Source: Bacillus sp. CGMCC 1.16541 (GTDB lineage Bacteria > Bacillota > Bacilli > Bacillales > Bacillaceae_H). From it: a stretch of 40,000 nt of DNA. Positions 1-40,000 of the stretch are shown here, one piece after another (positions within the stretch are counted from its first letter, which is position 1; each line of letters begins with the position of its first letter). The notes beneath the pieces were generated by a model that saw only the letters and a list, made by a program, of their open reading frames with translations, had not been told where the DNA came from and did no database searches. Where the stretch lies: the NCBI RefSeq assembly GCF_003184905.1, contig NZ_QFRU01000009.1:32150-72149 (forward strand), given 5' to 3'. The translations under genes and the position numbers were made by a program.

Positions 1-413
1 ATTGCCCTTCGTGCAAATCCGACAACAATCTTGTCGATTATCAGCAAGTCGTTTCTTATCGAATTTTGAAAACAACAGAAGTTGACAACATTTTCCGACT
101 ATTTGAAGAGAGCTTTGGCCGCCTTCTCTCTCCTATCGAAATGCAAATGATCGGGCAATGGCAAGAAGAAGGCTTCGACCCTGCACTAATAAAGCAAGCT
201 CTTCGAGAAGCAGTCCTTCGAGAAGTAAAAAACCTCAAATATATTGACCGCATCCTCTTCAATTGGAGAGAAAAAGGAATTGATACGGTGGATAAAGCAA
301 AAGAGCACAGCCGAGAACATCACAGACATAGAAATTATAGTCGAAATACAAGTACGCCAGAACGCGAGACAACCACTCGCGCAGTCCCTTTCTATAACTG
401 GCTCGAATCTTAA
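1..413 (+). CDS. DnaD-domain replication protein, C-terminal part (5' end outside window)
   Basis: The frame is open from nt 3 with no stop. The motif FEESFGRLLSPIEMQMIGQWQEEGFDPALIKQALREAV...YIDRILFNWREKGI is typical of the DnaD/DnaB_2 C-terminal domain. Confidence 0.6.
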   Translation, partial: CPSCKSDNNLVDYQQVVSYRILKTTEVDNIFRLFEESFGRLLSPIEMQMIGQWQEEGFDPALIKQALREAVLREVKNLKYIDRILFNWREKGIDTVDKAKEHSREHHRHRNYSRNTSTPERETTTRAVPFYNWLES

Positions 414-432
414 TAAAACGGAGGAGAAATTC

Positions 433-777
433 ATGTTAAACAATCTCGAAAAAGTTAAATCAACCATTTCGAAAGCTGTTGTTCTTGACCCAAAAATTGA
501 AGCGATTCAAAAAGCTCGTGCTGATCTGTTTATGGCTTACCACGATTTCGAAAATGCTGAAGGAGATTATGTGGACGTTGCAATCCATAAGTTAATCGCT
601 GCTGAACATCAATACGGGCTTACTCTTGCGGAACATACTGAGGTTATCCAGGACGGAATATTTGATGCGGATAATAACATTGTATGTCGTGGGATTCTTC
701 GAAAAATAACGGTCGGGAAAGTTTTGGAGCTTCACGAAAAAGAAACTGACAGCGTTTTTCTTGACGTGGCGATCTGA
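433..777 (+). CDS. hypothetical phage protein
   Basis: ATG at 433 follows the RBS acggaggag. The longer tracked ORF (244..) overlaps the DnaD gene and has no RBS. Confidence 0.55.
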   Translation: MLNNLEKVKSTISKAVVLDPKIEAIQKARADLFMAYHDFENAEGDYVDVAIHKLIAAEHQYGLTLAEHTEVIQDGIFDADNNIVCRGILRKITVGKVLELHEKETDSVFLDVAI

Positions 778-786
778 GGAGGAAAC

Positions 787-1155
787 GTGATGCAAGTCCA
801 ATATATTCATGTTGATATCGACCAAAATCCAAGGCCTTATATTGTTACAAATAACAACGGAACGACAACAGAAGTCGAGGGTATTCAAGTCAAATGGGGA
901 AACGTTGAGTTTTTCGCAATGTTATGTCGTGACGAAGAAACAAAAATGTATTTCTGGCGCATGTGTGATGCACAGTATGGAACCTTCTTCAATCAGTCGC
1001 CATTAGGAACTGAAGAAGAAATGGATAGGATTCTGGAACCGTTCGTCATGACATCTCTTATCAAAATATTGAAAGTCGTCCATTTTAACGAGGAAAAGTA
1101 TTACGAATTCGCTAGTAAGATGCATCAAAAAACAACTGGCGGCAAACTCCATTAA
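787..1155 (+). CDS. hypothetical phage protein
   Basis: 122-aa ORF with GTG/ATG start after the RBS gaggagga. Confidence 0.55.
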   Translation: MMQVQYIHVDIDQNPRPYIVTNNNGTTTEVEGIQVKWGNVEFFAMLCRDEETKMYFWRMCDAQYGTFFNQSPLGTEEEMDRILEPFVMTSLIKILKVVHFNEEKYYEFASKMHQKTTGGKLH

Positions 1156-1166
1156 TCATTTGCACA

Positions 1167-1192
1167 GATGGTATGACCCGTTTCATACCATC
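1167..1192 (+). other. 10-bp perfect hairpin (gatggtatga / tcataccatc, loop cccgtt) with no U-tract
   Basis: Read directly from the sequence in the 105-bp gap after the 787..1155 gene. Confidence 0.3.
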
Positions 1193-1260
1193 GATGGAGG
1201 TGATTAATAAAAAAGAAATCTTCCCTTACTACATAGCTGGGGAATTTGGGTGGTGAGACT

Positions 1261-1395
1261 ATGGCTCAAACTCGCTACGTTGTTTGTCACGGATCAGCAA
1301 CTCGTGATGGAGAAAAGCTTAGCGTAATCACCATTTATGAACCAGGAGTACCAAAACAACAAATCAAGGAAGATTTACCATACACCAAGAATTGA
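1261..1395 (+). CDS. small hypothetical protein (44 aa, MAQTRYVVCHGSATRDGEKL...)
   Basis: ATG preceded by ggtggtga. Below the ORF-track size cutoff and translated by hand. Confidence 0.35.
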   Translation: MAQTRYVVCHGSATRDGEKLSVITIYEPGVPKQQIKEDLPYTKN

Positions 1396-1461
1396 GGACT
1401 TCTATCTTTGAGAGATAAAGGTTCAGAGTGGCTGAAGCCTATGAAAGCGAGGTGAAAATCT

Positions 1462-1818
1462 ATGATACTCGCAATTATCAATTCTTTTCTTTTGTTGTAC
1501 ATCTCTTTCCTTCTTTATCAGCTGAACAAAATTGTTAAGAATGCCAAGAAAACAGAAAATGAATTTTTGTCCATTGTGAAACGACATAAAGAAGTTCATT
1601 TATTTTGGGTTGATAGGTACAAAAATCTGTTTGAACTTTTTTCTTGTGCTCATGTAGAAGCAGCTGCAACAGAAAGGGAATGGAAAAAGGAACTCAATAC
1701 TTGGCGTGAACGTCGAGTTCTCCTTGAGAAAGCGATGAAATCGCCTAATTTGAGAAAGAAGAAAATTCGAGGAAAACGTAAAAAGGCTAAACAGCAATTA
1801 AGGAGGGAAATATTTTGA
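1462..1818 (+). CDS. hypothetical protein with N-terminal hydrophobic segment and basic C-terminus
   Basis: RBS gaggtga before the ATG. N-terminus is ILAIINSFLLLYISFLLY. Confidence 0.5.
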   Translation: MILAIINSFLLLYISFLLYQLNKIVKNAKKTENEFLSIVKRHKEVHLFWVDRYKNLFELFSCAHVEAAATEREWKKELNTWRERRVLLEKAMKSPNLRKKKIRGKRKKAKQQLRREIF

Positions 1819-2030
1819 AGCCTCATGAACAAATTGAACTTGAACTTTACAAGGACCAATTAAAGAAGGATGAACGAATCCTATTCGCCGCTTATCCATT
1901 TGTCGCAAAGATGACGAAATCCTATTACGATCAGCTGATTGAAAGTGGGTTTAATCCAGAACAAGCCCTTCGTATCGTTTGCGCCCACGGCTATACAGCT
2001 GGATTCAATAGTGGTGGAAATAACAAGTAG
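1815..2030 (+). CDS. hypothetical phage protein
   Basis: TTG start 7 nt after aaggaggg, overlapping the upstream stop. Confidence 0.5.
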   Translation: MKPHEQIELELYKDQLKKDERILFAAYPFVAKMTKSYYDQLIESGFNPEQALRIVCAHGYTAGFNSGGNNK

Positions 2031-2046
2031 AAAGCGAGGTGTTCTC

Positions 2047-2238
2047 GTGAAAAAGAAAATTGTTTTTGCTTCAGCTTTAGGGCTATTGTTGCTAACTGGA
2101 TGCCAGGAATCAACTATCCAATATCAAGGTGAAAGAATGCCTGTTTCGGAAGTTGAAGAAATCATTGCAGATCAACTTGAAGTCGAAAATCCTGACATGG
2201 ATTTAGAGGTTAGTATTTTTGAAGAATCAGATGATTAA
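2047..2238 (+). CDS. small putative lipoprotein
   Basis: GTG start after gcgaggtg. Signal peptide plus lipobox: VKKKIVFASALGLLLLTGC. Confidence 0.6.
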   Translation: MKKKIVFASALGLLLLTGCQESTIQYQGERMPVSEVEEIIADQLEVENPDMDLEVSIFEESDD

Positions 2239-2250
2239 GGATGTTGAAAA

Positions 2251-2949
2251 ATGAGTGTCCATGAAAAGAACATGATTAAATTGTTTGAACGCATGAGATA
2301 TCGTCATGATTTATTTACGGTTTTCTCGGATTTTATCGAAATGACCGCAATTGCGATTTCTAATTCAGTGGACATCTGGCAGCGAAACAAACGTGAGAAG
2401 CGTTATTTAGATATCACAAAGCGTTATACGAAGGAAGAGGTGGAGCTCTTCCCTCAACTGCTGGTCGAGCTCACGGATGCGTTAGAGAAAAAGCCGTCAG
2501 ATGTCCTAGGTAATATTTTCATGCAATTAGAGTTATTTAGCAATTGGAAAGGGCAATTTTTTACTCCTATGTCGGTATGCGAGTTAATGGCCGAGCTAAT
2601 AATTGTTGACCGTATGAAAGAAATCGAAGAGCGAGGCTATTTTACCATCAACGAGCCTGCTGTAGGTGGTGGTGCAACTATTATCGGTATGGCTAATGTT
2701 CTCCAGAAGAGAAAAATCAATTATCAAAGGGTCATGAGAGTAACTGCTCAAGACATTGATATCAAATCTGTTCATATGTGTTACATCCAATTGAGTCTGT
2801 TAGGCATCGATGCAGTTGTAATGAGAGGAGATACTCTCGCAATGAAGTTTGATGAGACCTGGAAGACACCAGCTCATATCTTTGGATGGACACAAAATCA
2901 TATCAGGAAGGAAGATGAACGTGGCGAAAAAAGTGTCAATGTTATCTAA
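2251..2949 (+). CDS. N6-adenine DNA methyltransferase-like protein, truncated and lacking the catalytic NPPY/F motif
   Basis: Contains GQFFTP (motif X), NEPAVGGG (motif I-like), AQDID and GDTL. The protein ends ~35 aa after GDTL, with TPAH where NPPF/Y is expected. Confidence 0.65.
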   Translation: MSVHEKNMIKLFERMRYRHDLFTVFSDFIEMTAIAISNSVDIWQRNKREKRYLDITKRYTKEEVELFPQLLVELTDALEKKPSDVLGNIFMQLELFSNWKGQFFTPMSVCELMAELIIVDRMKEIEERGYFTINEPAVGGGATIIGMANVLQKRKINYQRVMRVTAQDIDIKSVHMCYIQLSLLGIDAVVMRGDTLAMKFDETWKTPAHIFGWTQNHIRKEDERGEKSVNVI

Positions 2950-3427
2950 TTACGAAGAGGTCCAACAAGCTCTTCGGGAAATCGGAGAAATTGATTTAAA
3001 AATCGAAGCTGAAGAAGCTGAGATGACAAAGCGAGTCAATGAAATTAAAGAAAAGGCACAAACAACCGTCGCTCCCCTAGTAGAGCGCCGCAAGGTTCTT
3101 GAAGAGCATATTGAATTATTCGCTGAAGCTCGCAAGAAGGACGACTTTTCAGAGAAGAAATCAATGGACCTGATATTTGGCGAAATTGGCTTTCGTTCTA
3201 CTGGAGGAGGCATTCGTGTAAAAAGTGTTAAATCCACCGTCGAGGCTCTCCTATCCCTTGGTGAAAATTACCGTCATTTATTAATCACGGAGCATAAGCC
3301 GAACAAGGAAGCGTTGGAAGGTGTGACTGACGACTTCCTAAAGAAAATCGGATGCACACGTCCGAAGAAAACGGATAAATTCTGGTATAACATTCACCGT
3401 GAAAGAATCGCTGAAGAAACAAATTAA
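2915..3427 (+). CDS. gam: Mu Gam-like host-nuclease inhibitor protein
   Basis: N-terminal coiled-coil (ALREIGEIDLKIEAEEAEMTKRVNEIKEKA...PLVERRKVLEEHIELF) followed by KKSMDLIFGEIGFRSTGGGIRV. This resembles the Phage_Mu_Gam family layout. The start is uncertain (2915 or 2939). Confidence 0.65.
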   Translation: MNVAKKVSMLSNYEEVQQALREIGEIDLKIEAEEAEMTKRVNEIKEKAQTTVAPLVERRKVLEEHIELFAEARKKDDFSEKKSMDLIFGEIGFRSTGGGIRVKSVKSTVEALLSLGENYRHLLITEHKPNKEALEGVTDDFLKKIGCTRPKKTDKFWYNIHRERIAEETN

Positions 3428-3441
3428 GGAGGTTTAATGTA

Positions 3442-3702
3442 ATGACAAAAGCAACTACTCCTCGTTCAGGTGGTCGGGCGAGAGAATTAATCGATTTACC
3501 GCAGGAAGCGAAAACTGAAACAGCTCCTTCGCTTCAGACTGGCACAGAAATTAATATTAACAAAAATGCAACAGCTTATGAGGTTGATCGCCTGCTTGAC
3601 GGAATGAAAGCCTTTGTAAATTGCTTTTCTGAAAATCAAGGATTCGTGCTTACTCTTAGTTTGAAGGAAGCAACTGCTGACGATACTGCTGAAGGTAAGT
3701 AA
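3442..3702 (+). CDS. hypothetical phage protein
   Basis: ATG after the RBS aaggagg; 86 aa. Confidence 0.5.
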   Translation: MTKATTPRSGGRARELIDLPQEAKTETAPSLQTGTEININKNATAYEVDRLLDGMKAFVNCFSENQGFVLTLSLKEATADDTAEGK

Positions 3703-3706
3703 ATGC

Positions 3707-4042
3707 ATGAATGATGTCGGCGTCTTTGCTAACCCTTGTGCAATATGCAGAAAAAGGAAAGCGACCAGGCTTTGTGATTATATTGTAGTATACGACCGCA
3801 ACCCTATCTTTTTTCGGGATTATGAAATGTTTAAAGAATCTTTAGAACATGGACATGACGAAACGTGCGATTTACCTTTGTGCGAATAATGTAGTCATGA
3901 AATGAACAAAGCTGACCTTTGCCCTCATCATTATTCTTTGCAGAAACAAGCGAGACTCCCAGAACATTTAGAAAAAATCAGGATGAGAAAAAAGGCTAAA
4001 ATGATAGCTGACTACTATCAGAATAAGGAGGGAAAGCAGTGA
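3707..4042 (+). pseudogene. Cys-rich zinc-ribbon-like gene interrupted by an in-frame TAA (3887-3889); alternatively two short ORFs (3707..3889 and 3902..4042)
   Basis: The same frame stays open after the TAA until TGA at 4040-4042, which overlaps the next gene's GTG (4039) as GTGA. The stop falls inside a C-E-stop-C (CxxC-like) spacing. Confidence 0.45.
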
Positions 4043-4263
4043 TTCAAGACAGAAGTAATTGGGTTACAAAAGAACAGCTAGATACTCCTTTGCGCGACAT
4101 ATTCCAAGGCGTTAAAACAAATGGGACTGCTAGAATTTATGTCGCTAGTTGCGAGGTTATCCTCGGAATAGAGCCATCTAATTTAGAAGCAATGAGCTAC
4201 GAAGAAATGAATAAATATATCGATTCACTAGATCGTCGAATGGCAGCGTTAGCCAATGGATAG
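4039..4263 (+). CDS. hypothetical phage protein
   Basis: GTG after aaggaggga; 74 aa. Confidence 0.5.
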   Translation: MIQDRSNWVTKEQLDTPLRDIFQGVKTNGTARIYVASCEVILGIEPSNLEAMSYEEMNKYIDSLDRRMAALANG

Positions 4264-4291
4264 ACATTAATTTTAAAGGAGCGTGAGGGTG

Positions 4292-4669
4292 ATGGGTGTT
4301 ACCAAAGCTCAACTAAAAAAAATATGGGCGACTGCAAAGGAGCTCGGATTGGATGAAGAAAGTCTTCGTGATGTGGTGGAGCAAGTATCGAAATCACGCT
4401 CCATCTCCTCTCTTTCCATCGACCAGGCTAACAAGGTAATAGACAGAATTGCTAATATGACGGTAGCTGGAATGGCAACAAAAAAGCAAATATGGCTGAT
4501 TGGAAAACTCGAAGAGGAACTCGGATGGGAGGATAATCCGAAGCGACTTCAAGCCTTTATGAAAAAATATGCTGGTGTCGATCGTATCGAGTGGCTTACC
4601 AGCGCAAAGGCTTGGCGAATCATTGAATCTTTGAAAAAGGTCAAAGAACGAAACCTCAAATCATCGTAA
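4292..4669 (+). CDS. GemA / Mu gp16-like regulatory protein
   Basis: The N-terminus KAQLKKIWATAKELGLDEESLRDVVEQVSKSRSISSLSIDQANKVIDRI matches the GemA (DUF1018) pattern. ATG lies 10 nt after aaaggag. Confidence 0.55.
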   Translation: MGVTKAQLKKIWATAKELGLDEESLRDVVEQVSKSRSISSLSIDQANKVIDRIANMTVAGMATKKQIWLIGKLEEELGWEDNPKRLQAFMKKYAGVDRIEWLTSAKAWRIIESLKKVKERNLKSS

Positions 4670-5139
4670 TGTTTGGATGTGATGGAAGTTTGAAAGTAAT
4701 ATCTATTATGCAGCCTTGGGCTAGTCTTATAGCCCTTGGTGAAAAGAAATTTGAAACGCGGTCCTGGAGAACGAATTATCGTGGGGAACTAGCAATTCAC
4801 GCAAGCAAGAAAATAGATCGCACTGCATGCAAAATGACTCCGATTGTTCAAACCTTAAATAAGCATAGCATCGTCCTTCTTAACGACCTACCAACTGGAA
4901 TGATAATCGCTACATGTAATCTGGAAGGATGCTACGAAGTGATGACAGAAGACGGTGAATCAGCGATACTGGAAGGTTGGAATAAATTCGTTTTCGATAA
5001 TGAATATAATTTCGGAGATTTCAGCGAAGGAAGATTCGCTTGGGAGCTATCGAATATAAGAACACTTAATAAACCAATCCAAGCTAAAGGTCAGCTTGGA
5101 TTGTGGAATTTTAAAGAGGGGTTGATTATGAATGAGTGA
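4669..5139 (+). CDS. ASCH (PUA-like) domain protein
   Basis: ISIMQPWASLIALGEKKFETRSWRTNYRGELAIHASKK is the typical ASCH N-terminal signature. TAATG overlap with the upstream gene. Confidence 0.6.
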   Translation: MFGCDGSLKVISIMQPWASLIALGEKKFETRSWRTNYRGELAIHASKKIDRTACKMTPIVQTLNKHSIVLLNDLPTGMIIATCNLEGCYEVMTEDGESAILEGWNKFVFDNEYNFGDFSEGRFAWELSNIRTLNKPIQAKGQLGLWNFKEGLIMNE

Positions 5140-5401
5140 AACTCCAATTACCATCTACTTCTCAAAAGAAACGGATGCTCATCGTAAGCCTCCATCTCCT
5201 TCTCCGTGGCGATTGCGTAAAACTCAATCAATCGTTGGTTGCGATCGCTGCCGTTGTAGAATCACTTTTGGTAAAGTGAACGGAGAGAAATTCGACCAAT
5301 ACTACCAGAAAGGAACTGGAAAGCGTTTGTGTCCAGATTGCTATACAGAGATAATCGGGGTGTTTGAAGATGGAGAAATGGATGGAACAACTAAAGATTG
5401 A
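5132..5401 (+). CDS. hypothetical protein with CxxC...CxxC zinc-ribbon pattern
   Basis: Contains CDRCRC ... CPDC; 89 aa. Confidence 0.5.
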   Translation: MSETPITIYFSKETDAHRKPPSPSPWRLRKTQSIVGCDRCRCRITFGKVNGEKFDQYYQKGTGKRLCPDCYTEIIGVFEDGEMDGTTKD

Positions 5402-5693
5402 AGACTTACCTGAAGTCTATCAATCTCTCGCTGAGAGTTTAGGAGTCGAGGGTGTCATCAAGCTTTCTGAAACGTTCGGCGGTGCGTATATGTATATCCC
5501 TAAACCTGACAAACTACTTCAAATCGCACGGAATGCCGCAATAATGGATCGTTACAGAAAAGGTAAATCTATACGCAGCATTGCCAGAGAGTTCAAATTA
5601 ACAGATGTTCGAATCCGAGCGATAATCGCTGAGGAAACAATGAATGAAAATCAAATCAGCATTTTTGATATTGAGGATGAGGACCAATCGTAA
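5382..5693 (+). CDS. mor: Mor-family transcriptional activator
   Basis: The sequence LAESLGVEGVIKLSETFGGAYMYIPK...IARNAAIMDRYRKGKSIRSIAREFKLTDVRIRAII matches the Mu Mor layout, including the C-terminal HTH. The start is ambiguous (5364, 5370 or 5382). Confidence 0.65.
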   Translation: MEQLKIEDLPEVYQSLAESLGVEGVIKLSETFGGAYMYIPKPDKLLQIARNAAIMDRYRKGKSIRSIAREFKLTDVRIRAIIAEETMNENQISIFDIEDEDQS

Positions 5694-5722
5694 AGCGCCT
5701 TCTTGTGAGGGCGCTTTTTTTT
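5694..5722 (+). terminator. Rho-independent terminator after the Mor-like gene
   Basis: Stem agcgcc / ggcgct followed by an 8-T run. Confidence 0.7.
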
Positions 5723-5875
5723 AATAGGAAATCTTTTTATAGAAACCCCTTGTATTGAATGTAAAATTTCAACAATTATTTATTCTTATATTACTTCGAA
5801 AAACCTAAGCTTTTGTTAGAAATATTTTCTAGCAAGAGCTTATTTTATTTTCTTGGCATAAAGGTGGTGGAAAAC

Positions 5876-6142
5876 TTGGCTTGGGAACATGCCTTTAACA
5901 TCATCATCTCGTTGATGATTGGTATCATTGCTTTCTACATGAAAGCAGAGAGAAGTCGAACAAATGAAGAAATTAACAGAAACGCTGAACATGTCACAAA
6001 GTTAGATGATCGTATAGATGAACTCGAACGAAGCTTACCGTTTACCTATGTAACACGAGAGGATTATATTCGCCAGCTGGCGCAAATCGATAACAAGCTT
6101 GACAAAATTTATTCATCACTCGAAAGGGGGCGTAAAGATTGA
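5876..6142 (+). CDS. small membrane-anchored coiled-coil protein
   Basis: TTG start 6 nt after aaaggtggtgg. Has a TM segment (FNIIISLMIGIIAFY) followed by a coiled-coil. Confidence 0.45.
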   Translation: MAWEHAFNIIISLMIGIIAFYMKAERSRTNEEINRNAEHVTKLDDRIDELERSLPFTYVTREDYIRQLAQIDNKLDKIYSSLERGRKD

Positions 6143-6450
6143 GCGATGTATTACAGACCGTCAAAAACAAGAAAACAAGAGGATATATTCTTCGCATATT
6201 AAAGCTATCTTACCCGCAAGCTGTTGGAACAAATATTTTAGATGTATGCCTTATTGATGCAGGACTAGGAACGACAAGCGGAAAGCTAATCGGCCACCTT
6301 AAATACTTGGAGGATAAAGGATATGTCCGAGTAAAAGATGTGGAACTATCAAAAGTAGCGAAGTCCATGCATTTAGTCGAGCTGACGTCAGCAGGCATTG
6401 ACATTTTAGAAGGAACAGTTGTTGACCCAGGGGTGAATGTAGATGACTAA
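6139..6450 (+). CDS. putative winged-helix DNA-binding protein
   Basis: 103 aa. GYILRILKLSYPQ...LIGHLKYLEDKGYVRV resembles a wHTH. Start overlaps the upstream stop. Confidence 0.45.
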   Translation: MSDVLQTVKNKKTRGYILRILKLSYPQAVGTNILDVCLIDAGLGTTSGKLIGHLKYLEDKGYVRVKDVELSKVAKSMHLVELTSAGIDILEGTVVDPGVNVDD

Positions 6451-7006
6451 AGCTGGTCGCCCTCGCAAGCATCGGAAACACTTCAAAGTCGAACAATTGA
6501 AATGCAGGGCGATGGTCGATCGGATGTTATCAGACGGTTATACCTACGAGGATATCGTTGCAGCTGTGCAAGCGAAAGGCGAAAGCATCACGGCAGCATC
6601 TCTCTCTCGTTATCACGGTTCTTTTGAAAGAATAGCTGAACGGATTACAAAAACACGAGAGCAGATGAAAGTGCTTGTAGAAGCCGTGAGAGACAAGCCT
6701 AACACAGACCTTGCTCAAGTAGCTAACGAGCTCATGATGCAAAGTTTAATTGAGCGCATTTCTACTGCTCAAGATGAGTTCAGCGAAATCCCTCTGGATA
6801 AAGTCGGTAGGTTAGTCGCCAGCCTTGAAAGGTCGGCCACTGCTCGCGAAAAACTCAAGTATGAGTATGACAAAGGTATTACAGCTGCCAGTGAAGCGTT
6901 TAAGCAACGAATGCAGGAAGAATTGAAGAATCATCCTGACTTGTTGTTAAGAATGCTCGAAGTCGCTGAAGAGGTACAAACACAGCTATTAGAAGAGAAG
7001 AAGTAA
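6443..7006 (+). CDS. terminase small subunit, Mu gp27-like (DUF3486)
   Basis: N-terminus GRPRK..., then an HTH-like stretch (YEDIVAAVQAKGESITAASLSRYHGSF) and a long helical tail. Lies upstream of the large terminase. Confidence 0.6.
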   Translation: MTKAGRPRKHRKHFKVEQLKCRAMVDRMLSDGYTYEDIVAAVQAKGESITAASLSRYHGSFERIAERITKTREQMKVLVEAVRDKPNTDLAQVANELMMQSLIERISTAQDEFSEIPLDKVGRLVASLERSATAREKLKYEYDKGITAASEAFKQRMQEELKNHPDLLLRMLEVAEEVQTQLLEEKK

Positions 7007-7042
7007 ACTCCGTTTAAATGGCATTTGAAGGAGGTGAAAACC

Positions 7043-7138
7043 ATGAGTGAACAAACGAATACATGCGCTGTTATTGGATTGGCAGAAGTCGATATCGAGC
7101 AATTAGTAAATGAGTTCGGCTACGATGCTGATCGATAA
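7043..7138 (+). CDS. small hypothetical protein (31 aa, MSEQTNTCAVIGLAEVDIEQLVNEFGYDADR)
   Basis: Strong RBS gaaggaggtga 6 nt upstream. Translated by hand. Confidence 0.4.
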   Translation: MSEQTNTCAVIGLAEVDIEQLVNEFGYDADR

Positions 7139-7171
7139 TACGAAGCAGGAGTCGAATTCGATGGTGCTGTC

Positions 7172-7375
7172 ATGCTTGAACTATTCAAAGAGGGCGAAAT
7201 CGTCAAACGGAAATCCGAGGATCACGGCTATCGCTTAGATGTAATAGACGATTACGAAAACTCTATCCCTGCTGCCGCAATGATTGATTCCAATGGGAAC
7301 ACAATCGGGATGAGTGGCTTTACAGTGGAACAGTTGCTTGCTACTGATTGGCAGATTATGCGGATTGGGAATTAA
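7172..7375 (+). CDS. hypothetical phage protein
   Basis: 67-aa ORF with no strong RBS. Confidence 0.4.
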   Translation: MLELFKEGEIVKRKSEDHGYRLDVIDDYENSIPAAAMIDSNGNTIGMSGFTVEQLLATDWQIMRIGN

Positions 7376-7395
7376 CTGCTGCTTGTGCTTTTTGG

Positions 7396-7423
7396 TTGTT
7401 TAACATGTATTTCTCCCTAATAT
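7396..7423 (+). promoter_or_regulatory. candidate sigma-A-type promoter (TTGTTT - 16 nt - TAATAT)
   Basis: Hexamers read at 7396-7401 and 7418-7423. It would start transcription around 7430, at the first hairpin of the non-coding locus. Confidence 0.35.
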
Positions 7424-7427
7424 AGCT

Positions 7428-7450
7428 GGTCTCGTATGGTTGGCGAGACC
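7428..7450 (+). other. hairpin ggtctcg / cgagacc (9-nt loop) followed by gccttttat
   Basis: Read directly from the sequence. Could be the terminator of the upstream gene or the 5' element of module 1. Confidence 0.5.
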
Positions 7451-7459
7451 GCCTTTTAT

Positions 7460-7503
7460 GCGAGGAAGGTATTAGATCGGTTCGACTCCGATCCCTCGCT
7501 CCA
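7460..7503 (+). ncRNA. tRNA-like minihelix 1: acceptor stem + T arm + encoded CCA, no D or anticodon arm
   Basis: Layout: gcgagga | aggtattag | atcgg ttcgact ccgat | ccctcgc | t | cca. The acceptor stem has 6 Watson-Crick pairs plus an A:C mismatch. The T stem is 5 bp with a canonical T-loop. Confidence 0.6.
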
Positions 7504-7967
7504 AATTATCACAAAAGCCGACATCGACAGCAAACGGTGAACTTCACCAAAAATTTACAAGAAGTCGAACGGCAAAGATTCATTGTTCCTTGACAATGTT
7601 CGCACGTCGAATAAGGGCGTTTTATCTCGAACCGACCGAGAGCGACACGGATCGCGTGGCATGGCTGATGCTGCAAGATGCCGTCATATTGGGCCGAAAA
7701 ATGTAAGGACTACTCGCGGGAGCTCTACTTCCTTCTCCTTCTCGGTAAAATGGCTTTTTTCTACAGCTGAAACAAATGAAGTAGCTGCATTATTTGAGAT
7801 AAGGGAGTATCTATCGGATGCCACCGATGCGAGGCTTGCCACGATCCGCATATGCTATATGCGAGGAGCGAGTATGGGAGACGAACACCTGAAGTCCTGG
7901 GAGAACTTGTTTAAATAATGTTTTTAAATAGATGCCTCCTCCCTCTTTTTTTGGGAGGAGATTTTAC
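7504..7967 (+). ncRNA. candidate large structured non-coding RNA between the two minihelices
   Basis: No ORF with an RBS. The only tracked ORF (7583..7918) starts at TTG without an RBS and has an odd R/S/T-rich composition. G+C is locally elevated: hand counts give 57% for 7621-7680 and 50% for 7681-7740. Several hairpins are present, plus an 11-bp long-range complementarity. Confidence 0.35.
7936..7960 (+). other. hairpin ctcctccc / gggaggag (9-nt U-rich loop) followed by attttac
   Basis: Read directly from the sequence; 8 perfect base pairs. Could be a terminator-like element or the 5' element of module 2. Confidence 0.5.
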
Positions 7968-8011
7968 ACGGATTAAGGTTTATGGCGGTTCGATTCCGTC
8001 AATCTGTGCCA
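7968..8011 (+). ncRNA. tRNA-like minihelix 2: acceptor stem + T arm + encoded CCA, with G3:U70
   Basis: Layout: acggatt | aaggtttat | ggcgg ttcgatt ccgtc | aatctgt | g | cca. The acceptor stem is 7 bp, including a G:T wobble at the third pair. Confidence 0.6.
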
Positions 8012-8040
8012 AATACAATCATAAGGAGGTGGGTTGTGTT

Positions 8041-9690
8041 ATGAGAGAATCTTCTCTTCTATCCGAGCTGGTCGGCAGTAAGAATGAGCAAGTCGTAGAA
8101 GAATGGGAGTACGCTTTATGGGACAAATACGCAATTGATCATCCTGACTTAATCGAACTTAAAAGCAAACGCCCTTTTACTGGATCGACTGGATTAAGAA
8201 AACTTCTTGGCGAAAGAAGCATGGAATATTTTGCAAGAGCGTATTTCCCAGAGTACATCCCTACCGCCCCACCTTCCTTTCACCAGGAATGGTTTATTGA
8301 CCTGAAGAAAGTCGTCGAGAAAAATGGCGGTAGCTCAATGGTAAGAGCTGCTCCACGTGGACATGCAAAGACAACTATCTGGGACTTTGTATTTCCTCTC
8401 TGGGTGACGGTGTACAAGAAAAAGTTTTATATCCTCATTATTTCGGATGCTTATGACCAAGCCCAAGGCTTTATTAGTAACATAAAAGACGAGATTGAGG
8501 ACAACGAAAGAGTTGTTTCAGATTTCGGGAAATTAAAAGGAGACCGTTGGCAAGAGGGTAGTATTGTTTGCTCTAATGGTGTAAAAATCGAAGCCCTCGG
8601 TGCAGGAATGAAAGTCCGTGGCCGTAAAAATAAGAGCCGCCGACCTGACCTTATCATCCTCGATGACGTTGAGAATGATGAAAATGCAGCAACAACAGAA
8701 CAACGAAAAAAAATAAAAAACTGGTATAAAAAAGCCGTTAGGCACGCTGGTGCAAGATACACCGATTTCGTTTTCGTTGGAACGGTTATCCATGAAGACT
8801 CCCTTCTAGGCGAACTGCTAAAGAGTCCTGGTTACGATAGTAAAAGATATCAGGCTGTTGTTTCGTTTGCTGAAAGAGAGGACTTGTGGGCTGAATGGAA
8901 AGATATTTTCACCGATATGGACAACCAGAACAGAGAGACAGATGCCCGCGCTTTTTTTGAAAAGAATTCAAAAGAAATGCTTAAAGGAGCAAAGGTTCTG
9001 TGGGAAGAAAACAACCCTAAGTTTCCAGATGGATATTATAGCTTGATGGTAACTCGTGTAACAGATGGCGAATCGGCGTTTGCATCAGAGTTGCAAAATG
9101 ACCCAAGAAGCTCCGAAGAACAATTCTTTAAACCTAAGTATTATCAATACGGCGAACTACCTCCACTCTCTCAGTTAGAACTTGTAATGTCTGTCGATCC
9201 ATCGATGGGACAATCGGACAAATCCGACTTCTCGGCTATTATCGCCCTGGCTACTCATCGCAGGACGGGTCAAATGTATGTGCTTGAAGCAGACATTAAA
9301 CGCCGTAAACCTGACTTGATTATTGAGGCGATGTTCGACATTGCTATTAAATTTATGCGGCAAGGGCTAAAACCGAAAGTGATCGGAATAGAAGATGTTC
9401 AATTCCAAGCTTTCTTTAAACAAGAGGTTGAAAAACGAGCGAGAGCAAGAAGATTGCATTTGAATATCCGACCGATTCGCAACACTGTTTCGAAGGATAT
9501 GCGTATCGAATCGATGGAGCCTAGTGTAAACAACGGTTACATACTCCTCCACCCTTCTCAAACGCTGCTTATCGAGCAATTAGAAGGATATCCGAGAGCG
9601 AAGAAAGACGGACCAGATGCTTTGGAAATGACAACACGCCTAGCGACTGGTGCTGGCATGGGTGTTGGCTCTTTCGATAGAGTCTTTTAA
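8041..9690 (+). CDS. terL: terminase large subunit
   Basis: ATG after ataaggaggtg. Walker-A-like APRGHAKTT, Walker-B LIILDD, and a C-terminal nuclease-like region. Confidence 0.85.
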   Translation: MRESSLLSELVGSKNEQVVEEWEYALWDKYAIDHPDLIELKSKRPFTGSTGLRKLLGERSMEYFARAYFPEYIPTAPPSFHQEWFIDLKKVVEKNGGSSMVRAAPRGHAKTTIWDFVFPLWVTVYKKKFYILIISDAYDQAQGFISNIKDEIEDNERVVSDFGKLKGDRWQEGSIVCSNGVKIEALGAGMKVRGRKNKSRRPDLIILDDVENDENAATTEQRKKIKNWYKKAVRHAGARYTDFVFVGTVIHEDSLLGELLKSPGYDSKRYQAVVSFAEREDLWAEWKDIFTDMDNQNRETDARAFFEKNSKEMLKGAKVLWEENNPKFPDGYYSLMVTRVTDGESAFASELQNDPRSSEEQFFKPKYYQYGELPPLSQLELVMSVDPSMGQSDKSDFSAIIALATHRRTGQMYVLEADIKRRKPDLIIEAMFDIAIKFMRQGLKPKVIGIEDVQFQAFFKQEVEKRARARRLHLNIRPIRNTVSKDMRIESMEPSVNNGYILLHPSQTLLIEQLEGYPRAKKDGPDALEMTTRLATGAGMGVGSFDRVF

Positions 9691-9704
9691 AGGAGGTTTA
9701 ACCG

Positions 9705-11219
9705 GTGTTCAAATGGCTTAAAAACGTGATTGCAAGTTTCAAAGGAGGAGATGTGATGGACGAGCGTACAAAACGCTTGCAAAAAGACGATTGGAAGTTG
9801 TTAAGAAAAATCATTTCCGATCACCAAAAAAAGCTCAAAGAAATCGAAGCAGCTCAGTCCATCTTTGACGGAGAATACGAACTTTTGAAACGTCAACCGA
9901 AACGACCAGATGACCCAAATCATAAAATCATCATCAATTTTTCTAAGTTAATCATTCGTATGAAAGCTAATTATATGTTCGGTAAGCCTGTCACTTATGA
10001 CATTCCTCAAATTGAAGGCATCGACCAGCAATTAATAAAGGAATTTAATGAGGAATTCACAATGGTACTTGAGGACAATGACGATCATGCGGTAGATTAT
10101 TTGAATACAAAAAGAGGGCTGATTGCAGGAGCTGCGGTGGTCCTCTTTTATTTTGATGATTTAGGCGACATCAAATATCGCTCCTATACAGTTAATGAGT
10201 GCATCCCTATTGTCGATGCAAGGGGCGAATTGAGGCAGGTCATTCATGTATTTACAGATGAAGAAGACAAGAGTTGCATTGAAATTTATGATAGCCAAGC
10301 CGTCACTTATCTGGTTAAAGACGGCGACAAAATATTGTTCGATTCTCGCAAAGATGTGAATCCAGCAGAACATTATTTACCGATTGTTCCTGCTGCTATC
10401 TATGTGAATGGGGAATATGCAAAACCAAAATACGACCCGATTCCTGTTGGACCTTCTGAATTAGATCGTGACATCAGAACGATTTTAGAAAATTACAGCC
10501 AACTGATTAGCGATAATTCCAATCGACTTGAAATATTCTGCGACCCTTACCTTTTGTTCTTGGGAGCAAAGCCAAACAAAGATGAAGTTCTTGGTATGAG
10601 AAAAGCCAGGGCGATCTATTCAGAAAACCCTGATTCAAAAGTAAGTTATCTAACATGGGAGCAGAGCAATGATTCGATTGAATTTCAAGCGACAACTTTG
10701 CTTGATAGGTTATTCGAAATAACGGATACACCAAAAATCTACAAACAAGAAGCAATCAGCAATTTGTCATCTGTGGCAATTCGACAACTTTATACTCCTC
10801 TTGATAACAACGTCAATGAAAAAGAAATCTATGTTAATCAGTACGAGCGCCGCAAAATCATGGTCCTGACATTTATGCTTAACGCTAAAAGATTGCTTTC
10901 TCAAGGGAAAAATCCGATTGAACATTATCAAACTGAAACAAATCTTTTTAATTGGAGATGGGTTTACTGGGAGAATCATCGAAGCTTACCTCAAAACGAA
11001 AAAGACCTTGTGGACTTGTTAATGAGCTCAAAAGGAACGTTGAGCGACTTCACAATCCTAAAACATCATCCGCTTGTTGAAAACGTACATGAGGAAGTGA
11101 AGTTAATTCGACAAGAAGCGATCAATGCTCCAAAAGTCGATTTAACCAATATCGACGATTATCTACAAAATCAAGATGACAAAATTCAAAGTAGGTCTTT
11201 TGAAGATGACGTCGAATAG
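9705..11219 (+). CDS. portal protein (SPP1 gp6-like)
   Basis: 504 aa, immediately after terL, GTG after aaaggagg. Size and position fit a portal. Confidence 0.8.
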   Translation: MFKWLKNVIASFKGGDVMDERTKRLQKDDWKLLRKIISDHQKKLKEIEAAQSIFDGEYELLKRQPKRPDDPNHKIIINFSKLIIRMKANYMFGKPVTYDIPQIEGIDQQLIKEFNEEFTMVLEDNDDHAVDYLNTKRGLIAGAAVVLFYFDDLGDIKYRSYTVNECIPIVDARGELRQVIHVFTDEEDKSCIEIYDSQAVTYLVKDGDKILFDSRKDVNPAEHYLPIVPAAIYVNGEYAKPKYDPIPVGPSELDRDIRTILENYSQLISDNSNRLEIFCDPYLLFLGAKPNKDEVLGMRKARAIYSENPDSKVSYLTWEQSNDSIEFQATTLLDRLFEITDTPKIYKQEAISNLSSVAIRQLYTPLDNNVNEKEIYVNQYERRKIMVLTFMLNAKRLLSQGKNPIEHYQTETNLFNWRWVYWENHRSLPQNEKDLVDLLMSSKGTLSDFTILKHHPLVENVHEEVKLIRQEAINAPKVDLTNIDDYLQNQDDKIQSRSFEDDVE

Positions 11220-11221
11220 AG

Positions 11222-12283
11222 GTGATTGAATTGGAATGGACAGAGCTCCAGAAGCTAGTCATCGAACAAAGAAAAAAGTTGTTTAAGTATAAGGATAAGC
11301 AAGTTCGTCCTCTTCTTGTTGCTTACGCTGACCTTTTGAAAAAAATGCAACTAGAAATCACTCAATACTATTTAGAAGTGAATGTCGATGATCGTTGGAA
11401 TTGGCAAACTGCACAAACGAAAAAACAAAAGCTTGAATCAATCTTTTATCAGATTGAAATGGACCTTCAGGATTTATCGAAAACAGCTCATGCAGCACTT
11501 GAGGTTGCGATGACAAGCACCATTACTGTTGAATATGCTTTTGCATCCTTTGTAACTGCAAAAGCTATTGATGGTTATATCCTACTCCCTCCTGTTATTC
11601 CGAGGGCTGCTATTCGTGAAGTTCTGGAGCATCCGTGGAGTGGAGATCATTTTTCAAATCGCTTGTGGGGTAATACGGCCAATTTCAAGACGACACTTCG
11701 ACGGACCATTATATCAAGCATGGTTAATGGCGAGAGTGTCCAGAAGACAACCAAAAAATTGAAGGATGCATTTGAAACTGAAGCATATAAAGCTGAACGG
11801 TTAGTGCGAAGTGAAATCATTGCAGCTGGGAACCGCGCAAATAAAAAATACTATAACTCCTATCATGAGAGATTTAAAGATTTAGATTTACTAGAAGGCG
11901 TCAGAATCTCTGAAACTCTTGATAGGAGGACGTGCGGAACTTGTCGTTCTTTGGATGGGAAAATTGTGTCAGTTGATGAGATGGACTCTATCAAGGACAT
12001 TGAGCATCCGAATTGCCGCCGTTGCCTTCTTCCAGTAGTAAAAGGTTTTTCTCGAAATATACAACGAGCTGCACGAACCAATGAAGGGGAATACGTTCGA
12101 ACTAATGCTAAGAATTTCGATGAGTACGCAAAAGAGTTCGGCATCCCTTCTGCATATGAGGTGAAAAAAGAGCAATCGCGTGAACGATACGAAAAAATTA
12201 AAAAAGAACGCGAACAAATAAAACGTCGAGAAGAAAAAGAGAAAGACAAAAAGAAATCTACTAAAGGGGGTGATGATAATTGA
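11222..12283 (+). CDS. minor head protein, MuF / SPP1 gp7 family
   Basis: Contains WSGDHFSNRLW...AERLVRSEIIAAGN...LDRRTCGTCRSLDGKIV...EHPNCRRC. The C-terminus is Lys/Glu-rich. Confidence 0.8.
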   Translation: MIELEWTELQKLVIEQRKKLFKYKDKQVRPLLVAYADLLKKMQLEITQYYLEVNVDDRWNWQTAQTKKQKLESIFYQIEMDLQDLSKTAHAALEVAMTSTITVEYAFASFVTAKAIDGYILLPPVIPRAAIREVLEHPWSGDHFSNRLWGNTANFKTTLRRTIISSMVNGESVQKTTKKLKDAFETEAYKAERLVRSEIIAAGNRANKKYYNSYHERFKDLDLLEGVRISETLDRRTCGTCRSLDGKIVSVDEMDSIKDIEHPNCRRCLLPVVKGFSRNIQRAARTNEGEYVRTNAKNFDEYAKEFGIPSAYEVKKEQSRERYEKIKKEREQIKRREEKEKDKKKSTKGGDDN

Positions 12284-12593
12284 AGCGATTATTGCTTTAC
12301 CACACAAAATAAAAATAGCTGGCGTGGACTATACAGTCGGGCTAAAAGAGCTCATCGATCTAGACGGTTCCACTCTTGGTCAAGTTATTTACCAAAAGTC
12401 GGATATCACAATCAAGCAGTCTATGAGCGATGACAAGAAAGCTCAGACGTTAATACACGAAATGCTGCATGCAATTCTATATGAATCTGGATATAAAGAA
12501 CACTCTGAAGAAATGGTGGATCGTCTATCTATCACTCTTCATCAAGTGCTCCGAGATAACGATTTTTCATGGTTGCATGGCAAAAGAAAATAA
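12270..12593 (+). CDS. small putative zinc metallopeptidase-like protein (HEMLH)
   Basis: 107 aa with an HExxH motif (LIHEMLHAILYE). Confidence 0.5.
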   Translation: MMIIEAIIALPHKIKIAGVDYTVGLKELIDLDGSTLGQVIYQKSDITIKQSMSDDKKAQTLIHEMLHAILYESGYKEHSEEMVDRLSITLHQVLRDNDFSWLHGKRK

Positions 12594-12660
12594 ATACCTC
12601 TCAGGCTTTCAAAAATCGCCTGTTTAGTATTTTAAGACAAATACTTCGAGGTTTAATATT

Positions 12661-12726
12661 TAAACATTTTTAAACGGCTTCTAAACGCTTTTAAACGCTA
12701 TATGAAGAGTTTAGAAGACTATAAAA
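12661..12726 (+). promoter_or_regulatory. four helically phased TAAAC(G) repeats upstream of a TATAAA -10-like box
   Basis: TAAAC starts at 12661, 12671, 12682 and 12692 (spacing 10/11/10). tataaa at 12720-12725, just upstream of the scaffold/capsid genes. Confidence 0.4.
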
Positions 12727-12752
12727 TACTCAAACTAGGAGGAAGAAAGAAA

Positions 12753-13487
12753 ATGACAAGTTTAACAGTTTCGTATTTTTCTATTTTGGTGGCAATGGTA
12801 ATTTTCCTATTACACTTTCAAAAACAAAAACAAGCATTCTCTTCAGATGGCTTTAGCTTAAATAATTCGATGTCAAGGTTATTGCCGCTTGATTTACAAT
12901 TCTTCGCTGGTGATGGCGGTGGTGCTGGAGGAGATGGCGGTGACGGCGGTGACGGTGGACAAGGTGACGTTGGAAATCCAGATGGTGGTGGCGCTCAAGC
13001 TCCAAAAACATTCACTGAAGAAGATATCGAATCAGCTAGAACGACTGCATCGAATAAAGCCAAAGAAGATTTATATAAGCAGTTAGGTGTAAAGAATCTC
13101 AATGAGCTTCAGGCTAAATTAAAGGCTTCTGAATCGAAAGAGCAGGCAGACGAGACTTTAAAAGCGCAGATTGAAGAAAAAGACAATGAGATAAACGTCC
13201 TTAAAACTAGCTTAAAATTCTCTCGTGCAGTCGCTAAATACTATCCTCAAGACGAAGAGTTAGTGTTAACAGCTATTACTCCACTCCTCCAGAAGGACCC
13301 TGATACTGGCGAAGTGACGAATATGGAAGAAGCAATTAAAAAGGTTAAGGTAGAAAAACCATTCCTTTTCAAAGCGGATACTAAGCCAGGCTCAACTGAA
13401 CCAGGCGGCGGCGATCCTCCTGCTTCGAAGAAAGGGAAAGACTTGGGAGCTAGTATCGCTGAACGCCGCAATAAGCGCTTTAGTTAA
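12753..13487 (+). CDS. scaffolding protein (possibly starting at 12870)
   Basis: Strong RBS aggagga before 12753. Contains LDLQFFA, a Gly/Asp-rich tract and then a long coiled-coil. Lies immediately upstream of the decoration and capsid genes. Confidence 0.7.
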   Translation: MTSLTVSYFSILVAMVIFLLHFQKQKQAFSSDGFSLNNSMSRLLPLDLQFFAGDGGGAGGDGGDGGDGGQGDVGNPDGGGAQAPKTFTEEDIESARTTASNKAKEDLYKQLGVKNLNELQAKLKASESKEQADETLKAQIEEKDNEINVLKTSLKFSRAVAKYYPQDEELVLTAITPLLQKDPDTGEVTNMEEAIKKVKVEKPFLFKADTKPGSTEPGGGDPPASKKGKDLGASIAERRNKRFS

Positions 13488-13541
13488 TTGCCGTTAAAAC
13501 GGTCTGTAAATTCAATTTAAATGATATGGAGGTAGATTCAG

Positions 13542-13883
13542 ATGAATCTAAACAGACGAATTACTGAATACGATGCAGGGAAAGAAATTCTTGCAAGCCC
13601 TTCGAATGCCGCCTATCGTGCGGTTACGTTGAATGCATCGAAATTTACTCCAGGCATTGTGCAAGCTGGTCAAACTTTGACCATTAACACAACGACTGGC
13701 AAGGCAGAACCGTGGGTTGATGGTTCTACTGGAGAGGCTGTTTTACTTGGTCGGACGGTCCGAGTAAATGTCGGGGAAGATGTTGTTGAAACAGCGCTTG
13801 AAGCTGGTATTGTTTTCGAAGCAAAATGTGTTGGTGTCACAGCTGAATTCAAAGAGAAATGCAAATTCATTAAATTCCGTTAA
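13542..13883 (+). CDS. putative head decoration protein
   Basis: 113 aa between scaffold and major capsid; RBS tggagg. Confidence 0.5.
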   Translation: MNLNRRITEYDAGKEILASPSNAAYRAVTLNASKFTPGIVQAGQTLTINTTTGKAEPWVDGSTGEAVLLGRTVRVNVGEDVVETALEAGIVFEAKCVGVTAEFKEKCKFIKFR

Positions 13884-13910
13884 TTTTAATTTGAAAGGAG
13901 CATTAAGAAT

Positions 13911-14993
13911 ATGCTGACAAATAAACCGTATACGCCTTTACTGGCGCTTGATTTACAATTTTTCGCTGGTGGGTCCAATCAAATTTTAGCTCTTGAAGAG
14001 TTTTCAAGGGAATCTCTTATCGGATATGTTGAGGCGCTTAACTTACCTTTCAATCCGAAACTTACAAAATTCTTACCAAAAGGTGAATCGAAAGTCTGGA
14101 CACTCGATTTCGCATACGACATTATCCAACGCAGTAAAGGTGCTGCTGCATCGATTATTCCTTTCGGAATGCCAGCTCCTCTTCGTGATGGTCGTGGCGT
14201 TGAGCGTGTTATGCAAGAAGTGGCTAAAATTGCTCACTCTCGCAAAATTGACGAGCGTGAACAATTGAAATTCATGAACCCTCGTAATGAGCAAGAACGC
14301 CAACAAGTAATTGATAAAGTATTTAATATGGTTGACGACTTAACTCTAGGTGTTTACAAAGCTGAAGAATGGTTGCGAGCAGCTGCTCTATATTACGGAG
14401 CGTTTGTTCATGAGGATAAAGCGAACGGTGTTATCCTGAACATTGATTTCGGTATTGCAGCAGATCGCAAAGTTGTGATTGCTGGCACTGATGCGTTTGA
14501 TCAACATGAAACAGCAAAACCGCTTGAAGCTTTAATTGAATATGCTATCACATTTAAGAATAAGAGCGGTGGCCGTATGCCAGCGGAGATTCATATGAGT
14601 TCAAGCGTGATGTTTGATATCTTGAAGGCTGAAAATACCGTCCGTTCCATCAAAGGGGCAAACGGTGGTTCAGTAACACCGCAAGAATTAACTGATTACT
14701 TAATGAAGTTCAGTCTACCTCCTATCGTTACAAATGACGATGTTGTTTACTTCGAGGAAATAGGAGTGACAAAACGCTTCTTACCAGAACGCCGAATTGC
14801 ATTCCTTGGCTTCCAAGATGCAGCGAAACTCGGAGACACAGTTGAAGGCCCCACAGTTAAAAACGAAGGACAACCTGGTCTATATGTACACACTCGAATC
14901 GATGATGAAACAGATGCGCAATTCATCGAGGTTGGCGAAGCTGCGTTCCCTGCTCTTGAGCAACCAGATGGCGTATTCCATTTAGATGTTTAA
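13911..14993 (+). CDS. major capsid protein
   Basis: 360 aa, RBS aaaggag, N-terminal LDLQFFA motif. Position matches a lambda gpE-like capsid paired with a decoration protein. Confidence 0.8.
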   Translation: MLTNKPYTPLLALDLQFFAGGSNQILALEEFSRESLIGYVEALNLPFNPKLTKFLPKGESKVWTLDFAYDIIQRSKGAAASIIPFGMPAPLRDGRGVERVMQEVAKIAHSRKIDEREQLKFMNPRNEQERQQVIDKVFNMVDDLTLGVYKAEEWLRAAALYYGAFVHEDKANGVILNIDFGIAADRKVVIAGTDAFDQHETAKPLEALIEYAITFKNKSGGRMPAEIHMSSSVMFDILKAENTVRSIKGANGGSVTPQELTDYLMKFSLPPIVTNDDVVYFEEIGVTKRFLPERRIAFLGFQDAAKLGDTVEGPTVKNEGQPGLYVHTRIDDETDAQFIEVGEAAFPALEQPDGVFHLDV

Positions 14994-15023
14994 TTCAGAT
15001 TCGTTAGAAAGGAGCGATGAGTA

Positions 15024-15197
15024 ATGAAGGTAAAAATGTCCGTCAATCTAAAGTATAACGGGAAGAATTATCCTCCAGGGACTGAGGTTGATGTCGTTAA
15101 AGAAGTGGCTGAAAAACTGATTGAAAACAAGCAGGCTGCCGCTATTGAAAAAGAGAAGCCTCAAAGTGGCAGCGGCGCTTCTGGAGATGACAAATGA
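15024..15197 (+). CDS. small hypothetical head-region protein (57 aa)
   Basis: ATG after gaaaggag. ATGA overlap with the next gene. Translated by hand. Confidence 0.45.
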   Translation: MKVKMSVNLKYNGKNYPPGTEVDVVKEVAEKLIENKQAAAIEKEKPQSGSGASGDDK

Positions 15198-15532
15198 TGA
15201 ATTTGTTGACCGTCGAGGAAGCTCAATCCCTTTTTCCGAAATTGAAAAAAGTTGAATTGGAAGAATTAGAGGCAGCGATCACTCGTGCCTCTATTTTTAT
15301 TCAATCACAAACAGAACTCCCTTTCCCTATTCCAGAAGACGTCAAGCTTGCGGTTGCTACGATGGTAACTCTTGAAAAAGATGGACCAGCGGTAAAAGAA
15401 ATATCAAGAAGCGATTATCGTGAAGTGTACGATACCTCGAATCGTCAATGGATGATCGTGGAGCTTGTACTTTCGAAATATCAACCGAAGCCTAAAGCGG
15501 ACGAGGAAAAGAACGGAGTTTATTTTCTGTGA
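15194..15532 (+). CDS. head-tail connector (gp6-like) protein
   Basis: The N-terminus LLTVEEAQSLF...ELEAAITRASIFIQ is typical of gp6-like adaptors. Confidence 0.6.
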   Translation: MMNLLTVEEAQSLFPKLKKVELEELEAAITRASIFIQSQTELPFPIPEDVKLAVATMVTLEKDGPAVKEISRSDYREVYDTSNRQWMIVELVLSKYQPKPKADEEKNGVYFL

Positions 15533-15879
15533 GTCATTATGAAAAAACCCTATTCTACCGCATGAAAATCTTGAGACGTCAAAAAAGCAACGCTAAGTAC
15601 GATGCGAAATATACCGTATCAACAGTCGCTGAAAGTATCCCTTGCGGCTTAGCTCAAAGCGGAACACCTTTATTAACTGAGGACAATGGACGTCACGAAA
15701 TAAAAACGCGCTTCTTGGTGCACACACTTTACGCTGACGTCAGGAAAGGCGATGAGTTAGAAATAACCGCTGATGATGTGATTATTGGTACTTTCATAGT
15801 GACTAAGCCTTATCCAGTAATGGATCGGCAAGGAGTTCACCATTACGAGATTCTTGTTGAAGAAAAGAGTGATTCCTAA
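15529..15879 (+). CDS. head closure / head-tail adaptor protein
   Basis: Size, position and overlapping start. Confidence 0.5.
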   Translation: MSHYEKTLFYRMKILRRQKSNAKYDAKYTVSTVAESIPCGLAQSGTPLLTEDNGRHEIKTRFLVHTLYADVRKGDELEITADDVIIGTFIVTKPYPVMDRQGVHHYEILVEEKSDS

Positions 15880-16334
15880 TGGAAGACGGTTTCCGTATCA
15901 CTGGTTTAGATGAGTTGACGAGGCGATTAATTGATATTGTCACTCGTGACTATCCATTGCATGCTCGGGCTTGGGCTGAGGCGCTAGCAATGAGGTATAT
16001 GGAACTTGTTGCTGAGTTAGCTCCAGTAGATACAGCCAGATTAAAAAATTCTATTTTATCAGCTGCCGCTGCATCTCCGAATAGCGACGCTGTATTCGAG
16101 ACGTCAGCTAGTGGCGGTGACGTCAGCGTGATTGTCGGTACAAACGTGGAATATGCCGAGCATGTGGAATACGGCCACGCCACGAGAGGAAATGCTGGAA
16201 TCGGAGAAGAAGCTGGGAAAGAAGCTGGCGTTTGGGTTGACGGCTTTCATTTTTTCGCTGATGCTTGGGACACTTTCGAACCAGAAGCAAAACAGTGGCT
16301 TCAAGATCGGATTGAGGAGTTGTTTGCAATTTGA
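15879..16334 (+). CDS. HK97 gp10-family tail-completion protein
   Basis: Contains LAPVDTARLKNSI...VGTNVEYAEHVEYGH. Confidence 0.65.
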   Translation: MEDGFRITGLDELTRRLIDIVTRDYPLHARAWAEALAMRYMELVAELAPVDTARLKNSILSAAAASPNSDAVFETSASGGDVSVIVGTNVEYAEHVEYGHATRGNAGIGEEAGKEAGVWVDGFHFFADAWDTFEPEAKQWLQDRIEELFAI

Positions 16335-16732
16335 TTTCTAATCGTGTTCAAAATGGTGCTTTAAAATTCTTCCAGGACAGCACGGATATTCCTGGGTACA
16401 CAACGACACAAAGACAAGAAGCGGAACGCCCCTATTTCTATTTCGAGTTGCCGAGGGGTCAATCTGAAAAAATCGCCAGTAATTTATATCGTCACAGCAT
16501 CACGCTTCACGGCGTTTTCTTTGCGTCTGATGAGGAACAAATGAAAAAAGTCCTCCCTTCTATCGAACTAAGATTGATGGAGAGGGATTTTTCCATACAG
16601 TGTTGTGACGAAGAATTCATGCTAACAAACGAGGTTTATGAGGATATTCAATTCAATTACAGAAAATCAGAAGAATTGATCGCAACCTTTACATTGAGGG
16701 GCGAATGCATATCTTCTTTTTTCGTTAGTTGA
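16331..16732 (+). CDS. tail-associated protein (neck/terminator position)
   Basis: Position only. Confidence 0.4.
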   Translation: MISNRVQNGALKFFQDSTDIPGYTTTQRQEAERPYFYFELPRGQSEKIASNLYRHSITLHGVFFASDEEQMKKVLPSIELRLMERDFSIQCCDEEFMLTNEVYEDIQFNYRKSEELIATFTLRGECISSFFVS

Positions 16733-16754
16733 GTAAACAAAAGGAGTTGAGCTT

Positions 16755-16958
16755 ATGTCAGAAAAACAAACTGCTGCACCAACTAAGCGAAAATCCGCCG
16801 CTGTTGTTTTTACTGCAAGTGAATTGATTTCATCTGCTCGAAACAGTCTTGGAGTTTCTCCTGTCGTTGCAGCTGGAGCTCTTCATGACGTCAATGAAAT
16901 TTCAATCGAAGATGCAAAAAAGAAGGTTGCGGCCTTCTTGAAAAAAGAGGTGAAGTAA
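16755..16958 (+). CDS. hypothetical small protein
   Basis: RBS aaaggag; 67 aa. Confidence 0.45.
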   Translation: MSEKQTAAPTKRKSAAVVFTASELISSARNSLGVSPVVAAGALHDVNEISIEDAKKKVAAFLKKEVK

Positions 16959-16959
16959 G

Positions 16960-18351
16960 TTGAAGCCATTTGTAGAGGGTCGTCATGAGTCATTGGCTGG
17001 AATCTATGCGTTTTTTGAGATGGTGACACAAAATGCGGTTACTGAAGCGGCGCGCGGAGTCTTGGCTATGCCGATAAAAGCTCATTGGGGGCCAATAAAT
17101 GAGTTTATTGAATTGCGGAGCTATCCTGACGCTAAACAATATTTTGGGACGGGGCTTACAGCTGGATTACTTCAGTTAGCGTTCTGGGGAAGCCCGCTGG
17201 CTGTTAAGGTCTATCGTATAGCAACTCAGGAAGCGAAAGTCGCGCAATTAGACCTGACGTCTATTGTCATCAAGGCGCTTTATCCAGGAGATCGAGGAAA
17301 TGACTTTAAAATCACAATACGTCCTTACTTGGATGATCCGACGAAAACGGAGTTGCTTGTTGTTGAAGGAGCAACTATTCTTCAATCAATTCCATTCGCA
17401 ACAATTGATGAACTTGTTGAAAAAGCTTCAGACGGCTATTACATCCGAGTTGAAAAAGTCTCAGACGTTATTCCTGAAGCAATTTCATCCCGCGCATTAT
17501 CAGGTGGTAATTCAGGAGCTACCGTGACCGCTGAAGATTACAGTGCTTTCTTTAAAGCTGCGGAAGCTGAAAGCTTTAACCGAATCGCCTTGGATGGCGT
17601 GAAGGATGCAGGAATAAAGCAAATGCTGATTCAATTCGTCAAGGATCAACGAGCGCTTGGTAAGTTAATTCGCGGAACGGTCGGTGGCATGACCGCAACC
17701 GCAATCGACTATTACCCTATCGAAAATGTATATCAAAAAGCATTTAAAGATGGAATTGAATATAGTCCTGAAGATGTTGCAATTTATGCTTCTGCTTCTC
17801 TTGGGTCATGCCCGCTGAATCGTTCAAGAGCTCTGCAAATAACGCCGTTCGATGAGATTCAAAAACTATCAAACGTCGATATGCAAAGACTTGTTGACGA
17901 GGGCAACTTATTATTTACGCAAGAAGGCCGAACAGTACGCTTTTCCACTCCTGTCAATACCATGACAACGATTAAAAATTTTGATGAATGGTACAAGATG
18001 GGCGATGGTGCTGACGAAGTAGCTGTTATTAAGACTCTCCAGAAGTCTAAAATCGTCGAAGCAAATGACTATATCGCTGAGGTCCAAGATACATTCTTTA
18101 AACGCTTTGCGAGCTATGCGAACACGATTGCTCGCCGTCGAGCTGCTGCACAATTGTTTAAAGATGAGGTCCTGATAGTGATGGAAAATGATGAAGTGAT
18201 TGAGGCTGGCACATCAGAGTGCATTCCACGCGCTGAATATCACGGAGAAAATCCTACCAAGAACGCTTATAAAGACGAGGCGTTCTTTGATTCAAATTAT
18301 CAAATTGTTGATGCGATGGAGAAAATTTATCTCCGCAACCGCGTTGCATAA
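16960..18351 (+). CDS. contractile tail sheath protein (XkdK-like)
   Basis: 463 aa, directly upstream of the tube gene, with PBSX-like order. TTG start after gaggtgaag. Confidence 0.75.
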   Translation: MKPFVEGRHESLAGIYAFFEMVTQNAVTEAARGVLAMPIKAHWGPINEFIELRSYPDAKQYFGTGLTAGLLQLAFWGSPLAVKVYRIATQEAKVAQLDLTSIVIKALYPGDRGNDFKITIRPYLDDPTKTELLVVEGATILQSIPFATIDELVEKASDGYYIRVEKVSDVIPEAISSRALSGGNSGATVTAEDYSAFFKAAEAESFNRIALDGVKDAGIKQMLIQFVKDQRALGKLIRGTVGGMTATAIDYYPIENVYQKAFKDGIEYSPEDVAIYASASLGSCPLNRSRALQITPFDEIQKLSNVDMQRLVDEGNLLFTQEGRTVRFSTPVNTMTTIKNFDEWYKMGDGADEVAVIKTLQKSKIVEANDYIAEVQDTFFKRFASYANTIARRRAAAQLFKDEVLIVMENDEVIEAGTSECIPRAEYHGENPTKNAYKDEAFFDSNYQIVDAMEKIYLRNRVA

Positions 18352-18364
18352 GGAGGTGTGAGCC

Positions 18365-18805
18365 TTGGGTGCTTACGATAAAGATTTACCATTCTTAAAC
18401 GTTAGAAAAATTGCTCGGGGTAAATATGGTCGAGTGTTTGATGAGCTAGGAACCTTCATGGATAACGTGTCAGAATTTGAAGCGAAAATCAAGTTCGACA
18501 AGAAAAAAGTTGAAAGAGCAAATGCGTTCATGGATGGCAACCGCGTTACTGGCGGCAGTGGTGCTGGTAAGATGAAAATTCATTTTACCAATGCAGAATT
18601 CATCAAGAAGGTTTCGCAAAATCCTGATGCTTATTATACGTTTATCGGAGAACTAGAAGATCCTGATCCAGAAACAACAGCAGCTAATTATCAAGTCGTT
18701 ATTAAGGGCGTCAACTTCGATGAGATTCCTATTCACGCTTTCAAGGTTAAGGATACTATCGAAATTGATGTACCGTTTACTTTCGAGGATTGGGAATTCC
18801 TATAA
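18365..18805 (+). CDS. tail tube protein (XkdM-like)
   Basis: 146 aa following the sheath gene; RBS aggaggtg. Confidence 0.7.
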   Translation: MGAYDKDLPFLNVRKIARGKYGRVFDELGTFMDNVSEFEAKIKFDKKKVERANAFMDGNRVTGGSGAGKMKIHFTNAEFIKKVSQNPDAYYTFIGELEDPDPETTAANYQVVIKGVNFDEIPIHAFKVKDTIEIDVPFTFEDWEFL

Positions 18806-18858
18806 TTCTCATTCCTCTTCTCTTTTCCTAATCCTATAAAAATTCGGAGGTAATTGAC

Positions 18859-19323
18859 ATGAAAGAACAAAATGAAAAAGAAACATTGAAACCATCCTTT
18901 GCGTCACTTGATGACCTTTTATCAGTTAATCCAGACGATGCGAAATATTCGGAAGAAAACGTTGAGCTTGTTAACGGAAAAGTAATTAAACTTCCGATAA
19001 AATCCATTACAGCCGACAAAGAAGCTGAAATTCGTAGGGCTGCAACAAAGTACGTTACCACTCCAAAAGGGCGATTCCCTCAACTTGATGACTTGCGATA
19101 TAACGCATTAATCATTGAGGCGGGAACGGACTCAAATCGCACAGATATTAACTGGAAGGACCCTAACCTTGCGAAAAAGTTAGGAGTGCCAGTTCCGAAT
19201 CCTGAATTTACCATTCCGAAGCTCTTATCACTAGGAGGTCTTTCGAAAGCCTCTTTAGCAATCATCGAACTGTCAGGATTAGATTCGAGTTTCGAGGACA
19301 AGGTTGAAGCAGTAAAAAACTAA
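18859..19323 (+). CDS. tail assembly chaperone (XkdN-like), short form
   Basis: Lies between the tube and tape-measure genes and ends in the slippery site. Confidence 0.7.
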   Translation: MKEQNEKETLKPSFASLDDLLSVNPDDAKYSEENVELVNGKVIKLPIKSITADKEAEIRRAATKYVTTPKGRFPQLDDLRYNALIIEAGTDSNRTDINWKDPNLAKKLGVPVPNPEFTIPKLLSLGGLSKASLAIIELSGLDSSFEDKVEAVKN

Positions 19324-19487
19324 TATTGAGCGACCCAGAAACTTATACAGCTCATGTTTTGTTCCAGGAGAAAAACATTGATCCTGAAGATTACATGAAC
19401 GCCCCTTTAAGAAAGAAGCTTTTCTGGGCCGCTAGTATGCAAGTGAGACAAATGGAACAAGAAGAAGCACAAGGAGAATCCGATTGA
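18859..19487 (+). CDS. tail assembly chaperone, -1 frameshift-extended form
   Basis: The heptamer A_AAA_AAC at 19314-19320 sits in the correct phase. The -1 frame is open to TGA at 19485-19487 (…KKLILSDPETYTAHVLFQEK…). Confidence 0.6.
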
Positions 19488-19544
19488 TAATCTGGATTCT
19501 CTTTGCTTTTGTACATATCCAATTATTTGAAGAGAGGTGAGGAG

Positions 19545-22500
19545 TTGACGAACTATGTTTTAGGAGCTGACATATCACTAGGTGATCGCTTGACCCAACC
19601 TATGCAACGTGTCATCGATGTTCTGAATCGGACAACAACAGCAGCGGACCGTTTGAATGCTGCTCTTCGGGGAGCGAATCCAGCAGCTCAATCGGCTGGT
19701 CAAGGTGGAGCTAGTCAACTTAACCAACTTTCGAACGCATCTAATAATGCAGCCAACAGTGCAAATAATCTTCAGCAACAAACACACCAGGCGAATGAAG
19801 AATTGAGACGACAACAGCGAGAAGCGCAGCAGGCGGCTCAGCGATTGCAGGACTTGCGGCAAACATATGGCGGTGTGAGCGGCACAATGGCTCAATCGCT
19901 TGATCGCATAAATCAAGCATCGACTGGACTTCAAACATCAGGACTTGCAATTACAGCAGCTGGGGGCGCAATTGCTTTCGGACTCGGTTCAGCTGTTAAC
20001 AAAGCGGCTGAATTTGAAGCGCAATTAAGTAGCATTAAAGCTGTCAGTGGAGCTACTGAATCGCAAATGACACAACTGTCTGCTCTTGCAATTGAGATGG
20101 GAGCCAAAACGAAATTCAGTGCAACGGAGGCTGCCAGAGGTATTGAAGAGCTGGTTAAAGCTGGTGTGTCGATGACAGATGTTGTAAACGGTGGTCTTGA
20201 AGGTGCATTGAGTTTGGCGGTTGCTGGTGAACTTGAACTTGCAGATGCTGCGGAAATAGCTTCGACAGCTCTGAACGCCTTCAAAGCTGATGCCCTTTCA
20301 GTCCCGCAAGCAGCGAACATATTAGCAGGTGCAGCTAATGCCTCCGCAACATCGGTCGGAGAGTTGAAATTCGGACTCGCCGCTGTAGCATCAGTTGCAT
20401 CTGGTGTAGGATTGTCTTTTAATGACACTACTACCGCGCTTGCTGCATTTGCTCAAAATGGTCTGAAAGGTAGCGATGCAGGAACATCCTTAAAAACCAT
20501 GCTCATGAATTTATCGCCTAGTACAAAAGGCGCAGCTGAAACCATGATGGAATTAGGTATCATGGCGAAAGATGGCACGAATAAATTCTTTGATGCTCAG
20601 GGTCGCATCAAGTCGATGGCTGAAATAGCTGAAGTGTTAAGGACTTCACTGGAGAAGCTGAACCCACGAGATCGCGGAGATGCTTTGAAAGAAATGTTCG
20701 GTACGGATGCGATTCGTGCTGGTAACATTCTCTTCAAAGAAGGTGCAGCAGGAATTGAGGCTATGAGTGCGGCGATGAGCAAAGTAACGGCTACTGAGGT
20801 AGCTGAAGAAAAGCTTAATAACTTTAGGGGAGCCGTCGAACAGTTAAAGGGTGCGTTCGAAACGGCGCAAACATCGATAGGAACATTGTTCCTTCCTTCG
20901 CTCACGAGGTTAGCAAATGGCGTCGGCCGAATTGTTGATGCATTCAATTCCCTTCCTGCTCCAGTACAAAAAACCATGACAGTGATTGTGGTCGCCGCCG
21001 CAGCCTTATTATTGTTTATTGGTCCCGCAATGATACTACTTGGATTCATCCCAAGTATAGTAAGTGGATTCACCTTAATTGCTGGAGCTGTCGGAATGAC
21101 GGCAGGTGCATTTCTCGGTGTGATCGGCACGGTGCTCGGAGTTATAGCGGCTATAGCAGGAATTGCAGTTGTGCTAACCCTCCTCTATTCAAGGTCTGAA
21201 ACATTTAGGAATATTGTCCACGGTGTATTCACAGCTGTGAAAAACGTGGTCATGCAAGTCGTTGAAACAATCAAGCAGTTTGCTCTCGGTCTGTTTAAAC
21301 AGATACAAGCATGGTGGCAGCGAGACGGAGAAATGATTAAACAAGCCGTAATGAATATCGTAAATGCTATCATCGGCGCATGGAAAGCGATACAGCCAGC
21401 TGTTTCGGTTGTCATGAATGTTTTAAGGTTTATCCTTGTTGGTGTTTGGAATAACATCAAATCTGTTATTCAAAGTGGCGTTGGCATCATTATGAATGTG
21501 ATTTCAATTTTTGGTGCCCTCTTTGCTGGAAACTGGTCTAAATTGTGGAGTGAAGTGAAGTCATTGCTTTCGAATGCTTTAACGTTTGCTTGGAACCTTA
21601 TTCAGTTAACATTCTTAGGCAGAATTTTAGGGCCTATTCGGGCGGGCATGGGATTCATTCGGGCGATTATATCAGCAGCCTGGAATTTTGTTCGAGGTAT
21701 TTTTACTGGCTCGATTAATACAGTCGTTACAATCGTGAGAACTAGATTCACCATGATTCAGTCGCTAATAAATTTAGTTATGTCAGCCGTTCGAACCGTA
21801 ATCACGACAGCTATGAATGTAATTCGTGGTGTCTTCAGCACAGTGCTAAATGTTATTCGAGGCAATTTCTCGGCTGCTTTCAACGCATTGCGTTCGATTG
21901 CAACATCTGTTTTTAACGGAATTCGCAGTATCATTCAAACTGTTTTAAATGCTGTTTTAACGGTTGTTCGAACTCGTTTAAATGATGTTCGAACGTTCTT
22001 TACAAATACTTTCAATACAATTTTAAGCACACTTTCATCCCTGCCAGGACGATTCATGCAATTTGGTAGAAGTCTGATTCAAGGTTTATGGAGTGGTATT
22101 CAAGGGGCTGCTGTTGGTTTAGCTGATAAAGTAGCAGGATTAATTGACAAAGTCGTTCCAGGACCAGTCAAAAAACTGTTAGGAATCAACTCTCCGTCAA
22201 AACTTTTCCATCAATTCGGTATGTGGACAATGGAAGGTATGTCTGGAGGGATTAATTCAGGAGCCGATCAAGTCGAGACGTCAGCAACGAATGCTGCTCA
22301 AAGATTGGCTAACACTTCCTTTGTTGCATATACAAAGGTTAAGTCAGATGCAGAGGAACTTGTTCCGAACGCATTGCAAACATCGGCTAGCAAGCCGAAT
22401 GTACTTCCTGCTTTCGGTGGAAACAAGGGTTCGAAGGTTTCGAATATTAATTCGCAAGGTCCATCTATTAAGAATGAAGTCAACCTTCATGTCACTACTG

Positions 22501-22637
22501 AAGCACTAAGAGATATGGCTGAAGACGAATCGATTATGGACAAAACAATCGATCACTTAATGGAAAAGCTTGCAGATCGTTTGGATGAAGTAGCGATAAA
22601 CTATTCAAAAGTAAATTTAGGGGTGATGGCTGAATGA
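19545..22637 (+). CDS. tail tape measure protein
   Basis: About 1030 aa, TTG start after gaggtgaggag. Ala/Gly-rich helical protein with a central hydrophobic block. Confidence 0.85.
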   Translation: MTNYVLGADISLGDRLTQPMQRVIDVLNRTTTAADRLNAALRGANPAAQSAGQGGASQLNQLSNASNNAANSANNLQQQTHQANEELRRQQREAQQAAQRLQDLRQTYGGVSGTMAQSLDRINQASTGLQTSGLAITAAGGAIAFGLGSAVNKAAEFEAQLSSIKAVSGATESQMTQLSALAIEMGAKTKFSATEAARGIEELVKAGVSMTDVVNGGLEGALSLAVAGELELADAAEIASTALNAFKADALSVPQAANILAGAANASATSVGELKFGLAAVASVASGVGLSFNDTTTALAAFAQNGLKGSDAGTSLKTMLMNLSPSTKGAAETMMELGIMAKDGTNKFFDAQGRIKSMAEIAEVLRTSLEKLNPRDRGDALKEMFGTDAIRAGNILFKEGAAGIEAMSAAMSKVTATEVAEEKLNNFRGAVEQLKGAFETAQTSIGTLFLPSLTRLANGVGRIVDAFNSLPAPVQKTMTVIVVAAAALLLFIGPAMILLGFIPSIVSGFTLIAGAVGMTAGAFLGVIGTVLGVIAAIAGIAVVLTLLYSRSETFRNIVHGVFTAVKNVVMQVVETIKQFALGLFKQIQAWWQRDGEMIKQAVMNIVNAIIGAWKAIQPAVSVVMNVLRFILVGVWNNIKSVIQSGVGIIMNVISIFGALFAGNWSKLWSEVKSLLSNALTFAWNLIQLTFLGRILGPIRAGMGFIRAIISAAWNFVRGIFTGSINTVVTIVRTRFTMIQSLINLVMSAVRTVITTAMNVIRGVFSTVLNVIRGNFSAAFNALRSIATSVFNGIRSIIQTVLNAVLTVVRTRLNDVRTFFTNTFNTILSTLSSLPGRFMQFGRSLIQGLWSGIQGAAVGLADKVAGLIDKVVPGPVKKLLGINSPSKLFHQFGMWTMEGMSGGINSGADQVETSATNAAQRLANTSFVAYTKVKSDAEELVPNALQTSASKPNVLPAFGGNKGSKVSNINSQGPSIKNEVNLHVTTEALRDMAEDESIMDKTIDHLMEKLADRLDEVAINYSKVNLGVMAE

Positions 22638-23266
22638 TTTCTATCAAGCACAAAGGCGGCGTTTTTATATTCCCTGTCTCCCCTGGCACAGCTGGATATA
22701 CTGGTGGTGGTGGGAAATACGAGGATGTAAGTGTTTTGAGGATCGGAACCGTCCCATTTTTCAATGGAACAGAACTAAAAGAATTTTCATGGACATCCTT
22801 TTTCCCAGCATCACCTTCATACTTCACTGAAGAAAAAGCAAAATTCGACCCCTTAGCATCAAAAAAGCTCATGGAAAAATTAAGAGATAAAGGTGAAGTT
22901 GTCTTATTAATGATTCCTGACATTGATATTTCCATGAAAGTTCAGGTTCGATCTTTTGAGCCTAATCAAGTAAAACCTGGAGATATTGATTATTCTATAA
23001 AGCTTACGGAATATAGAGAAATTAAACTCAAGGAAACGAAGGTATCTGGGTCATCAAAGCCAAAGAAAGGGATAAGCAATCCTGGTCGTTCCCCTGCTCC
23101 CAAAAAAACACAGCCTAAAACTTATACGATTAAAAAGGGTGACACTCTTTCTCATATTGCGAAACGGCTTGGGTTAAGCTCTTGGAAGCCGCTTTATGAC
23201 AAAAATAAAAAAGTCATTGGCTCTAATCCTAATTTGATTAAACCGGGGCAGGTGTTGAAGGTATGA
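22634..23266 (+). CDS. LysM-domain tail protein (XkdP-like)
   Basis: C-terminal LysM: YTIKKGDTLSHIAKRLGL...NLIKPGQVLKV. Confidence 0.75.
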   Translation: MISIKHKGGVFIFPVSPGTAGYTGGGGKYEDVSVLRIGTVPFFNGTELKEFSWTSFFPASPSYFTEEKAKFDPLASKKLMEKLRDKGEVVLLMIPDIDISMKVQVRSFEPNQVKPGDIDYSIKLTEYREIKLKETKVSGSSKPKKGISNPGRSPAPKKTQPKTYTIKKGDTLSHIAKRLGLSSWKPLYDKNKKVIGSNPNLIKPGQVLKV

Positions 23267-24255
23267 TCCGCGTGTTATCTGGAAGTGTTGATATAACAGA
23301 AGCGGTGAAGCCTCCGATACAGCTGGAAGACGATTTTAAAACTGGTGCTGTAAAATGTTCAATCGGCTTAAAAAAAGCAACTGGATTGAAATTGAAAGCG
23401 GGAGCTCCTGTCATTGTGGAAGTTGAAGGAGATGTTTGGTTCGAGGGTATCGTTTTTGATTTTAAAAGGAACCAAAACAAAGATATTTCCGTTATCTCTT
23501 TTGACCCGATGATTTATTTTGTAAATTCGAATGATGATTTTGAGTGGAGAAAGAAAACCGCGAAACAAATTATTTCAGAATTGTGCTCAAGGTATGGCGT
23601 TAAAGTGAAGGAAATCGCTAATACTCCCCATGTTTTCGACAAGGTATGGTTTAGGTCACAAGACACCGAGAGTGTTTTTGCGGTTATAGTAACAGTCCTC
23701 TGGGAAACTAAAAAGAGGACTAATAAAAAATATTGGCTTAGGTACGAAAGAGGTCTAAGGTGTTTTGAGAAGAAACCTCCTTCAAAAATCATAGTTCTTG
23801 GCCAAGGTCTTGAATCGAGCGAATATAGCGAATCGATAACTGACATGAAAAATCAAGTGAAGATTGTCAACTGTGAAAAGCAGATAACTGTAGTAAAAAA
23901 GGATTCAAAAGCGATTGCTGAATACGGTCTTTTAACTACTGTTGAAGAATTTAATGCAAAGACAAAGGCTGAAGCGGAAGCTTATGCTAGTAAGAAATTA
24001 GCTGAAACGTCAAAAGTCGCTAAAAAAATGAGTATGGCTCATATTCATAGCACGAAAGAAAAGCGTTTTTGGAGCGGTGATTATCTGTATGTAGCAGACC
24101 CTAGCGAAAATATTGTCGGGGGTTATTATATTCAAAACATCGGATATGAAATCCACGAAAACTTTGTCAAGTTGAGCGGAGAGTTAGCGTTGACCGCGGA
24201 GCTCCCTGCTCTTGAGTATAAAGGTGATGATAAGGATGGCAAAAAGAGCAGCTGA
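23263..24255 (+). CDS. tail/baseplate hub protein (XkdQ-like)
   Basis: 330 aa, with PBSX-like order after the LysM protein. Confidence 0.6.
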   Translation: MIRVLSGSVDITEAVKPPIQLEDDFKTGAVKCSIGLKKATGLKLKAGAPVIVEVEGDVWFEGIVFDFKRNQNKDISVISFDPMIYFVNSNDDFEWRKKTAKQIISELCSRYGVKVKEIANTPHVFDKVWFRSQDTESVFAVIVTVLWETKKRTNKKYWLRYERGLRCFEKKPPSKIIVLGQGLESSEYSESITDMKNQVKIVNCEKQITVVKKDSKAIAEYGLLTTVEEFNAKTKAEAEAYASKKLAETSKVAKKMSMAHIHSTKEKRFWSGDYLYVADPSENIVGGYYIQNIGYEIHENFVKLSGELALTAELPALEYKGDDKDGKKSS

Positions 24256-24673
24256 ACGTATTTATGAACATATGAATGGCGGTCCCGTTGATCAAGGGAT
24301 TTCAACGGCAACAGTAATAACTGATTCTCCGTCGGTTACGATTCAATTAGCTGGTGATACTATCGCATTGCCACTTGACTATTTTGTTTATCCAGAGGGA
24401 CTTAAATTCAGGAAAGATGAAGTATTCCTCGCTAATCGCATTCGTGGTGCTACGAGTGGAGATAGCCAGTACGCTTTGCGGCCTTTAAATGAAGGAGTAA
24501 TGCTCGGCATTTATGCGGGTTCGACATTCGACATTTTTAACACAACAATAAAATTGCCGAAAAAAGACGTTTTTAGTCCGTATCCATTGGTCCCTAACAT
24601 TACGAATGTAATGATAATGCCCAATCGCTTTCCTACTCCAAAAGAAATATGGGTGGTGATCAATATATGGTAG
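24236..24673 (+). CDS. baseplate-associated protein (XkdR-like)
   Basis: ATG after aaggtgatgataagg; position. Confidence 0.5.
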   Translation: MAKRAAERIYEHMNGGPVDQGISTATVITDSPSVTIQLAGDTIALPLDYFVYPEGLKFRKDEVFLANRIRGATSGDSQYALRPLNEGVMLGIYAGSTFDIFNTTIKLPKKDVFSPYPLVPNITNVMIMPNRFPTPKEIWVVINIW

Positions 24674-25113
24674 AAAGGTTGTTGCCAGAAGTAGACTTCG
24701 ATAGTCTTCTGGAAGAAAGTAACTCCGAACCAGAATTCGGAAACAAAACACCTCTATTCGATTTCGAAAAGAGAGAGTTTGTGACGGATGAGCGTGGGCG
24801 GGTTGTGACAGATGACGGATTAAAAGGTATGGAAACCATCATTGCGAAAGCGCACCTAACGGCTAGGGACGTTTATGTCATGTACTCGGATTCTTATGGA
24901 AGCGAGGAAAAGGATGTACTTGCTGCTGATTATCCTGACAAAATTAGAAGGATGCTAGTTAAAGAGGCTATTAGAGATTGTTTAATATGGGATGATAGAG
25001 TGATAGAGGTCTCCCCTATTGAGCTTACTAATGTTAAAGATGGCTATATTGCTAGATATACTGTGGCGACAATTTTTGGAGATTTAGAGATTGAAAGAGA
25101 GGTGACACAATGA
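24667..25113 (+). CDS. baseplate protein (XkdS-like)
   Basis: ATG after gggtggtga; position. Confidence 0.5.
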   Translation: MVERLLPEVDFDSLLEESNSEPEFGNKTPLFDFEKREFVTDERGRVVTDDGLKGMETIIAKAHLTARDVYVMYSDSYGSEEKDVLAADYPDKIRRMLVKEAIRDCLIWDDRVIEVSPIELTNVKDGYIARYTVATIFGDLEIEREVTQ

Positions 25114-26228
25114 GTTATCCAGCATGGTTCAATGAGACGGTTGATGATTTAATTAATCAGATGTTAGATGATGTCGATCCAGCATACGATAAACGCGAAG
25201 GTGGCTTTGTTTATGATGTTCTTTGGCCCATTGCAAATCAAAGGTCATTATCGCGCGAGGAGTTAAAGAATGCTATTGACATGGCTTTTGTAGCTAATTC
25301 TGAGGGAGATCAACTAGACCAAGCAATTGCTGACCGTTCACCATTAAGAAGATATTTAGAAGAATACGCTTATGGTTATGTGACGGTTTATGGAAATCCT
25401 GGAACTCCTCTAAATCAAGGAACAAGGTTTATGAGCATTAATTATAGCGATTCCCCATCGATTGAATTTGAGTTAAGGTCAGACGTCACGATAGGTGATT
25501 CAGGAGAAATTGATGTGTTGGTGCATGCGCTTGAACCAGGTGAAATCGGAAATATACCTCCTGGGACTATCGAGATCGCTTCCCCTCTGGTTGGCGTTTC
25601 TGCTGTCACAAATAAAAATCATTTTGACGGCGGGAGAGATCGTGAATCTGACACTGACTTTAAAAATCGCTACTTCAAATGGAGGAGCGAAAAAGGTAGC
25701 TCAGGCAATCGTGCGGACTATGTTAGATGGGCTCTTGAAGTCACTGGCGTTGGCGGTGTAGCTGTATTCCCGACGTGGAATGGCCGCAACACAGTCAAGG
25801 TTGTTCTTGTCGATTCAGATTTTTCTCCAGCTGATGACATCATCATACAAGCTGCAAGGGATTATATTGACCCAACATACGGACAAGGAGATGGGAAAGC
25901 TCCTGTTGGGGCGATCGTCACTATTGAATCAGCAACGCCGATTCCTATAAGAATCTCCGTCAAAGCATCTGCTGACGATTTAAACAGTGTTAAAAGTCAA
26001 ATTAAAGAGTCTTTGAAAGGTTATTTAAAAGAAGTTAATAATAAGTATTGGGCTCAAACGAAAATTCCTACCGACTACAAAATTAGCTATTTAAAACTTG
26101 GGTCATTGATGGTTGATGCTGCTGGGGTTGATCAAGTAACAGACTTGCGCGTGAACAACAGCACGGATGACATTGTGATTCCTGCTGGCTCTGTAGCTCA
26201 ACTAGAGGAGGTTGTTTTCGATGAATGA
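25110..26228 (+). CDS. baseplate J-like protein (XkdT-like)
   Basis: 372 aa, with size and position typical of baseplate J. Confidence 0.65.
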   Translation: MSYPAWFNETVDDLINQMLDDVDPAYDKREGGFVYDVLWPIANQRSLSREELKNAIDMAFVANSEGDQLDQAIADRSPLRRYLEEYAYGYVTVYGNPGTPLNQGTRFMSINYSDSPSIEFELRSDVTIGDSGEIDVLVHALEPGEIGNIPPGTIEIASPLVGVSAVTNKNHFDGGRDRESDTDFKNRYFKWRSEKGSSGNRADYVRWALEVTGVGGVAVFPTWNGRNTVKVVLVDSDFSPADDIIIQAARDYIDPTYGQGDGKAPVGAIVTIESATPIPIRISVKASADDLNSVKSQIKESLKGYLKEVNNKYWAQTKIPTDYKISYLKLGSLMVDAAGVDQVTDLRVNNSTDDIVIPAGSVAQLEEVVFDE

Positions 26229-27066
26229 TGTAATTTCTTTGAGAGACACTCTCCTTTCGTATGCACCAGAGTATTACCAGGACTCAAAGTTATACAAAAG
26301 CCTGATGTATGCTTCAGCTAAACAGTTGGTGGGCTACGAGAATGAAAAAAACGATGTGCTTGAGCAGCTCCATCCAGAAACAGCTACCTGGGGACTTGAA
26401 CTATGGGAAAAGGACTTGCAACTATTTCCTTCGTTCGCTGATTCAATCGAAACGAGAAGAGCTCGTGTCATTTCTGAACTTTACAAAAACGAGGAAATGG
26501 TACGGCTAGAAATGCTAAATCGAATTGTAAATGTTTTTGTTCCTGCTAAAAATGCAAAGGTTCAATTAGTTGATGGTGGTGGCGCTTTTGAAGTTACATT
26601 ACCAATTGGCCCACTCCCCTTCTTGTTTCATGAAATGAAGGCTACTATTGATGAAATCAAACCAGCTCATGTCGAAGCTCTTTATGAAGGCGAGATTGAT
26701 GTAGGTGCTATGCGATTGACTGACGGTACTTATGCTTTCAGTGCGCAATATAAAGAGTGTGGGGAGTTTTCTGGAGAATCAAAGCTGCTAGACTACAAAG
26801 ATGAAAATTTAAATGCTGTTAGTCGCATCTATTCTTTCCCTGTTGAGTTTGAAACAAGTGAGGCAAATTTGGAAATGTTTGAGGATGAGAGTTTGATTGA
26901 GGATAAAACTTATCGTTTTCAAGCATTCTATCAATATTGCGGCGAGTTAGAAACAATGAATGCTAGTCTTTCTCTTACTGAAAGCTCTAGTATCACTAAA
27001 TGCATGGCTGTTGAAATTTCCGTGCCGTATCTTGAATGCGGTGAGTTTGAAGCTGAAGGAGAGTGA
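26221..27066 (+). CDS. tail protein (XkdU-like)
   Basis: ATG 9 nt after ggagg, following baseplate J. Confidence 0.55.
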   Translation: MNDVISLRDTLLSYAPEYYQDSKLYKSLMYASAKQLVGYENEKNDVLEQLHPETATWGLELWEKDLQLFPSFADSIETRRARVISELYKNEEMVRLEMLNRIVNVFVPAKNAKVQLVDGGGAFEVTLPIGPLPFLFHEMKATIDEIKPAHVEALYEGEIDVGAMRLTDGTYAFSAQYKECGEFSGESKLLDYKDENLNAVSRIYSFPVEFETSEANLEMFEDESLIEDKTYRFQAFYQYCGELETMNASLSLTESSSITKCMAVEISVPYLECGEFEAEGE

Positions 27067-27072
27067 TAAAAC

Positions 27073-27414
27073 ATGATAACTCCTGTATTTGTCGATTTAT
27101 TGAAACAAGATGCTGTAAGGTATTTTAAAAAAGCGATTGTCACAATCGACGGTGTTGACTATGAATATCCAATCGACACAACCATAGTTAAAGAAAATGA
27201 GTTTAAACATTATATATATGTCCAGGATGAGCCTGTTGGCGTAATAAATAAAGTAGTAATGCTGGACGAGTTAGACCGAGAATTAATGATTAAGGAGCCT
27301 AATTTTAACAAAGGCGACGATGGATGGTATATAGCATTTAAAGTAAAAATTAATATTGAGGAGGTCGAGGAACTTGGAGATCAAGGAACTGTTGGATCAG
27401 ATATTCAACTATGA
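27073..27414 (+). CDS. hypothetical tail-region protein
   Basis: 113-aa ORF. Confidence 0.45.
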   Translation: MITPVFVDLLKQDAVRYFKKAIVTIDGVDYEYPIDTTIVKENEFKHYIYVQDEPVGVINKVVMLDELDRELMIKEPNFNKGDDGWYIAFKVKINIEEVEELGDQGTVGSDIQL

Positions 27415-27733
27415 CCCTACCATTTGGCGTGATAGAGTTAGTGATCCAGAGGGCGACATCACGCATCCAGGTACAAAATTCACAGCAAGACGAGGCAATA
27501 AACTTGAGGATGCATCTAAGTTAGCTCACGACCGATTGAATAATGTTGTCATTTTTATCGATGAGCTGACAAGGCAACAAAAGAATTTACGCCTGGAATT
27601 CCTATTGCTAAAAGCCTCTGTCACATCAGGGCTTACAAGTAATATTTTTGTTGAAAACTTTGAGACAACTGACGATATTGTCTTAATAAATGGATTCCAC
27701 GACCCAGCAGATCAAAAATTATACATCAGATAA
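27374..27733 (+). CDS. hypothetical tail-region protein
   Basis: TTG start 9 nt after gaggagg; overlaps the upstream gene end. Confidence 0.4.
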   Translation: MEIKELLDQIFNYDPTIWRDRVSDPEGDITHPGTKFTARRGNKLEDASKLAHDRLNNVVIFIDELTRQQKNLRLEFLLLKASVTSGLTSNIFVENFETTDDIVLINGFHDPADQKLYIR

Positions 27734-27746
27734 GAAGGGAAATGTT

Positions 27747-28088
27747 TTGAACAAAGCAACAGATTTAATTATTTACAAGAAGGCTGAAACGCTGCTTAAT
27801 GAGGTTTATCCAATTTTACGAGCCTTTCCTAAATCAGAGAAATTTGCGATATGCCAAGAAATCAAACAAGCTTTTTATGCCCTGCTGCGAAATATTATGC
27901 TAGCGAATAACATCAAAGCAAGAAAACGAATATATCAAGAAGAAGCTGATGCTTATATAAAGCTCCTTGTTGTCTTGTTTTCTGTGGCTAAAAAGCAACG
28001 ATACATCACTCAGAAAAGGCATACAATGATTCAATTGAAAATTGAAGAATTAGGAAAGATACTCGGCGGCTGGATGAAATCATCATAA
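27747..28088 (+). CDS. avd: DGR accessory variability determinant (Avd, four-helix-bundle protein)
   Basis: About 113 aa, basic and helical, ending ...IEELGKILGGWMKSS like known Avd proteins. Lies immediately upstream of TR. TTG start after gaaggga (an ATG at 27690 is also possible). Confidence 0.75.
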   Translation: MNKATDLIIYKKAETLLNEVYPILRAFPKSEKFAICQEIKQAFYALLRNIMLANNIKARKRIYQEEADAYIKLLVVLFSVAKKQRYITQKRHTMIQLKIEELGKILGGWMKSS

Positions 28089-28110
28089 CCTATTAGGGTT
28101 GCAGCTGTTT

Positions 28111-28206
28111 GGCGCTAACCGTGCTCTTCGCGGGAACAATTCGGCGCGGAACTGGAACAACGATGATGCTTCGAACCGCAACCCGAACTACGGCTGGCGT
28201 CCCGCC
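28111..28206 (+). repeat. DGR template repeat (TR)
   Basis: 96 nt aligned without gaps to 29961-30056. Contains 21 adenines, including 8 AAC and 1 AAT codons in the VR reading frame. Confidence 0.9.
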
Positions 28207-28342
28207 TTGTTAGTAATATTTAGATCGATGCGTTTACGGATTCATCGACACGGCCTCTAACTTCAAGGGAGCTGCAATCCTTCGTTCGTAGAACGTAAAC
28301 ACATGAATAGTCATTCTCGCCCAGCTGAAAGGAGCGGCCGAA
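28207..28342 (+). other. DGR spacer (Sp-like) RNA region between TR and RT
   Basis: Non-coding with local hairpins (tcgatg/catcga at 28225-28248; cgttc gta gaacg at ~28283-28295). Also contains agctgcaatcc (28270-28280), which is complementary to gggttgcagct (28096-28106) upstream of TR. Confidence 0.55.
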
Positions 28343-29410
28343 ATGGCGAAAAAATATGATCATTTATACGAGAAGATTGTCGATTTTGACAATCTTCTTT
28401 TTGCATATAAACAAACACTAAAAGGAGATAGGAAATTCCGTAAGGATGCTATTCTATTTTCTATGCTGGAAGATGCTAACCTAGTAAGACTTTGGAAAGA
28501 ATTAAAAACTGGTAATTATAGAGTTGGTGAGTATATCAGATTCAAAGTTTACGAGCCGAAAGAACGCATGGTCAGCGCACCTAGGATCAAGGACAAGATT
28601 GTCCAATTCGCAACGCATACAGTCATAAAAGATGTTTACTCTAATGTGTTCGTATCTGACAGTTACGCTTGTCTTGAGGAAAGAGGAACTCATAAAGCGG
28701 TTGATAAAGTTCAGAAATATTTAAGAGATTGCGAGAGACTTTATGGTTACGGTTGGATTGTAAAAGTCGATGTGTCAAAGTTCTTTTATTCTATCGACCG
28801 AACGATTCTAAAAAGAATTCTTAGAAAAAAGATTGCGTGCCGTAAAACAATTTGGCTTCTTGATCAAATTATTGATAGCTCTCCAGAAGGAGAACGCGGA
28901 ATCCCTCTTGGGAACGTCACTAGCCAAGATTTTGCCAATATCTATTTAAATGAGTTGGATCAATATGTAAAACGTCATCTTGGCATCAAGTGGTATGTGC
29001 GATATATGGACGATTGCGTAGCTATCGTGCAGACAAAAGAAGAAGCGCAGAGATTAAAGAAGCAAATGTGTCGATTCCTTCGTGTTCATTTGAATCTGAT
29101 GGAAAATCCAAAGAAATCGCAAATATTCCCTCTTACTCAAGGGGTTAATGCTTATGGCTTTAAAATATGGACGACTCATAAGAAAGTCCGTGATCAGTCA
29201 AAAAGAGCGATGAAACGCCGCATCAAGGCGATGGATAGAAAGGTGAAAGGAGGCTCTTTAACCGTGAGTGAGGTCAAACAAGCTGTTGATAGCTGGATGG
29301 GCCACGCTCGACATAGCAACTCATATAATTTAGCTAAAAAAATCTTTGCTCCGTATCCATACATTAAAGTTGAAGGAGATGAGTATTTTGGCAAACGGAG
29401 ATTTAATTAA
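28343..29410 (+). CDS. DGR reverse transcriptase
   Basis: RBS gaaaggag. Contains IPLGNVTSQDFANIYLNELD (the SQ...N signature typical of DGR RTs) and the catalytic YVRYMDDCV. Confidence 0.9.
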   Translation: MAKKYDHLYEKIVDFDNLLFAYKQTLKGDRKFRKDAILFSMLEDANLVRLWKELKTGNYRVGEYIRFKVYEPKERMVSAPRIKDKIVQFATHTVIKDVYSNVFVSDSYACLEERGTHKAVDKVQKYLRDCERLYGYGWIVKVDVSKFFYSIDRTILKRILRKKIACRKTIWLLDQIIDSSPEGERGIPLGNVTSQDFANIYLNELDQYVKRHLGIKWYVRYMDDCVAIVQTKEEAQRLKKQMCRFLRVHLNLMENPKKSQIFPLTQGVNAYGFKIWTTHKKVRDQSKRAMKRRIKAMDRKVKGGSLTVSEVKQAVDSWMGHARHSNSYNLAKKIFAPYPYIKVEGDEYFGKRRFN

Positions 29411-31709
29411 ATTAGGTACGCTGTATGTTGGCGGTTCAAAAATTGCACGGCCAACTAAACCTTGGAGAAATGATTATACACCACCAGGAGCACCAAGTTA
29501 CGGAGATACTCCAAATTATACAGCTGGACAAACTATCGAAATTCGAAATACAGATGCTAGTGATGCTTATAAAATTCAATGGCGAGAGGTCAATATAGGT
29601 TCTAAGAAACTACTTGTAGCCGATCGCAACCTTTTGGTTAATATTTCATGGGACGACCTAAACGCTCAAAGTTTAGTGTTCGGCAAAACGATAACTATCG
29701 ATGGCCAACAATATAAGTTGCGATTACTAACTGCCGGGACGGGTCCAAGGAGTGGAAGTGATTGGTATTCTGGTGGAACCCCAACAAATAATGAGTGGGA
29801 CCAAATTATTGTTAATGAGGCTGGATATTCTGGCTTGCCAACCCCTTCATCATCAGATTTAGATACTAACCAAACATCAGTCGATTACAGCAGCGCCCAC
29901 AATCAATACTGGAATTGGTTTTATATCTATTCTTGGGGACAAGAGACATATTCAGGAAATGGCGCTTACCGTGCTCTTCGCGCGCTCGATTCGGCGCGGT
30001 CCTGGAACATCGATGCTGCTTCGTCCCGCATCCCGTACTTCGGCTGGCGTCCCGCCCTTGAAGTTCTGAATAGTGCCCCCGTGATTTCTGGCAATGACCA
30101 AAATTTAGGGAATAAAGCAGCCCCATTTTCAACGACTTATTCAGTTTCTGAACCTGATGGCGATAGCATTACTATTGTTGAGAAGTTAAATGGAAGTACG
30201 ATTCGCACAATAAACAATGCTGTTTCAGGTCAAACATATGAGATTGCACTTAGTATAGATCAGTGGGCTTCACTTCCACTCAATCAAGCGAGCACGATCA
30301 CGATTGAAGCAACTGATAACAAAGGATTAAAAACAACGCGGACTTATACTTTCACAAAAACGAATACAGCTCCGACAGCCGTGATCGTGGAGCCGAAAGG
30401 TGACTTAGCAAATATTGCAATAGTCAATACAATCACGCCAGTGCTGGTGTTTCAGTTCCAAGACAGTGATGCAGGCGATCAACAGTCAGCGTATGAAGTC
30501 GTTATTCAAGATACAAATGGAAATCAAGTGCATACGACTGGAAAAGTGGCTTCAACTCAATCTTTCTTCCAGGTCCCTTCAGGAAAGTTGACATGGGGAA
30601 CGAGGTACAAATGGAAAGTAAGATTGTGGGACAAGTTTGATGTGGCAAGTGCATATACACTTGAGCAATTCTTCATGCCGAATAGGCCGCCGAACGTAAC
30701 GGATGTTCAACCAGGAAGCAGCGATCCGAATTCTCCTACTGGGTCGAGTGTAACGCCTGAAATAACATGGGCATTCTCCGACTTGGACCTTGAAGCTCAA
30801 GCCGCTTATCAAGTCAGAGTATTTAAAAAAGCTGATGATTCAATTGCCTATGATTCAAATAAAATCAATAAAAATCTAACTAAGCACGAGATTCCAATCG
30901 GTGTTCTACAAGAGGGAACTGAATATTATGCCGTCGTAACTGTTTGGGATACAAATAATCTTTCTAAACAAAGTGAAAAGGCTTATTTTCGTACAAATGC
31001 AACGCCAGCTGCTCCGACAGCTACTTTTCCAATCAATACCTACCGCACTGGACTAAAGCCTACTTTTGGAGCAGTAATTGGCACTGATCCAGAAAATAAT
31101 GCGCAGCATTTTGTTATTGAAATTGCTGAAGATGTTAATTTCACACAAGGCGTTCTGAGCTTCTCTTCAGCAGAAAAACGTGAAGGTTGGCAAGTGAATG
31201 ATGGAAATAACACGTATTTCGATATTCCAATTGGTGGTGTCAACAATAGCTACCAAGGTCGTACCATTCGCTATAAATCTCAGGTCGATCTCCAAGAAGG
31301 CAAAGCCTATTATTGGAGAATGGCAGCGATTGATACGTCCACAGGCGCTCGTGGAAAATGGTCTGTACCTCGATCTATCCGTTGCGGGAATACTTTGTTG
31401 TTTACGCTCAAACGACCGATATCTACAGGTACTGTAGCAGCTCGTCGAATATTGATTGCGCTTGACTATCTCTTACCTACTGACGGAGCGATTCCAGCAG
31501 ACTTTACTATTGAAGTATCAAATAACGCGCTTGATATTGAACCTGTTTGGGAAGATGCGACTGAGCAATTCTTGGAAGCTGACTTTTATAACTTTACAAA
31601 CTCAATAAAGACAGCTGAGAATTTTGCGTTAAATATCCGCGTTACATTCCGTGCGAATGATTCTTTAATGCCAATTGAATTGCGCGGGCTCGGCTTTAGC
31701 TTCGACTAA
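29388..31709 (+). CDS. DGR target protein: tail-fibre-like protein with an N-terminal VR-bearing (probably C-type-lectin-fold) domain and FN3/Ig-like repeats
   Basis: TTG start 8 nt after aaggaga (an in-frame ATG at 29379 is also possible). VR codes NGAYRALRALDSARSWNIDAASSRIPYFGWRPALE. This is followed by three modules with the recurring pattern AYxVxV...GTxYxWxVxxWD. Confidence 0.8.
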   Translation: MANGDLIKLGTLYVGGSKIARPTKPWRNDYTPPGAPSYGDTPNYTAGQTIEIRNTDASDAYKIQWREVNIGSKKLLVADRNLLVNISWDDLNAQSLVFGKTITIDGQQYKLRLLTAGTGPRSGSDWYSGGTPTNNEWDQIIVNEAGYSGLPTPSSSDLDTNQTSVDYSSAHNQYWNWFYIYSWGQETYSGNGAYRALRALDSARSWNIDAASSRIPYFGWRPALEVLNSAPVISGNDQNLGNKAAPFSTTYSVSEPDGDSITIVEKLNGSTIRTINNAVSGQTYEIALSIDQWASLPLNQASTITIEATDNKGLKTTRTYTFTKTNTAPTAVIVEPKGDLANIAIVNTITPVLVFQFQDSDAGDQQSAYEVVIQDTNGNQVHTTGKVASTQSFFQVPSGKLTWGTRYKWKVRLWDKFDVASAYTLEQFFMPNRPPNVTDVQPGSSDPNSPTGSSVTPEITWAFSDLDLEAQAAYQVRVFKKADDSIAYDSNKINKNLTKHEIPIGVLQEGTEYYAVVTVWDTNNLSKQSEKAYFRTNATPAAPTATFPINTYRTGLKPTFGAVIGTDPENNAQHFVIEIAEDVNFTQGVLSFSSAEKREGWQVNDGNNTYFDIPIGGVNNSYQGRTIRYKSQVDLQEGKAYYWRMAAIDTSTGARGKWSVPRSIRCGNTLLFTLKRPISTGTVAARRILIALDYLLPTDGAIPADFTIEVSNNALDIEPVWEDATEQFLEADFYNFTNSIKTAENFALNIRVTFRANDSLMPIELRGLGFSFD
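29961..30056 (+). repeat. DGR variable repeat (VR)
   Basis: 82/96 identical to TR. 13 of the 14 differences are at TR adenines. The GC-rich 3' end ggctggcgtcccgcc is identical (IMH-like). Confidence 0.9.
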
Positions 31710-31726
31710 TAGATGAGGTGATCCAA

Positions 31727-31936
31727 ATGAAATCAATTACAAGCACTTCTCTTGAAGAACTTCGCCAAAAAGAGAAGGAAATTGAAATGAAAGAGCAGCA
31801 ATTGCAGGCGATCGGCATTGAGTTAGCGCAAGAAAAAATTAAAAACGCGCAAAAAGACTCAGTTATTCAAATGCTCGGGCGTGAGGTTGCTATGTTAAAA
31901 ATCGAAGTCATGACATTGAAAGAAGGTGAGGCATAA
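31727..31936 (+). CDS. small coiled-coil protein
   Basis: ATG 7 nt after gaggtga; 69 aa; heptad-like sequence. Confidence 0.5.
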   Translation: MKSITSTSLEELRQKEKEIEMKEQQLQAIGIELAQEKIKNAQKDSVIQMLGREVAMLKIEVMTLKEGEA

Positions 31937-32073
31937 TGGCATTCTGGAACTTGGCTTATAAAAGTAAATGGGTGACAGCCGACCAACTTCGTCTTGTTGT
32001 TAAAACAGATACGAATCCATTCGGAGAAATCACACAAGATGAATTCCAAACAATAACGGGTGAAGAATTTTAA
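31936..32073 (+). CDS. XkdX-family small phage protein (45 aa)
   Basis: MAFWNLAYKSKWVTADQLRLVVKTDTNPFGEITQDEFQTITGEEF resembles the XkdX pattern (W...IT.eey..ITG). TAATG overlap with the upstream gene. Translated by hand. Confidence 0.55.
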   Translation: MAFWNLAYKSKWVTADQLRLVVKTDTNPFGEITQDEFQTITGEEF

Positions 32074-32111
32074 ATCTAATTTAAACACTCTTAAAAGGAG
32101 TGTAAAAACAG

Positions 32112-32146
32112 AGCGAGAGGACAATATCCTCTCGCTTTTCATTTTC
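32112..32146 (+). terminator. Rho-independent terminator
   Basis: 9-bp stem agcgagagg / cctctcgct followed by tttcatttt. Confidence 0.65.
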
Positions 32147-32164
32147 ACGGAGGTGTTAGCTATT

Positions 32165-32401
32165 ATGAAAAAACCCGTCGCCGAAAAGAAAGATTACTTA
32201 ATTTTGATTGGAGGATTCTTAGCTTCATTGAAGATGCTTTTAGCATCTTTGGGCTATGATGTCATTCCTAACGAATCAATAGATGCAATCGTAAATTTAA
32301 TTGGTTTCGGAGTCGCTTTATATGCTGTTTGGAAAAACACTTACGTCAGCCCGAAAGGATTAGAACAGAAAAAAATCCTCAAAGACAACGGGTTGAAATA
32401 A
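32165..32401 (+). CDS. holin
   Basis: 78 aa with two hydrophobic segments and a charged C-terminus. RBS ggaggtg. Immediately upstream of the amidase. Confidence 0.7.
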   Translation: MKKPVAEKKDYLILIGGFLASLKMLLASLGYDVIPNESIDAIVNLIGFGVALYAVWKNTYVSPKGLEQKKILKDNGLK

Positions 32402-32421
32402 TTTAGGAAGGAGTGTTGATT

Positions 32422-33159
32422 TTGTCTGTAATAGTAAAAAAGAATCTGGTTCCGTCTTCTAAGTATAGTATTAAATGTCCTTTTTCAATGACGCCTCAAT
32501 ACATTACTATTCACAATACGGCAAACGATGCGAGCGCAGCAAACGAAATTGCTTATATGCTCCGCAACAATATGGAAATTTCCTATCATTTTGCTGTCGA
32601 TGACAAGGAGGTAATTCAGGGTGTTCCGACAGATAGAAACGCTTGGCATTGTGGAGATGGCAATGGTAACGGAAATAGAAAATCAATCGGTGTAGAGATA
32701 TGTTATTCAAAGTCAGGCGGCGAAAGATACGATAAAGCTGAAACGCTTGCGGTGAAATTCATAGCTAAATTATTAAAAGAACGTGGATGGGGAATAGATA
32801 GAGTGAAAAAACATCAGGATTGGTCGGGGAAATATTGTCCTCACCGCATTTTGTCAGAGGGTCGATGGGGTGCATTCCTGAAAGCAATCGAGAAAGAATT
32901 AAAAGACTCCAGCGGCTCAGTCGCTCAAGCTAAACCAAATCAACCTTCAAAAACCACAACAGGCAGCTTCAAAATTAAAGTAAAGGTTGCGGAATTGTGG
33001 TATTATAATAAACCAGATTGGAACGCAAAAAAAGCCACTGTTAAACGCGGAGAAGTGTTCACGGTTGTGGAGACGCTAACGGTGAATGGCTCTAAAATGT
33101 ATAAGCTAAAAAGTGGGACATACATCACTGCTAATCCTCAATATGTTGAGGTTTTATAA
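32422..33159 (+). CDS. endolysin: N-acetylmuramoyl-L-alanine amidase (PGRP/Amidase_2) with C-terminal binding domain
   Basis: Contains ITIHNTAN...SYHFAVDD...AWHCGDG...HQDWSGKYCPHRIL, then an SH3-like tail. Confidence 0.85.
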   Translation: MSVIVKKNLVPSSKYSIKCPFSMTPQYITIHNTANDASAANEIAYMLRNNMEISYHFAVDDKEVIQGVPTDRNAWHCGDGNGNGNRKSIGVEICYSKSGGERYDKAETLAVKFIAKLLKERGWGIDRVKKHQDWSGKYCPHRILSEGRWGAFLKAIEKELKDSSGSVAQAKPNQPSKTTTGSFKIKVKVAELWYYNKPDWNAKKATVKRGEVFTVVETLTVNGSKMYKLKSGTYITANPQYVEVL

Positions 33160-33167
33160 AATTATAA

Positions 33168-33200
33168 TGCCCTTCTCGGTTAGAGAGGGGCTTTTTTATT
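33168..33200 (+). terminator. Rho-independent terminator after the lysis cassette
   Basis: 9-bp stem gcccttctc / gagaggggc followed by tttttt. Confidence 0.8.
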
Positions 33201-33270
33201 TTGCATTTTTAGTCATTTTAACCAGGTGACGTCATATATTTGTACTAGAAAACTAAAGGAGGATATGAAT

Positions 33271-33591
33271 ATGACATATAGACCCACAGTAAGGTATTCA
33301 GAGATTTATAAAAATTATGTAGAAGATGTGTTTAAAGGGACGAATCTGGATCGAAATCAAATAATAAGATTAGCCTTGTTTGTAGCAGCTCACTCAGATG
33401 AATATAGAAGTATTTTAAAAAAACATAAAATTGGTGACGTCCCTCTCCCCTACCCAGAGTGGGGGCTAGAAGAAGAGGCGTGCTGGAAAGAACAGAATTA
33501 TACAAAGAAAATACGATCAGACGAAAAATCAGAAAAAGAGAAAGTGATTAAGCTCGTAAATCAAGGAGGTATCACTATTAAACTAGGTTAG
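33271..33591 (+). CDS. hypothetical protein (post-lysis cargo)
   Basis: ATG 8 nt after aaaggagg; 106 aa. Confidence 0.5.
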   Translation: MTYRPTVRYSEIYKNYVEDVFKGTNLDRNQIIRLALFVAAHSDEYRSILKKHKIGDVPLPYPEWGLEEEACWKEQNYTKKIRSDEKSEKEKVIKLVNQGGITIKLG

Positions 33592-33696
33592 TTACTTCTT
33601 TTTTGTATTTGCAGCTTTCGTACTTTTTGCGTAGCTTAGTGTTTTGGCTTTATCAGCTAGTTTTTTAGCAAGTTCTTTTGAAATCTCTTTGCTCAT
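33592..33696 (-). CDS. small basic protein (34 aa, MSKEISKELAKKLADKAKTLSYAKSTKAANTKKK)
   Basis: Minus-strand ATG preceded by agaggtga. Translated by hand. Confidence 0.35.
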   Translation of the reverse strand: MSKEISKELAKKLADKAKTLSYAKSTKAANTKKK

Positions 33697-33835
33697 TTTA
33701 ATTCACCTCTCTTGGGTTACAGTCATTTCCATATACAGCAATATTTATACCTCTCTTCCCTCTTTTCGTCGCCACAGAGTAACCAACTGACCAACCAACC
33801 CAGAGATATTAACTAATTATTGAGGAGGTTTGTGC

Positions 33836-34243
33836 ATGAAAAAGAATAAGCACATAAACCCTGTTCTATTTTCCCCTCCGCGAAAGCAGAATTACACCGA
33901 AAGAAAAATAAGAAAGGACAAACTGCATGACATAAAAATCCCTATAACTGAGAGCATGGACCTAGTGTTAAGAAGAGAGTCCAGAAAGTTCTGGGGAGGC
34001 TCGAAGACAGCGGTTGGCACAGAAATATTTATTTTCGGACTAAAATCATTATTTAATTACCCAGAAGTTGCATATAAAGATAGTCCATTTACTGTTCACG
34101 TCAAAATTGACCATGATACTTACGAGGAGTTAGGCTCCTATGCATCTTTATGGAAATGCAGTGCAAGAAAGGCGGCTCACAGAATATTTGTGGAGGCTTA
34201 TTTGAAAAAACAATACGGAGGAATTGCGCATGAAGAATTATAG
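33836..34243 (+). CDS. hypothetical protein (post-lysis cargo)
   Basis: ATG 7 nt after gaggagg; 135 aa. Confidence 0.55.
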   Translation: MKKNKHINPVLFSPPRKQNYTERKIRKDKLHDIKIPITESMDLVLRRESRKFWGGSKTAVGTEIFIFGLKSLFNYPEVAYKDSPFTVHVKIDHDTYEELGSYASLWKCSARKAAHRIFVEAYLKKQYGGIAHEEL

Positions 34244-34826
34244 CCAAGCTAGATTGTTAGAGCAGGAACTCTCTATGATACCTGGAGCAAAGGACTTTCT
34301 TGGCAAGCTTGTATATAAAATGCATAAATCATCGACAGTCCTACTTGTTGTCGAGGTTCCAGTGAATTTATATTTGAGAGCAGAAGTATTTTGTGAAGAT
34401 ATTCAAGATTTAAGCGAAACTTCTTTTGAACAAAACGACCTCATAAACCTTCTTTATAATGACTTTTTATTATTTGCTAAGAAGAACCCTGACCCGCAGA
34501 CACTCTTTAAAATGCTGACGTCAATAGATTCTGTATCAGCGAGAGAAAGAACATTTGTTAATGAAGAAAATAGCTCTGTATATAAAGCTATTTATACGGA
34601 GAATAGAGATGTTCCGATGCAGGAGTTGCATATAAGAATGCGAAGGAAGGCGGCCCTCAGAGGAGAGGTGTTATTAGCTGACATGGAAGAGGTCTACCCT
34701 AATCACGGATATACTCTTGAAAAGGTATTCGAACTTTTATACAGAGACTTCATTGATAAGTTTCGAAAAGGTGACAATACCGAAGCAGTAAAAGCTATTT
34801 TATCACTACTTTCGGACGATGAATAA
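34230..34826 (+). CDS. hypothetical protein (post-lysis cargo)
   Basis: ATG 8 nt after ggagg; overlaps the upstream gene by 14 nt; 198 aa. Confidence 0.55.
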   Translation: MKNYSQARLLEQELSMIPGAKDFLGKLVYKMHKSSTVLLVVEVPVNLYLRAEVFCEDIQDLSETSFEQNDLINLLYNDFLLFAKKNPDPQTLFKMLTSIDSVSARERTFVNEENSSVYKAIYTENRDVPMQELHIRMRRKAALRGEVLLADMEEVYPNHGYTLEKVFELLYRDFIDKFRKGDNTEAVKAILSLLSDDE

Positions 34827-34870
34827 AGAGTATTTATACGCCATTTAAATAGCGTTATAATGTAAATTAA

Positions 34871-34935
34871 AAAATACTGTTTCTTAATCAATATGCACAC
34901 TTTTATGCATGACAAGAAACAGTATTTTCTCATTT
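34871..34935. terminator. bidirectional terminator between convergent genes
   Basis: 15-bp perfect inverted repeat aaaatactgtttctt / aagaaacagtatttt, with T-runs on both strands. Confidence 0.7.
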
Positions 34936-34968
34936 TGCGTTACATTTTTTATCATTTTGCGCGACGAG

Positions 34969-35754
34969 CTACAACAACCAAATAGAAATTGAGTAGATAA
35001 GAATGGCGATACTACCAAAGATGATACAAAAAGCAAGAATGTCTTCATTTCCTCGTCCAATTTCAATCGGGTTGAAAAGTGAAAATAAGGACAGATTACG
35101 CATCCACTCAAACTTCTCACTCATCTTTCCAATAAGGTCCAATGCATAGAAAATGACGGTTAAAACGGCAGGTATACTCAACGCTTTTTTTTCGTCATTC
35201 ATTAAAGAAGAAAAGAAAAACGAATAGCTTGAGATTACAAAGAACAAAAAGAATGCTGCTACATTCATTTGGACAAACGCTATTACGTCGAAATCAGATG
35301 TTTCAATTAAATAAGTTCCACCTAAAATGCCAGCTAAAGTGGTCACACCTAGAATCGTAACTAACCCTGTTACACCAACCATTGCTTGTGTAATGGCAAT
35401 TTTTACCCGGGAATTCGGTGTAGCTAGTAAATAAGCCATCGAGCCATTATCAACGAGTTTAGCTAACGATCCTGTTGCAGTGGTGATGCAGTAGATACTT
35501 AAAATCACAAGTAAAAGCAATCCGTAATACTCTCCGGCAAGAAAGTCACTCAGTGAAGATAATCCTCCTTCAATTCCAAATGCCTTTAAGAAATTTTCAG
35601 GCATTGAAGCAATAATGTCATTTAATCCTTTTACATTCGAAACAGAAGGGTAAATCATCACAATTAATAGAAGATAAAAAGTAGAACCAATTGTATAACT
35701 ACTAATTGATTTTCCGTGCCCTTTTAACATCGTAAAAAATAAAGCGCGACTCAT
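34969..35754 (-). CDS. ABC-2 type transporter permease
   Basis: 261 aa with multiple hydrophobic spans. Translationally coupled to the upstream ATPase. Confidence 0.7.
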   Translation of the reverse strand: MSRALFFTMLKGHGKSISSYTIGSTFYLLLIVMIYPSVSNVKGLNDIIASMPENFLKAFGIEGGLSSLSDFLAGEYYGLLLLVILSIYCITTATGSLAKLVDNGSMAYLLATPNSRVKIAITQAMVGVTGLVTILGVTTLAGILGGTYLIETSDFDVIAFVQMNVAAFFLFFVISSYSFFFSSLMNDEKKALSIPAVLTVIFYALDLIGKMSEKFEWMRNLSLFSLFNPIEIGRGNEDILAFCIIFGSIAILIYSISIWLL

Positions 35755-36635
35755 CGTAATCCTCCTCTGTCATAGTAGTTCATAAACACATCTTCTAGAC
35801 TTTGGTGTTCAACATCTAAATGTAAAACATGAAAAGCTGAAAGCACTCGCACAAGCTCGTCATAATTTCCTTGAATGATAACTCGAGCTTTCGTTCCTTC
35901 ATAGCTTTCGACTAGAAGAGAAGAGGCAAGAAGGTTTTGTAACTCTTCTGCAGATGAGAGAGTCACAAGAAACTTTTGTGTTTGCTTTGCACGTAACTCA
36001 TGCACGGTTTCGATAGCTACAATATGTCCGTCTTTAATGATGGCTACACGATCACACGCTTTTTCAACTTCTGCAAAGATATGAGAAGACATAAAAATGG
36101 TGACGCCGCGTTTTTTTTCTTCAAGCACTAAATCAATAAACGTTTGTTGCATGAGAGGATCTAACCCTGAAGTCGGTTCATCAAGAATAAGAACGTCAGG
36201 TCGATGCATAAATGCAGCGACAATTCCTACTTTTTGTTTCATTCCTTTTGACATCTTACGAATGGGTGTGTGTACGTCGAATTGAAAACGATCAATTAAT
36301 TCATCGCGATACGTCGTATCTTGTATGTTTCTCATTCCACCCATTAACTTTAAAAAGTCTAGTCCTGTCATGTTATCTAAAAATGAAATCTCACCAGGTA
36401 AATAACCAACCCGTTCTTGAATCAATGCGGATTGCTTCCATGTATCTAATCCGTCAATCAATGCCGTGCCACTATCGCCTTTTATAAACCCCATTAAATG
36501 ACGAATAGTTGTAGATTTCCCTGCACCATTTGGTCCTAAAAACCCAAATACTTCTCCAGTTTGAACCGATAAAGTAACGTCAAAGATTCCTTTTCCATTG
36601 GGAAATGTTTTTGTTAAATTTGTGATTTCAATCAT
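35751..36635 (-). CDS. ABC transporter ATP-binding protein
   Basis: Walker A GPNGAGKST, signature-like MSKGMKQK, Walker B VLILDEPTSGLD. Confidence 0.9.
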   Translation of the reverse strand: MIEITNLTKTFPNGKGIFDVTLSVQTGEVFGFLGPNGAGKSTTIRHLMGFIKGDSGTALIDGLDTWKQSALIQERVGYLPGEISFLDNMTGLDFLKLMGGMRNIQDTTYRDELIDRFQFDVHTPIRKMSKGMKQKVGIVAAFMHRPDVLILDEPTSGLDPLMQQTFIDLVLEEKKRGVTIFMSSHIFAEVEKACDRVAIIKDGHIVAIETVHELRAKQTQKFLVTLSSAEELQNLLASSLLVESYEGTKARVIIQGNYDELVRVLSAFHVLHLDVEHQSLEDVFMNYYDRGGLR

Positions 36636-36668
36636 AAAATCTCTCCTTTAAAAGAGTTGAGAGTAAAG

Positions 36669-36780
36669 TTTTGAACTATTATATAAAAGATATTTCAAAA
36701 TTATTGTATGCTCATTTTTATGAAAAAGCAATGTATTTTTGAACTATTTGTGTTTAAAAAGTTCATTATTTTGATACAAT
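36669..36780. promoter_or_regulatory. divergent promoter/operator region of the TetR gene and ABC operon
   Basis: The 12-mer ttttgaactatt occurs twice (36669-36680, 36737-36748). tgaact...agttca forms an inverted repeat (36741-36765). An extended -10 tgatacaat lies at 36772-36780. Confidence 0.4.
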
Positions 36781-36796
36781 GAGAATGGTGATGTGA

Positions 36797-37390
36797 ATGA
36801 ATGGATTTGAAAAACGCAAAAATCAGAAAAAAGCAGATATTCGCGCTGCAGCGTATAGGTTATTTAATGAATATGGTCCCAAACAAGTGAACATGGCTCA
36901 AATTGCAAAAGAAGCTAGCGTGTCTCAAGTAACCATCTATAATCATTTTCAAAGTAAAGAACAATTATTGCGAGAAGTAATCATGGAGTATTTAGAGAAG
37001 CAATTAAGCATTTATACAACATTGATGCAAAGTGATGAGCCATTTCAAACGAAAATTGAGCATATTATTTTTGAAAAAATACATGCTAAAAATCCAATGA
37101 AGCGAGAGTTTTTTCAGTCAGCAATTGAAGGGGATGAAGAACTTCAAGCATACTTTCAACAGTATTATGAACAAAAAGCACTTCCACTTCTTGCTGCATT
37201 CATTATGGATGGTAAACAAAAAGGAGCCATTTCTAATGAAATATCAGTGGAATCGATTCTTTTTTTTATTAATGCGTTAAAACAGCAAATGGATCAATTA
37301 CCTGTCGATTCTCCGTTTTTTAATCAACCTGAAAAGGTAAAAGAAATGTTACACTTGTTCTTTTACGGCATCATGGGTAAAAACACGTAA
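36797..37390 (+). CDS. TetR/AcrR-family transcriptional regulator
   Basis: N-terminal HTH: IRAAAYRLFNEYGPKQVNMAQIAKEASVSQVTIYNHFQSKEQLL. Confidence 0.85.
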   Translation: MNGFEKRKNQKKADIRAAAYRLFNEYGPKQVNMAQIAKEASVSQVTIYNHFQSKEQLLREVIMEYLEKQLSIYTTLMQSDEPFQTKIEHIIFEKIHAKNPMKREFFQSAIEGDEELQAYFQQYYEQKALPLLAAFIMDGKQKGAISNEISVESILFFINALKQQMDQLPVDSPFFNQPEKVKEMLHLFFYGIMGKNT

Positions 37391-37522
37391 TATGAATACA
37401 ACTTAAGTGTTTAATGTTCGTCATTTAGTTAGATGCTATCACTTGACACACAATGAAATGATGATAAGATATTGATAGTGATAAACAAAGTTCGAACAAT
37501 GTAATAACAATTAAAAGGGGTT

Positions 37523-37556
37523 AGCTCATACTCGTTGAGTGGGTATGAGCTTTTTG
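37523..37556 (+). terminator. terminator-like hairpin in the symporter leader / downstream of the TetR gene
   Basis: 9-bp stem agctcatac / gtatgagct followed by ttttt. Confidence 0.5.
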
Positions 37557-37629
37557 TATACATAAGCGGTGACTGGGAGAAAGGGTTTTCACTCAATGTT
37601 CGGAATTTAAACAAAAAGGAGAGTGAACC

Positions 37630-38856
37630 GTGTTGAAAAAGCTATCATTGCTTACGCAAGTGTTAATGGCGTTTACATTAGCCCTTGTGCTTGGGTTAAT
37701 TTTCGGAGATAAAATGGCTGTCGTTCAACCGCTTGGTGATTTGTTTTTACGGTTAATTAAGTTTATTATGGCACCACTTATCTTAACAACACTTATTGTA
37801 GGAATTACAAGTTTACAAGACAGTAAACAACTGTTTAGCATGGGTGGGCGTACAATTGCTTACTACATGATTACAACACTCGTCGCAGTTGGAATTGGCA
37901 TTTTCTATGGAGTTGTGTTGTCTCCAGGTAGTGGTGTGAAAGTAGATGAGCCACAAGCGAGTGAAGCAGCTCAAGCTGAAGCACCGACGTTTGTTGAAAC
38001 CATCCTTAACATCATTCCTGAAAACCCATTTGCAGCACTAATGGACGGCAATATTTTGCAAATCATTTTCTTAGCCATTGCGATTGGATTAGGGATCTTG
38101 TTTGTTGGAGAACAAGCCAAGCCTGTAAAACAACTATTTGAATCGTTTTCGACTGTGATGTTTAAGATTACAAGTGGCGTCATGTTTATTGCGCCAATCG
38201 GTATTTTTGGTATGGTAGCTCCAATTATCGGAGAATATGGTGTAGCTGTTTTAATGCCATTAATCAAAGTGATTATAGCAGTTGCACTTGGGTGTGTAAC
38301 ACAAGTGATTATTGCATATTCATTTGCTGTAAAAGTATTTGGAAAGATGAGCCCAATTACATTCTTAAAAGGTATTGCTCCGGCAGGAATTGTTGCATTC
38401 AGTACAGCTAGTAGCGGTGCCACACTGCCTATCTCATTAAAGAACACACAAGAAAACTTAGGTGTATCGAAAAAAACAGCAAGCTTTGTTTTACCGCTTG
38501 GTGCGACGATGAACATGGATGGAAGTGCGATCTATCAAGGGGTAGCAGCCTTGTTTATCGCTCAATTTTACGGAATTGATTTAGGTATGGCAGAAATGGC
38601 GATGATTATGTTCACGGCAACAGTGGCTTCAGTAGGAACAGCAGGAGTACCTGGTGCGGGGATGATCATGTTGACTATGGTGCTTGCAGCTGTGAATTTA
38701 CCAGTAGAAGGAATTGCGCTTATTGCAGCCATCGACCGTATTCTTGATATGTTTAGAACATCAGTTAATATTGTAGGAGACGCAGCAGCGGCTGTATTTG
38801 TTGATTCATTTGAGAAAAAACGTACAGAAAAAGAAGAACACACATTGAGTGTATAA
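37630..38856 (+). CDS. dicarboxylate/amino acid:cation symporter (DAACS family)
   Basis: 408 aa, GTG after aaggagag. Polytopic, with the typical SSGATLP and NMDGSAIYQ motifs. Confidence 0.85.
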   Translation: MLKKLSLLTQVLMAFTLALVLGLIFGDKMAVVQPLGDLFLRLIKFIMAPLILTTLIVGITSLQDSKQLFSMGGRTIAYYMITTLVAVGIGIFYGVVLSPGSGVKVDEPQASEAAQAEAPTFVETILNIIPENPFAALMDGNILQIIFLAIAIGLGILFVGEQAKPVKQLFESFSTVMFKITSGVMFIAPIGIFGMVAPIIGEYGVAVLMPLIKVIIAVALGCVTQVIIAYSFAVKVFGKMSPITFLKGIAPAGIVAFSTASSGATLPISLKNTQENLGVSKKTASFVLPLGATMNMDGSAIYQGVAALFIAQFYGIDLGMAEMAMIMFTATVASVGTAGVPGAGMIMLTMVLAAVNLPVEGIALIAAIDRILDMFRTSVNIVGDAAAAVFVDSFEKKRTEKEEHTLSV

Positions 38857-38857
38857 A

Positions 38858-38898
38858 AAGTGCGAGACTTCTAACGATTGGAAGTCTCGCACTTTTTG
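38858..38898 (+). terminator. Rho-independent terminator
   Basis: 14-bp stem aagtgcgagacttc / gaagtctcgcactt followed by tttt. Confidence 0.85.
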
Positions 38899-39037
38899 AT
38901 TAATAAAGAAGAAAACGCTTTTTTGTGGACTTTAAGTGTCAATCGTTTATAATGAATGACAGTGTAAAGAGTGTCATAACAGTAAATAGCGAACAAGATG
39001 GGCATACTACAAGAAGCAAATATGAAGGAGTTTTTTT

Positions 39038-39997
39038 ATGGAAAAAATTAAAATGTTTTCACATAATGATTTAGACGGTGTAAGTCCTGCGATTTTAGGA
39101 ATGCTTGCATTTGAAGAGAAAGAATTTGATTACGATACAGTAGGCATTGGTCGTATTGATGAAACGGTTACACACTTTTTAGATGAACATAATGACAAAA
39201 ATACAGAGATTTACATAACAGATATTAGTGTTAGTGATGAAGTAGCACATCGGTTAAATGAGCTTGTTGAACAAGGACAAAAAGTCACACTCATCGATCA
39301 TCACATTTCAGCATTGCCTCTTTCTGAAAAATATGAGTGGGTTCATGTGACACCAGAAGACTCTTCGGGTACAAAAACAGCTGCCACTTCGTTATTTTAT
39401 GAGTATTTAATTCAACAAAACCTTTTAACGAGAACAAAAGCGTTAGATGAATACGTTGAACTTGTTCGTTTATTTGATACATGGGATTGGTTCAGAGAAA
39501 AAAACGAAAAAGCAAAAAGGTTGAATCATCTTTATTATTTAATCAATCATGAAGAATTTAAAGACATGGTCTATGAAAAATTAAAAGCTTCTTATGAAGA
39601 AGATGAGTTGTTCACATTTAATGAGCGTCATGAAATTTTACTAGAAGCTGAAGAAAAGAAAATTGAAAAATACATTCAAGATAAACAAAAGCAAATGATA
39701 ACAGCTTCGGTTACCATTGCTGAGGAAGAATATGTAGCTGGAATTGTCTTTGCAGAAAATTATCAATCAGAATTAGGGAACGCTCTTTGTTTAGAGCACG
39801 AAGACATTGACTTTTCTGTACTAATTGATATGGGGCGTCAAAAAATAGGATTCCGAGCAGTAAAAGACCAGATTAACTTAGCTGACATTGCCGGCCATTT
39901 AGGTGGAGGTGGACATCCAAAAGCATCTGGCTGTTCACTCACACATGAAACATTTAAGTTATTTGTCGTTTCTCAATTGTTCAACGAAAAAAAATAA
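39038..39997 (+). CDS. nrnB: DHH/DHHA1 phosphoesterase, NrnB-like oligoribonuclease
   Basis: Contains SHNDLDGV, LIDHH and GGGGHPKASGC. The overall layout recalls B. subtilis NrnB (YngD), from memory. Confidence 0.7.
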   Translation: MEKIKMFSHNDLDGVSPAILGMLAFEEKEFDYDTVGIGRIDETVTHFLDEHNDKNTEIYITDISVSDEVAHRLNELVEQGQKVTLIDHHISALPLSEKYEWVHVTPEDSSGTKTAATSLFYEYLIQQNLLTRTKALDEYVELVRLFDTWDWFREKNEKAKRLNHLYYLINHEEFKDMVYEKLKASYEEDELFTFNERHEILLEAEEKKIEKYIQDKQKQMITASVTIAEEEYVAGIVFAENYQSELGNALCLEHEDIDFSVLIDMGRQKIGFRAVKDQINLADIAGHLGGGGHPKASGCSLTHETFKLFVVSQLFNEKK

Positions 39998-40000
39998 ATC

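What the first reader, a model, noticed from the sequence alone, without database searches (positions are those of the whole stretch)
7428..8011. Two hairpin + tRNA-like minihelix-CCA modules bracket a non-coding locus between the terminase genes
**Layout.** The same composite module occurs twice, 508 nt apart (7460 versus 7968). Each module has these parts in order:
- a 7-8 bp hairpin with a 9-nt loop (7428-7450; 7936-7960)
- a U-rich spacer (gccttttat / attttac)
- a 44-nt element made of a 7-nt acceptor strand, a 9-nt linker containing GG (aggtattag / aaggtttat), a 5-bp stem with a 7-nt canonical T-loop (ttcgact / ttcgatt), the complementary 7-nt acceptor strand, one discriminator base, and a genomically encoded CCA

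**Evidence for selection on structure.** The two copies differ almost completely in stem sequence yet keep their pairing. The T-loop and linker are conserved. That pattern suggests selection on structure rather than chance.

**What is missing.** There is no D arm or anticodon arm, so these are not decoding tRNAs.

**Interpretation.** The top half of a tRNA is what RNase P, CCA-adding enzyme, EF-Tu and several aaRSs recognise. I do not know a described phage element with this architecture. Possible roles, all speculative:
- processing punctuation that releases the central RNA and the terL mRNA
- decoys for acceptor-end-targeting toxins or defences
- chargeable minihelices
Basis: seen in the sequence. 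Interest (0 to 1): 0.85.

Follow-up and report, generated by a model that had tools for sequence, protein, structure and literature searches.

The report
tRNA-like minihelices bracket a phage RNA
Between the two terminase genes of a Mu-like Bacillus prophage lies a conserved, intricately folded non-coding RNA whose ends are marked by miniature tRNA look-alikes, most likely cut sites for the cell's tRNA-processing enzyme RNase P, an arrangement not described before in phages.

Summary
Hairpin plus 44-nt acceptor/T-arm minihelix modules sit at 7428-7503 and 7936-8011.

They are not chance. Eleven copies across seven related Mu-like Bacillales prophage lineages keep the 12-bp acceptor/T stack: 96% of cells paired, 9 of 12 pairs with compensatory changes. 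The canonical T-loop and a CC tail are also kept.

The encoded CCA is not conserved: only the first C is invariant, the second is kept in 9 of 11 copies, and A76 varies.

The bracketed 'non-coding locus' is a new, Rfam-unmatched structured RNA. Its core is 7583-7871, with 51 supported pairs, 22 of them with compensatory changes. It is conserved as well as or better than terL.

Module 2 occurs only in some lineages. Elsewhere the homologue of hairpin 2 sequesters the terL Shine-Dalgarno.

The element is accessory. Four related phages lack it, and it sits beside a weak Tad2-like gene.

Best reading (inferred, untested): the minihelices act like plant-mitochondrial t-elements or mascRNA. RNase P cuts at their 5' ends, the upstream hairpins protect the new 3' ends, and the CC tail blocks RNase Z.

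Decoy, charging or purely architectural roles remain open.

The parts
7044..7375 (+). Small accessory gene immediately upstream. It is weakly Tad2-like/DUF2829 and is interrupted in this window by an in-frame TAA at 7136-7138.
   Evidence: The translation aligns with L002 P0121. Homologues hit phrog_1048 (6e-17) and PF11195 Tad2-like at 22-23.8 bits, below the cut-off of 25.
7428..7450 (+). Hairpin 1: 7 bp with a 9-nt loop. Proposed protector of the 3' end of the upstream fragment.
   Evidence: A 7-bp hairpin of unrelated sequence sits at the same place in 7 lineages, with 49 of 49 cells paired (strands chosen by eye). The U-tract after it is not conserved.
7451..7459 (+). Single-stranded spacer, the proposed RNase P leader. 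It is 4-9 nt long in the homologues that carry a minihelix (0 nt in the L005 variant).
7460..7503 (+). Minihelix 1: acceptor strand, 9-nt GG linker, T arm with T-loop TTCGACT, acceptor strand, then T-CCA.
   Evidence: R1 scores 58.5 bits. Covariation. Fold.
7504..7582 (+). Variable spacer domain. It is present in the window, L266 and L002, and nearly absent in L001, L004, L006 and L267.
   Evidence: Alignments.
7583..7871 (+). Conserved structured RNA core. It is closed by P1 (7583-7589 UUGUUCC with 7865-7871 GGAGCGA). It contains a three-way junction, several hairpins and a loop-loop pairing (7663-7666 with 7765-7768).
   Evidence: 51 pairs, 98.4% of cells paired, 22 pairs with changes on both sides; no shuffle of 500 reaches the percentage paired, the compensatory counts or the covariation score. 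Helix search. No Rfam match. Window versus L002 identity is 78.9%, against 66.9% for terL.
7872..7935 (+). Variable 3' tail of the RNA. It ends in the conserved AAUAGA(U/C) motif just before hairpin 2. It contains a 14-codon ORF (7874-7918) that is not conserved.
7936..7960 (+). Hairpin 2 (CUCCUCCC/GGGAGGAG, 8 bp). It is the homologue of the hairpin that sequesters the terL Shine-Dalgarno in lineages without module 2.
   Evidence: L004, L006 and L267 sequences.
7961..7967 (+). Single-stranded spacer before minihelix 2.
7968..8011 (+). Minihelix 2: acceptor strand, linker AAGGUUUAU, T arm with T-loop TTCGATT, acceptor strand, then G-CCA.
   Evidence: R1 scores 57.6 bits. Covariation. The 3' 28 nt are 26/28 identical to the 3' end of T4-like phage tRNA-Thr.
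8023..8043 (+). Shine-Dalgarno AAGGAGGTG (8023-8031) and the terL start codon (8041-8043).

Best explanation
**What it is.** The two modules are tRNA 'top-half' mimics built into the late transcript of a Mu-like prophage. They flank, and form part of, a conserved structured RNA of about 500 nt that lies just upstream of terL.

**Proposed mechanism (inferred, not shown).**
1. Host RNase P recognises each minihelix as it would a pre-tRNA. The determinants are the 12-bp acceptor/T-stem stack, the T-loop elbow, a single-stranded leader of 4-9 nt and a 3' CC that pairs with the L15 GG of RNase P RNA.
2. RNase P cuts at 7459/7460 and at 7967/7968 (or 7966/7967).
3. The hairpin just upstream of each cut becomes the 3'-terminal stem-loop of the released upstream RNA and shields it from 3' exonucleases.
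4. The minihelix stays on the downstream RNA as a base-paired 5' cap. Its CC tail makes it a poor RNase Z substrate.

**Predicted products in this window.**
- The gp27/small-ORF mRNA.
- A stable RNA of about 508 nt (7460-7967).
- A terL mRNA that begins with minihelix 2.

**Lineages without module 2.** The RNA stays attached to terL as its leader and ends in a hairpin that sequesters the Shine-Dalgarno.

**What the core RNA does** is unknown. It is an accessory element, not a packaging necessity.
For: **Shown here**
- The anatomy is exact and folds as predicted.
- Eleven copies in seven lineages keep the 7+5 bp stack: 96% paired, 9 of 12 pairs compensatory.
- The T-loop TTCRANY and the last two T-stem pairs (both G-C) are invariant.
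- The first C of the tail is invariant and the second is kept in 9 of 11 copies. The third position is A, U, C or G.
- A hairpin of unrelated sequence precedes minihelix 1 in every lineage. The spacer is 4-9 nt in the lineages that carry a minihelix (0 nt in the L005 variant).
- The base before the acceptor stem is U in 7 of 11 copies (read).
- No sigma-70-like promoter lies on the + strand between gp27 and terL, so co-transcription is likely.
- The minihelix motif is specific to this locus. R1 finds nothing else in the window or in the upstream regions of 169 other terL loci.
- The non-coding stretch is conserved as well as or better than its neighbours. Window versus L002: hp1+mh1 81.8% and core 78.9%, against gp27 75.4% and terL 66.9%.

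**From the literature**
- RNase P measures the acceptor/T-stem stack from the elbow (PMC4919913).
- The L15 GG pairs with C74 and C75 in both type A and type B enzymes. RNase Z is blocked by CCA (PMC1874595).
- tRNA-like elements direct RNase P or RNase Z cleavage of non-tRNA transcripts. Examples are plant mitochondrial t-elements (found with the same GGTTCRANYCC motif; PMC1920247), MALAT1-mascRNA and phage P1/P7 C4 RNA (PMC4919922).
Against: - There are no transcript or cleavage data for any member.
- Module 2 is missing in four lineages, so 'bracketing' is not the conserved state.
- L005 has a plain 7-bp stem-loop instead of minihelix 1, which would be a poor RNase P substrate.
- Two L001 copies read CCAA directly after the stem, so the N-CC rule has exceptions.
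- Conservation of the CC and the T-loop could simply reflect tRNA ancestry, or another tRNA-binding partner such as CCA-adding enzyme, an aaRS or a toxin.
- Only seven or eight lineages are known, and some helix registers were chosen by eye.
Confidence: 0.5

Rival explanations
1. The minihelices are the functional part. After release they act as acceptor-end mimics. They could be decoys or sponges for defence or toxin enzymes that attack the tRNA acceptor/CCA end. They could also be substrates for CCA-adding enzyme or an aminoacyl-tRNA synthetase. On this reading the RNA is an anti-defence element.
For: - The element is accessory and patchy: present in seven or eight lineages and absent from L003, L007, L008 and L470.
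- It sits in an insertion hot spot next to a weak Tad2-like (Thoeris anti-defence) gene.
- The CC tail could be completed to CCA by CCA-adding enzyme.
- G3:U70 occurs in window m2, L266 m2 and L002 m1 (pair 3).
Against: - A76 is encoded in only 6 of 11 copies.
- G3:U70 is not conserved: GC 4, AU 3, GU 3, CG 1.
- The Tad2-like match is below Pfam's cut-off, and the gene is absent from L005, L006 and L267, which still carry the RNA.
- In this window the Tad2-like gene is broken while the RNA is intact.
- This role does not explain the large conserved core or the hairpins.
- No example of such a decoy was found in the literature.
Confidence: 0.2
2. The minihelices are architectural domains of the large RNA and are not cleaved. 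Their T-loop elbow would serve as a docking surface for tertiary or quaternary contacts, or for a protein. The whole RNA would be a cis-acting leader that controls terL translation.
For: - In L004, L006 and L267 the RNA runs straight into a hairpin that pairs ACUCC with the terL GGAG.
- The conserved GGAGCGA block has two mutually exclusive partners, which looks like a switch: long-range P1 and local P7, whose pair 262:300 covaries as C-G, U-A and G-U.
- A covarying loop-loop pairing shows that the RNA uses long-range contacts (helix 7).
Against: - Close relatives express terL without any such leader (L003, L007, L470).
- In L005 the RNA is separated from terL by about 300 nt.
- In the window lineage a second minihelix and a new Shine-Dalgarno separate the RNA from terL.
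- No partner motif for an elbow, such as interdigitated T-loops, was identified.
Confidence: 0.17
3. The elements are decaying remnants of phage tRNA genes or tRNA-gene attachment sites and have no present function.
For: The 3' 28 nt of minihelix 2 are 26/28 identical to the 3' end of T4-like phage tRNA-Thr. This points to tRNA ancestry.
Against: - Both acceptor strands are present and covary across lineages.
- The stretch is conserved as well as or better than terL.
- The two copies are not repeats of each other.
- Mu-like phages transpose and do not integrate at tRNA genes. The family assignment rests on Mor, GemA, Gam and Gp27.
- The site is internal to the prophage.
Confidence: 0.03
4. The hairpins are intrinsic terminators, and the tRNA-like appearance downstream is coincidental.
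For: Hairpin 1 followed by CCTTTTAT is called terminator-like by the consensus scan.
Against: - The U-tract is absent in L001, L004 and L006.
- Hairpin 2 is not called by the scan.
- The minihelix is far beyond chance.
- Termination here would silence terL, because no + strand promoter follows before terL.
Confidence: 0.03

Closest known systems
Plant mitochondrial t-elements (tRNA-like processing signals; Forner et al. 2007, PMC1920247)
   Same: - Both are non-decoding tRNA-like folds built around the GGTTCRANYCC T-arm motif and an acceptor-like stem.
- Both are embedded in longer transcripts next to mRNA ends.
- Stem-loops accompany them.
- They are proposed, and partly shown, to direct RNase P or RNase Z cuts that create mRNA 5' and 3' ends.
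   Different: - t-elements are organellar, not phage or bacterial.
- They are described as non-canonical cloverleaves, not a strict acceptor/T minihelix with an 8-11-nt linker.
- They do not flank a conserved ornate RNA.
- Cleavage is shown for some t-elements and for none here.
MALAT1/MEN-beta mascRNA-type 3'-end processing (PMC4919922)
   Same: A protective RNA structure lies immediately upstream of a tRNA-like element. RNase P cleavage then creates a stable 3' end on a long non-coding RNA.
   Different: - It is a eukaryotic nuclear system.
- The protector is a triple helix, not a simple hairpin.
- The tRNA-like part is a full cloverleaf that RNase Z also releases.
- Here the CC tail argues against RNase Z release.
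C4 antisense RNA of phages P1/P7 (RNase P-processed phage regulatory RNA; cited in PMC4919922)
   Same: A phage-encoded non-tRNA RNA whose mature 5' end is made by host RNase P.
   Different: - C4 is a ~77-nt antisense repressor in enterobacterial phages (size from my own knowledge).
- It has no canonical T arm.
- The Rfam-wide search (C4 is in Rfam as RF01695, to my knowledge) gave no hit here.
tRNA-like domain of tmRNA
   Same: An acceptor stem and T arm with no anticodon arm. A short unpaired stretch replaces the D stem.
   Different: - In tmRNA the two acceptor strands lie at the two ends of a ~360-nt RNA. Here each minihelix is self-contained.
- No conserved tag reading frame is present.
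- ARAGORN finds no tmRNA.
- Rfam gives only an 8-bit match to the T arm.
ROOL and GOLLD ornate phage RNAs (PMC12286853, PMC5737381)
   Same: - Large, elaborately folded, protein-free RNAs of unknown function, encoded in prophages.
- They are associated with tRNAs: near tRNA islands, and with tRNAs inside GOLLD linkers.
- They use loop-loop contacts.
   Different: - No sequence or structure match to either Rfam model.
- This RNA is smaller: a 290-nt core, or 240 nt in the short forms.
- It is flanked by minihelices, not by real tRNAs.
- It is fixed between terS and terL of Mu-like Bacillales phages.
- Oligomerisation has not been tested.
Canonical phage tRNA genes
   Same: T arm, acceptor stem and an (N)CC tail. 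The T arm of m2 resembles that of tRNA-Thr.
   Different: No D arm and no anticodon arm, so no decoding. The elements are not detected by ARAGORN.

Membership tests
Canonical tRNA | Cloverleaf with a D arm and an anticodon arm bearing an anticodon | tested here: not met
   Only 8-11 nt link the 5' acceptor strand to the T stem. ARAGORN finds 0 genes in the window and in 7 homologous loci.
Canonical tRNA | 7-bp acceptor stem stacked on a 5-bp T stem, with a 7-nt T-loop TTCRANY closed by G53-C61 | tested here: met
   12 pairs, 96% of cells paired, T-loop invariant.
tRNA-like RNase P/Z processing signal (t-element / mascRNA type) | A non-decoding tRNA-like fold embedded in a longer transcript | tested here: met
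   No + strand promoter lies between gp27 and terL. Co-transcription itself is inferred.
tRNA-like RNase P/Z processing signal (t-element / mascRNA type) | Transcript ends that coincide with the ends of the element (cleavage by RNase P and/or RNase Z) | not testable with these tools
   No transcript data are available. This needs RACE, end-mapping RNA-seq or in vitro cleavage.
tRNA-like RNase P/Z processing signal (t-element / mascRNA type) | RNase P determinants: acceptor/T stack of tRNA length, an elbow, a single-stranded leader and a 3' CC | tested here: met
   - 12-bp stack and T-loop.
- Leader of 4-9 nt.
- First tail C in 11 of 11 copies and second C in 9 of 11.
- The determinants are taken from PMC4919913 and PMC1874595.
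tmRNA | A tRNA-like domain formed by the 5' and 3' ends of one RNA, enclosing a tag-peptide reading frame and pseudoknots | tested here: not met
   - Each minihelix is closed locally.
- No conserved reading frame.
- ARAGORN finds no tmRNA.
- Rfam tmRNA families score only 8.3 bits on the T arm.
Intrinsic (rho-independent) terminator | A GC-rich hairpin directly followed by a U-tract, conserved among homologues | tested here: not met
   The hairpin is conserved but the U-tract is not. It is UCUACCAU in L001, UUACGA in L004 and CUUAC in L006. Only hairpin 1 of the window is called.
tRNA-gene attachment-site remnant | Only the 3' part of a tRNA, identical to a host tRNA, at the edge of an integrated element | tested here: not met
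   - The 5' acceptor strand is present and covaries.
- The location is internal to the prophage.
- The phage is Mu-like.
- Identity to host tRNAs could not be checked because the host genome was not available.
ROOL / GOLLD / other Rfam large RNAs (for the central RNA) | A match to the family covariance model | tested here: not met
   cmscan against 4227 families found nothing in the element. The window region was searched at E<=10 and seven homologous loci at E<=1.
Structured non-coding RNA (generic, for the central RNA) | Helices kept through compensatory changes, no conserved ORF, and conservation at least that of neighbouring genes | tested here: met
   - 51 pairs, 98.4% paired, 22 compensatory; no shuffle of 500 reaches these values or the covariation score; slid controls 36-46%.
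- ORFs are not conserved.
- Identity figures.

The most novel reading that the evidence does not exclude
This is a new class of ornate phage RNA. The conserved closed core is ~290 nt, and the full RNA is ~500 nt in this window. tRNA-maturation enzymes would excise it from the late operon through built-in tRNA-like minihelices. It would then act in trans, for example as an anti-defence RNA in an accessory hot spot shared with a Tad2-like gene, or as a self-assembling particle held together by its covarying loop-loop contact, as in ROOL and GOLLD. It would be the first bacterial or phage counterpart of the organellar t-element / mascRNA principle.
Probability: 0.3. Interest if true: 0.9.

Novelty: new variant of a known kind. 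Interest (0 to 1): 0.78.

Why it matters
**A processing mechanism new to phages.** tRNA-like elements that recruit RNase P to shape non-tRNA transcripts are known from plant mitochondria, mammalian lncRNAs and one enterobacterial phage RNA. A strict acceptor/T-arm minihelix paired with a protective hairpin has not been described in phages. If cleavage is confirmed, phages can define RNA ends and uncouple the stability of neighbouring cistrons without a nuclease of their own.

**A new structured RNA.** The bracketed RNA is a new, strongly constrained family with pseudoknot-like contacts, sitting in an accessory hot spot next to a possible anti-defence gene. That makes it a candidate for the small group of large phage RNAs (ROOL, GOLLD) whose functions are still unknown. 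It offers a compact and genetically tractable example, with lysogens in culturable Bacillus, Alkalihalobacillus and Brevibacillus strains.

**Practical use.** The minihelix could serve as a minimal, portable RNase P tag for engineering RNA ends in Firmicutes.

Tried and rejected
**Searches for more members that found none**
- BLASTN of 7300-8100 against 50,697 phage records: no match.
- TerL as a single query against genome and viral collections: nothing.
- DNA-pattern scans for core motifs in viral contigs and metagenome contigs: about 300 loci, all chance or true-tRNA hits by nhmmer. The one exception was L065, the A. alcalophilus prophage again.
- TerL-profile scans of genome and viral collections gave 160 distant Mu-like terL loci. 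Apart from L074, the already known A. alcalophilus locus (= L001), none carries the RNA by nhmmer. R1 found no minihelix in the 158 of these loci searched (L074 and L154 were not), apart from two weak minus-strand hits (E 0.09 and 4.8) taken as chance.

**Identities considered and dropped**
- tmRNA or two-piece tmRNA: each minihelix is self-closed and there is no conserved tag frame.
- The TTGACA inside the conserved TTCTTTGACAA block as a -35 box: rejected, because no -10 follows in any lineage and the block pairs with GGAGCGA.
- The 111-aa ORF 7583-7918 and the 14-codon ORF 7874-7918: not conserved.
- G3:U70 as an alanine identity element: present in 3 of 11 copies only.
- The GG in the linker as a D-loop G18G19 analogue: uncertain. 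It may equally be the variable-loop AGGU of an ancestral tRNA (compare the tRNA-Arg false positive).

**Technical limits**
- MAFFT mis-registers the variable linker. Pair counts were therefore made on a linker-free alignment and on the CM-fitted alignment.
- A profile search of the small ORF family against PDB sequences gave nothing significant.
Full report
**1. Context.** The window is a Mu-like prophage.
- Pfam and PHROGs identify Gam, GemA, Mor, a Gp27-type small terminase (6443-7006), a large terminase (8041-9690) and an SPP1-type portal.
- The TerL protein is identical to one annotated in Bacillus sp. CGMCC 1.16541.
- Between gp27 and terL lies about 1 kb. It holds a small gene (7044-7375) and a gene-free stretch that contains the finding.

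- Hairpin 7428-7450, spacer, then the 44-nt element 7460-7503.
- Hairpin 7936-7960, spacer, then the 44-nt element 7968-8011.
- Each 76-nt module folds exactly this way as its MFE and centroid structure, at -30.8 and -29.7 kcal/mol with z-scores of -2.8 and -4.5.
- Two refinements apply. Module 1 is better drawn as 6+6 bp, because pair 7:66 is A.C. Module 2 has an alternative register in which C7967 pairs with G8008.
- Module 2's 44 nt folded alone give a different MFE structure (z -1.1), so its minihelix fold depends on the 76-nt context and the covariation.
- ARAGORN finds no tRNA or tmRNA.
- Rfam finds nothing in 7300-8100 even at E<=10, apart from an 8-bit match to the bare T arm.
- The T-arm motif GGTTCRANNCC occurs only at these two places in the 40 kb, against 0.33 expected.

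**3. Homologous loci.** BLASTN against phage records found nothing, so relatives were reached through TerL and the contigs encoding its closest homologues.

The same gene-free element lies between gp27 (plus or minus the small gene) and terL in these loci:

| Locus | Source |
|---|---|
| L266 | close relative, from a sequencing run |
| L002 | metagenome |
| L001 | Alkalihalobacillus alcalophilus |
| L004, L348, L349 | Brevibacillus borstelensis and relatives |
| L006, L267 | shorter form |
| L005 | reduced form, Paenibacillus naphthalenovorans |

- It is absent from L003, L007, L008 and L470, whose TerL proteins are 60-69% identical to the window's.
- The element is therefore accessory and patchy.

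**4. The minihelix is under selection for structure.** Eleven copies were collected: seven of module 1 and four of module 2.
- On a linker-free alignment, the 12 pairs of the acceptor/T stack are formed in 96.3% of cells. Nine pairs show changes on both sides. No shuffle of 500 reaches the percentage paired, the compensatory-change counts or the covariation score, and sliding the partner strand drops pairing to 31-54%.
- A covariance model built from five copies recovers all eleven copies and nothing else in 575 kb. That search covered the whole window on both strands and 89 other loci.
- The model-fitted alignment gives the same counts.
- Invariant features are the T-loop TTCRANY, the two T-stem G-C pairs next to it, a GG in the 8-11-nt linker (read), and the first C after the stem.
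- The encoded CCA is not conserved. Tails read TCCA, TCCA, TCCT, CCAA, ACCC, ACCC and ACCC for module 1, and GCCA, GCCA, ACCG and CCAA for module 2.
- The 3' 28 nt of module 2 are 26/28 identical to the 3' end of tRNA-Thr of T4-like phages. This suggests descent from a tRNA by loss of the D and anticodon arms.
- It is not an integration scar, because the 5' acceptor strand is present and covaries.

**5. The hairpins.**
- A 7-bp or longer hairpin of unrelated sequence precedes minihelix 1 in all seven or eight lineages. In the lineages that carry a minihelix a 4-9-nt spacer separates them; L005 has none. A by-eye strand table gives 49 of 49 cells paired.
- The U-tract that makes hairpin 1 look like a terminator in the window is missing in L001, L004 and L006. 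Termination is therefore not the conserved role.
- Hairpin 2 is preceded by a conserved AAUAGA(U/C) motif. It aligns with a hairpin that pairs ACUCC with the terL GGAG in L004, L006 and L267, just upstream of the start codon.
- In the window, L266, L002 and L001, minihelix 2 and a fresh Shine-Dalgarno lie between that hairpin and terL.

**6. The bracketed RNA is a new structured RNA.**
- It is non-coding. The window's 111-aa ORF is frameshifted in L266 and full of stops in L002, and gene callers found nothing in any homologue.
- It is conserved at least as well as its essential neighbours. Window versus L002: core 78.9% and hairpin 1 plus minihelix 1 81.8%, against gp27 75.4% and terL 66.9%. 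L004 versus L348: RNA 97.3%, against 93.5-96.8% for the neighbouring genes.
- A search for column pairs that stay complementary in all sequences picked out the following:
  - a closing helix between the two most conserved blocks (UUGUUCC 7583-7589 with GGAGCGA 7865-7871)
  - a three-way junction
  - several hairpins
  - a loop-loop pairing (GGCU.AGCU in the window and L002, against AGCC.GGCU in L001 and L004)
- Counted on a plain MAFFT alignment of five sequences, 51 pairs in ten helices are formed in 98.4% of cells. Twenty-two pairs show changes on both sides. No shuffle of 500 reaches those values or the covariation score; the count of further pair types does not stand out (34/500). Slid controls give 36-46%.
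- The GGAGCGA block can alternatively pair locally with CUUGC (P7, one covarying pair). Which pairing holds, or whether both do, is unresolved.
- No Rfam family matches this RNA in the window or in seven homologous loci.
- Pattern scans of viral and metagenome collections and profile searches of 160 distant terL loci found no further members.

**7. How it most likely works (inference).**
- Every feature that is conserved in the minihelix is a known RNase P determinant:
  - the acceptor/T stack measured from the elbow (PMC4919913)
  - a short single-stranded leader
  - C74 and C75, which pair with the L15 GG in both type A and type B enzymes (PMC1874595)
- The one feature that is not conserved, A76, is not needed for that contact.
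- The same CC makes a poor RNase Z substrate (PMC1874595). The minihelix should therefore stay on the downstream RNA as a paired 5' end, while the hairpin ends the upstream fragment.
- With no + strand promoter between gp27 and terL, the late transcript would be cut into three pieces:
  - a gp27/small-ORF mRNA
  - an RNA of about 508 nt (7460-7967)
  - a terL mRNA
- This is the logic of plant mitochondrial t-elements, which were found with the very same T-arm motif and are accompanied by stem-loops (PMC1920247). It is also the logic of MALAT1-mascRNA and of RNase P processing of phage C4 RNA (PMC4919922).
- None of it has been tested. I put it at about 0.5.

**8. Rivals.**
- *Decoy or charging role.* This is favoured by the accessory distribution and by the neighbouring gene. 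That gene's homologues hit phrog_1048 and, below Pfam's cut-off, the Thoeris anti-defence Tad2-like domain. It is weakened by the variable A76, by G3:U70 in only 3 of 11 copies, by the independence of the RNA and the gene, and by the large core that it leaves unexplained.
- *Purely architectural or cis-regulatory role.* This is favoured by the Shine-Dalgarno-sequestering hairpin of the short forms and by the P1/P7 alternative. It is weakened by relatives that need no such leader and by L005, where the RNA is about 300 nt from terL.
- *Remnant or terminator readings.* The covariation and the missing U-tracts contradict them.

**9. Novelty and limits.**
- tRNA-like processing signals are a known kind. 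This strict minihelix-plus-hairpin module in a phage, flanking an unmatched ornate RNA, is a new variant. Three targeted literature searches found no description.
- ROOL and GOLLD show that prophages carry large tRNA-associated RNAs of unknown function (PMC12286853). This RNA may be a smaller analogue.
- Limits:
  - only seven or eight lineages are known
  - some helix registers were set by eye
  - there are no expression data
  - the host tRNA set could not be compared

Noticed in passing
window 27690-29410: A diversity-generating retroelement cassette: bAvd-like accessory protein (27690-28088), RT-9 RNA (RF03080, 76.9 bits, 28223-28312) and a reverse transcriptase (28343-29410). The variable target gene was not looked for.
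   Followed up: partly
window 7044-7375 (stop at 7136-7138): The small gene before the RNA has an in-frame TAA where the full-length 112-aa L002 homologue reads through. NCBI annotates only the 67-aa C-terminal part. Homologues are weakly Tad2-like/DUF2829 (PF11195, 22-23.8 bits against a cut-off of 25) and match phrog_1048.
   Followed up: partly
L399 1620-1669 (also L427, L441, L419, L420): An unrelated group of gut-phage contigs carries an intergenic acceptor/T-arm minihelix: GGCAAGA, a 15-nt linker, GGCGG-UUCGAUU-CCGCC, CCUUGCU, then GCUA. It scores 25-30 bits with R1, and ARAGORN finds no tRNA there. It lies about 30 nt upstream of a Shine-Dalgarno and ATG. A second T-arm-containing element preceded by a strong hairpin sits at L399 2383-2460. 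Minihelices may be more widespread in phages.
   Followed up: partly
window 7583-7589 / 7865-7871 versus ~7840-7844 / 7868-7872: The invariant GGAGCGA block can pair either with the distant UUGUUCC (P1) or with the nearby CUUGC (P7, whose outer pair covaries as C-G, U-A and G-U). The two pairings exclude each other, so this could be a conformational switch.
   Followed up: partly
window 7663-7666 and 7765-7768: A loop-loop complementarity covaries: GGCU.AGCU in the window and L002, AGCC.GGCU in L001 and L004. In the window the apical loop holds the palindrome CAGCUG. The contact could be within one molecule or between molecules.
   Followed up: partly
window 7968-8011 versus T4-like phage tRNA-Thr: The T arm and 3' acceptor strand of minihelix 2 are 26/28 identical to the 3' end of tRNA-Thr(UGU) of RB3/T4-like phages. 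This hints that the minihelix arose from a tRNA by loss of the D and anticodon arms.
   Followed up: no
L005 3440-3700: In the Paenibacillus naphthalenovorans relative, minihelix 1 is replaced by a plain 7-bp stem (GCUUCCG/CGGAAGC) with a 13-nt loop and the tail AACCCC. The core is shortened, and about 300 nt with a small ORF and GTTATAACGC repeats separate it from terL.
   Followed up: no
window 7874-7918: A 14-codon ORF with a good Shine-Dalgarno, formed by the GGAGCGA block itself (AGGAG-N6-ATG). It is kept in L266, shortened in L002 and absent in L001 and L004, so it is probably not a gene.
   Followed up: yes
window ~34900-40000: The right end of the prophage is probably near 34.9 kb. ABC-transporter genes lie on the minus strand (34969-36635) and a sodium:dicarboxylate symporter gene follows (37630-38856). 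These look like host genes.
   Followed up: no

Follow-up and report, generated by a model that had tools for sequence, protein, structure and literature searches.

A conserved, folded and previously undescribed RNA, flanked by two tRNA-like mini-hairpins, occupies the gap in front of terL in a Mu-like prophage. It lies within a window of 40,000 nucleotides, the whole stretch of DNA analysed here, and the region that had been flagged, positions 7504-7967, is the middle part of a larger RNA module on the + strand (about 7427-8011) situated between a Mu gp27-like gene and terL (Table 1). A preliminary description had postulated a large structured non-coding phage RNA with tRNA-like minihelices at this position, which our analysis supports: no reading frame is conserved, and eight phages keep the fold with compensatory changes. 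The Rfam, homology and reading-frame checks proposed there yielded no Rfam family, eight homologues and no conserved frame. No earlier description of the RNA was found in the literature, in which a compilation of 10,006 candidate RNAs from viruses is confined to motifs of 29-151 nt.

Table 1. Features of the gp27-terL gap, with positions in the window.
Feature	Position	Strand	Remarks
Tad2-like (DUF2829) ORF	7025-7375	+	Upstream of the RNA; split by an in-frame TAA (7136-7138)
GC-rich hairpin with U-rich tract (CCUUUUAU)	7427-7451	+	Terminator-like match; 5' of minihelix 1
Minihelix 1	7460-7503	+	Acceptor 7460-7466/7493-7499; T-stem 7476-7480/7488-7492
Variable insert	7504-7582	+	Between minihelix 1 and core; local hairpins including 7537-7549
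P1, 5' strand (UUGUUCCU)	7583-7590	+	Pairs with 7864-7871 in 8/8 members
P2 domain	7598-7646	+	P2 7598-7603/7642-7646
Hairpin P2a	7604-7608/7616-7620	+	Inside P2 domain
Hairpin P2b	7625-7629/7637-7641	+	Inside P2 domain
P3	7647-7650/7681-7684	+	3/4 pairs compensatory
Hairpin P3a	7656-7661/7669-7674	+	Within P3 (element 7647-7690)
P4	7691-7695/7833-7837	+	Encloses linker, P5 domain and hairpin P6
P5 domain	7726-7734/7801-7809	+	Long forms only
Hairpin P6	7813-7817/7824-7828	+	Conserved, covaries
Most conserved single-stranded box, (UU)GCCACGAUC	7838-7846	+	Near-invariant in six members
Hairpin P7 (CGCAUAU-GCU-AUAUGCG)	7847-7863	+	4/4 modelled pairs with both-side changes
P1, 3' strand (AGGAGCGA)	7864-7871	+	Pairs with 7583-7590
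3' extension	7872-7935	+	Conserved AAC..YUG..UCC patch; contains non-conserved mini-ORF 7874-7918
8-bp hairpin CUCCUCCC/GGGAGGAG	7936-7960	+	U-rich loop, followed by AUUUUAC; from sequence
Minihelix 2	7968-8011	+	Acceptor 7968-7974/8001-8007; T-stem 7984-7988/7996-8000
Shine-Dalgarno AAGGAGG and true terL start (ATG 8041)	8024-8043	+	From terL homologue alignment and sequence

Homologues and their distribution

The RNA family is tiny, with eight distinct homologous sequences in total, all of which reside in the gp27-terL gap of Mu-like prophages of Bacillales; the hosts and phages include phage BalMu-1, Brevibacillus and Paenibacillus. The order of the module is constant, upstream of terL and on the same strand in every member, and it is located inside an operon whose structural genes extend over more than 20 kb downstream. 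The RNA occurs patchily: it is missing from sister phages that have the same operon and the same terminase, and the gp27-terL junction also gathers accessory ORFs. Among the RNA-bearing phages, the flanking gp27 protein has diverged down to 55% identity.

A model (R1) built from six members and anchored on the conserved box at 7838-7846 identified two divergent members at the expected place among about 190 related loci, and nothing else convincing. By blastn, the gap of the window and those of two homologues had no nucleotide match in 50,697 phage records, and BalMu-1 was reached solely via a terL protein search. Retrieval with a terL alignment gave 160 loci, in which the RNA was present in L001 only, while a single terL protein as query recovered no loci; gp27-based retrieval together with six more contigs added L309 as the sole new member, and a search with the Tad2-like ORF returned only itself. 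Scanning public collections with a loose pattern produced noise only and with a minihelix-specific pattern zero matches; of the IMG/VR matches to a stricter pattern, three were true and three due to chance, as were all six matches in metagenomes.

Coding potential of the region

The region 7504-7967 is non-coding. Between the window and its closest relative, substitutions in the RNA region are distributed evenly over the three codon positions (25/25/21), as opposed to 21/11/106 in the neighbouring gp27 gene, and the indels measure 1, 2, 4, 1, 7 and 1 nt. The flat substitution pattern and the frame-breaking indels together lead us to reject coding by either the 111-aa ORF with a TTG start (7583-7918) or the 14-codon mini-ORF (7874-7918). 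Most homologues have stops in all frames of the region; in L161, L001, L165 and L309 every forward frame is interrupted. The longer ORF is not conserved, and the mini-ORF differs in frame and length in L161 and lacks an ATG in L001 and L163. Both ORFs do exist in the window, and a GAGGAG precedes the ATG of the mini-ORF, which had been taken for its ribosome-binding site; however, this GAGGAG is the 3' strand of P1, and the sole peptide in common, CxHIGP, stems from a single conserved nucleotide island. The probability that a small protein is encoded here is, hence, next to nil.

The earlier statement that no protein is encoded between the terminase genes is correct inside 7504-7967 but overlooks the broken Tad2-like ORF just upstream. 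Where the window has the stop, L161 has Gln-Leu, and the orthologues in L001 and L163 score 21.9 and 23.8 bits, respectively, against Pfam PF11195, both just below the cut-off of 25. Similarly, the reported G+C enrichment rests on exact counts (34/60, 30/60 and 26/60), but it is modest and does not distinguish the region, which has 45.5% G+C (91.5th percentile); the window averages 40.3% (sd 3.6), and the adjacent gp27-like gene has 45.2%.

As called, from position 7918, the terL ORF is 41 codons too long and runs in frame through minihelix 2; terL homologues align from about residue 2 of the 549-aa product. It is one of two annotations corrected in this study, the other being a 42-aa reverse-strand gene annotated over the RNA in BalMu-1, which is probably spurious.

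Fold and covariation of the core

Comparison of the members demonstrates a conserved multi-helix fold with + strand polarity. The core (7583-7871) is a multi-branch domain that is closed by the long-range helix P1 and measures about 200-340 nt across the long and short natural variants. In the full-length structure, which was obtained by RNAalifold from the same four long forms that were used for counting, 95.7% of cells are paired as against 40-47% with the partners slid, and compensatory (both-side) changes occur in 43 of 90 pairs as against 3-12 when slid, a level reached by none of 500 shuffles. In the curated helices of all eight sequences, 303 of 311 cells are paired; for P6 and P7 the model-guided alignment gives 89.9% paired cells, with eight of nine pairs compensatory. 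The z-score of the single-sequence fold is only -2.2 for the + strand and -2.6 for the - strand. The U/C changes in P1 opposite an invariant G, which yield G-U pairs, identify the + strand as the RNA. As this G-U-containing covariation is strand-specific, a role at the DNA level (pac site, gyrase site or enhancer) was set aside.

Both-side changes are found in 11 of 14 pairs of the P2-domain helices, and the first pair of P7, C-G in five sequences, is replaced by U-A in the other three. The 3' strand of P1 reads RGGAGCGA in six members (the first base being A or G) and GGGAGUA in two. Three of the single-stranded joiners hardly vary in most members: UGACAAU (7591-7597), directly following the 5' strand of P1; CAUAUU (7685-7690), of which CAUA is kept in most members including both short-A forms; and GCCACGAUC, where the box (UU)GCCACGAUC is still recognisable in the two divergent members. 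The insert at 7504-7582 is present only in the window and L161 and appears as an alignment gap in the other members.

All pairing strings quoted in the preliminary description were found in the window, that is, ggtga/tcacc (7537-7549), cattgt/acaatg (7581-7598) and atcgg-atgcca-ccgat (7813-7828), as were cggatcgcgtggc (7648-7660) opposite gccacgatccg (7838-7848), the mini-ORF and the hairpin 7936-7960. They differ in their conservation. Conservation and covariation are seen in the atcgg/ccgat hairpin, our P6, and in both flanking minihelices; the hairpin at 7581-7598 is not conserved and shares positions with the 5' strand of the conserved P1. In the window, the long-range pairing of 11 bp is strong (-19.5 kcal/mol, reached by 1.8% of shuffles), but it fades in L161 (9% of shuffles), is absent from L001 (72%) and L163 (32%), and competes with the covarying P3/P3a. 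Two further candidates were set aside: a pseudoknot in which the P4 linker would pair with the 3' extension, picked out by eye, differs in sequence in each long form and is not significant against shuffles, and the conserved TTGACA in J1/2 is not followed by a -10 element, as a promoter -35 would be.

It might be argued that the module is a decaying, functionless remnant of a tRNA cluster or the scar of a mobile element. The patchy distribution, the accessory ORFs collected at the same junction and the broken Tad2-like neighbour in the window would fit such an origin. However, more than 40 compensatory base pairs and the invariant joiners persist in spite of the divergence of gp27 to 55% identity. 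Extensive compensatory change and invariant joiners across diverged phages indicate purifying selection on the fold, and we regard a functionless remnant as very improbable.

tRNA-like minihelices

In the long form, a tRNA mimic without an anticodon stands on either side of the core. Each of the two consists of an acceptor stem and a T-arm, together with a GG linker resembling a D-loop and an NCC tail at the 3' end. Minihelix 1 has a GG-containing linker, the T-loop UUCGACU, the discriminator U7500 and CCA at 7501-7503, and minihelix 2 the T-loop UUCGAUU and G8008 followed by CCA at 8009-8011; a G3:U70 pair, the alanine determinant, occurs in minihelix 2 of the window only. When nine minihelices are aligned, ten of the 12 consensus pairs show compensatory change, and neither the T-loop nor the G53-C61 pair varies. 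The motif GGUUCRAnUCC is kept in eight of the nine, the remaining one reading GGUUCGACCCC, and the T-loop motif occurs twice in the window where 0.11 occurrences are expected. The discriminator is followed by CC in eight of nine minihelices, the third base being free, and U is found at position -1 in six. Thus defined, the mimics have the acceptor/T-arm half of a canonical tRNA (a 7+5 bp stack and the T-loop UUCRANN closed by G53-C61), with only 9-11 nt linking the acceptor 5' strand to the T-arm; the D arm and anticodon arm of the cloverleaf are missing, and ARAGORN called no tRNA and no tmRNA gene.

The RNA component of RNase P pairs with C74/C75 of its substrates, and minihelices consisting of acceptor stem and T-arm are known to be cleaved by the enzyme. 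The minihelix substrates and the C74/C75 pairing were reportedly described by McClain et al. in 1987 and by Kirsebom and Svard in 1994. The mimics are predicted to present the same structure, namely a coaxial acceptor/T-arm stack, the T-loop and a 3' N-C-C. Two members, L164 and L291, have no minihelix and three carry the 5' one only, so that tRNA-like processing is not essential to the function of the core.

Transcription and possible function

No sigma-70-type promoter was found on the + strand of the gap in the window, L001, L163 or L164, and co-transcription with the operon is therefore likely; in L161 there are two weak + strand matches to the promoter consensus, at background level. In the homologues, every minihelix is preceded, at a distance of 4-10 nt, by a hairpin equivalent to that at 7427-7451, and analogues of the hairpin 7936-7960 precede minihelix 2 in L001 and L161. 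None of the gap hairpins of the homologues is conserved as a canonical terminator.

The favoured reading, which we put forward tentatively, is that the late-operon RNA is cut out at its tRNA-like elements by RNase P and acts as a stable RNA. We infer co-transcription, RNase P cleavage, stability and action in trans as follows. The module would be transcribed within the gp27-to-terL message, and host RNase P would read each minihelix as the top half of a tRNA and cut on its 5' side, at about 7459/7460 and 7967/7968. The cuts would yield the upstream mRNA, ending in the hairpin 7427-7451, an RNA of about 510 nt, and the terL message. The RNA of about 510 nt would comprise minihelix 1, the core and the hairpin 7936-7960, the latter serving as the stabiliser of its 3' end. 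With a tRNA-like 5' end and a 3' hairpin, the excised RNA might persist and act in trans during the lytic cycle, as is thought for ROOL and GOLLD. Based on the adjacent Tad2-like gene, our leading guess for such an activity is host takeover or counter-defence. It might further be speculated that the RNA is a phage weapon of a new class, in which a ligand- or protein-binding core is combined with decoys of the tRNA acceptor end in an anti-defence islet next to the Tad2-like sponge gene, or else an RNA-only particle like those of ROOL and GOLLD. Such a weapon would neutralise host immunity, for example by soaking up an abortive-infection toxin that targets tRNA acceptors or an immune signalling nucleotide; we consider this quite unlikely.

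A different role is suggested by the position of the RNA, always upstream of terL and on the same strand, and by its invariant junction nucleotides, which resemble a ligand or protein pocket: the RNA might be a leader of a riboswitch-like or protein-binding kind that controls, in cis, the expression of terL or of downstream late genes. P1 would hide the invariant GGAGCGA, and its freed strand would pair with a pyrimidine anti-Shine-Dalgarno element and thereby release the terL ribosome-binding site. In three of the eight members (L163, L165 and L309) the terL Shine-Dalgarno sequence is indeed sequestered by a hairpin whose anti-Shine-Dalgarno arm is complementary to the P1 3' strand (GGGAG), as it would look in a translational riboswitch, and in the window the hairpin 7936-7960 contains CUCCUC, the complement of the GAGGAG of P1. 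However, GGAG/CUCC complementarity is trivial, and neither an expression platform nor a canonical terminator common to the members was recognised. In addition, the terL start lies anywhere between 72 and 349 nt from P1, and the interval varies in content, with hairpins, a minihelix (window, L161 and L001) or a small ORF (L164) interposed between the core and the ribosome-binding site. We regard a regulatory leader as the main rival of the excised RNA, possible but on the unlikely side.

Alternatively, the RNA might act in processive antitermination, like HK022 put or the Bacillus EAR element, enabling the polymerase to read through hairpins and the long late operon. Its place in an operon whose structural genes extend for more than 20 kb beyond it and the terminator-like hairpins nearby would agree with such a function. 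We nevertheless judge it improbable: the region has no Rfam match, the hairpins of the homologues are not canonical terminators, one hairpin lies upstream of the RNA and would be out of its reach, and the sister phages manage the same operon without it.

Excision as a stable RNA, the reading that we favour, would make the module a natural instance of a bacterial virus that punctuates its transcript with tRNA top halves lacking an anticodon. Few large, intricate RNAs of bacteria and phages lack a known function, and each find has opened new biology; the gap RNA adds a member to the small set of such RNAs from phages. An association of large phage RNAs with tRNA-like elements has been observed time and again without ever being explained, and it is directly testable here, as it is built into the module itself. 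The core is small enough for structural study, the long and short natural variants delimit its minimal extent, and one of the host phages, BalMu-1 of Alkalihalobacillus alcalophilus (NC_030945), is cultivable and inducible.

Relation to known RNAs

The gap RNA is outside the known families. With all 4227 models of Rfam 15, nothing was found in the gap when the window was searched at the gathering score, no family matched the gap RNA at E<=10 in the 1.3-kb segment 7000-8300, and six homologous loci gave no match at E<=1. The sole Rfam match, at minihelix 2, is a partial tmRNA T-arm of 10.3 bits (beta_tmRNA; gathering score 84). Group I and II introns, RNase P RNA, 6S RNA, T-box, OLE, raiA and pRNA have no Rfam 15 match in the gap or its homologues. 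Like phi29 pRNA, the gap RNA is a structured RNA of a Bacillus phage with a possible link to packaging, being located directly 5' of the gene for the packaging ATPase; it differs in having no Rfam match and in belonging to a Mu-like phage with headful packaging, and since sister phages with the same terminase lack it, it cannot be an obligatory part of the motor. With riboswitch-type leaders it shares a P1-closed multi-way junction, invariant joiners, the position upstream of a gene and a Shine-Dalgarno-like P1 3' strand. It differs from them by its variable spacing and interposed elements; an expression platform common to the members was not recognised, and no known class matches.

A tmRNA has a tRNA-like domain formed by its 5' and 3' ends, together with a tag reading frame and pseudoknots. 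The minihelices share with tmRNA, YrlA and the tRNA-like structures of plant viruses the coaxial acceptor-T-arm stack, the canonical T-loop, a GG substitute for the D-loop and the NCC(A) tail. However, their acceptor strands are local rather than derived from distant 5' and 3' ends, they have neither a conserved tag frame nor a Ro-binding stem, and they are classified by neither Rfam nor ARAGORN. A tmRNA was accordingly rejected, given the ARAGORN result, the T-arm fragment as the only match and the non-conserved mini-ORF.

Phages and prophages, chiefly those of Firmicutes, carry ROOL and GOLLD, two large RNAs with many helices that have no ORF associated with them and no known function; both turned out to form nanocages. 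The preliminary description had raised them as a possibility only, and neither the ROOL (RF03087) nor the GOLLD (RF01998) covariance model, the latter including its conserved 3' half, matched the window, the segment 7000-8300 or the six homologous loci. The gap RNA resembles them as a large, ORF-less multi-helix phage RNA with tRNA or tRNA-like neighbours, but its core of about 200-340 nt compares to roughly 580 nt in ROOL and more than 800 nt in GOLLD. ROOL and GOLLD typically adjoin tRNAs, and GOLLD sometimes has tRNAs inside a linker (PMC12286853). The gap RNA, in contrast, is flanked by anticodon-less minihelices instead of full tRNAs and, within one small Mu-like prophage clade, always sits between gp27 and terL.

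In MALAT1, a tRNA-like element (mascRNA) directly follows a long non-coding RNA, and RNase P cleavage generates the 3' end of the latter right behind a protective structure; in mitochondria, tRNA-like elements divide the units of a polycistronic transcript, known as tRNA punctuation. The gap RNA differs in being bacterial and phage-borne, in having a plain hairpin instead of a triple helix at its 3' side, and in that its mimics are devoid of any D and anticodon arms. What it has in common with these systems is a tRNA-like element placed directly 3' of a non-coding RNA and the division of a transcript into functional units by such elements, at which cleavage is, in the present case, predicted.

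The gap upstream of terL

The window contains a Mu-like prophage of a Firmicute. Gam, GemA, Mor, gp27, the Mu portal and MuF are found in relatives. The terL frame is open for 41 codons 5' of the true start (7918-8040), across minihelix 2, and therefore mechanical and public gene calls over-extend the gene, to 590/591 aa versus 549 aa in the window; the corresponding site in L161, a JGI metagenome contig, is 3501-3596. A start at 7918 was rejected as an in-frame extension. Since the true start is the ATG at 8041, the non-coding gap spans 7376-8040, with 7504-7967 as its middle. The early region of the prophage encodes an N6-adenine DNA methylase domain protein (2251-2949) and an ASCH-domain protein (4669-5139), and a diversity-generating retroelement cassette (27690-29410) adjoins the Mu gp48 and baseplate J tail genes.

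Features of the prophage and of the RNA (window coordinates)
Feature	Position	Strand	Remark
Mor activator	5364-5693	+
Mu gp27/DUF3486 protein	6443-7006	+	'small terminase' of the preliminary description
Minihelix 1	7460-7503	+
P1	7583-7590 / 7864-7871		closing helix
J1/2	7591-7597		UGACAAU
P2	7598-7603 / 7642-7646		bears hairpins P2a, P2b
P3	7647-7650 / 7681-7684		bears hairpin P3a
J3/4	7685-7690		CAUAUU
P4	7691-7695 / 7833-7837		encloses linker, P5, P6
P5	7726-7734 / 7801-7809		long forms only
P6	7813-7817 / 7824-7828		hairpin
Box	7838-7846		GCCACGAUC, single-stranded
P7	7847-7853 / 7857-7863		hairpin, then P1 3' strand
Minihelix 2	7968-8011	+
terL	start 8041	+	AAGGAGG at 8024; then Mu-type portal and later genes
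bAvd-like accessory protein	27690-28088		retroelement cassette
RT-9 RNA motif	28223-28312		retroelement cassette; Rfam, 76.9 bits
Reverse transcriptase	28343-29410		retroelement cassette

Homologues and coding potential

Homologues were located via terL relatives and their contigs, and the gap element proved common to eight distinct phages, the window included. Long forms (core about 330 nt) occur with both minihelices in the window, L161 and Bacillus phage BalMu-1 of Alkalihalobacillus alcalophilus (L001), and with the 5' minihelix only in Brevibacillus borstelensis (L163). A first short form (about 200 nt), in Paenibacillus naphthalenovorans (L164) and L291, has no minihelices, and a second, in L165 and L309, has the 5' one only. 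In the close Mu-like relatives L081, L162, L310, L312, L314, L315 and L301-L308, gp27 abuts terL and there is no RNA. From six members a covariance model was made for the 3' module; it recovered both members of the second short form where expected, with 18.4 and 14.5 bits, and no other convincing hit among about 190 related loci. No further members came from IMG/VR or JGI metagenomes when these were scanned with conserved patterns. The RNA family is real but small.

That 7504-7967 holds no credible protein, as had been described, is borne out by the homologues. If the 111-aa ORF (7583-7918) sets the frame, the window and L161 differ at 25/25/21 sites by codon position and by indels of 25, 1, 2, 4, 1, 7 and 1 nt, whereas the adjacent gp27 gene, of similar nucleotide identity, shows 21/11/106 mismatches; L161, L001, L165 and L309 have stops in every forward frame of the region. 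This flat pattern, the indels and the stops led us to reject the ORF as a gene. The 14-codon mini-ORF (7874-7918) is present in the window, but was likewise rejected, as its frame and length change in L161 and its ATG is missing in L001 and L163. The only annotation over the RNA in the BalMu-1 record, a 42-aa hypothetical protein on the reverse strand (gp24; 13294-13422 of NC_030945, our L313, equal to L001 3493-3621), lies atop the conserved RNA and is probably a spurious gene call.

A conserved fold

The fold was obtained with RNAalifold on the four long forms and by inspection of all eight members. In the window every one of the 59 curated pairs is canonical. In the four long forms, counted on the same alignment that yielded the structure, 95.7% of 346 cells are paired (40-47% with slid partners) and both partners change in 43 of 90 pairs (3-12 with slid partners); none of 500 shuffles reached the observed values. 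The short forms, which lay outside the derivation of the structure, retain helices P1, P3, P4, P6 and P7, built from different sequences. Of the curated cells, 303/311 are paired over the eight members. For P6 and P7 the model-guided alignment gives 89.9% pairing, and eight of their nine pairs are compensatory. The 3' strand of P1 is almost invariant (GGAGCGA) and its 5' strand has either U or C opposite G; on the other strand these would be A-C mismatches, so that, judged from sequence, the + (gene) strand is the functional one. The common fold and its compensatory pairs uphold the proposal of a large structured RNA, and we consider it very likely that the element is a conserved RNA of this kind.

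The primary observations behind that proposal fared unevenly. Every quoted string was correct, as were the three hand counts of GC; the GC enrichment exists (45.5%, window mean 40.3 +/- 3.6%, 91.5th percentile) but is modest and equals that of the neighbouring gene. Single-sequence folding of the region is unremarkable (z = -2.2 on the + and -2.6 on the - strand). The hairpin at 7581-7598 is not conserved and overlaps P1. The 11-bp long-range pairing is strong in the window alone (-19.5 kcal/mol); in L001 and L163 shuffled sequences do as well, and the pairing is a competitor of the covarying P3/P3a. A suspected pseudoknot between the P4 linker and a 3' extension was not significant. The P6 stem (7813-7828; AUCGG/CCGAU) indeed repeats the T-stem sequence of minihelix 1 (7476-7492) in the window and L161, and in no other member, either by chance in this lineage or through a small duplication.

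The minihelices

The 40 kb contain exactly two copies of the T-loop motif GGTTCRANTCC (expected 0.11), at 7479 and 7987, bracketing 7504-7967. Alignment of nine minihelix copies from six phages gave a 6-bp acceptor stem and a 6-bp T-stem, with compensatory change in 10 of the 12 pairs and an invariant T-loop and G53-C61 pair; a linker of 9-11 nt, always containing GG, replaces the D and anticodon arms. Every copy is preceded, at 4-10 nt, by a GC-rich hairpin, and six of nine have U at position -1. The 3' tail reads N-CC-N in eight of nine, the third base being A, A, U, G, A, C, C and C. Acceptor/T-arm minihelices are substrates of RNase P, whose RNA pairs with C74/C75 and not with A76; the conserved CC and free third base therefore fit RNase P recognition better than aminoacylation. 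Minihelix 2 of the window has a G3:U70 wobble, the alanine identity determinant, in its acceptor stem (7968-7974 / 8001-8007), which is probably incidental since the other minihelices do not conserve it. Its CCA lies 12 nt from the terL Shine-Dalgarno sequence.

Discussion

No + strand sigma-70-type promoter was found in the gap of the window, L001, L163 or L164, the two weak + strand matches to the consensus in L161 are at background level, and the gap hairpins of the relatives do not qualify as canonical terminators. Most simply, the RNA would be part of a late polycistronic transcript. Because the two minihelices lie, in the long forms, exactly at the borders between upstream mRNA, RNA core and terL, we propose that they might punctuate this transcript in a tRNA-like manner: RNase P would cut 5' of each minihelix and release minihelix 1, the core and the hairpin at 7936-7960 as a stable RNA. 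We advance this model of processing and action in trans tentatively, as one with a reasonable chance of being correct.

The main alternative, that the RNA regulates terL in cis, draws on hairpins that bury the terL Shine-Dalgarno sequence in L163 (3470-3501), L165 (3465-3501) and L309 (1295-1330), whose upstream anti-SD arm, ACUCC(CC), is complementary to the P1 3' strand. Translational control of terL by these hairpins is possible, independent of the RNA or coupled to it; however, the distance to terL is anything between 72 and 349 nt, some members have a minihelix or even an ORF in between, and a conserved expression platform was not found. We regard regulation in cis as rather unlikely.

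In the long forms a Tad2-like ORF (DUF2829, Thoeris anti-defence 2-like) precedes the RNA, and thus the gp27-terL junction behaves as an accessory or anti-defence islet. In the window this ORF (7025-7375) is broken by an in-frame TAA (7136-7138), at a site that reads Gln-Leu in the closest relative; either it is a pseudogene, or translation from ATG 7172 yields just the C-terminal 67 aa. A small ORF (MIRKLWYRF...) between RNA and terL in the Paenibacillus locus (L164, 3233-3340) shows that accessory insertions accumulate here. The junction content motivates, and does not establish, a counter-defence role of the RNA.

No description of the RNA was found in Rfam 15 or in the searchable literature. 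Rfam 15 gave no match in the gap at gathering thresholds, none at E<=10 on 7000-8300 and none at E<=1 on six homologous loci, and ARAGORN found no tRNA or tmRNA; therefore membership of ROOL or GOLLD, which the preliminary description had raised, is excluded, as is that of tmRNA, introns, T-box, RNase P RNA and pRNA. It is a new family of a known general kind, the large phage-encoded structured RNAs associated with tRNA-like elements. Its proposed release by RNase P would be analogous to MALAT1/mascRNA processing, and the proposed punctuation would echo the association of ROOL and GOLLD with tRNAs, itself unexplained (PMC12286853).

Follow-up and report, generated by a model that had tools for sequence, protein, structure and literature searches.

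A complete and apparently intact diversity-generating retroelement of the Mushu type in a prophage tail module

Diversity-generating retroelements (DGRs) have their prototype in Bordetella phage BPP-1, in which the order is mtd-avd-TR-brt. Most DGRs have an accessory protein, Avd (accessory variability determinant), and reverse transcriptases (RTs) of the DGR clade are marked by (I/L/V)GxxxSQ in motif 4 together with YxDD. A stem-loop 3' of the variable repeat (VR) boosts homing in BPP-1, a feature that is not universal among DGRs. Mu-like Firmicutes phages with DGRs are reportedly the subject, going by its title, of a 2013 paper by Toussaint. Another architecture, B1, was described by Wu (2018) as avd-TR-RT-target, with an internal VR followed by Ig-like domains. 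The closest characterised relative of the element considered here is in Faecalibacterium phage FP_Mushu (Mushuvirus mushu). Cornuault et al. (2018; PMC5883640) found the Mushu VR to be variable in virion DNA and reported the DGR as active, and a 2024 study of the same phage did not see a clear peak or signal at the VR.

The locus described here lies in a stretch of 40,000 nucleotides (the window) and, with high confidence, represents a complete avd-TR-RT-target DGR in the tail or baseplate module of a myovirus-like prophage from a Bacillaceae-like host. Judged from its sequence, the element is complete and apparently intact, and it belongs to a family that has already been described. About 18 related Bacillota loci have this architecture too, with mismatches at adenines only; nucleotide-level similarity to deposited phages was not found. 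Genes for baseplate J and a Mu gp48-like protein precede the DGR and genes for holin and amidase follow it, which agrees with an earlier reading of the sequence alone (hereafter the sequence-only reading) that placed the locus in a tail region. All features given below are on the forward strand. The avd gene (27747-28088, 113 aa) has a TTG start with GAAGGGA 7 nt upstream. Its product scores 94 bits against the NCBI equivalog model NF033474 DivGenRetAVD (cutoff 80), matches PF22296 bAvd (E 7.9e-27) and shares 21% identity with BPP-1 Avd (E 3e-7), so what had been called an Avd-like gene from its letters now has profile matches to that family. The RT gene (28343-29410, 355 aa; RVT_1 E 2.5e-22) encodes both motifs that the sequence-only reading had singled out, LGNVTSQDFANIYL as DGR-type and YMDD as catalytic, with motif 4 as LGNVTSQ. 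An exact copy of this RT protein does not occur in the public assembly index. In a pairwise comparison it shares 35% identity with BPP-1 bRT over 330 aa (E 2e-61). Among its active-site and contact residues, those aligned to bRT D138, G182, Q187, D215/D216, F66 and R74 are all identical, and those aligned to I76 and I181 have conservative changes (V, L). Open reading frames for Avd, RT and target are full-length and the catalytic residues of the RT are intact.

The template repeat (TR, 28110-28206) is non-coding and contains 21 adenines, and the VR (29960-30056) encodes residues 192-223 of the target. The two align without gaps over 97 nt with 86% identity; the pair had been reported as 96 nt long, and it is real but one nucleotide longer. 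No other long repeat occurs in 27000-32500, and the VR is the sole partner of the TR region across the whole window. TR adenines account for 13 of the 14 mismatches (A>T 8, A>C 4, A>G 1), a bias that was claimed previously and persists on re-alignment (21 adenines in 97 nt; binomial P = 2.6e-8, Fisher P = 5.6e-10). When the TR is read in the VR frame it has eight AAC codons and one AAT codon, in agreement with the AAC design noted before, and every adenine (21/21) occupies codon position 1 or 2, with none at the third. The 3' end of the TR is identical to the VR for 16 nt (28191-28206, CGGCTGGCGTCCCGCC; 81% GC). The sequence-only reading had this length right but quoted the string without its first c, and it correctly had identity ending right after the run, as at an IMH-type boundary: the flanks differ past 28206/30056. 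The single mismatch outside adenines is G>C (G28133 versus C29983), which replaces a Gly conserved to more than 90% by Ala and suggests either an RT error at a non-adenine or drift after the latest homing event. The earlier statement that the element has been active holds for the past, as at least one mutagenic homing event. An ordinary duplication or chance similarity, with an RT from an unrelated group II intron or retron, would be another way to account for these features, and a group II intron RT/maturase model is indeed the top NCBIfam match of the RT, although its 140 bits fall far short of the cutoff of 300. We give this explanation next to no credence: it is refuted by the adenine bias, the adjoining Avd, the 35% identity of the RT to bRT over its full length, a search of Rfam at the locus in which RT-9 is the only match and no intron or retron RNA family appears, and recurrence of the arrangement in about 18 loci.

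The DGR reading extends to the RNA between TR and RT. The spacer (Sp) is 136 nt long (28207-28342), and 28223-28312 matches Rfam RF03080 (RT-9) over the whole model, positions 1-92 of 92, at 76.9 bits (gathering score 46.1; E 3e-13). A covariance model built in this analysis (R1) picks up the spacer RNA in 20 related loci. Covariation supports four RNA helices, which follow the order seen in the cryo-EM structure of BPP-1 RNA. Over 17 loci, 97.3% of cells in the four helices are paired and 23 of 33 pairs have double changes; none of 500 shuffles matches the real value, slid controls are 35-51% paired, and within the window all 31 helix pairs having letters are standard pairs. The first helix, the Stop duplex, is a 12-bp long-range pairing of 28095-28106 (AGGGUUGCAGCU), 3 nt before the TR, with spacer positions 28270-28281 (AGCUGCAAUCCU). 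It is paired in 99.5% of cells, has both-sided changes in 7/12 pairs and shows 3-6 pair types at each of its central four pairs (17 loci), and it is the analogue of the avd:Sp 'cPRT Stop' duplex of BPP-1. A template:primer duplex joins the strand at the TR boundary (CCUUG, 28205-28209) to 28264-28268, which belong to the primer strand of Sp (28259-28269, AACUUCAAGGG). Pairing at its five core pairs (alignment columns 127-131) is 93%, four of them have double changes, and its likeness to BPP-1 TR117-129:Sp47-56 suggests its function. By the same analogy, the invariant G28204 is predicted to be the first templated base and G28268 or G28269 the priming nucleotide. Hairpin 1 (28225-28248; 10 stem positions with one C-U mismatch, UACG tetraloop at 28235-28238) is 99.3% paired with covariation in 8/9 counted pairs (17 loci); it agrees in place and shape with the BPP-1 Sp3-33 stem and its UNCG loop and is a putative Avd-binding stem-loop. 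Hairpin 3 (28283-28295), with covariation in four of its five pairs (17 loci), is followed by a near-invariant A-rich single strand (UAAACACAUGAA) that ends at 28307. BPP-1 has the layout of 28270-28307 as well, with a short stem-loop and then adenosines after its Stop duplex.

The primer strand also has a partner beside the VR. It is complementary at 11/11 positions to 30055-30065, just 3' of the VR, compared with five contiguous complementary bases in the TR flank, and duplex energies are -16.3 and -8.3 kcal/mol, respectively. The VR flank is the better partner in 16 of 17 loci; in L015 and L016 the TR flank pairs and the VR flank is no better. The primer strand of BPP-1 also prefers its VR flank (-16.7 versus -10.1 kcal/mol), and such pairing has been proposed for that phage (Naorem 2017). 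The same region of the target gene is under strong synonymous constraint: conserved residues have a mean pairwise codon identity of 0.74 at 30051-30089 (P-A-L-E-V-L-N-S-A-P-V-I-S), against 0.37 elsewhere in the first 270 codons (Mann-Whitney P 1e-5), where it is the sole peak of its kind. We regard it as an IMH-like cis element, which is coding here because the VR is near the N-terminus of the target and not at its C-terminus. No stem-loop or cruciform was found 3' of the VR, and 30030-30140 folded as DNA gives -9.4 kcal/mol (z = 0.11 versus shuffles).

These elements can be assembled into a proposed cycle of mutagenic homing. A late operon transcript would span avd, TR and spacer, and the TR would be looped out between two neighbouring helices of the folded RNA, namely the 12-bp duplex of TR-upstream sequence with the spacer and the short duplex of the TR 3' boundary with spacer UUCAAGG. 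Avd may be bound by the UACG-capped hairpin just past the TR, and RT-Avd would then prime cDNA at spacer guanosine 28268 or 28269, with the first base laid down opposite G28204. Copying of the TR would bring random misincorporation opposite adenines, and synthesis would probably halt near 28107, at the upstream duplex. The RNA-linked cDNA could find the VR through the primer strand because that strand fully complements the 11 nt at 30055-30065 and only part of the TR flank; pairing would then have a role in homing, and the unequal complementarity would fix the direction from TR to VR. [quoted passage not shown]

Whether such a cycle still operates is a matter of weighing intactness against signs of decay. 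Decay does occur in this lineage, since L083, the closest relative of the target, has lost TR, spacer and most of the RT by a deletion that left an Avd(1-70)::RT(266-355) fusion. In addition, the TR of L005 is nearly without adenines and three copies in Maledivibacter share identical VRs. Together with the mismatch at a nearly invariant Gly and the mixed reports on Mushu, in which VR variation was seen in one study and a clear signal was missing in the other, these cases would fit a fossil DGR with recognisable parts, in which diversification has ceased, the VR records a frozen past event and the cassette is drifting to loss. We consider a fossil improbable here: the three proteins are full-length with catalytic residues kept, all 31 helix pairs with letters in the window are standard, the TR retains 21 adenines and its AAC design, and complementarity of the primer strand to the VR flank persists at 11/11 positions. 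By analogy with BPP-1, the element is probably still active.

The target gene (29388-31709, 773 aa) has a TTG start 9 nt after AAGGAG and overlaps the RT gene by 23 nt. Its product consists of a VR domain (aa 1-228), an Ig-like domain, about three Rha78A-type Ig domains and a C-terminal domain that is a generic beta-sandwich. The VR is therefore internal (residues 192-223 of 773), and the segment that it encodes ends in FGWRPALE, just as the sequence-only reading had it. That reading also proposed a C-type-lectin (CLec) fold, for which the support is weak. Sequence profiles have no match in the VR domain of the target, and Pfam families have none on this domain in 54 homologues. The AF2 model, although confident (pLDDT 93.4), has weak Foldseek matches in the PDB (E of at least 0.013, TM about 0.3), but the best of them (ranks 1-33) are all FGE/CLec-type and include the DGR target TvpA. 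Structural matches in BFVD include a DUF6273 protein and an FGE-like phage protein. The closest structural neighbours come from jumbo phages, as paralogous virion structural proteins (E 5e-10). An FGE/C-type-lectin-like fold is suggested by these model comparisons.

The role of the target is most likely that of a tail-borne, receptor-binding protein on the virion surface. A real DGR could also serve a Hoc-like capsid decoration that tunes virion adhesion to environmental surfaces and is not a host-range tail fibre. T4 Hoc has a similar layout of variable N-terminal domain, Ig domains and conserved C-terminal domain, in annotation and in the literature the Mushu homologue counts as Hoc-like because of its Ig-like repeats, and PHROG 10993 'Hoc-like head decoration' matches aa 226-334. 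This alternative is possible but unlikely, since the call depends on one Ig-like domain alone, whereas PHROG 5287 'minor tail protein' matches aa 347-551 and the only sequence match with a solved structure is a 'Tail fiber protein'. Gene position also favours the tail: the gene follows baseplate J, gp48-like and two small ORFs and precedes the lysis genes, and the tail module in the window has no other fibre-sized gene. In the siphovirus Clostridium phage phi8074-B1 a homologue of the VR-type domain occurs in the tail-tip module, where gp17 starts with the same N-terminal domain right after tape measure, Dit and Tal. Roux (2021) has reinterpreted targets of this kind as tail fibres in which Ig domains stand beside an uncharacterised VR domain.

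Comparison with named systems places the locus among known DGRs at several levels. As in FGE/CLec-fold DGR proteins (TvpA, 2Y3C; Mtd) and DUF6273-type targets, the VR encodes the final strands of a compact domain that closes with G-W-R-P, although structural likeness to the PDB members of this group is weak (E of at least 0.013, TM about 0.3) and a Pfam match is present in 0/54 homologues. The Rfam entry for RT-9, whose model is covered in full here, describes only an RT-associated sRNA; at this locus RT-9 forms the core of a DGR spacer. The Rfam model is also without both long-range helices to the TR flanks, and it leaves unpaired the AAUCCUU that pairs upstream of the TR here. Weinberg et al. 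(2017; PMC5737381) linked RT-10 alone to a DGR and speculated on the others. With BPP-1 the locus shares Avd, a DGR RT and adenine-specific transfer from TR to VR with AAC design, the RNA order of UNCG hairpin (Avd-binding in BPP-1), TR:Sp primer duplex, adjacent stop duplex, small hairpin and adenosines, and a primer strand that complements the VR flank better than the TR flank. In BPP-1, in contrast, the target is upstream of avd and not downstream of RT, the VR is at the C-terminus and not near the N-terminus of a long protein, and a stem-loop follows the VR that has no counterpart here; these three departures from the BPP-1 textbook were absent from the sequence-only reading. The VR domain here is also without detectable sequence similarity to Mtd, and the 5' strand of the stop duplex is inside avd in BPP-1 and in the avd-TR intergenic gap here. 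Differences from Mushu are in host and in detail: the genome here is Bacillaceae-like with about 40% GC and has its best genomic relatives in Anoxybacteroides, Rummeliibacillus and Brevibacillus, the target is 773 aa compared with 574 aa and has extra Rha78A-type Ig domains, and the Mushu spacer has an insertion of about 80 nt that is not present here. The two share the gene order baseplate J, Mu gp48-like, two small ORFs, avd, TR, RT and target, with 45% identity between RTs and 50% between target N-terminal domains. TR and VR are of similar length, and Mushu mismatches fall 11/11 at adenines. Both have an internal VR with Ig-like domains after it, in a family with no hairpin after the VR, and both have the same spacer RNA family with its four helices. 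All of the features by which a Mushu-type cassette is recognised, namely gene order, homologous RT, Avd and target N-domain, and the spacer RNA, are found at this locus.

A sequence-only reading had proposed a complete diversity-generating retroelement (DGR) at this locus, which is borne out: the element is genuine, all of its parts are intact, and it is a member of a described family. The template repeat (TR, 28110–28206) and variable repeat (VR, 29960–30056) form the proposed pair, one base longer than claimed, and align without gaps over 97 nt at 86% identity. There are no other long repeats in 27000–32500, and a diagonal search across the whole window revealed no second partner of the TR region. 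The reported adenine bias is confirmed, in that 13 of 14 mismatches fall where the upstream copy has an adenine (A to T in 8, to C in 4 and to G in 1). For 21 adenines in 97 nt, the binomial probability of at least 13 adenine mismatches is 2.6e-8. The AAC design likewise stands: TR has 8 AAC codons and 1 AAT codon when the reading frame of the downstream ORF is applied to it. All TR adenines lie in codon positions 1 or 2 of this frame, so AAC mutagenesis cannot yield a stop codon. The sole non-adenine difference is G28133 versus C29983; the codon concerned (29982–29984, VR codon 8, target residue 199) specifies Ala in VR and Gly in both TR and >90% of homologues. A rare reverse transcriptase (RT) error, or drift after the most recent homing, could account for this.

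The expected Avd-like gene (Avd, accessory variability determinant) is the ORF at 27747–28088, which scores 94 bits against the curated NCBI equivalog model for DGR Avd (cutoff 80) and 94 bits against Pfam bAvd. The RT (355 aa, 28343–29410) is an RVT_1 protein that aligns end to end with bRT of Bordetella phage BPP-1, the prototype DGR, at 35% identity (E 2e-61). Its DGR type is upheld by the catalytic aspartates, YMDD and LGxxxSQ motif, all of which are kept, and alignment to bRT indicates that most fingertip and palm residues touching template and dNTP in the cryo-EM structure are retained. The target (29388–31709, 773 aa), in which VR codes for residues 192–223, starts at a TTG codon 9 nt after AAGGAG and overlaps the RT stop by 23 nt; this start was chosen as by gene callers for homologues. 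Scanned for promoters and terminators, the cassette shows no site that exceeds background. The first strong terminator-like hairpin (12 bp with a T-run) is at 32110–32138. It falls within a 113-aa ORF (32060–32401) whose residues 32–111 match a holin family; translation of the holin probably begins beyond the hairpin, in which case the tail/DGR operon would terminate at the hairpin.

The window is a prophage, with SPP1-type portal, Mu F-like, capsid, sheath, tape measure, baseplate J (25110–26228) and Mu gp48-like (26212–27066) genes, followed by two small ORFs, the DGR, the holin-like ORF and an amidase (32413–33159). Its right end is at ~34.8–34.9 kb, and host genes follow from ~34.9 kb. On the host side (34826–40000) lie a minus-strand ABC transporter pair, a sodium:dicarboxylate symporter and a DHH-family protein, and a phage-borne N6 DNA methylase is encoded at 2251–2949. 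The 125-aa ORF before avd (27356–27733) and its counterpart in Faecalibacterium phage FP_Mushu (Mushu), the closest characterised relative, both match a PHROG with the label “kinase”; this label looks unreliable, as the product of the 125-aa ORF resembles a short coiled-coil fibre or adaptor protein.

No fibre-sized gene besides the target occurs in the tail module within the window. An AF2 model of target residues 1–244 has a pLDDT of 93.4, and Foldseek matches of this N-domain to the PDB are weak (E >= 0.013), with ranks 1–33 all of FGE/CLec type (PvdO, EgtB, FGE, PorK and the DGR target TvpA). Among viral models, the N-domain (29388–30120) best matches paralogous virion structural proteins of the jumbo phages PhiPA3, Noxifer, EL, RisingSun and PhiEaH1 (E down to 5e-10), with lower-scoring matches to a DUF6273 protein and an FGE-like protein. 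The jumbo-phage matches suggest a receptor-binding fold shared beyond phages with DGRs. The VR domain alone matches no Pfam or NCBIfam family, no Pfam family was found across 54 homologues, and BLASTP detects no similarity to Mtd, the BPP-1 target. After VR, the middle of the target comprises an Ig-like domain, which is the only target part matched in a profile search of PDB sequences (to a “Tail fiber protein”), and then Rha78A-type Ig domains, for which Pfam gives two stretches and sequence repeats a third. The C-terminal domain is a conserved beta-sandwich of ~105 aa (pLDDT 85.8), for which fold searches return only generic beta-sandwiches compatible with tail or capsid. Many homologues are ~225 aa long, ending just after VR, or ~425 aa long, and the C-terminal extension is therefore modular. 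A “Hoc-like head decoration” label for the target is based on one Ig-like domain. Tail location is favoured by genomic position, a PHROG “minor tail protein” match and the occurrence of the N-domain in gp17 of the Clostridium siphovirus phi8074-B1 (L086:12457–15135), where a VR-domain homologue (42% identical) begins an 892-aa product of the tail-tip module; the label is shifted towards a tail-associated, receptor-binding role. Neither RT nor Avd was found anywhere in the phi8074-B1 genome. The same VR-type domain occurs in ~30 C. sporogenes phages, which the RT search suggests also lack RT.

Megablast of 27000–32000 gave no nucleotide match to deposited phages. Mu-like Firmicutes phages with such retroelements are reportedly, from its title, the subject of a 2013 study by Toussaint. 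By protein, Mushu is the nearest phage (RT 45% and target N-domain 50% identical); it has the same gene order from baseplate J through the target, and all 11 mismatches of its TR/VR pair are at adenines. The Mushu DGR was described with VR heterogeneity in virion DNA (Cornuault 2018, PMC5883640), and a 2024 study of Mushu found a less clear VR signal. Architecture B1 (Wu 2018) comprises avd-TR-RT cores with variable target position. In GTDB genomes, the best RT match (79% identical) is from Anoxybacteroides voinovskiense, followed by Rummeliibacillus, Brevibacillus, Maledivibacter, Clostridium and others. Adenine-dominated TR/VR mismatches occur in ~18 of the loci found by RT; most have the order of the window and three have the target upstream. 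As a DGR, the element adds little, given that such cassettes are catalogued by the thousands and that its family is known from Mushu and surveys; it is valuable for being a clean and compact case whose Bacillaceae-like host can probably be cultivated.

Decay occurs nearby. The target homologue closest to that of the window (P0001, 80% identical; L083, a Logan SRR23005534 contig) is preceded, at 5559–6023, by a 153-aa “bAvd” ORF that fuses Avd residues 1–70 (86% identical to the window) to RT residues 266–355 (92%). An internal deletion took TR, the spacer and most of RT, and left a dead DGR with a frozen VR. In Brevibacillus sp. B_LB10_24 (L005:1–2088), TR is nearly devoid of adenines and differs from VR at a single position, while VR is present twice, 169 nt apart, next to scaffold N and with a broken reading frame; the explanation is either overwriting of TR with a VR-like sequence or faulty assembly. 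With all parts intact and such decay nearby, present activity of the window's DGR is an inference. Three contigs of Maledivibacter halophilus M1 (L007, L008 and L019) carry one prophage region three times, 100% identical over 8 kb including VR, which suggests either that the region multiplied recently and its copies were not diversified by the DGR, or that a transposable phage was captured during replication.

The 136-nt spacer RNA (Sp) between TR and RT carries further information. Rfam RT-9 (RF03080) matches 28223–28312 with 76.9 bits (gathering score 46.1), exactly between TR and RT, which links this family to DGR function. Weinberg 2017 (PMC5737381) tied only RT-10 to a DGR (that of BPP-1) with the speculation that other DGRs make use of other RT motifs. 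We aligned 17 related loci over the stretch that begins 25 nt before TR and ends where RT starts, read the structure from the sequences and counted pairs. Four helices, which all form standard pairs in the window sequence itself, are paired in 97.3% of cells, with double-sided changes in 23 of 33 pairs; none of 500 shuffles reaches the observed pairing, and slid partners give 35–51%. A 12-bp duplex joins the region upstream of TR to the spacer (28095–28106 with 28270–28281; 99.5% paired), and its central four pairs have 3–6 pair types each. The TR-boundary duplex (CCUUG 28205–28209 with CAAGG 28264–28268) has double changes at four pairs. A UACG-capped hairpin (28225–28248) covaries in 8 of 9 pairs, and a small hairpin (28283–28295), followed by near-invariant UAAACACAUGAA, in 4 of 5. 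Two RNAalifold candidates were rejected: a local AGGGA/UCCUU hairpin lacks covariation, its UCCUU side pairing instead with the covarying strand upstream of TR, and long-range pairing of the TR 3' end GGCUGGCG with conserved GCCAAGCC near the RT start hardly covaries and is broken in two loci with Phe for Trp in the GWRP motif (GFRP). Nearly all loci keep the motif (U/C)GCCAAGCC shortly before the RT start (28320–28329; alignment A2 columns 245–252), and this motif may be the counterpart of the bRT-binding element. Element order and spacing match those of the BPP-1 RNA solved with bRT-Avd. There, Sp opens with an Avd-binding stem under a UNCG cap; a TR:Sp template:primer duplex comes next, then, after 1–2 nt, an upstream:Sp duplex that stops polymerisation, and finally a short stem-loop and adenosines. 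The whole BPP-1 RNA blueprint is thus legible from covariation in the window's DGR family. By analogy with BPP-1, cDNA would be primed from G28268 or G28269, start opposite invariant G28204 and end near 28107; these predicted limits agree with the limits of TR/VR identity.

The primer strand of Sp (28259–28269, AACUUCAAGGG) is complementary at 11 of 11 positions to 30055–30065, the nucleotides following the transferred part of VR, and forms only 5 contiguous pairs with the TR flank (predicted duplex energies -16.3 and -8.3 kcal/mol, respectively). Pairing is better with the VR flank in 16 of 17 loci. VR flank and spacer change together in several lineages (GAAGTT with AACUUC, GAAATT with AAUUUC, GAACTT with AAGUUC), though they are 1.8 kb apart in the window. 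Because VR is internal to the target, this flank is protein-coding (P-A-L-E-V-L-N-S-A-P), and its conserved codons have a mean pairwise codon identity of 0.74 versus 0.37 for the 94 remaining conserved codons among the first 270 (P 1e-5), the sole such peak of synonymous-site conservation in this region. Folding found no hairpin 3' of VR better than in shuffled sequence. We tentatively put at slightly under even the chance that this clade provides evidence, comparative and independent, of the way DGR cDNA locates its target, through pairing of the Sp primer with VR-flank DNA. A putative homing signal inside coding sequence makes the poorly understood homing step testable by synonymous and compensatory mutations; together with the legible RNA architecture, it gives the locus modest interest for specialists. 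BPP-1 has the same asymmetry (-16.7 kcal/mol for the VR flank versus -10.1 for the TR flank), which Naorem 2017 offered as the basis of homing directed by the IMH, the cis element 3' of VR, so the pairing idea is not new. According to Roux 2021, the C-terminal position of VRs reflects the need of cis elements to escape coding constraint; the window's DGR family shows an alternative, with an IMH-like element within coding sequence. If the pairing is functional, a function would be assigned to the orphan family RT-9 (the spacer core), an IMH would be shown capable of lying within coding sequence, contrary to the view that only C-terminal VRs are possible, and the primer-IMH model of Naorem 2017 would extend beyond BPP-1.
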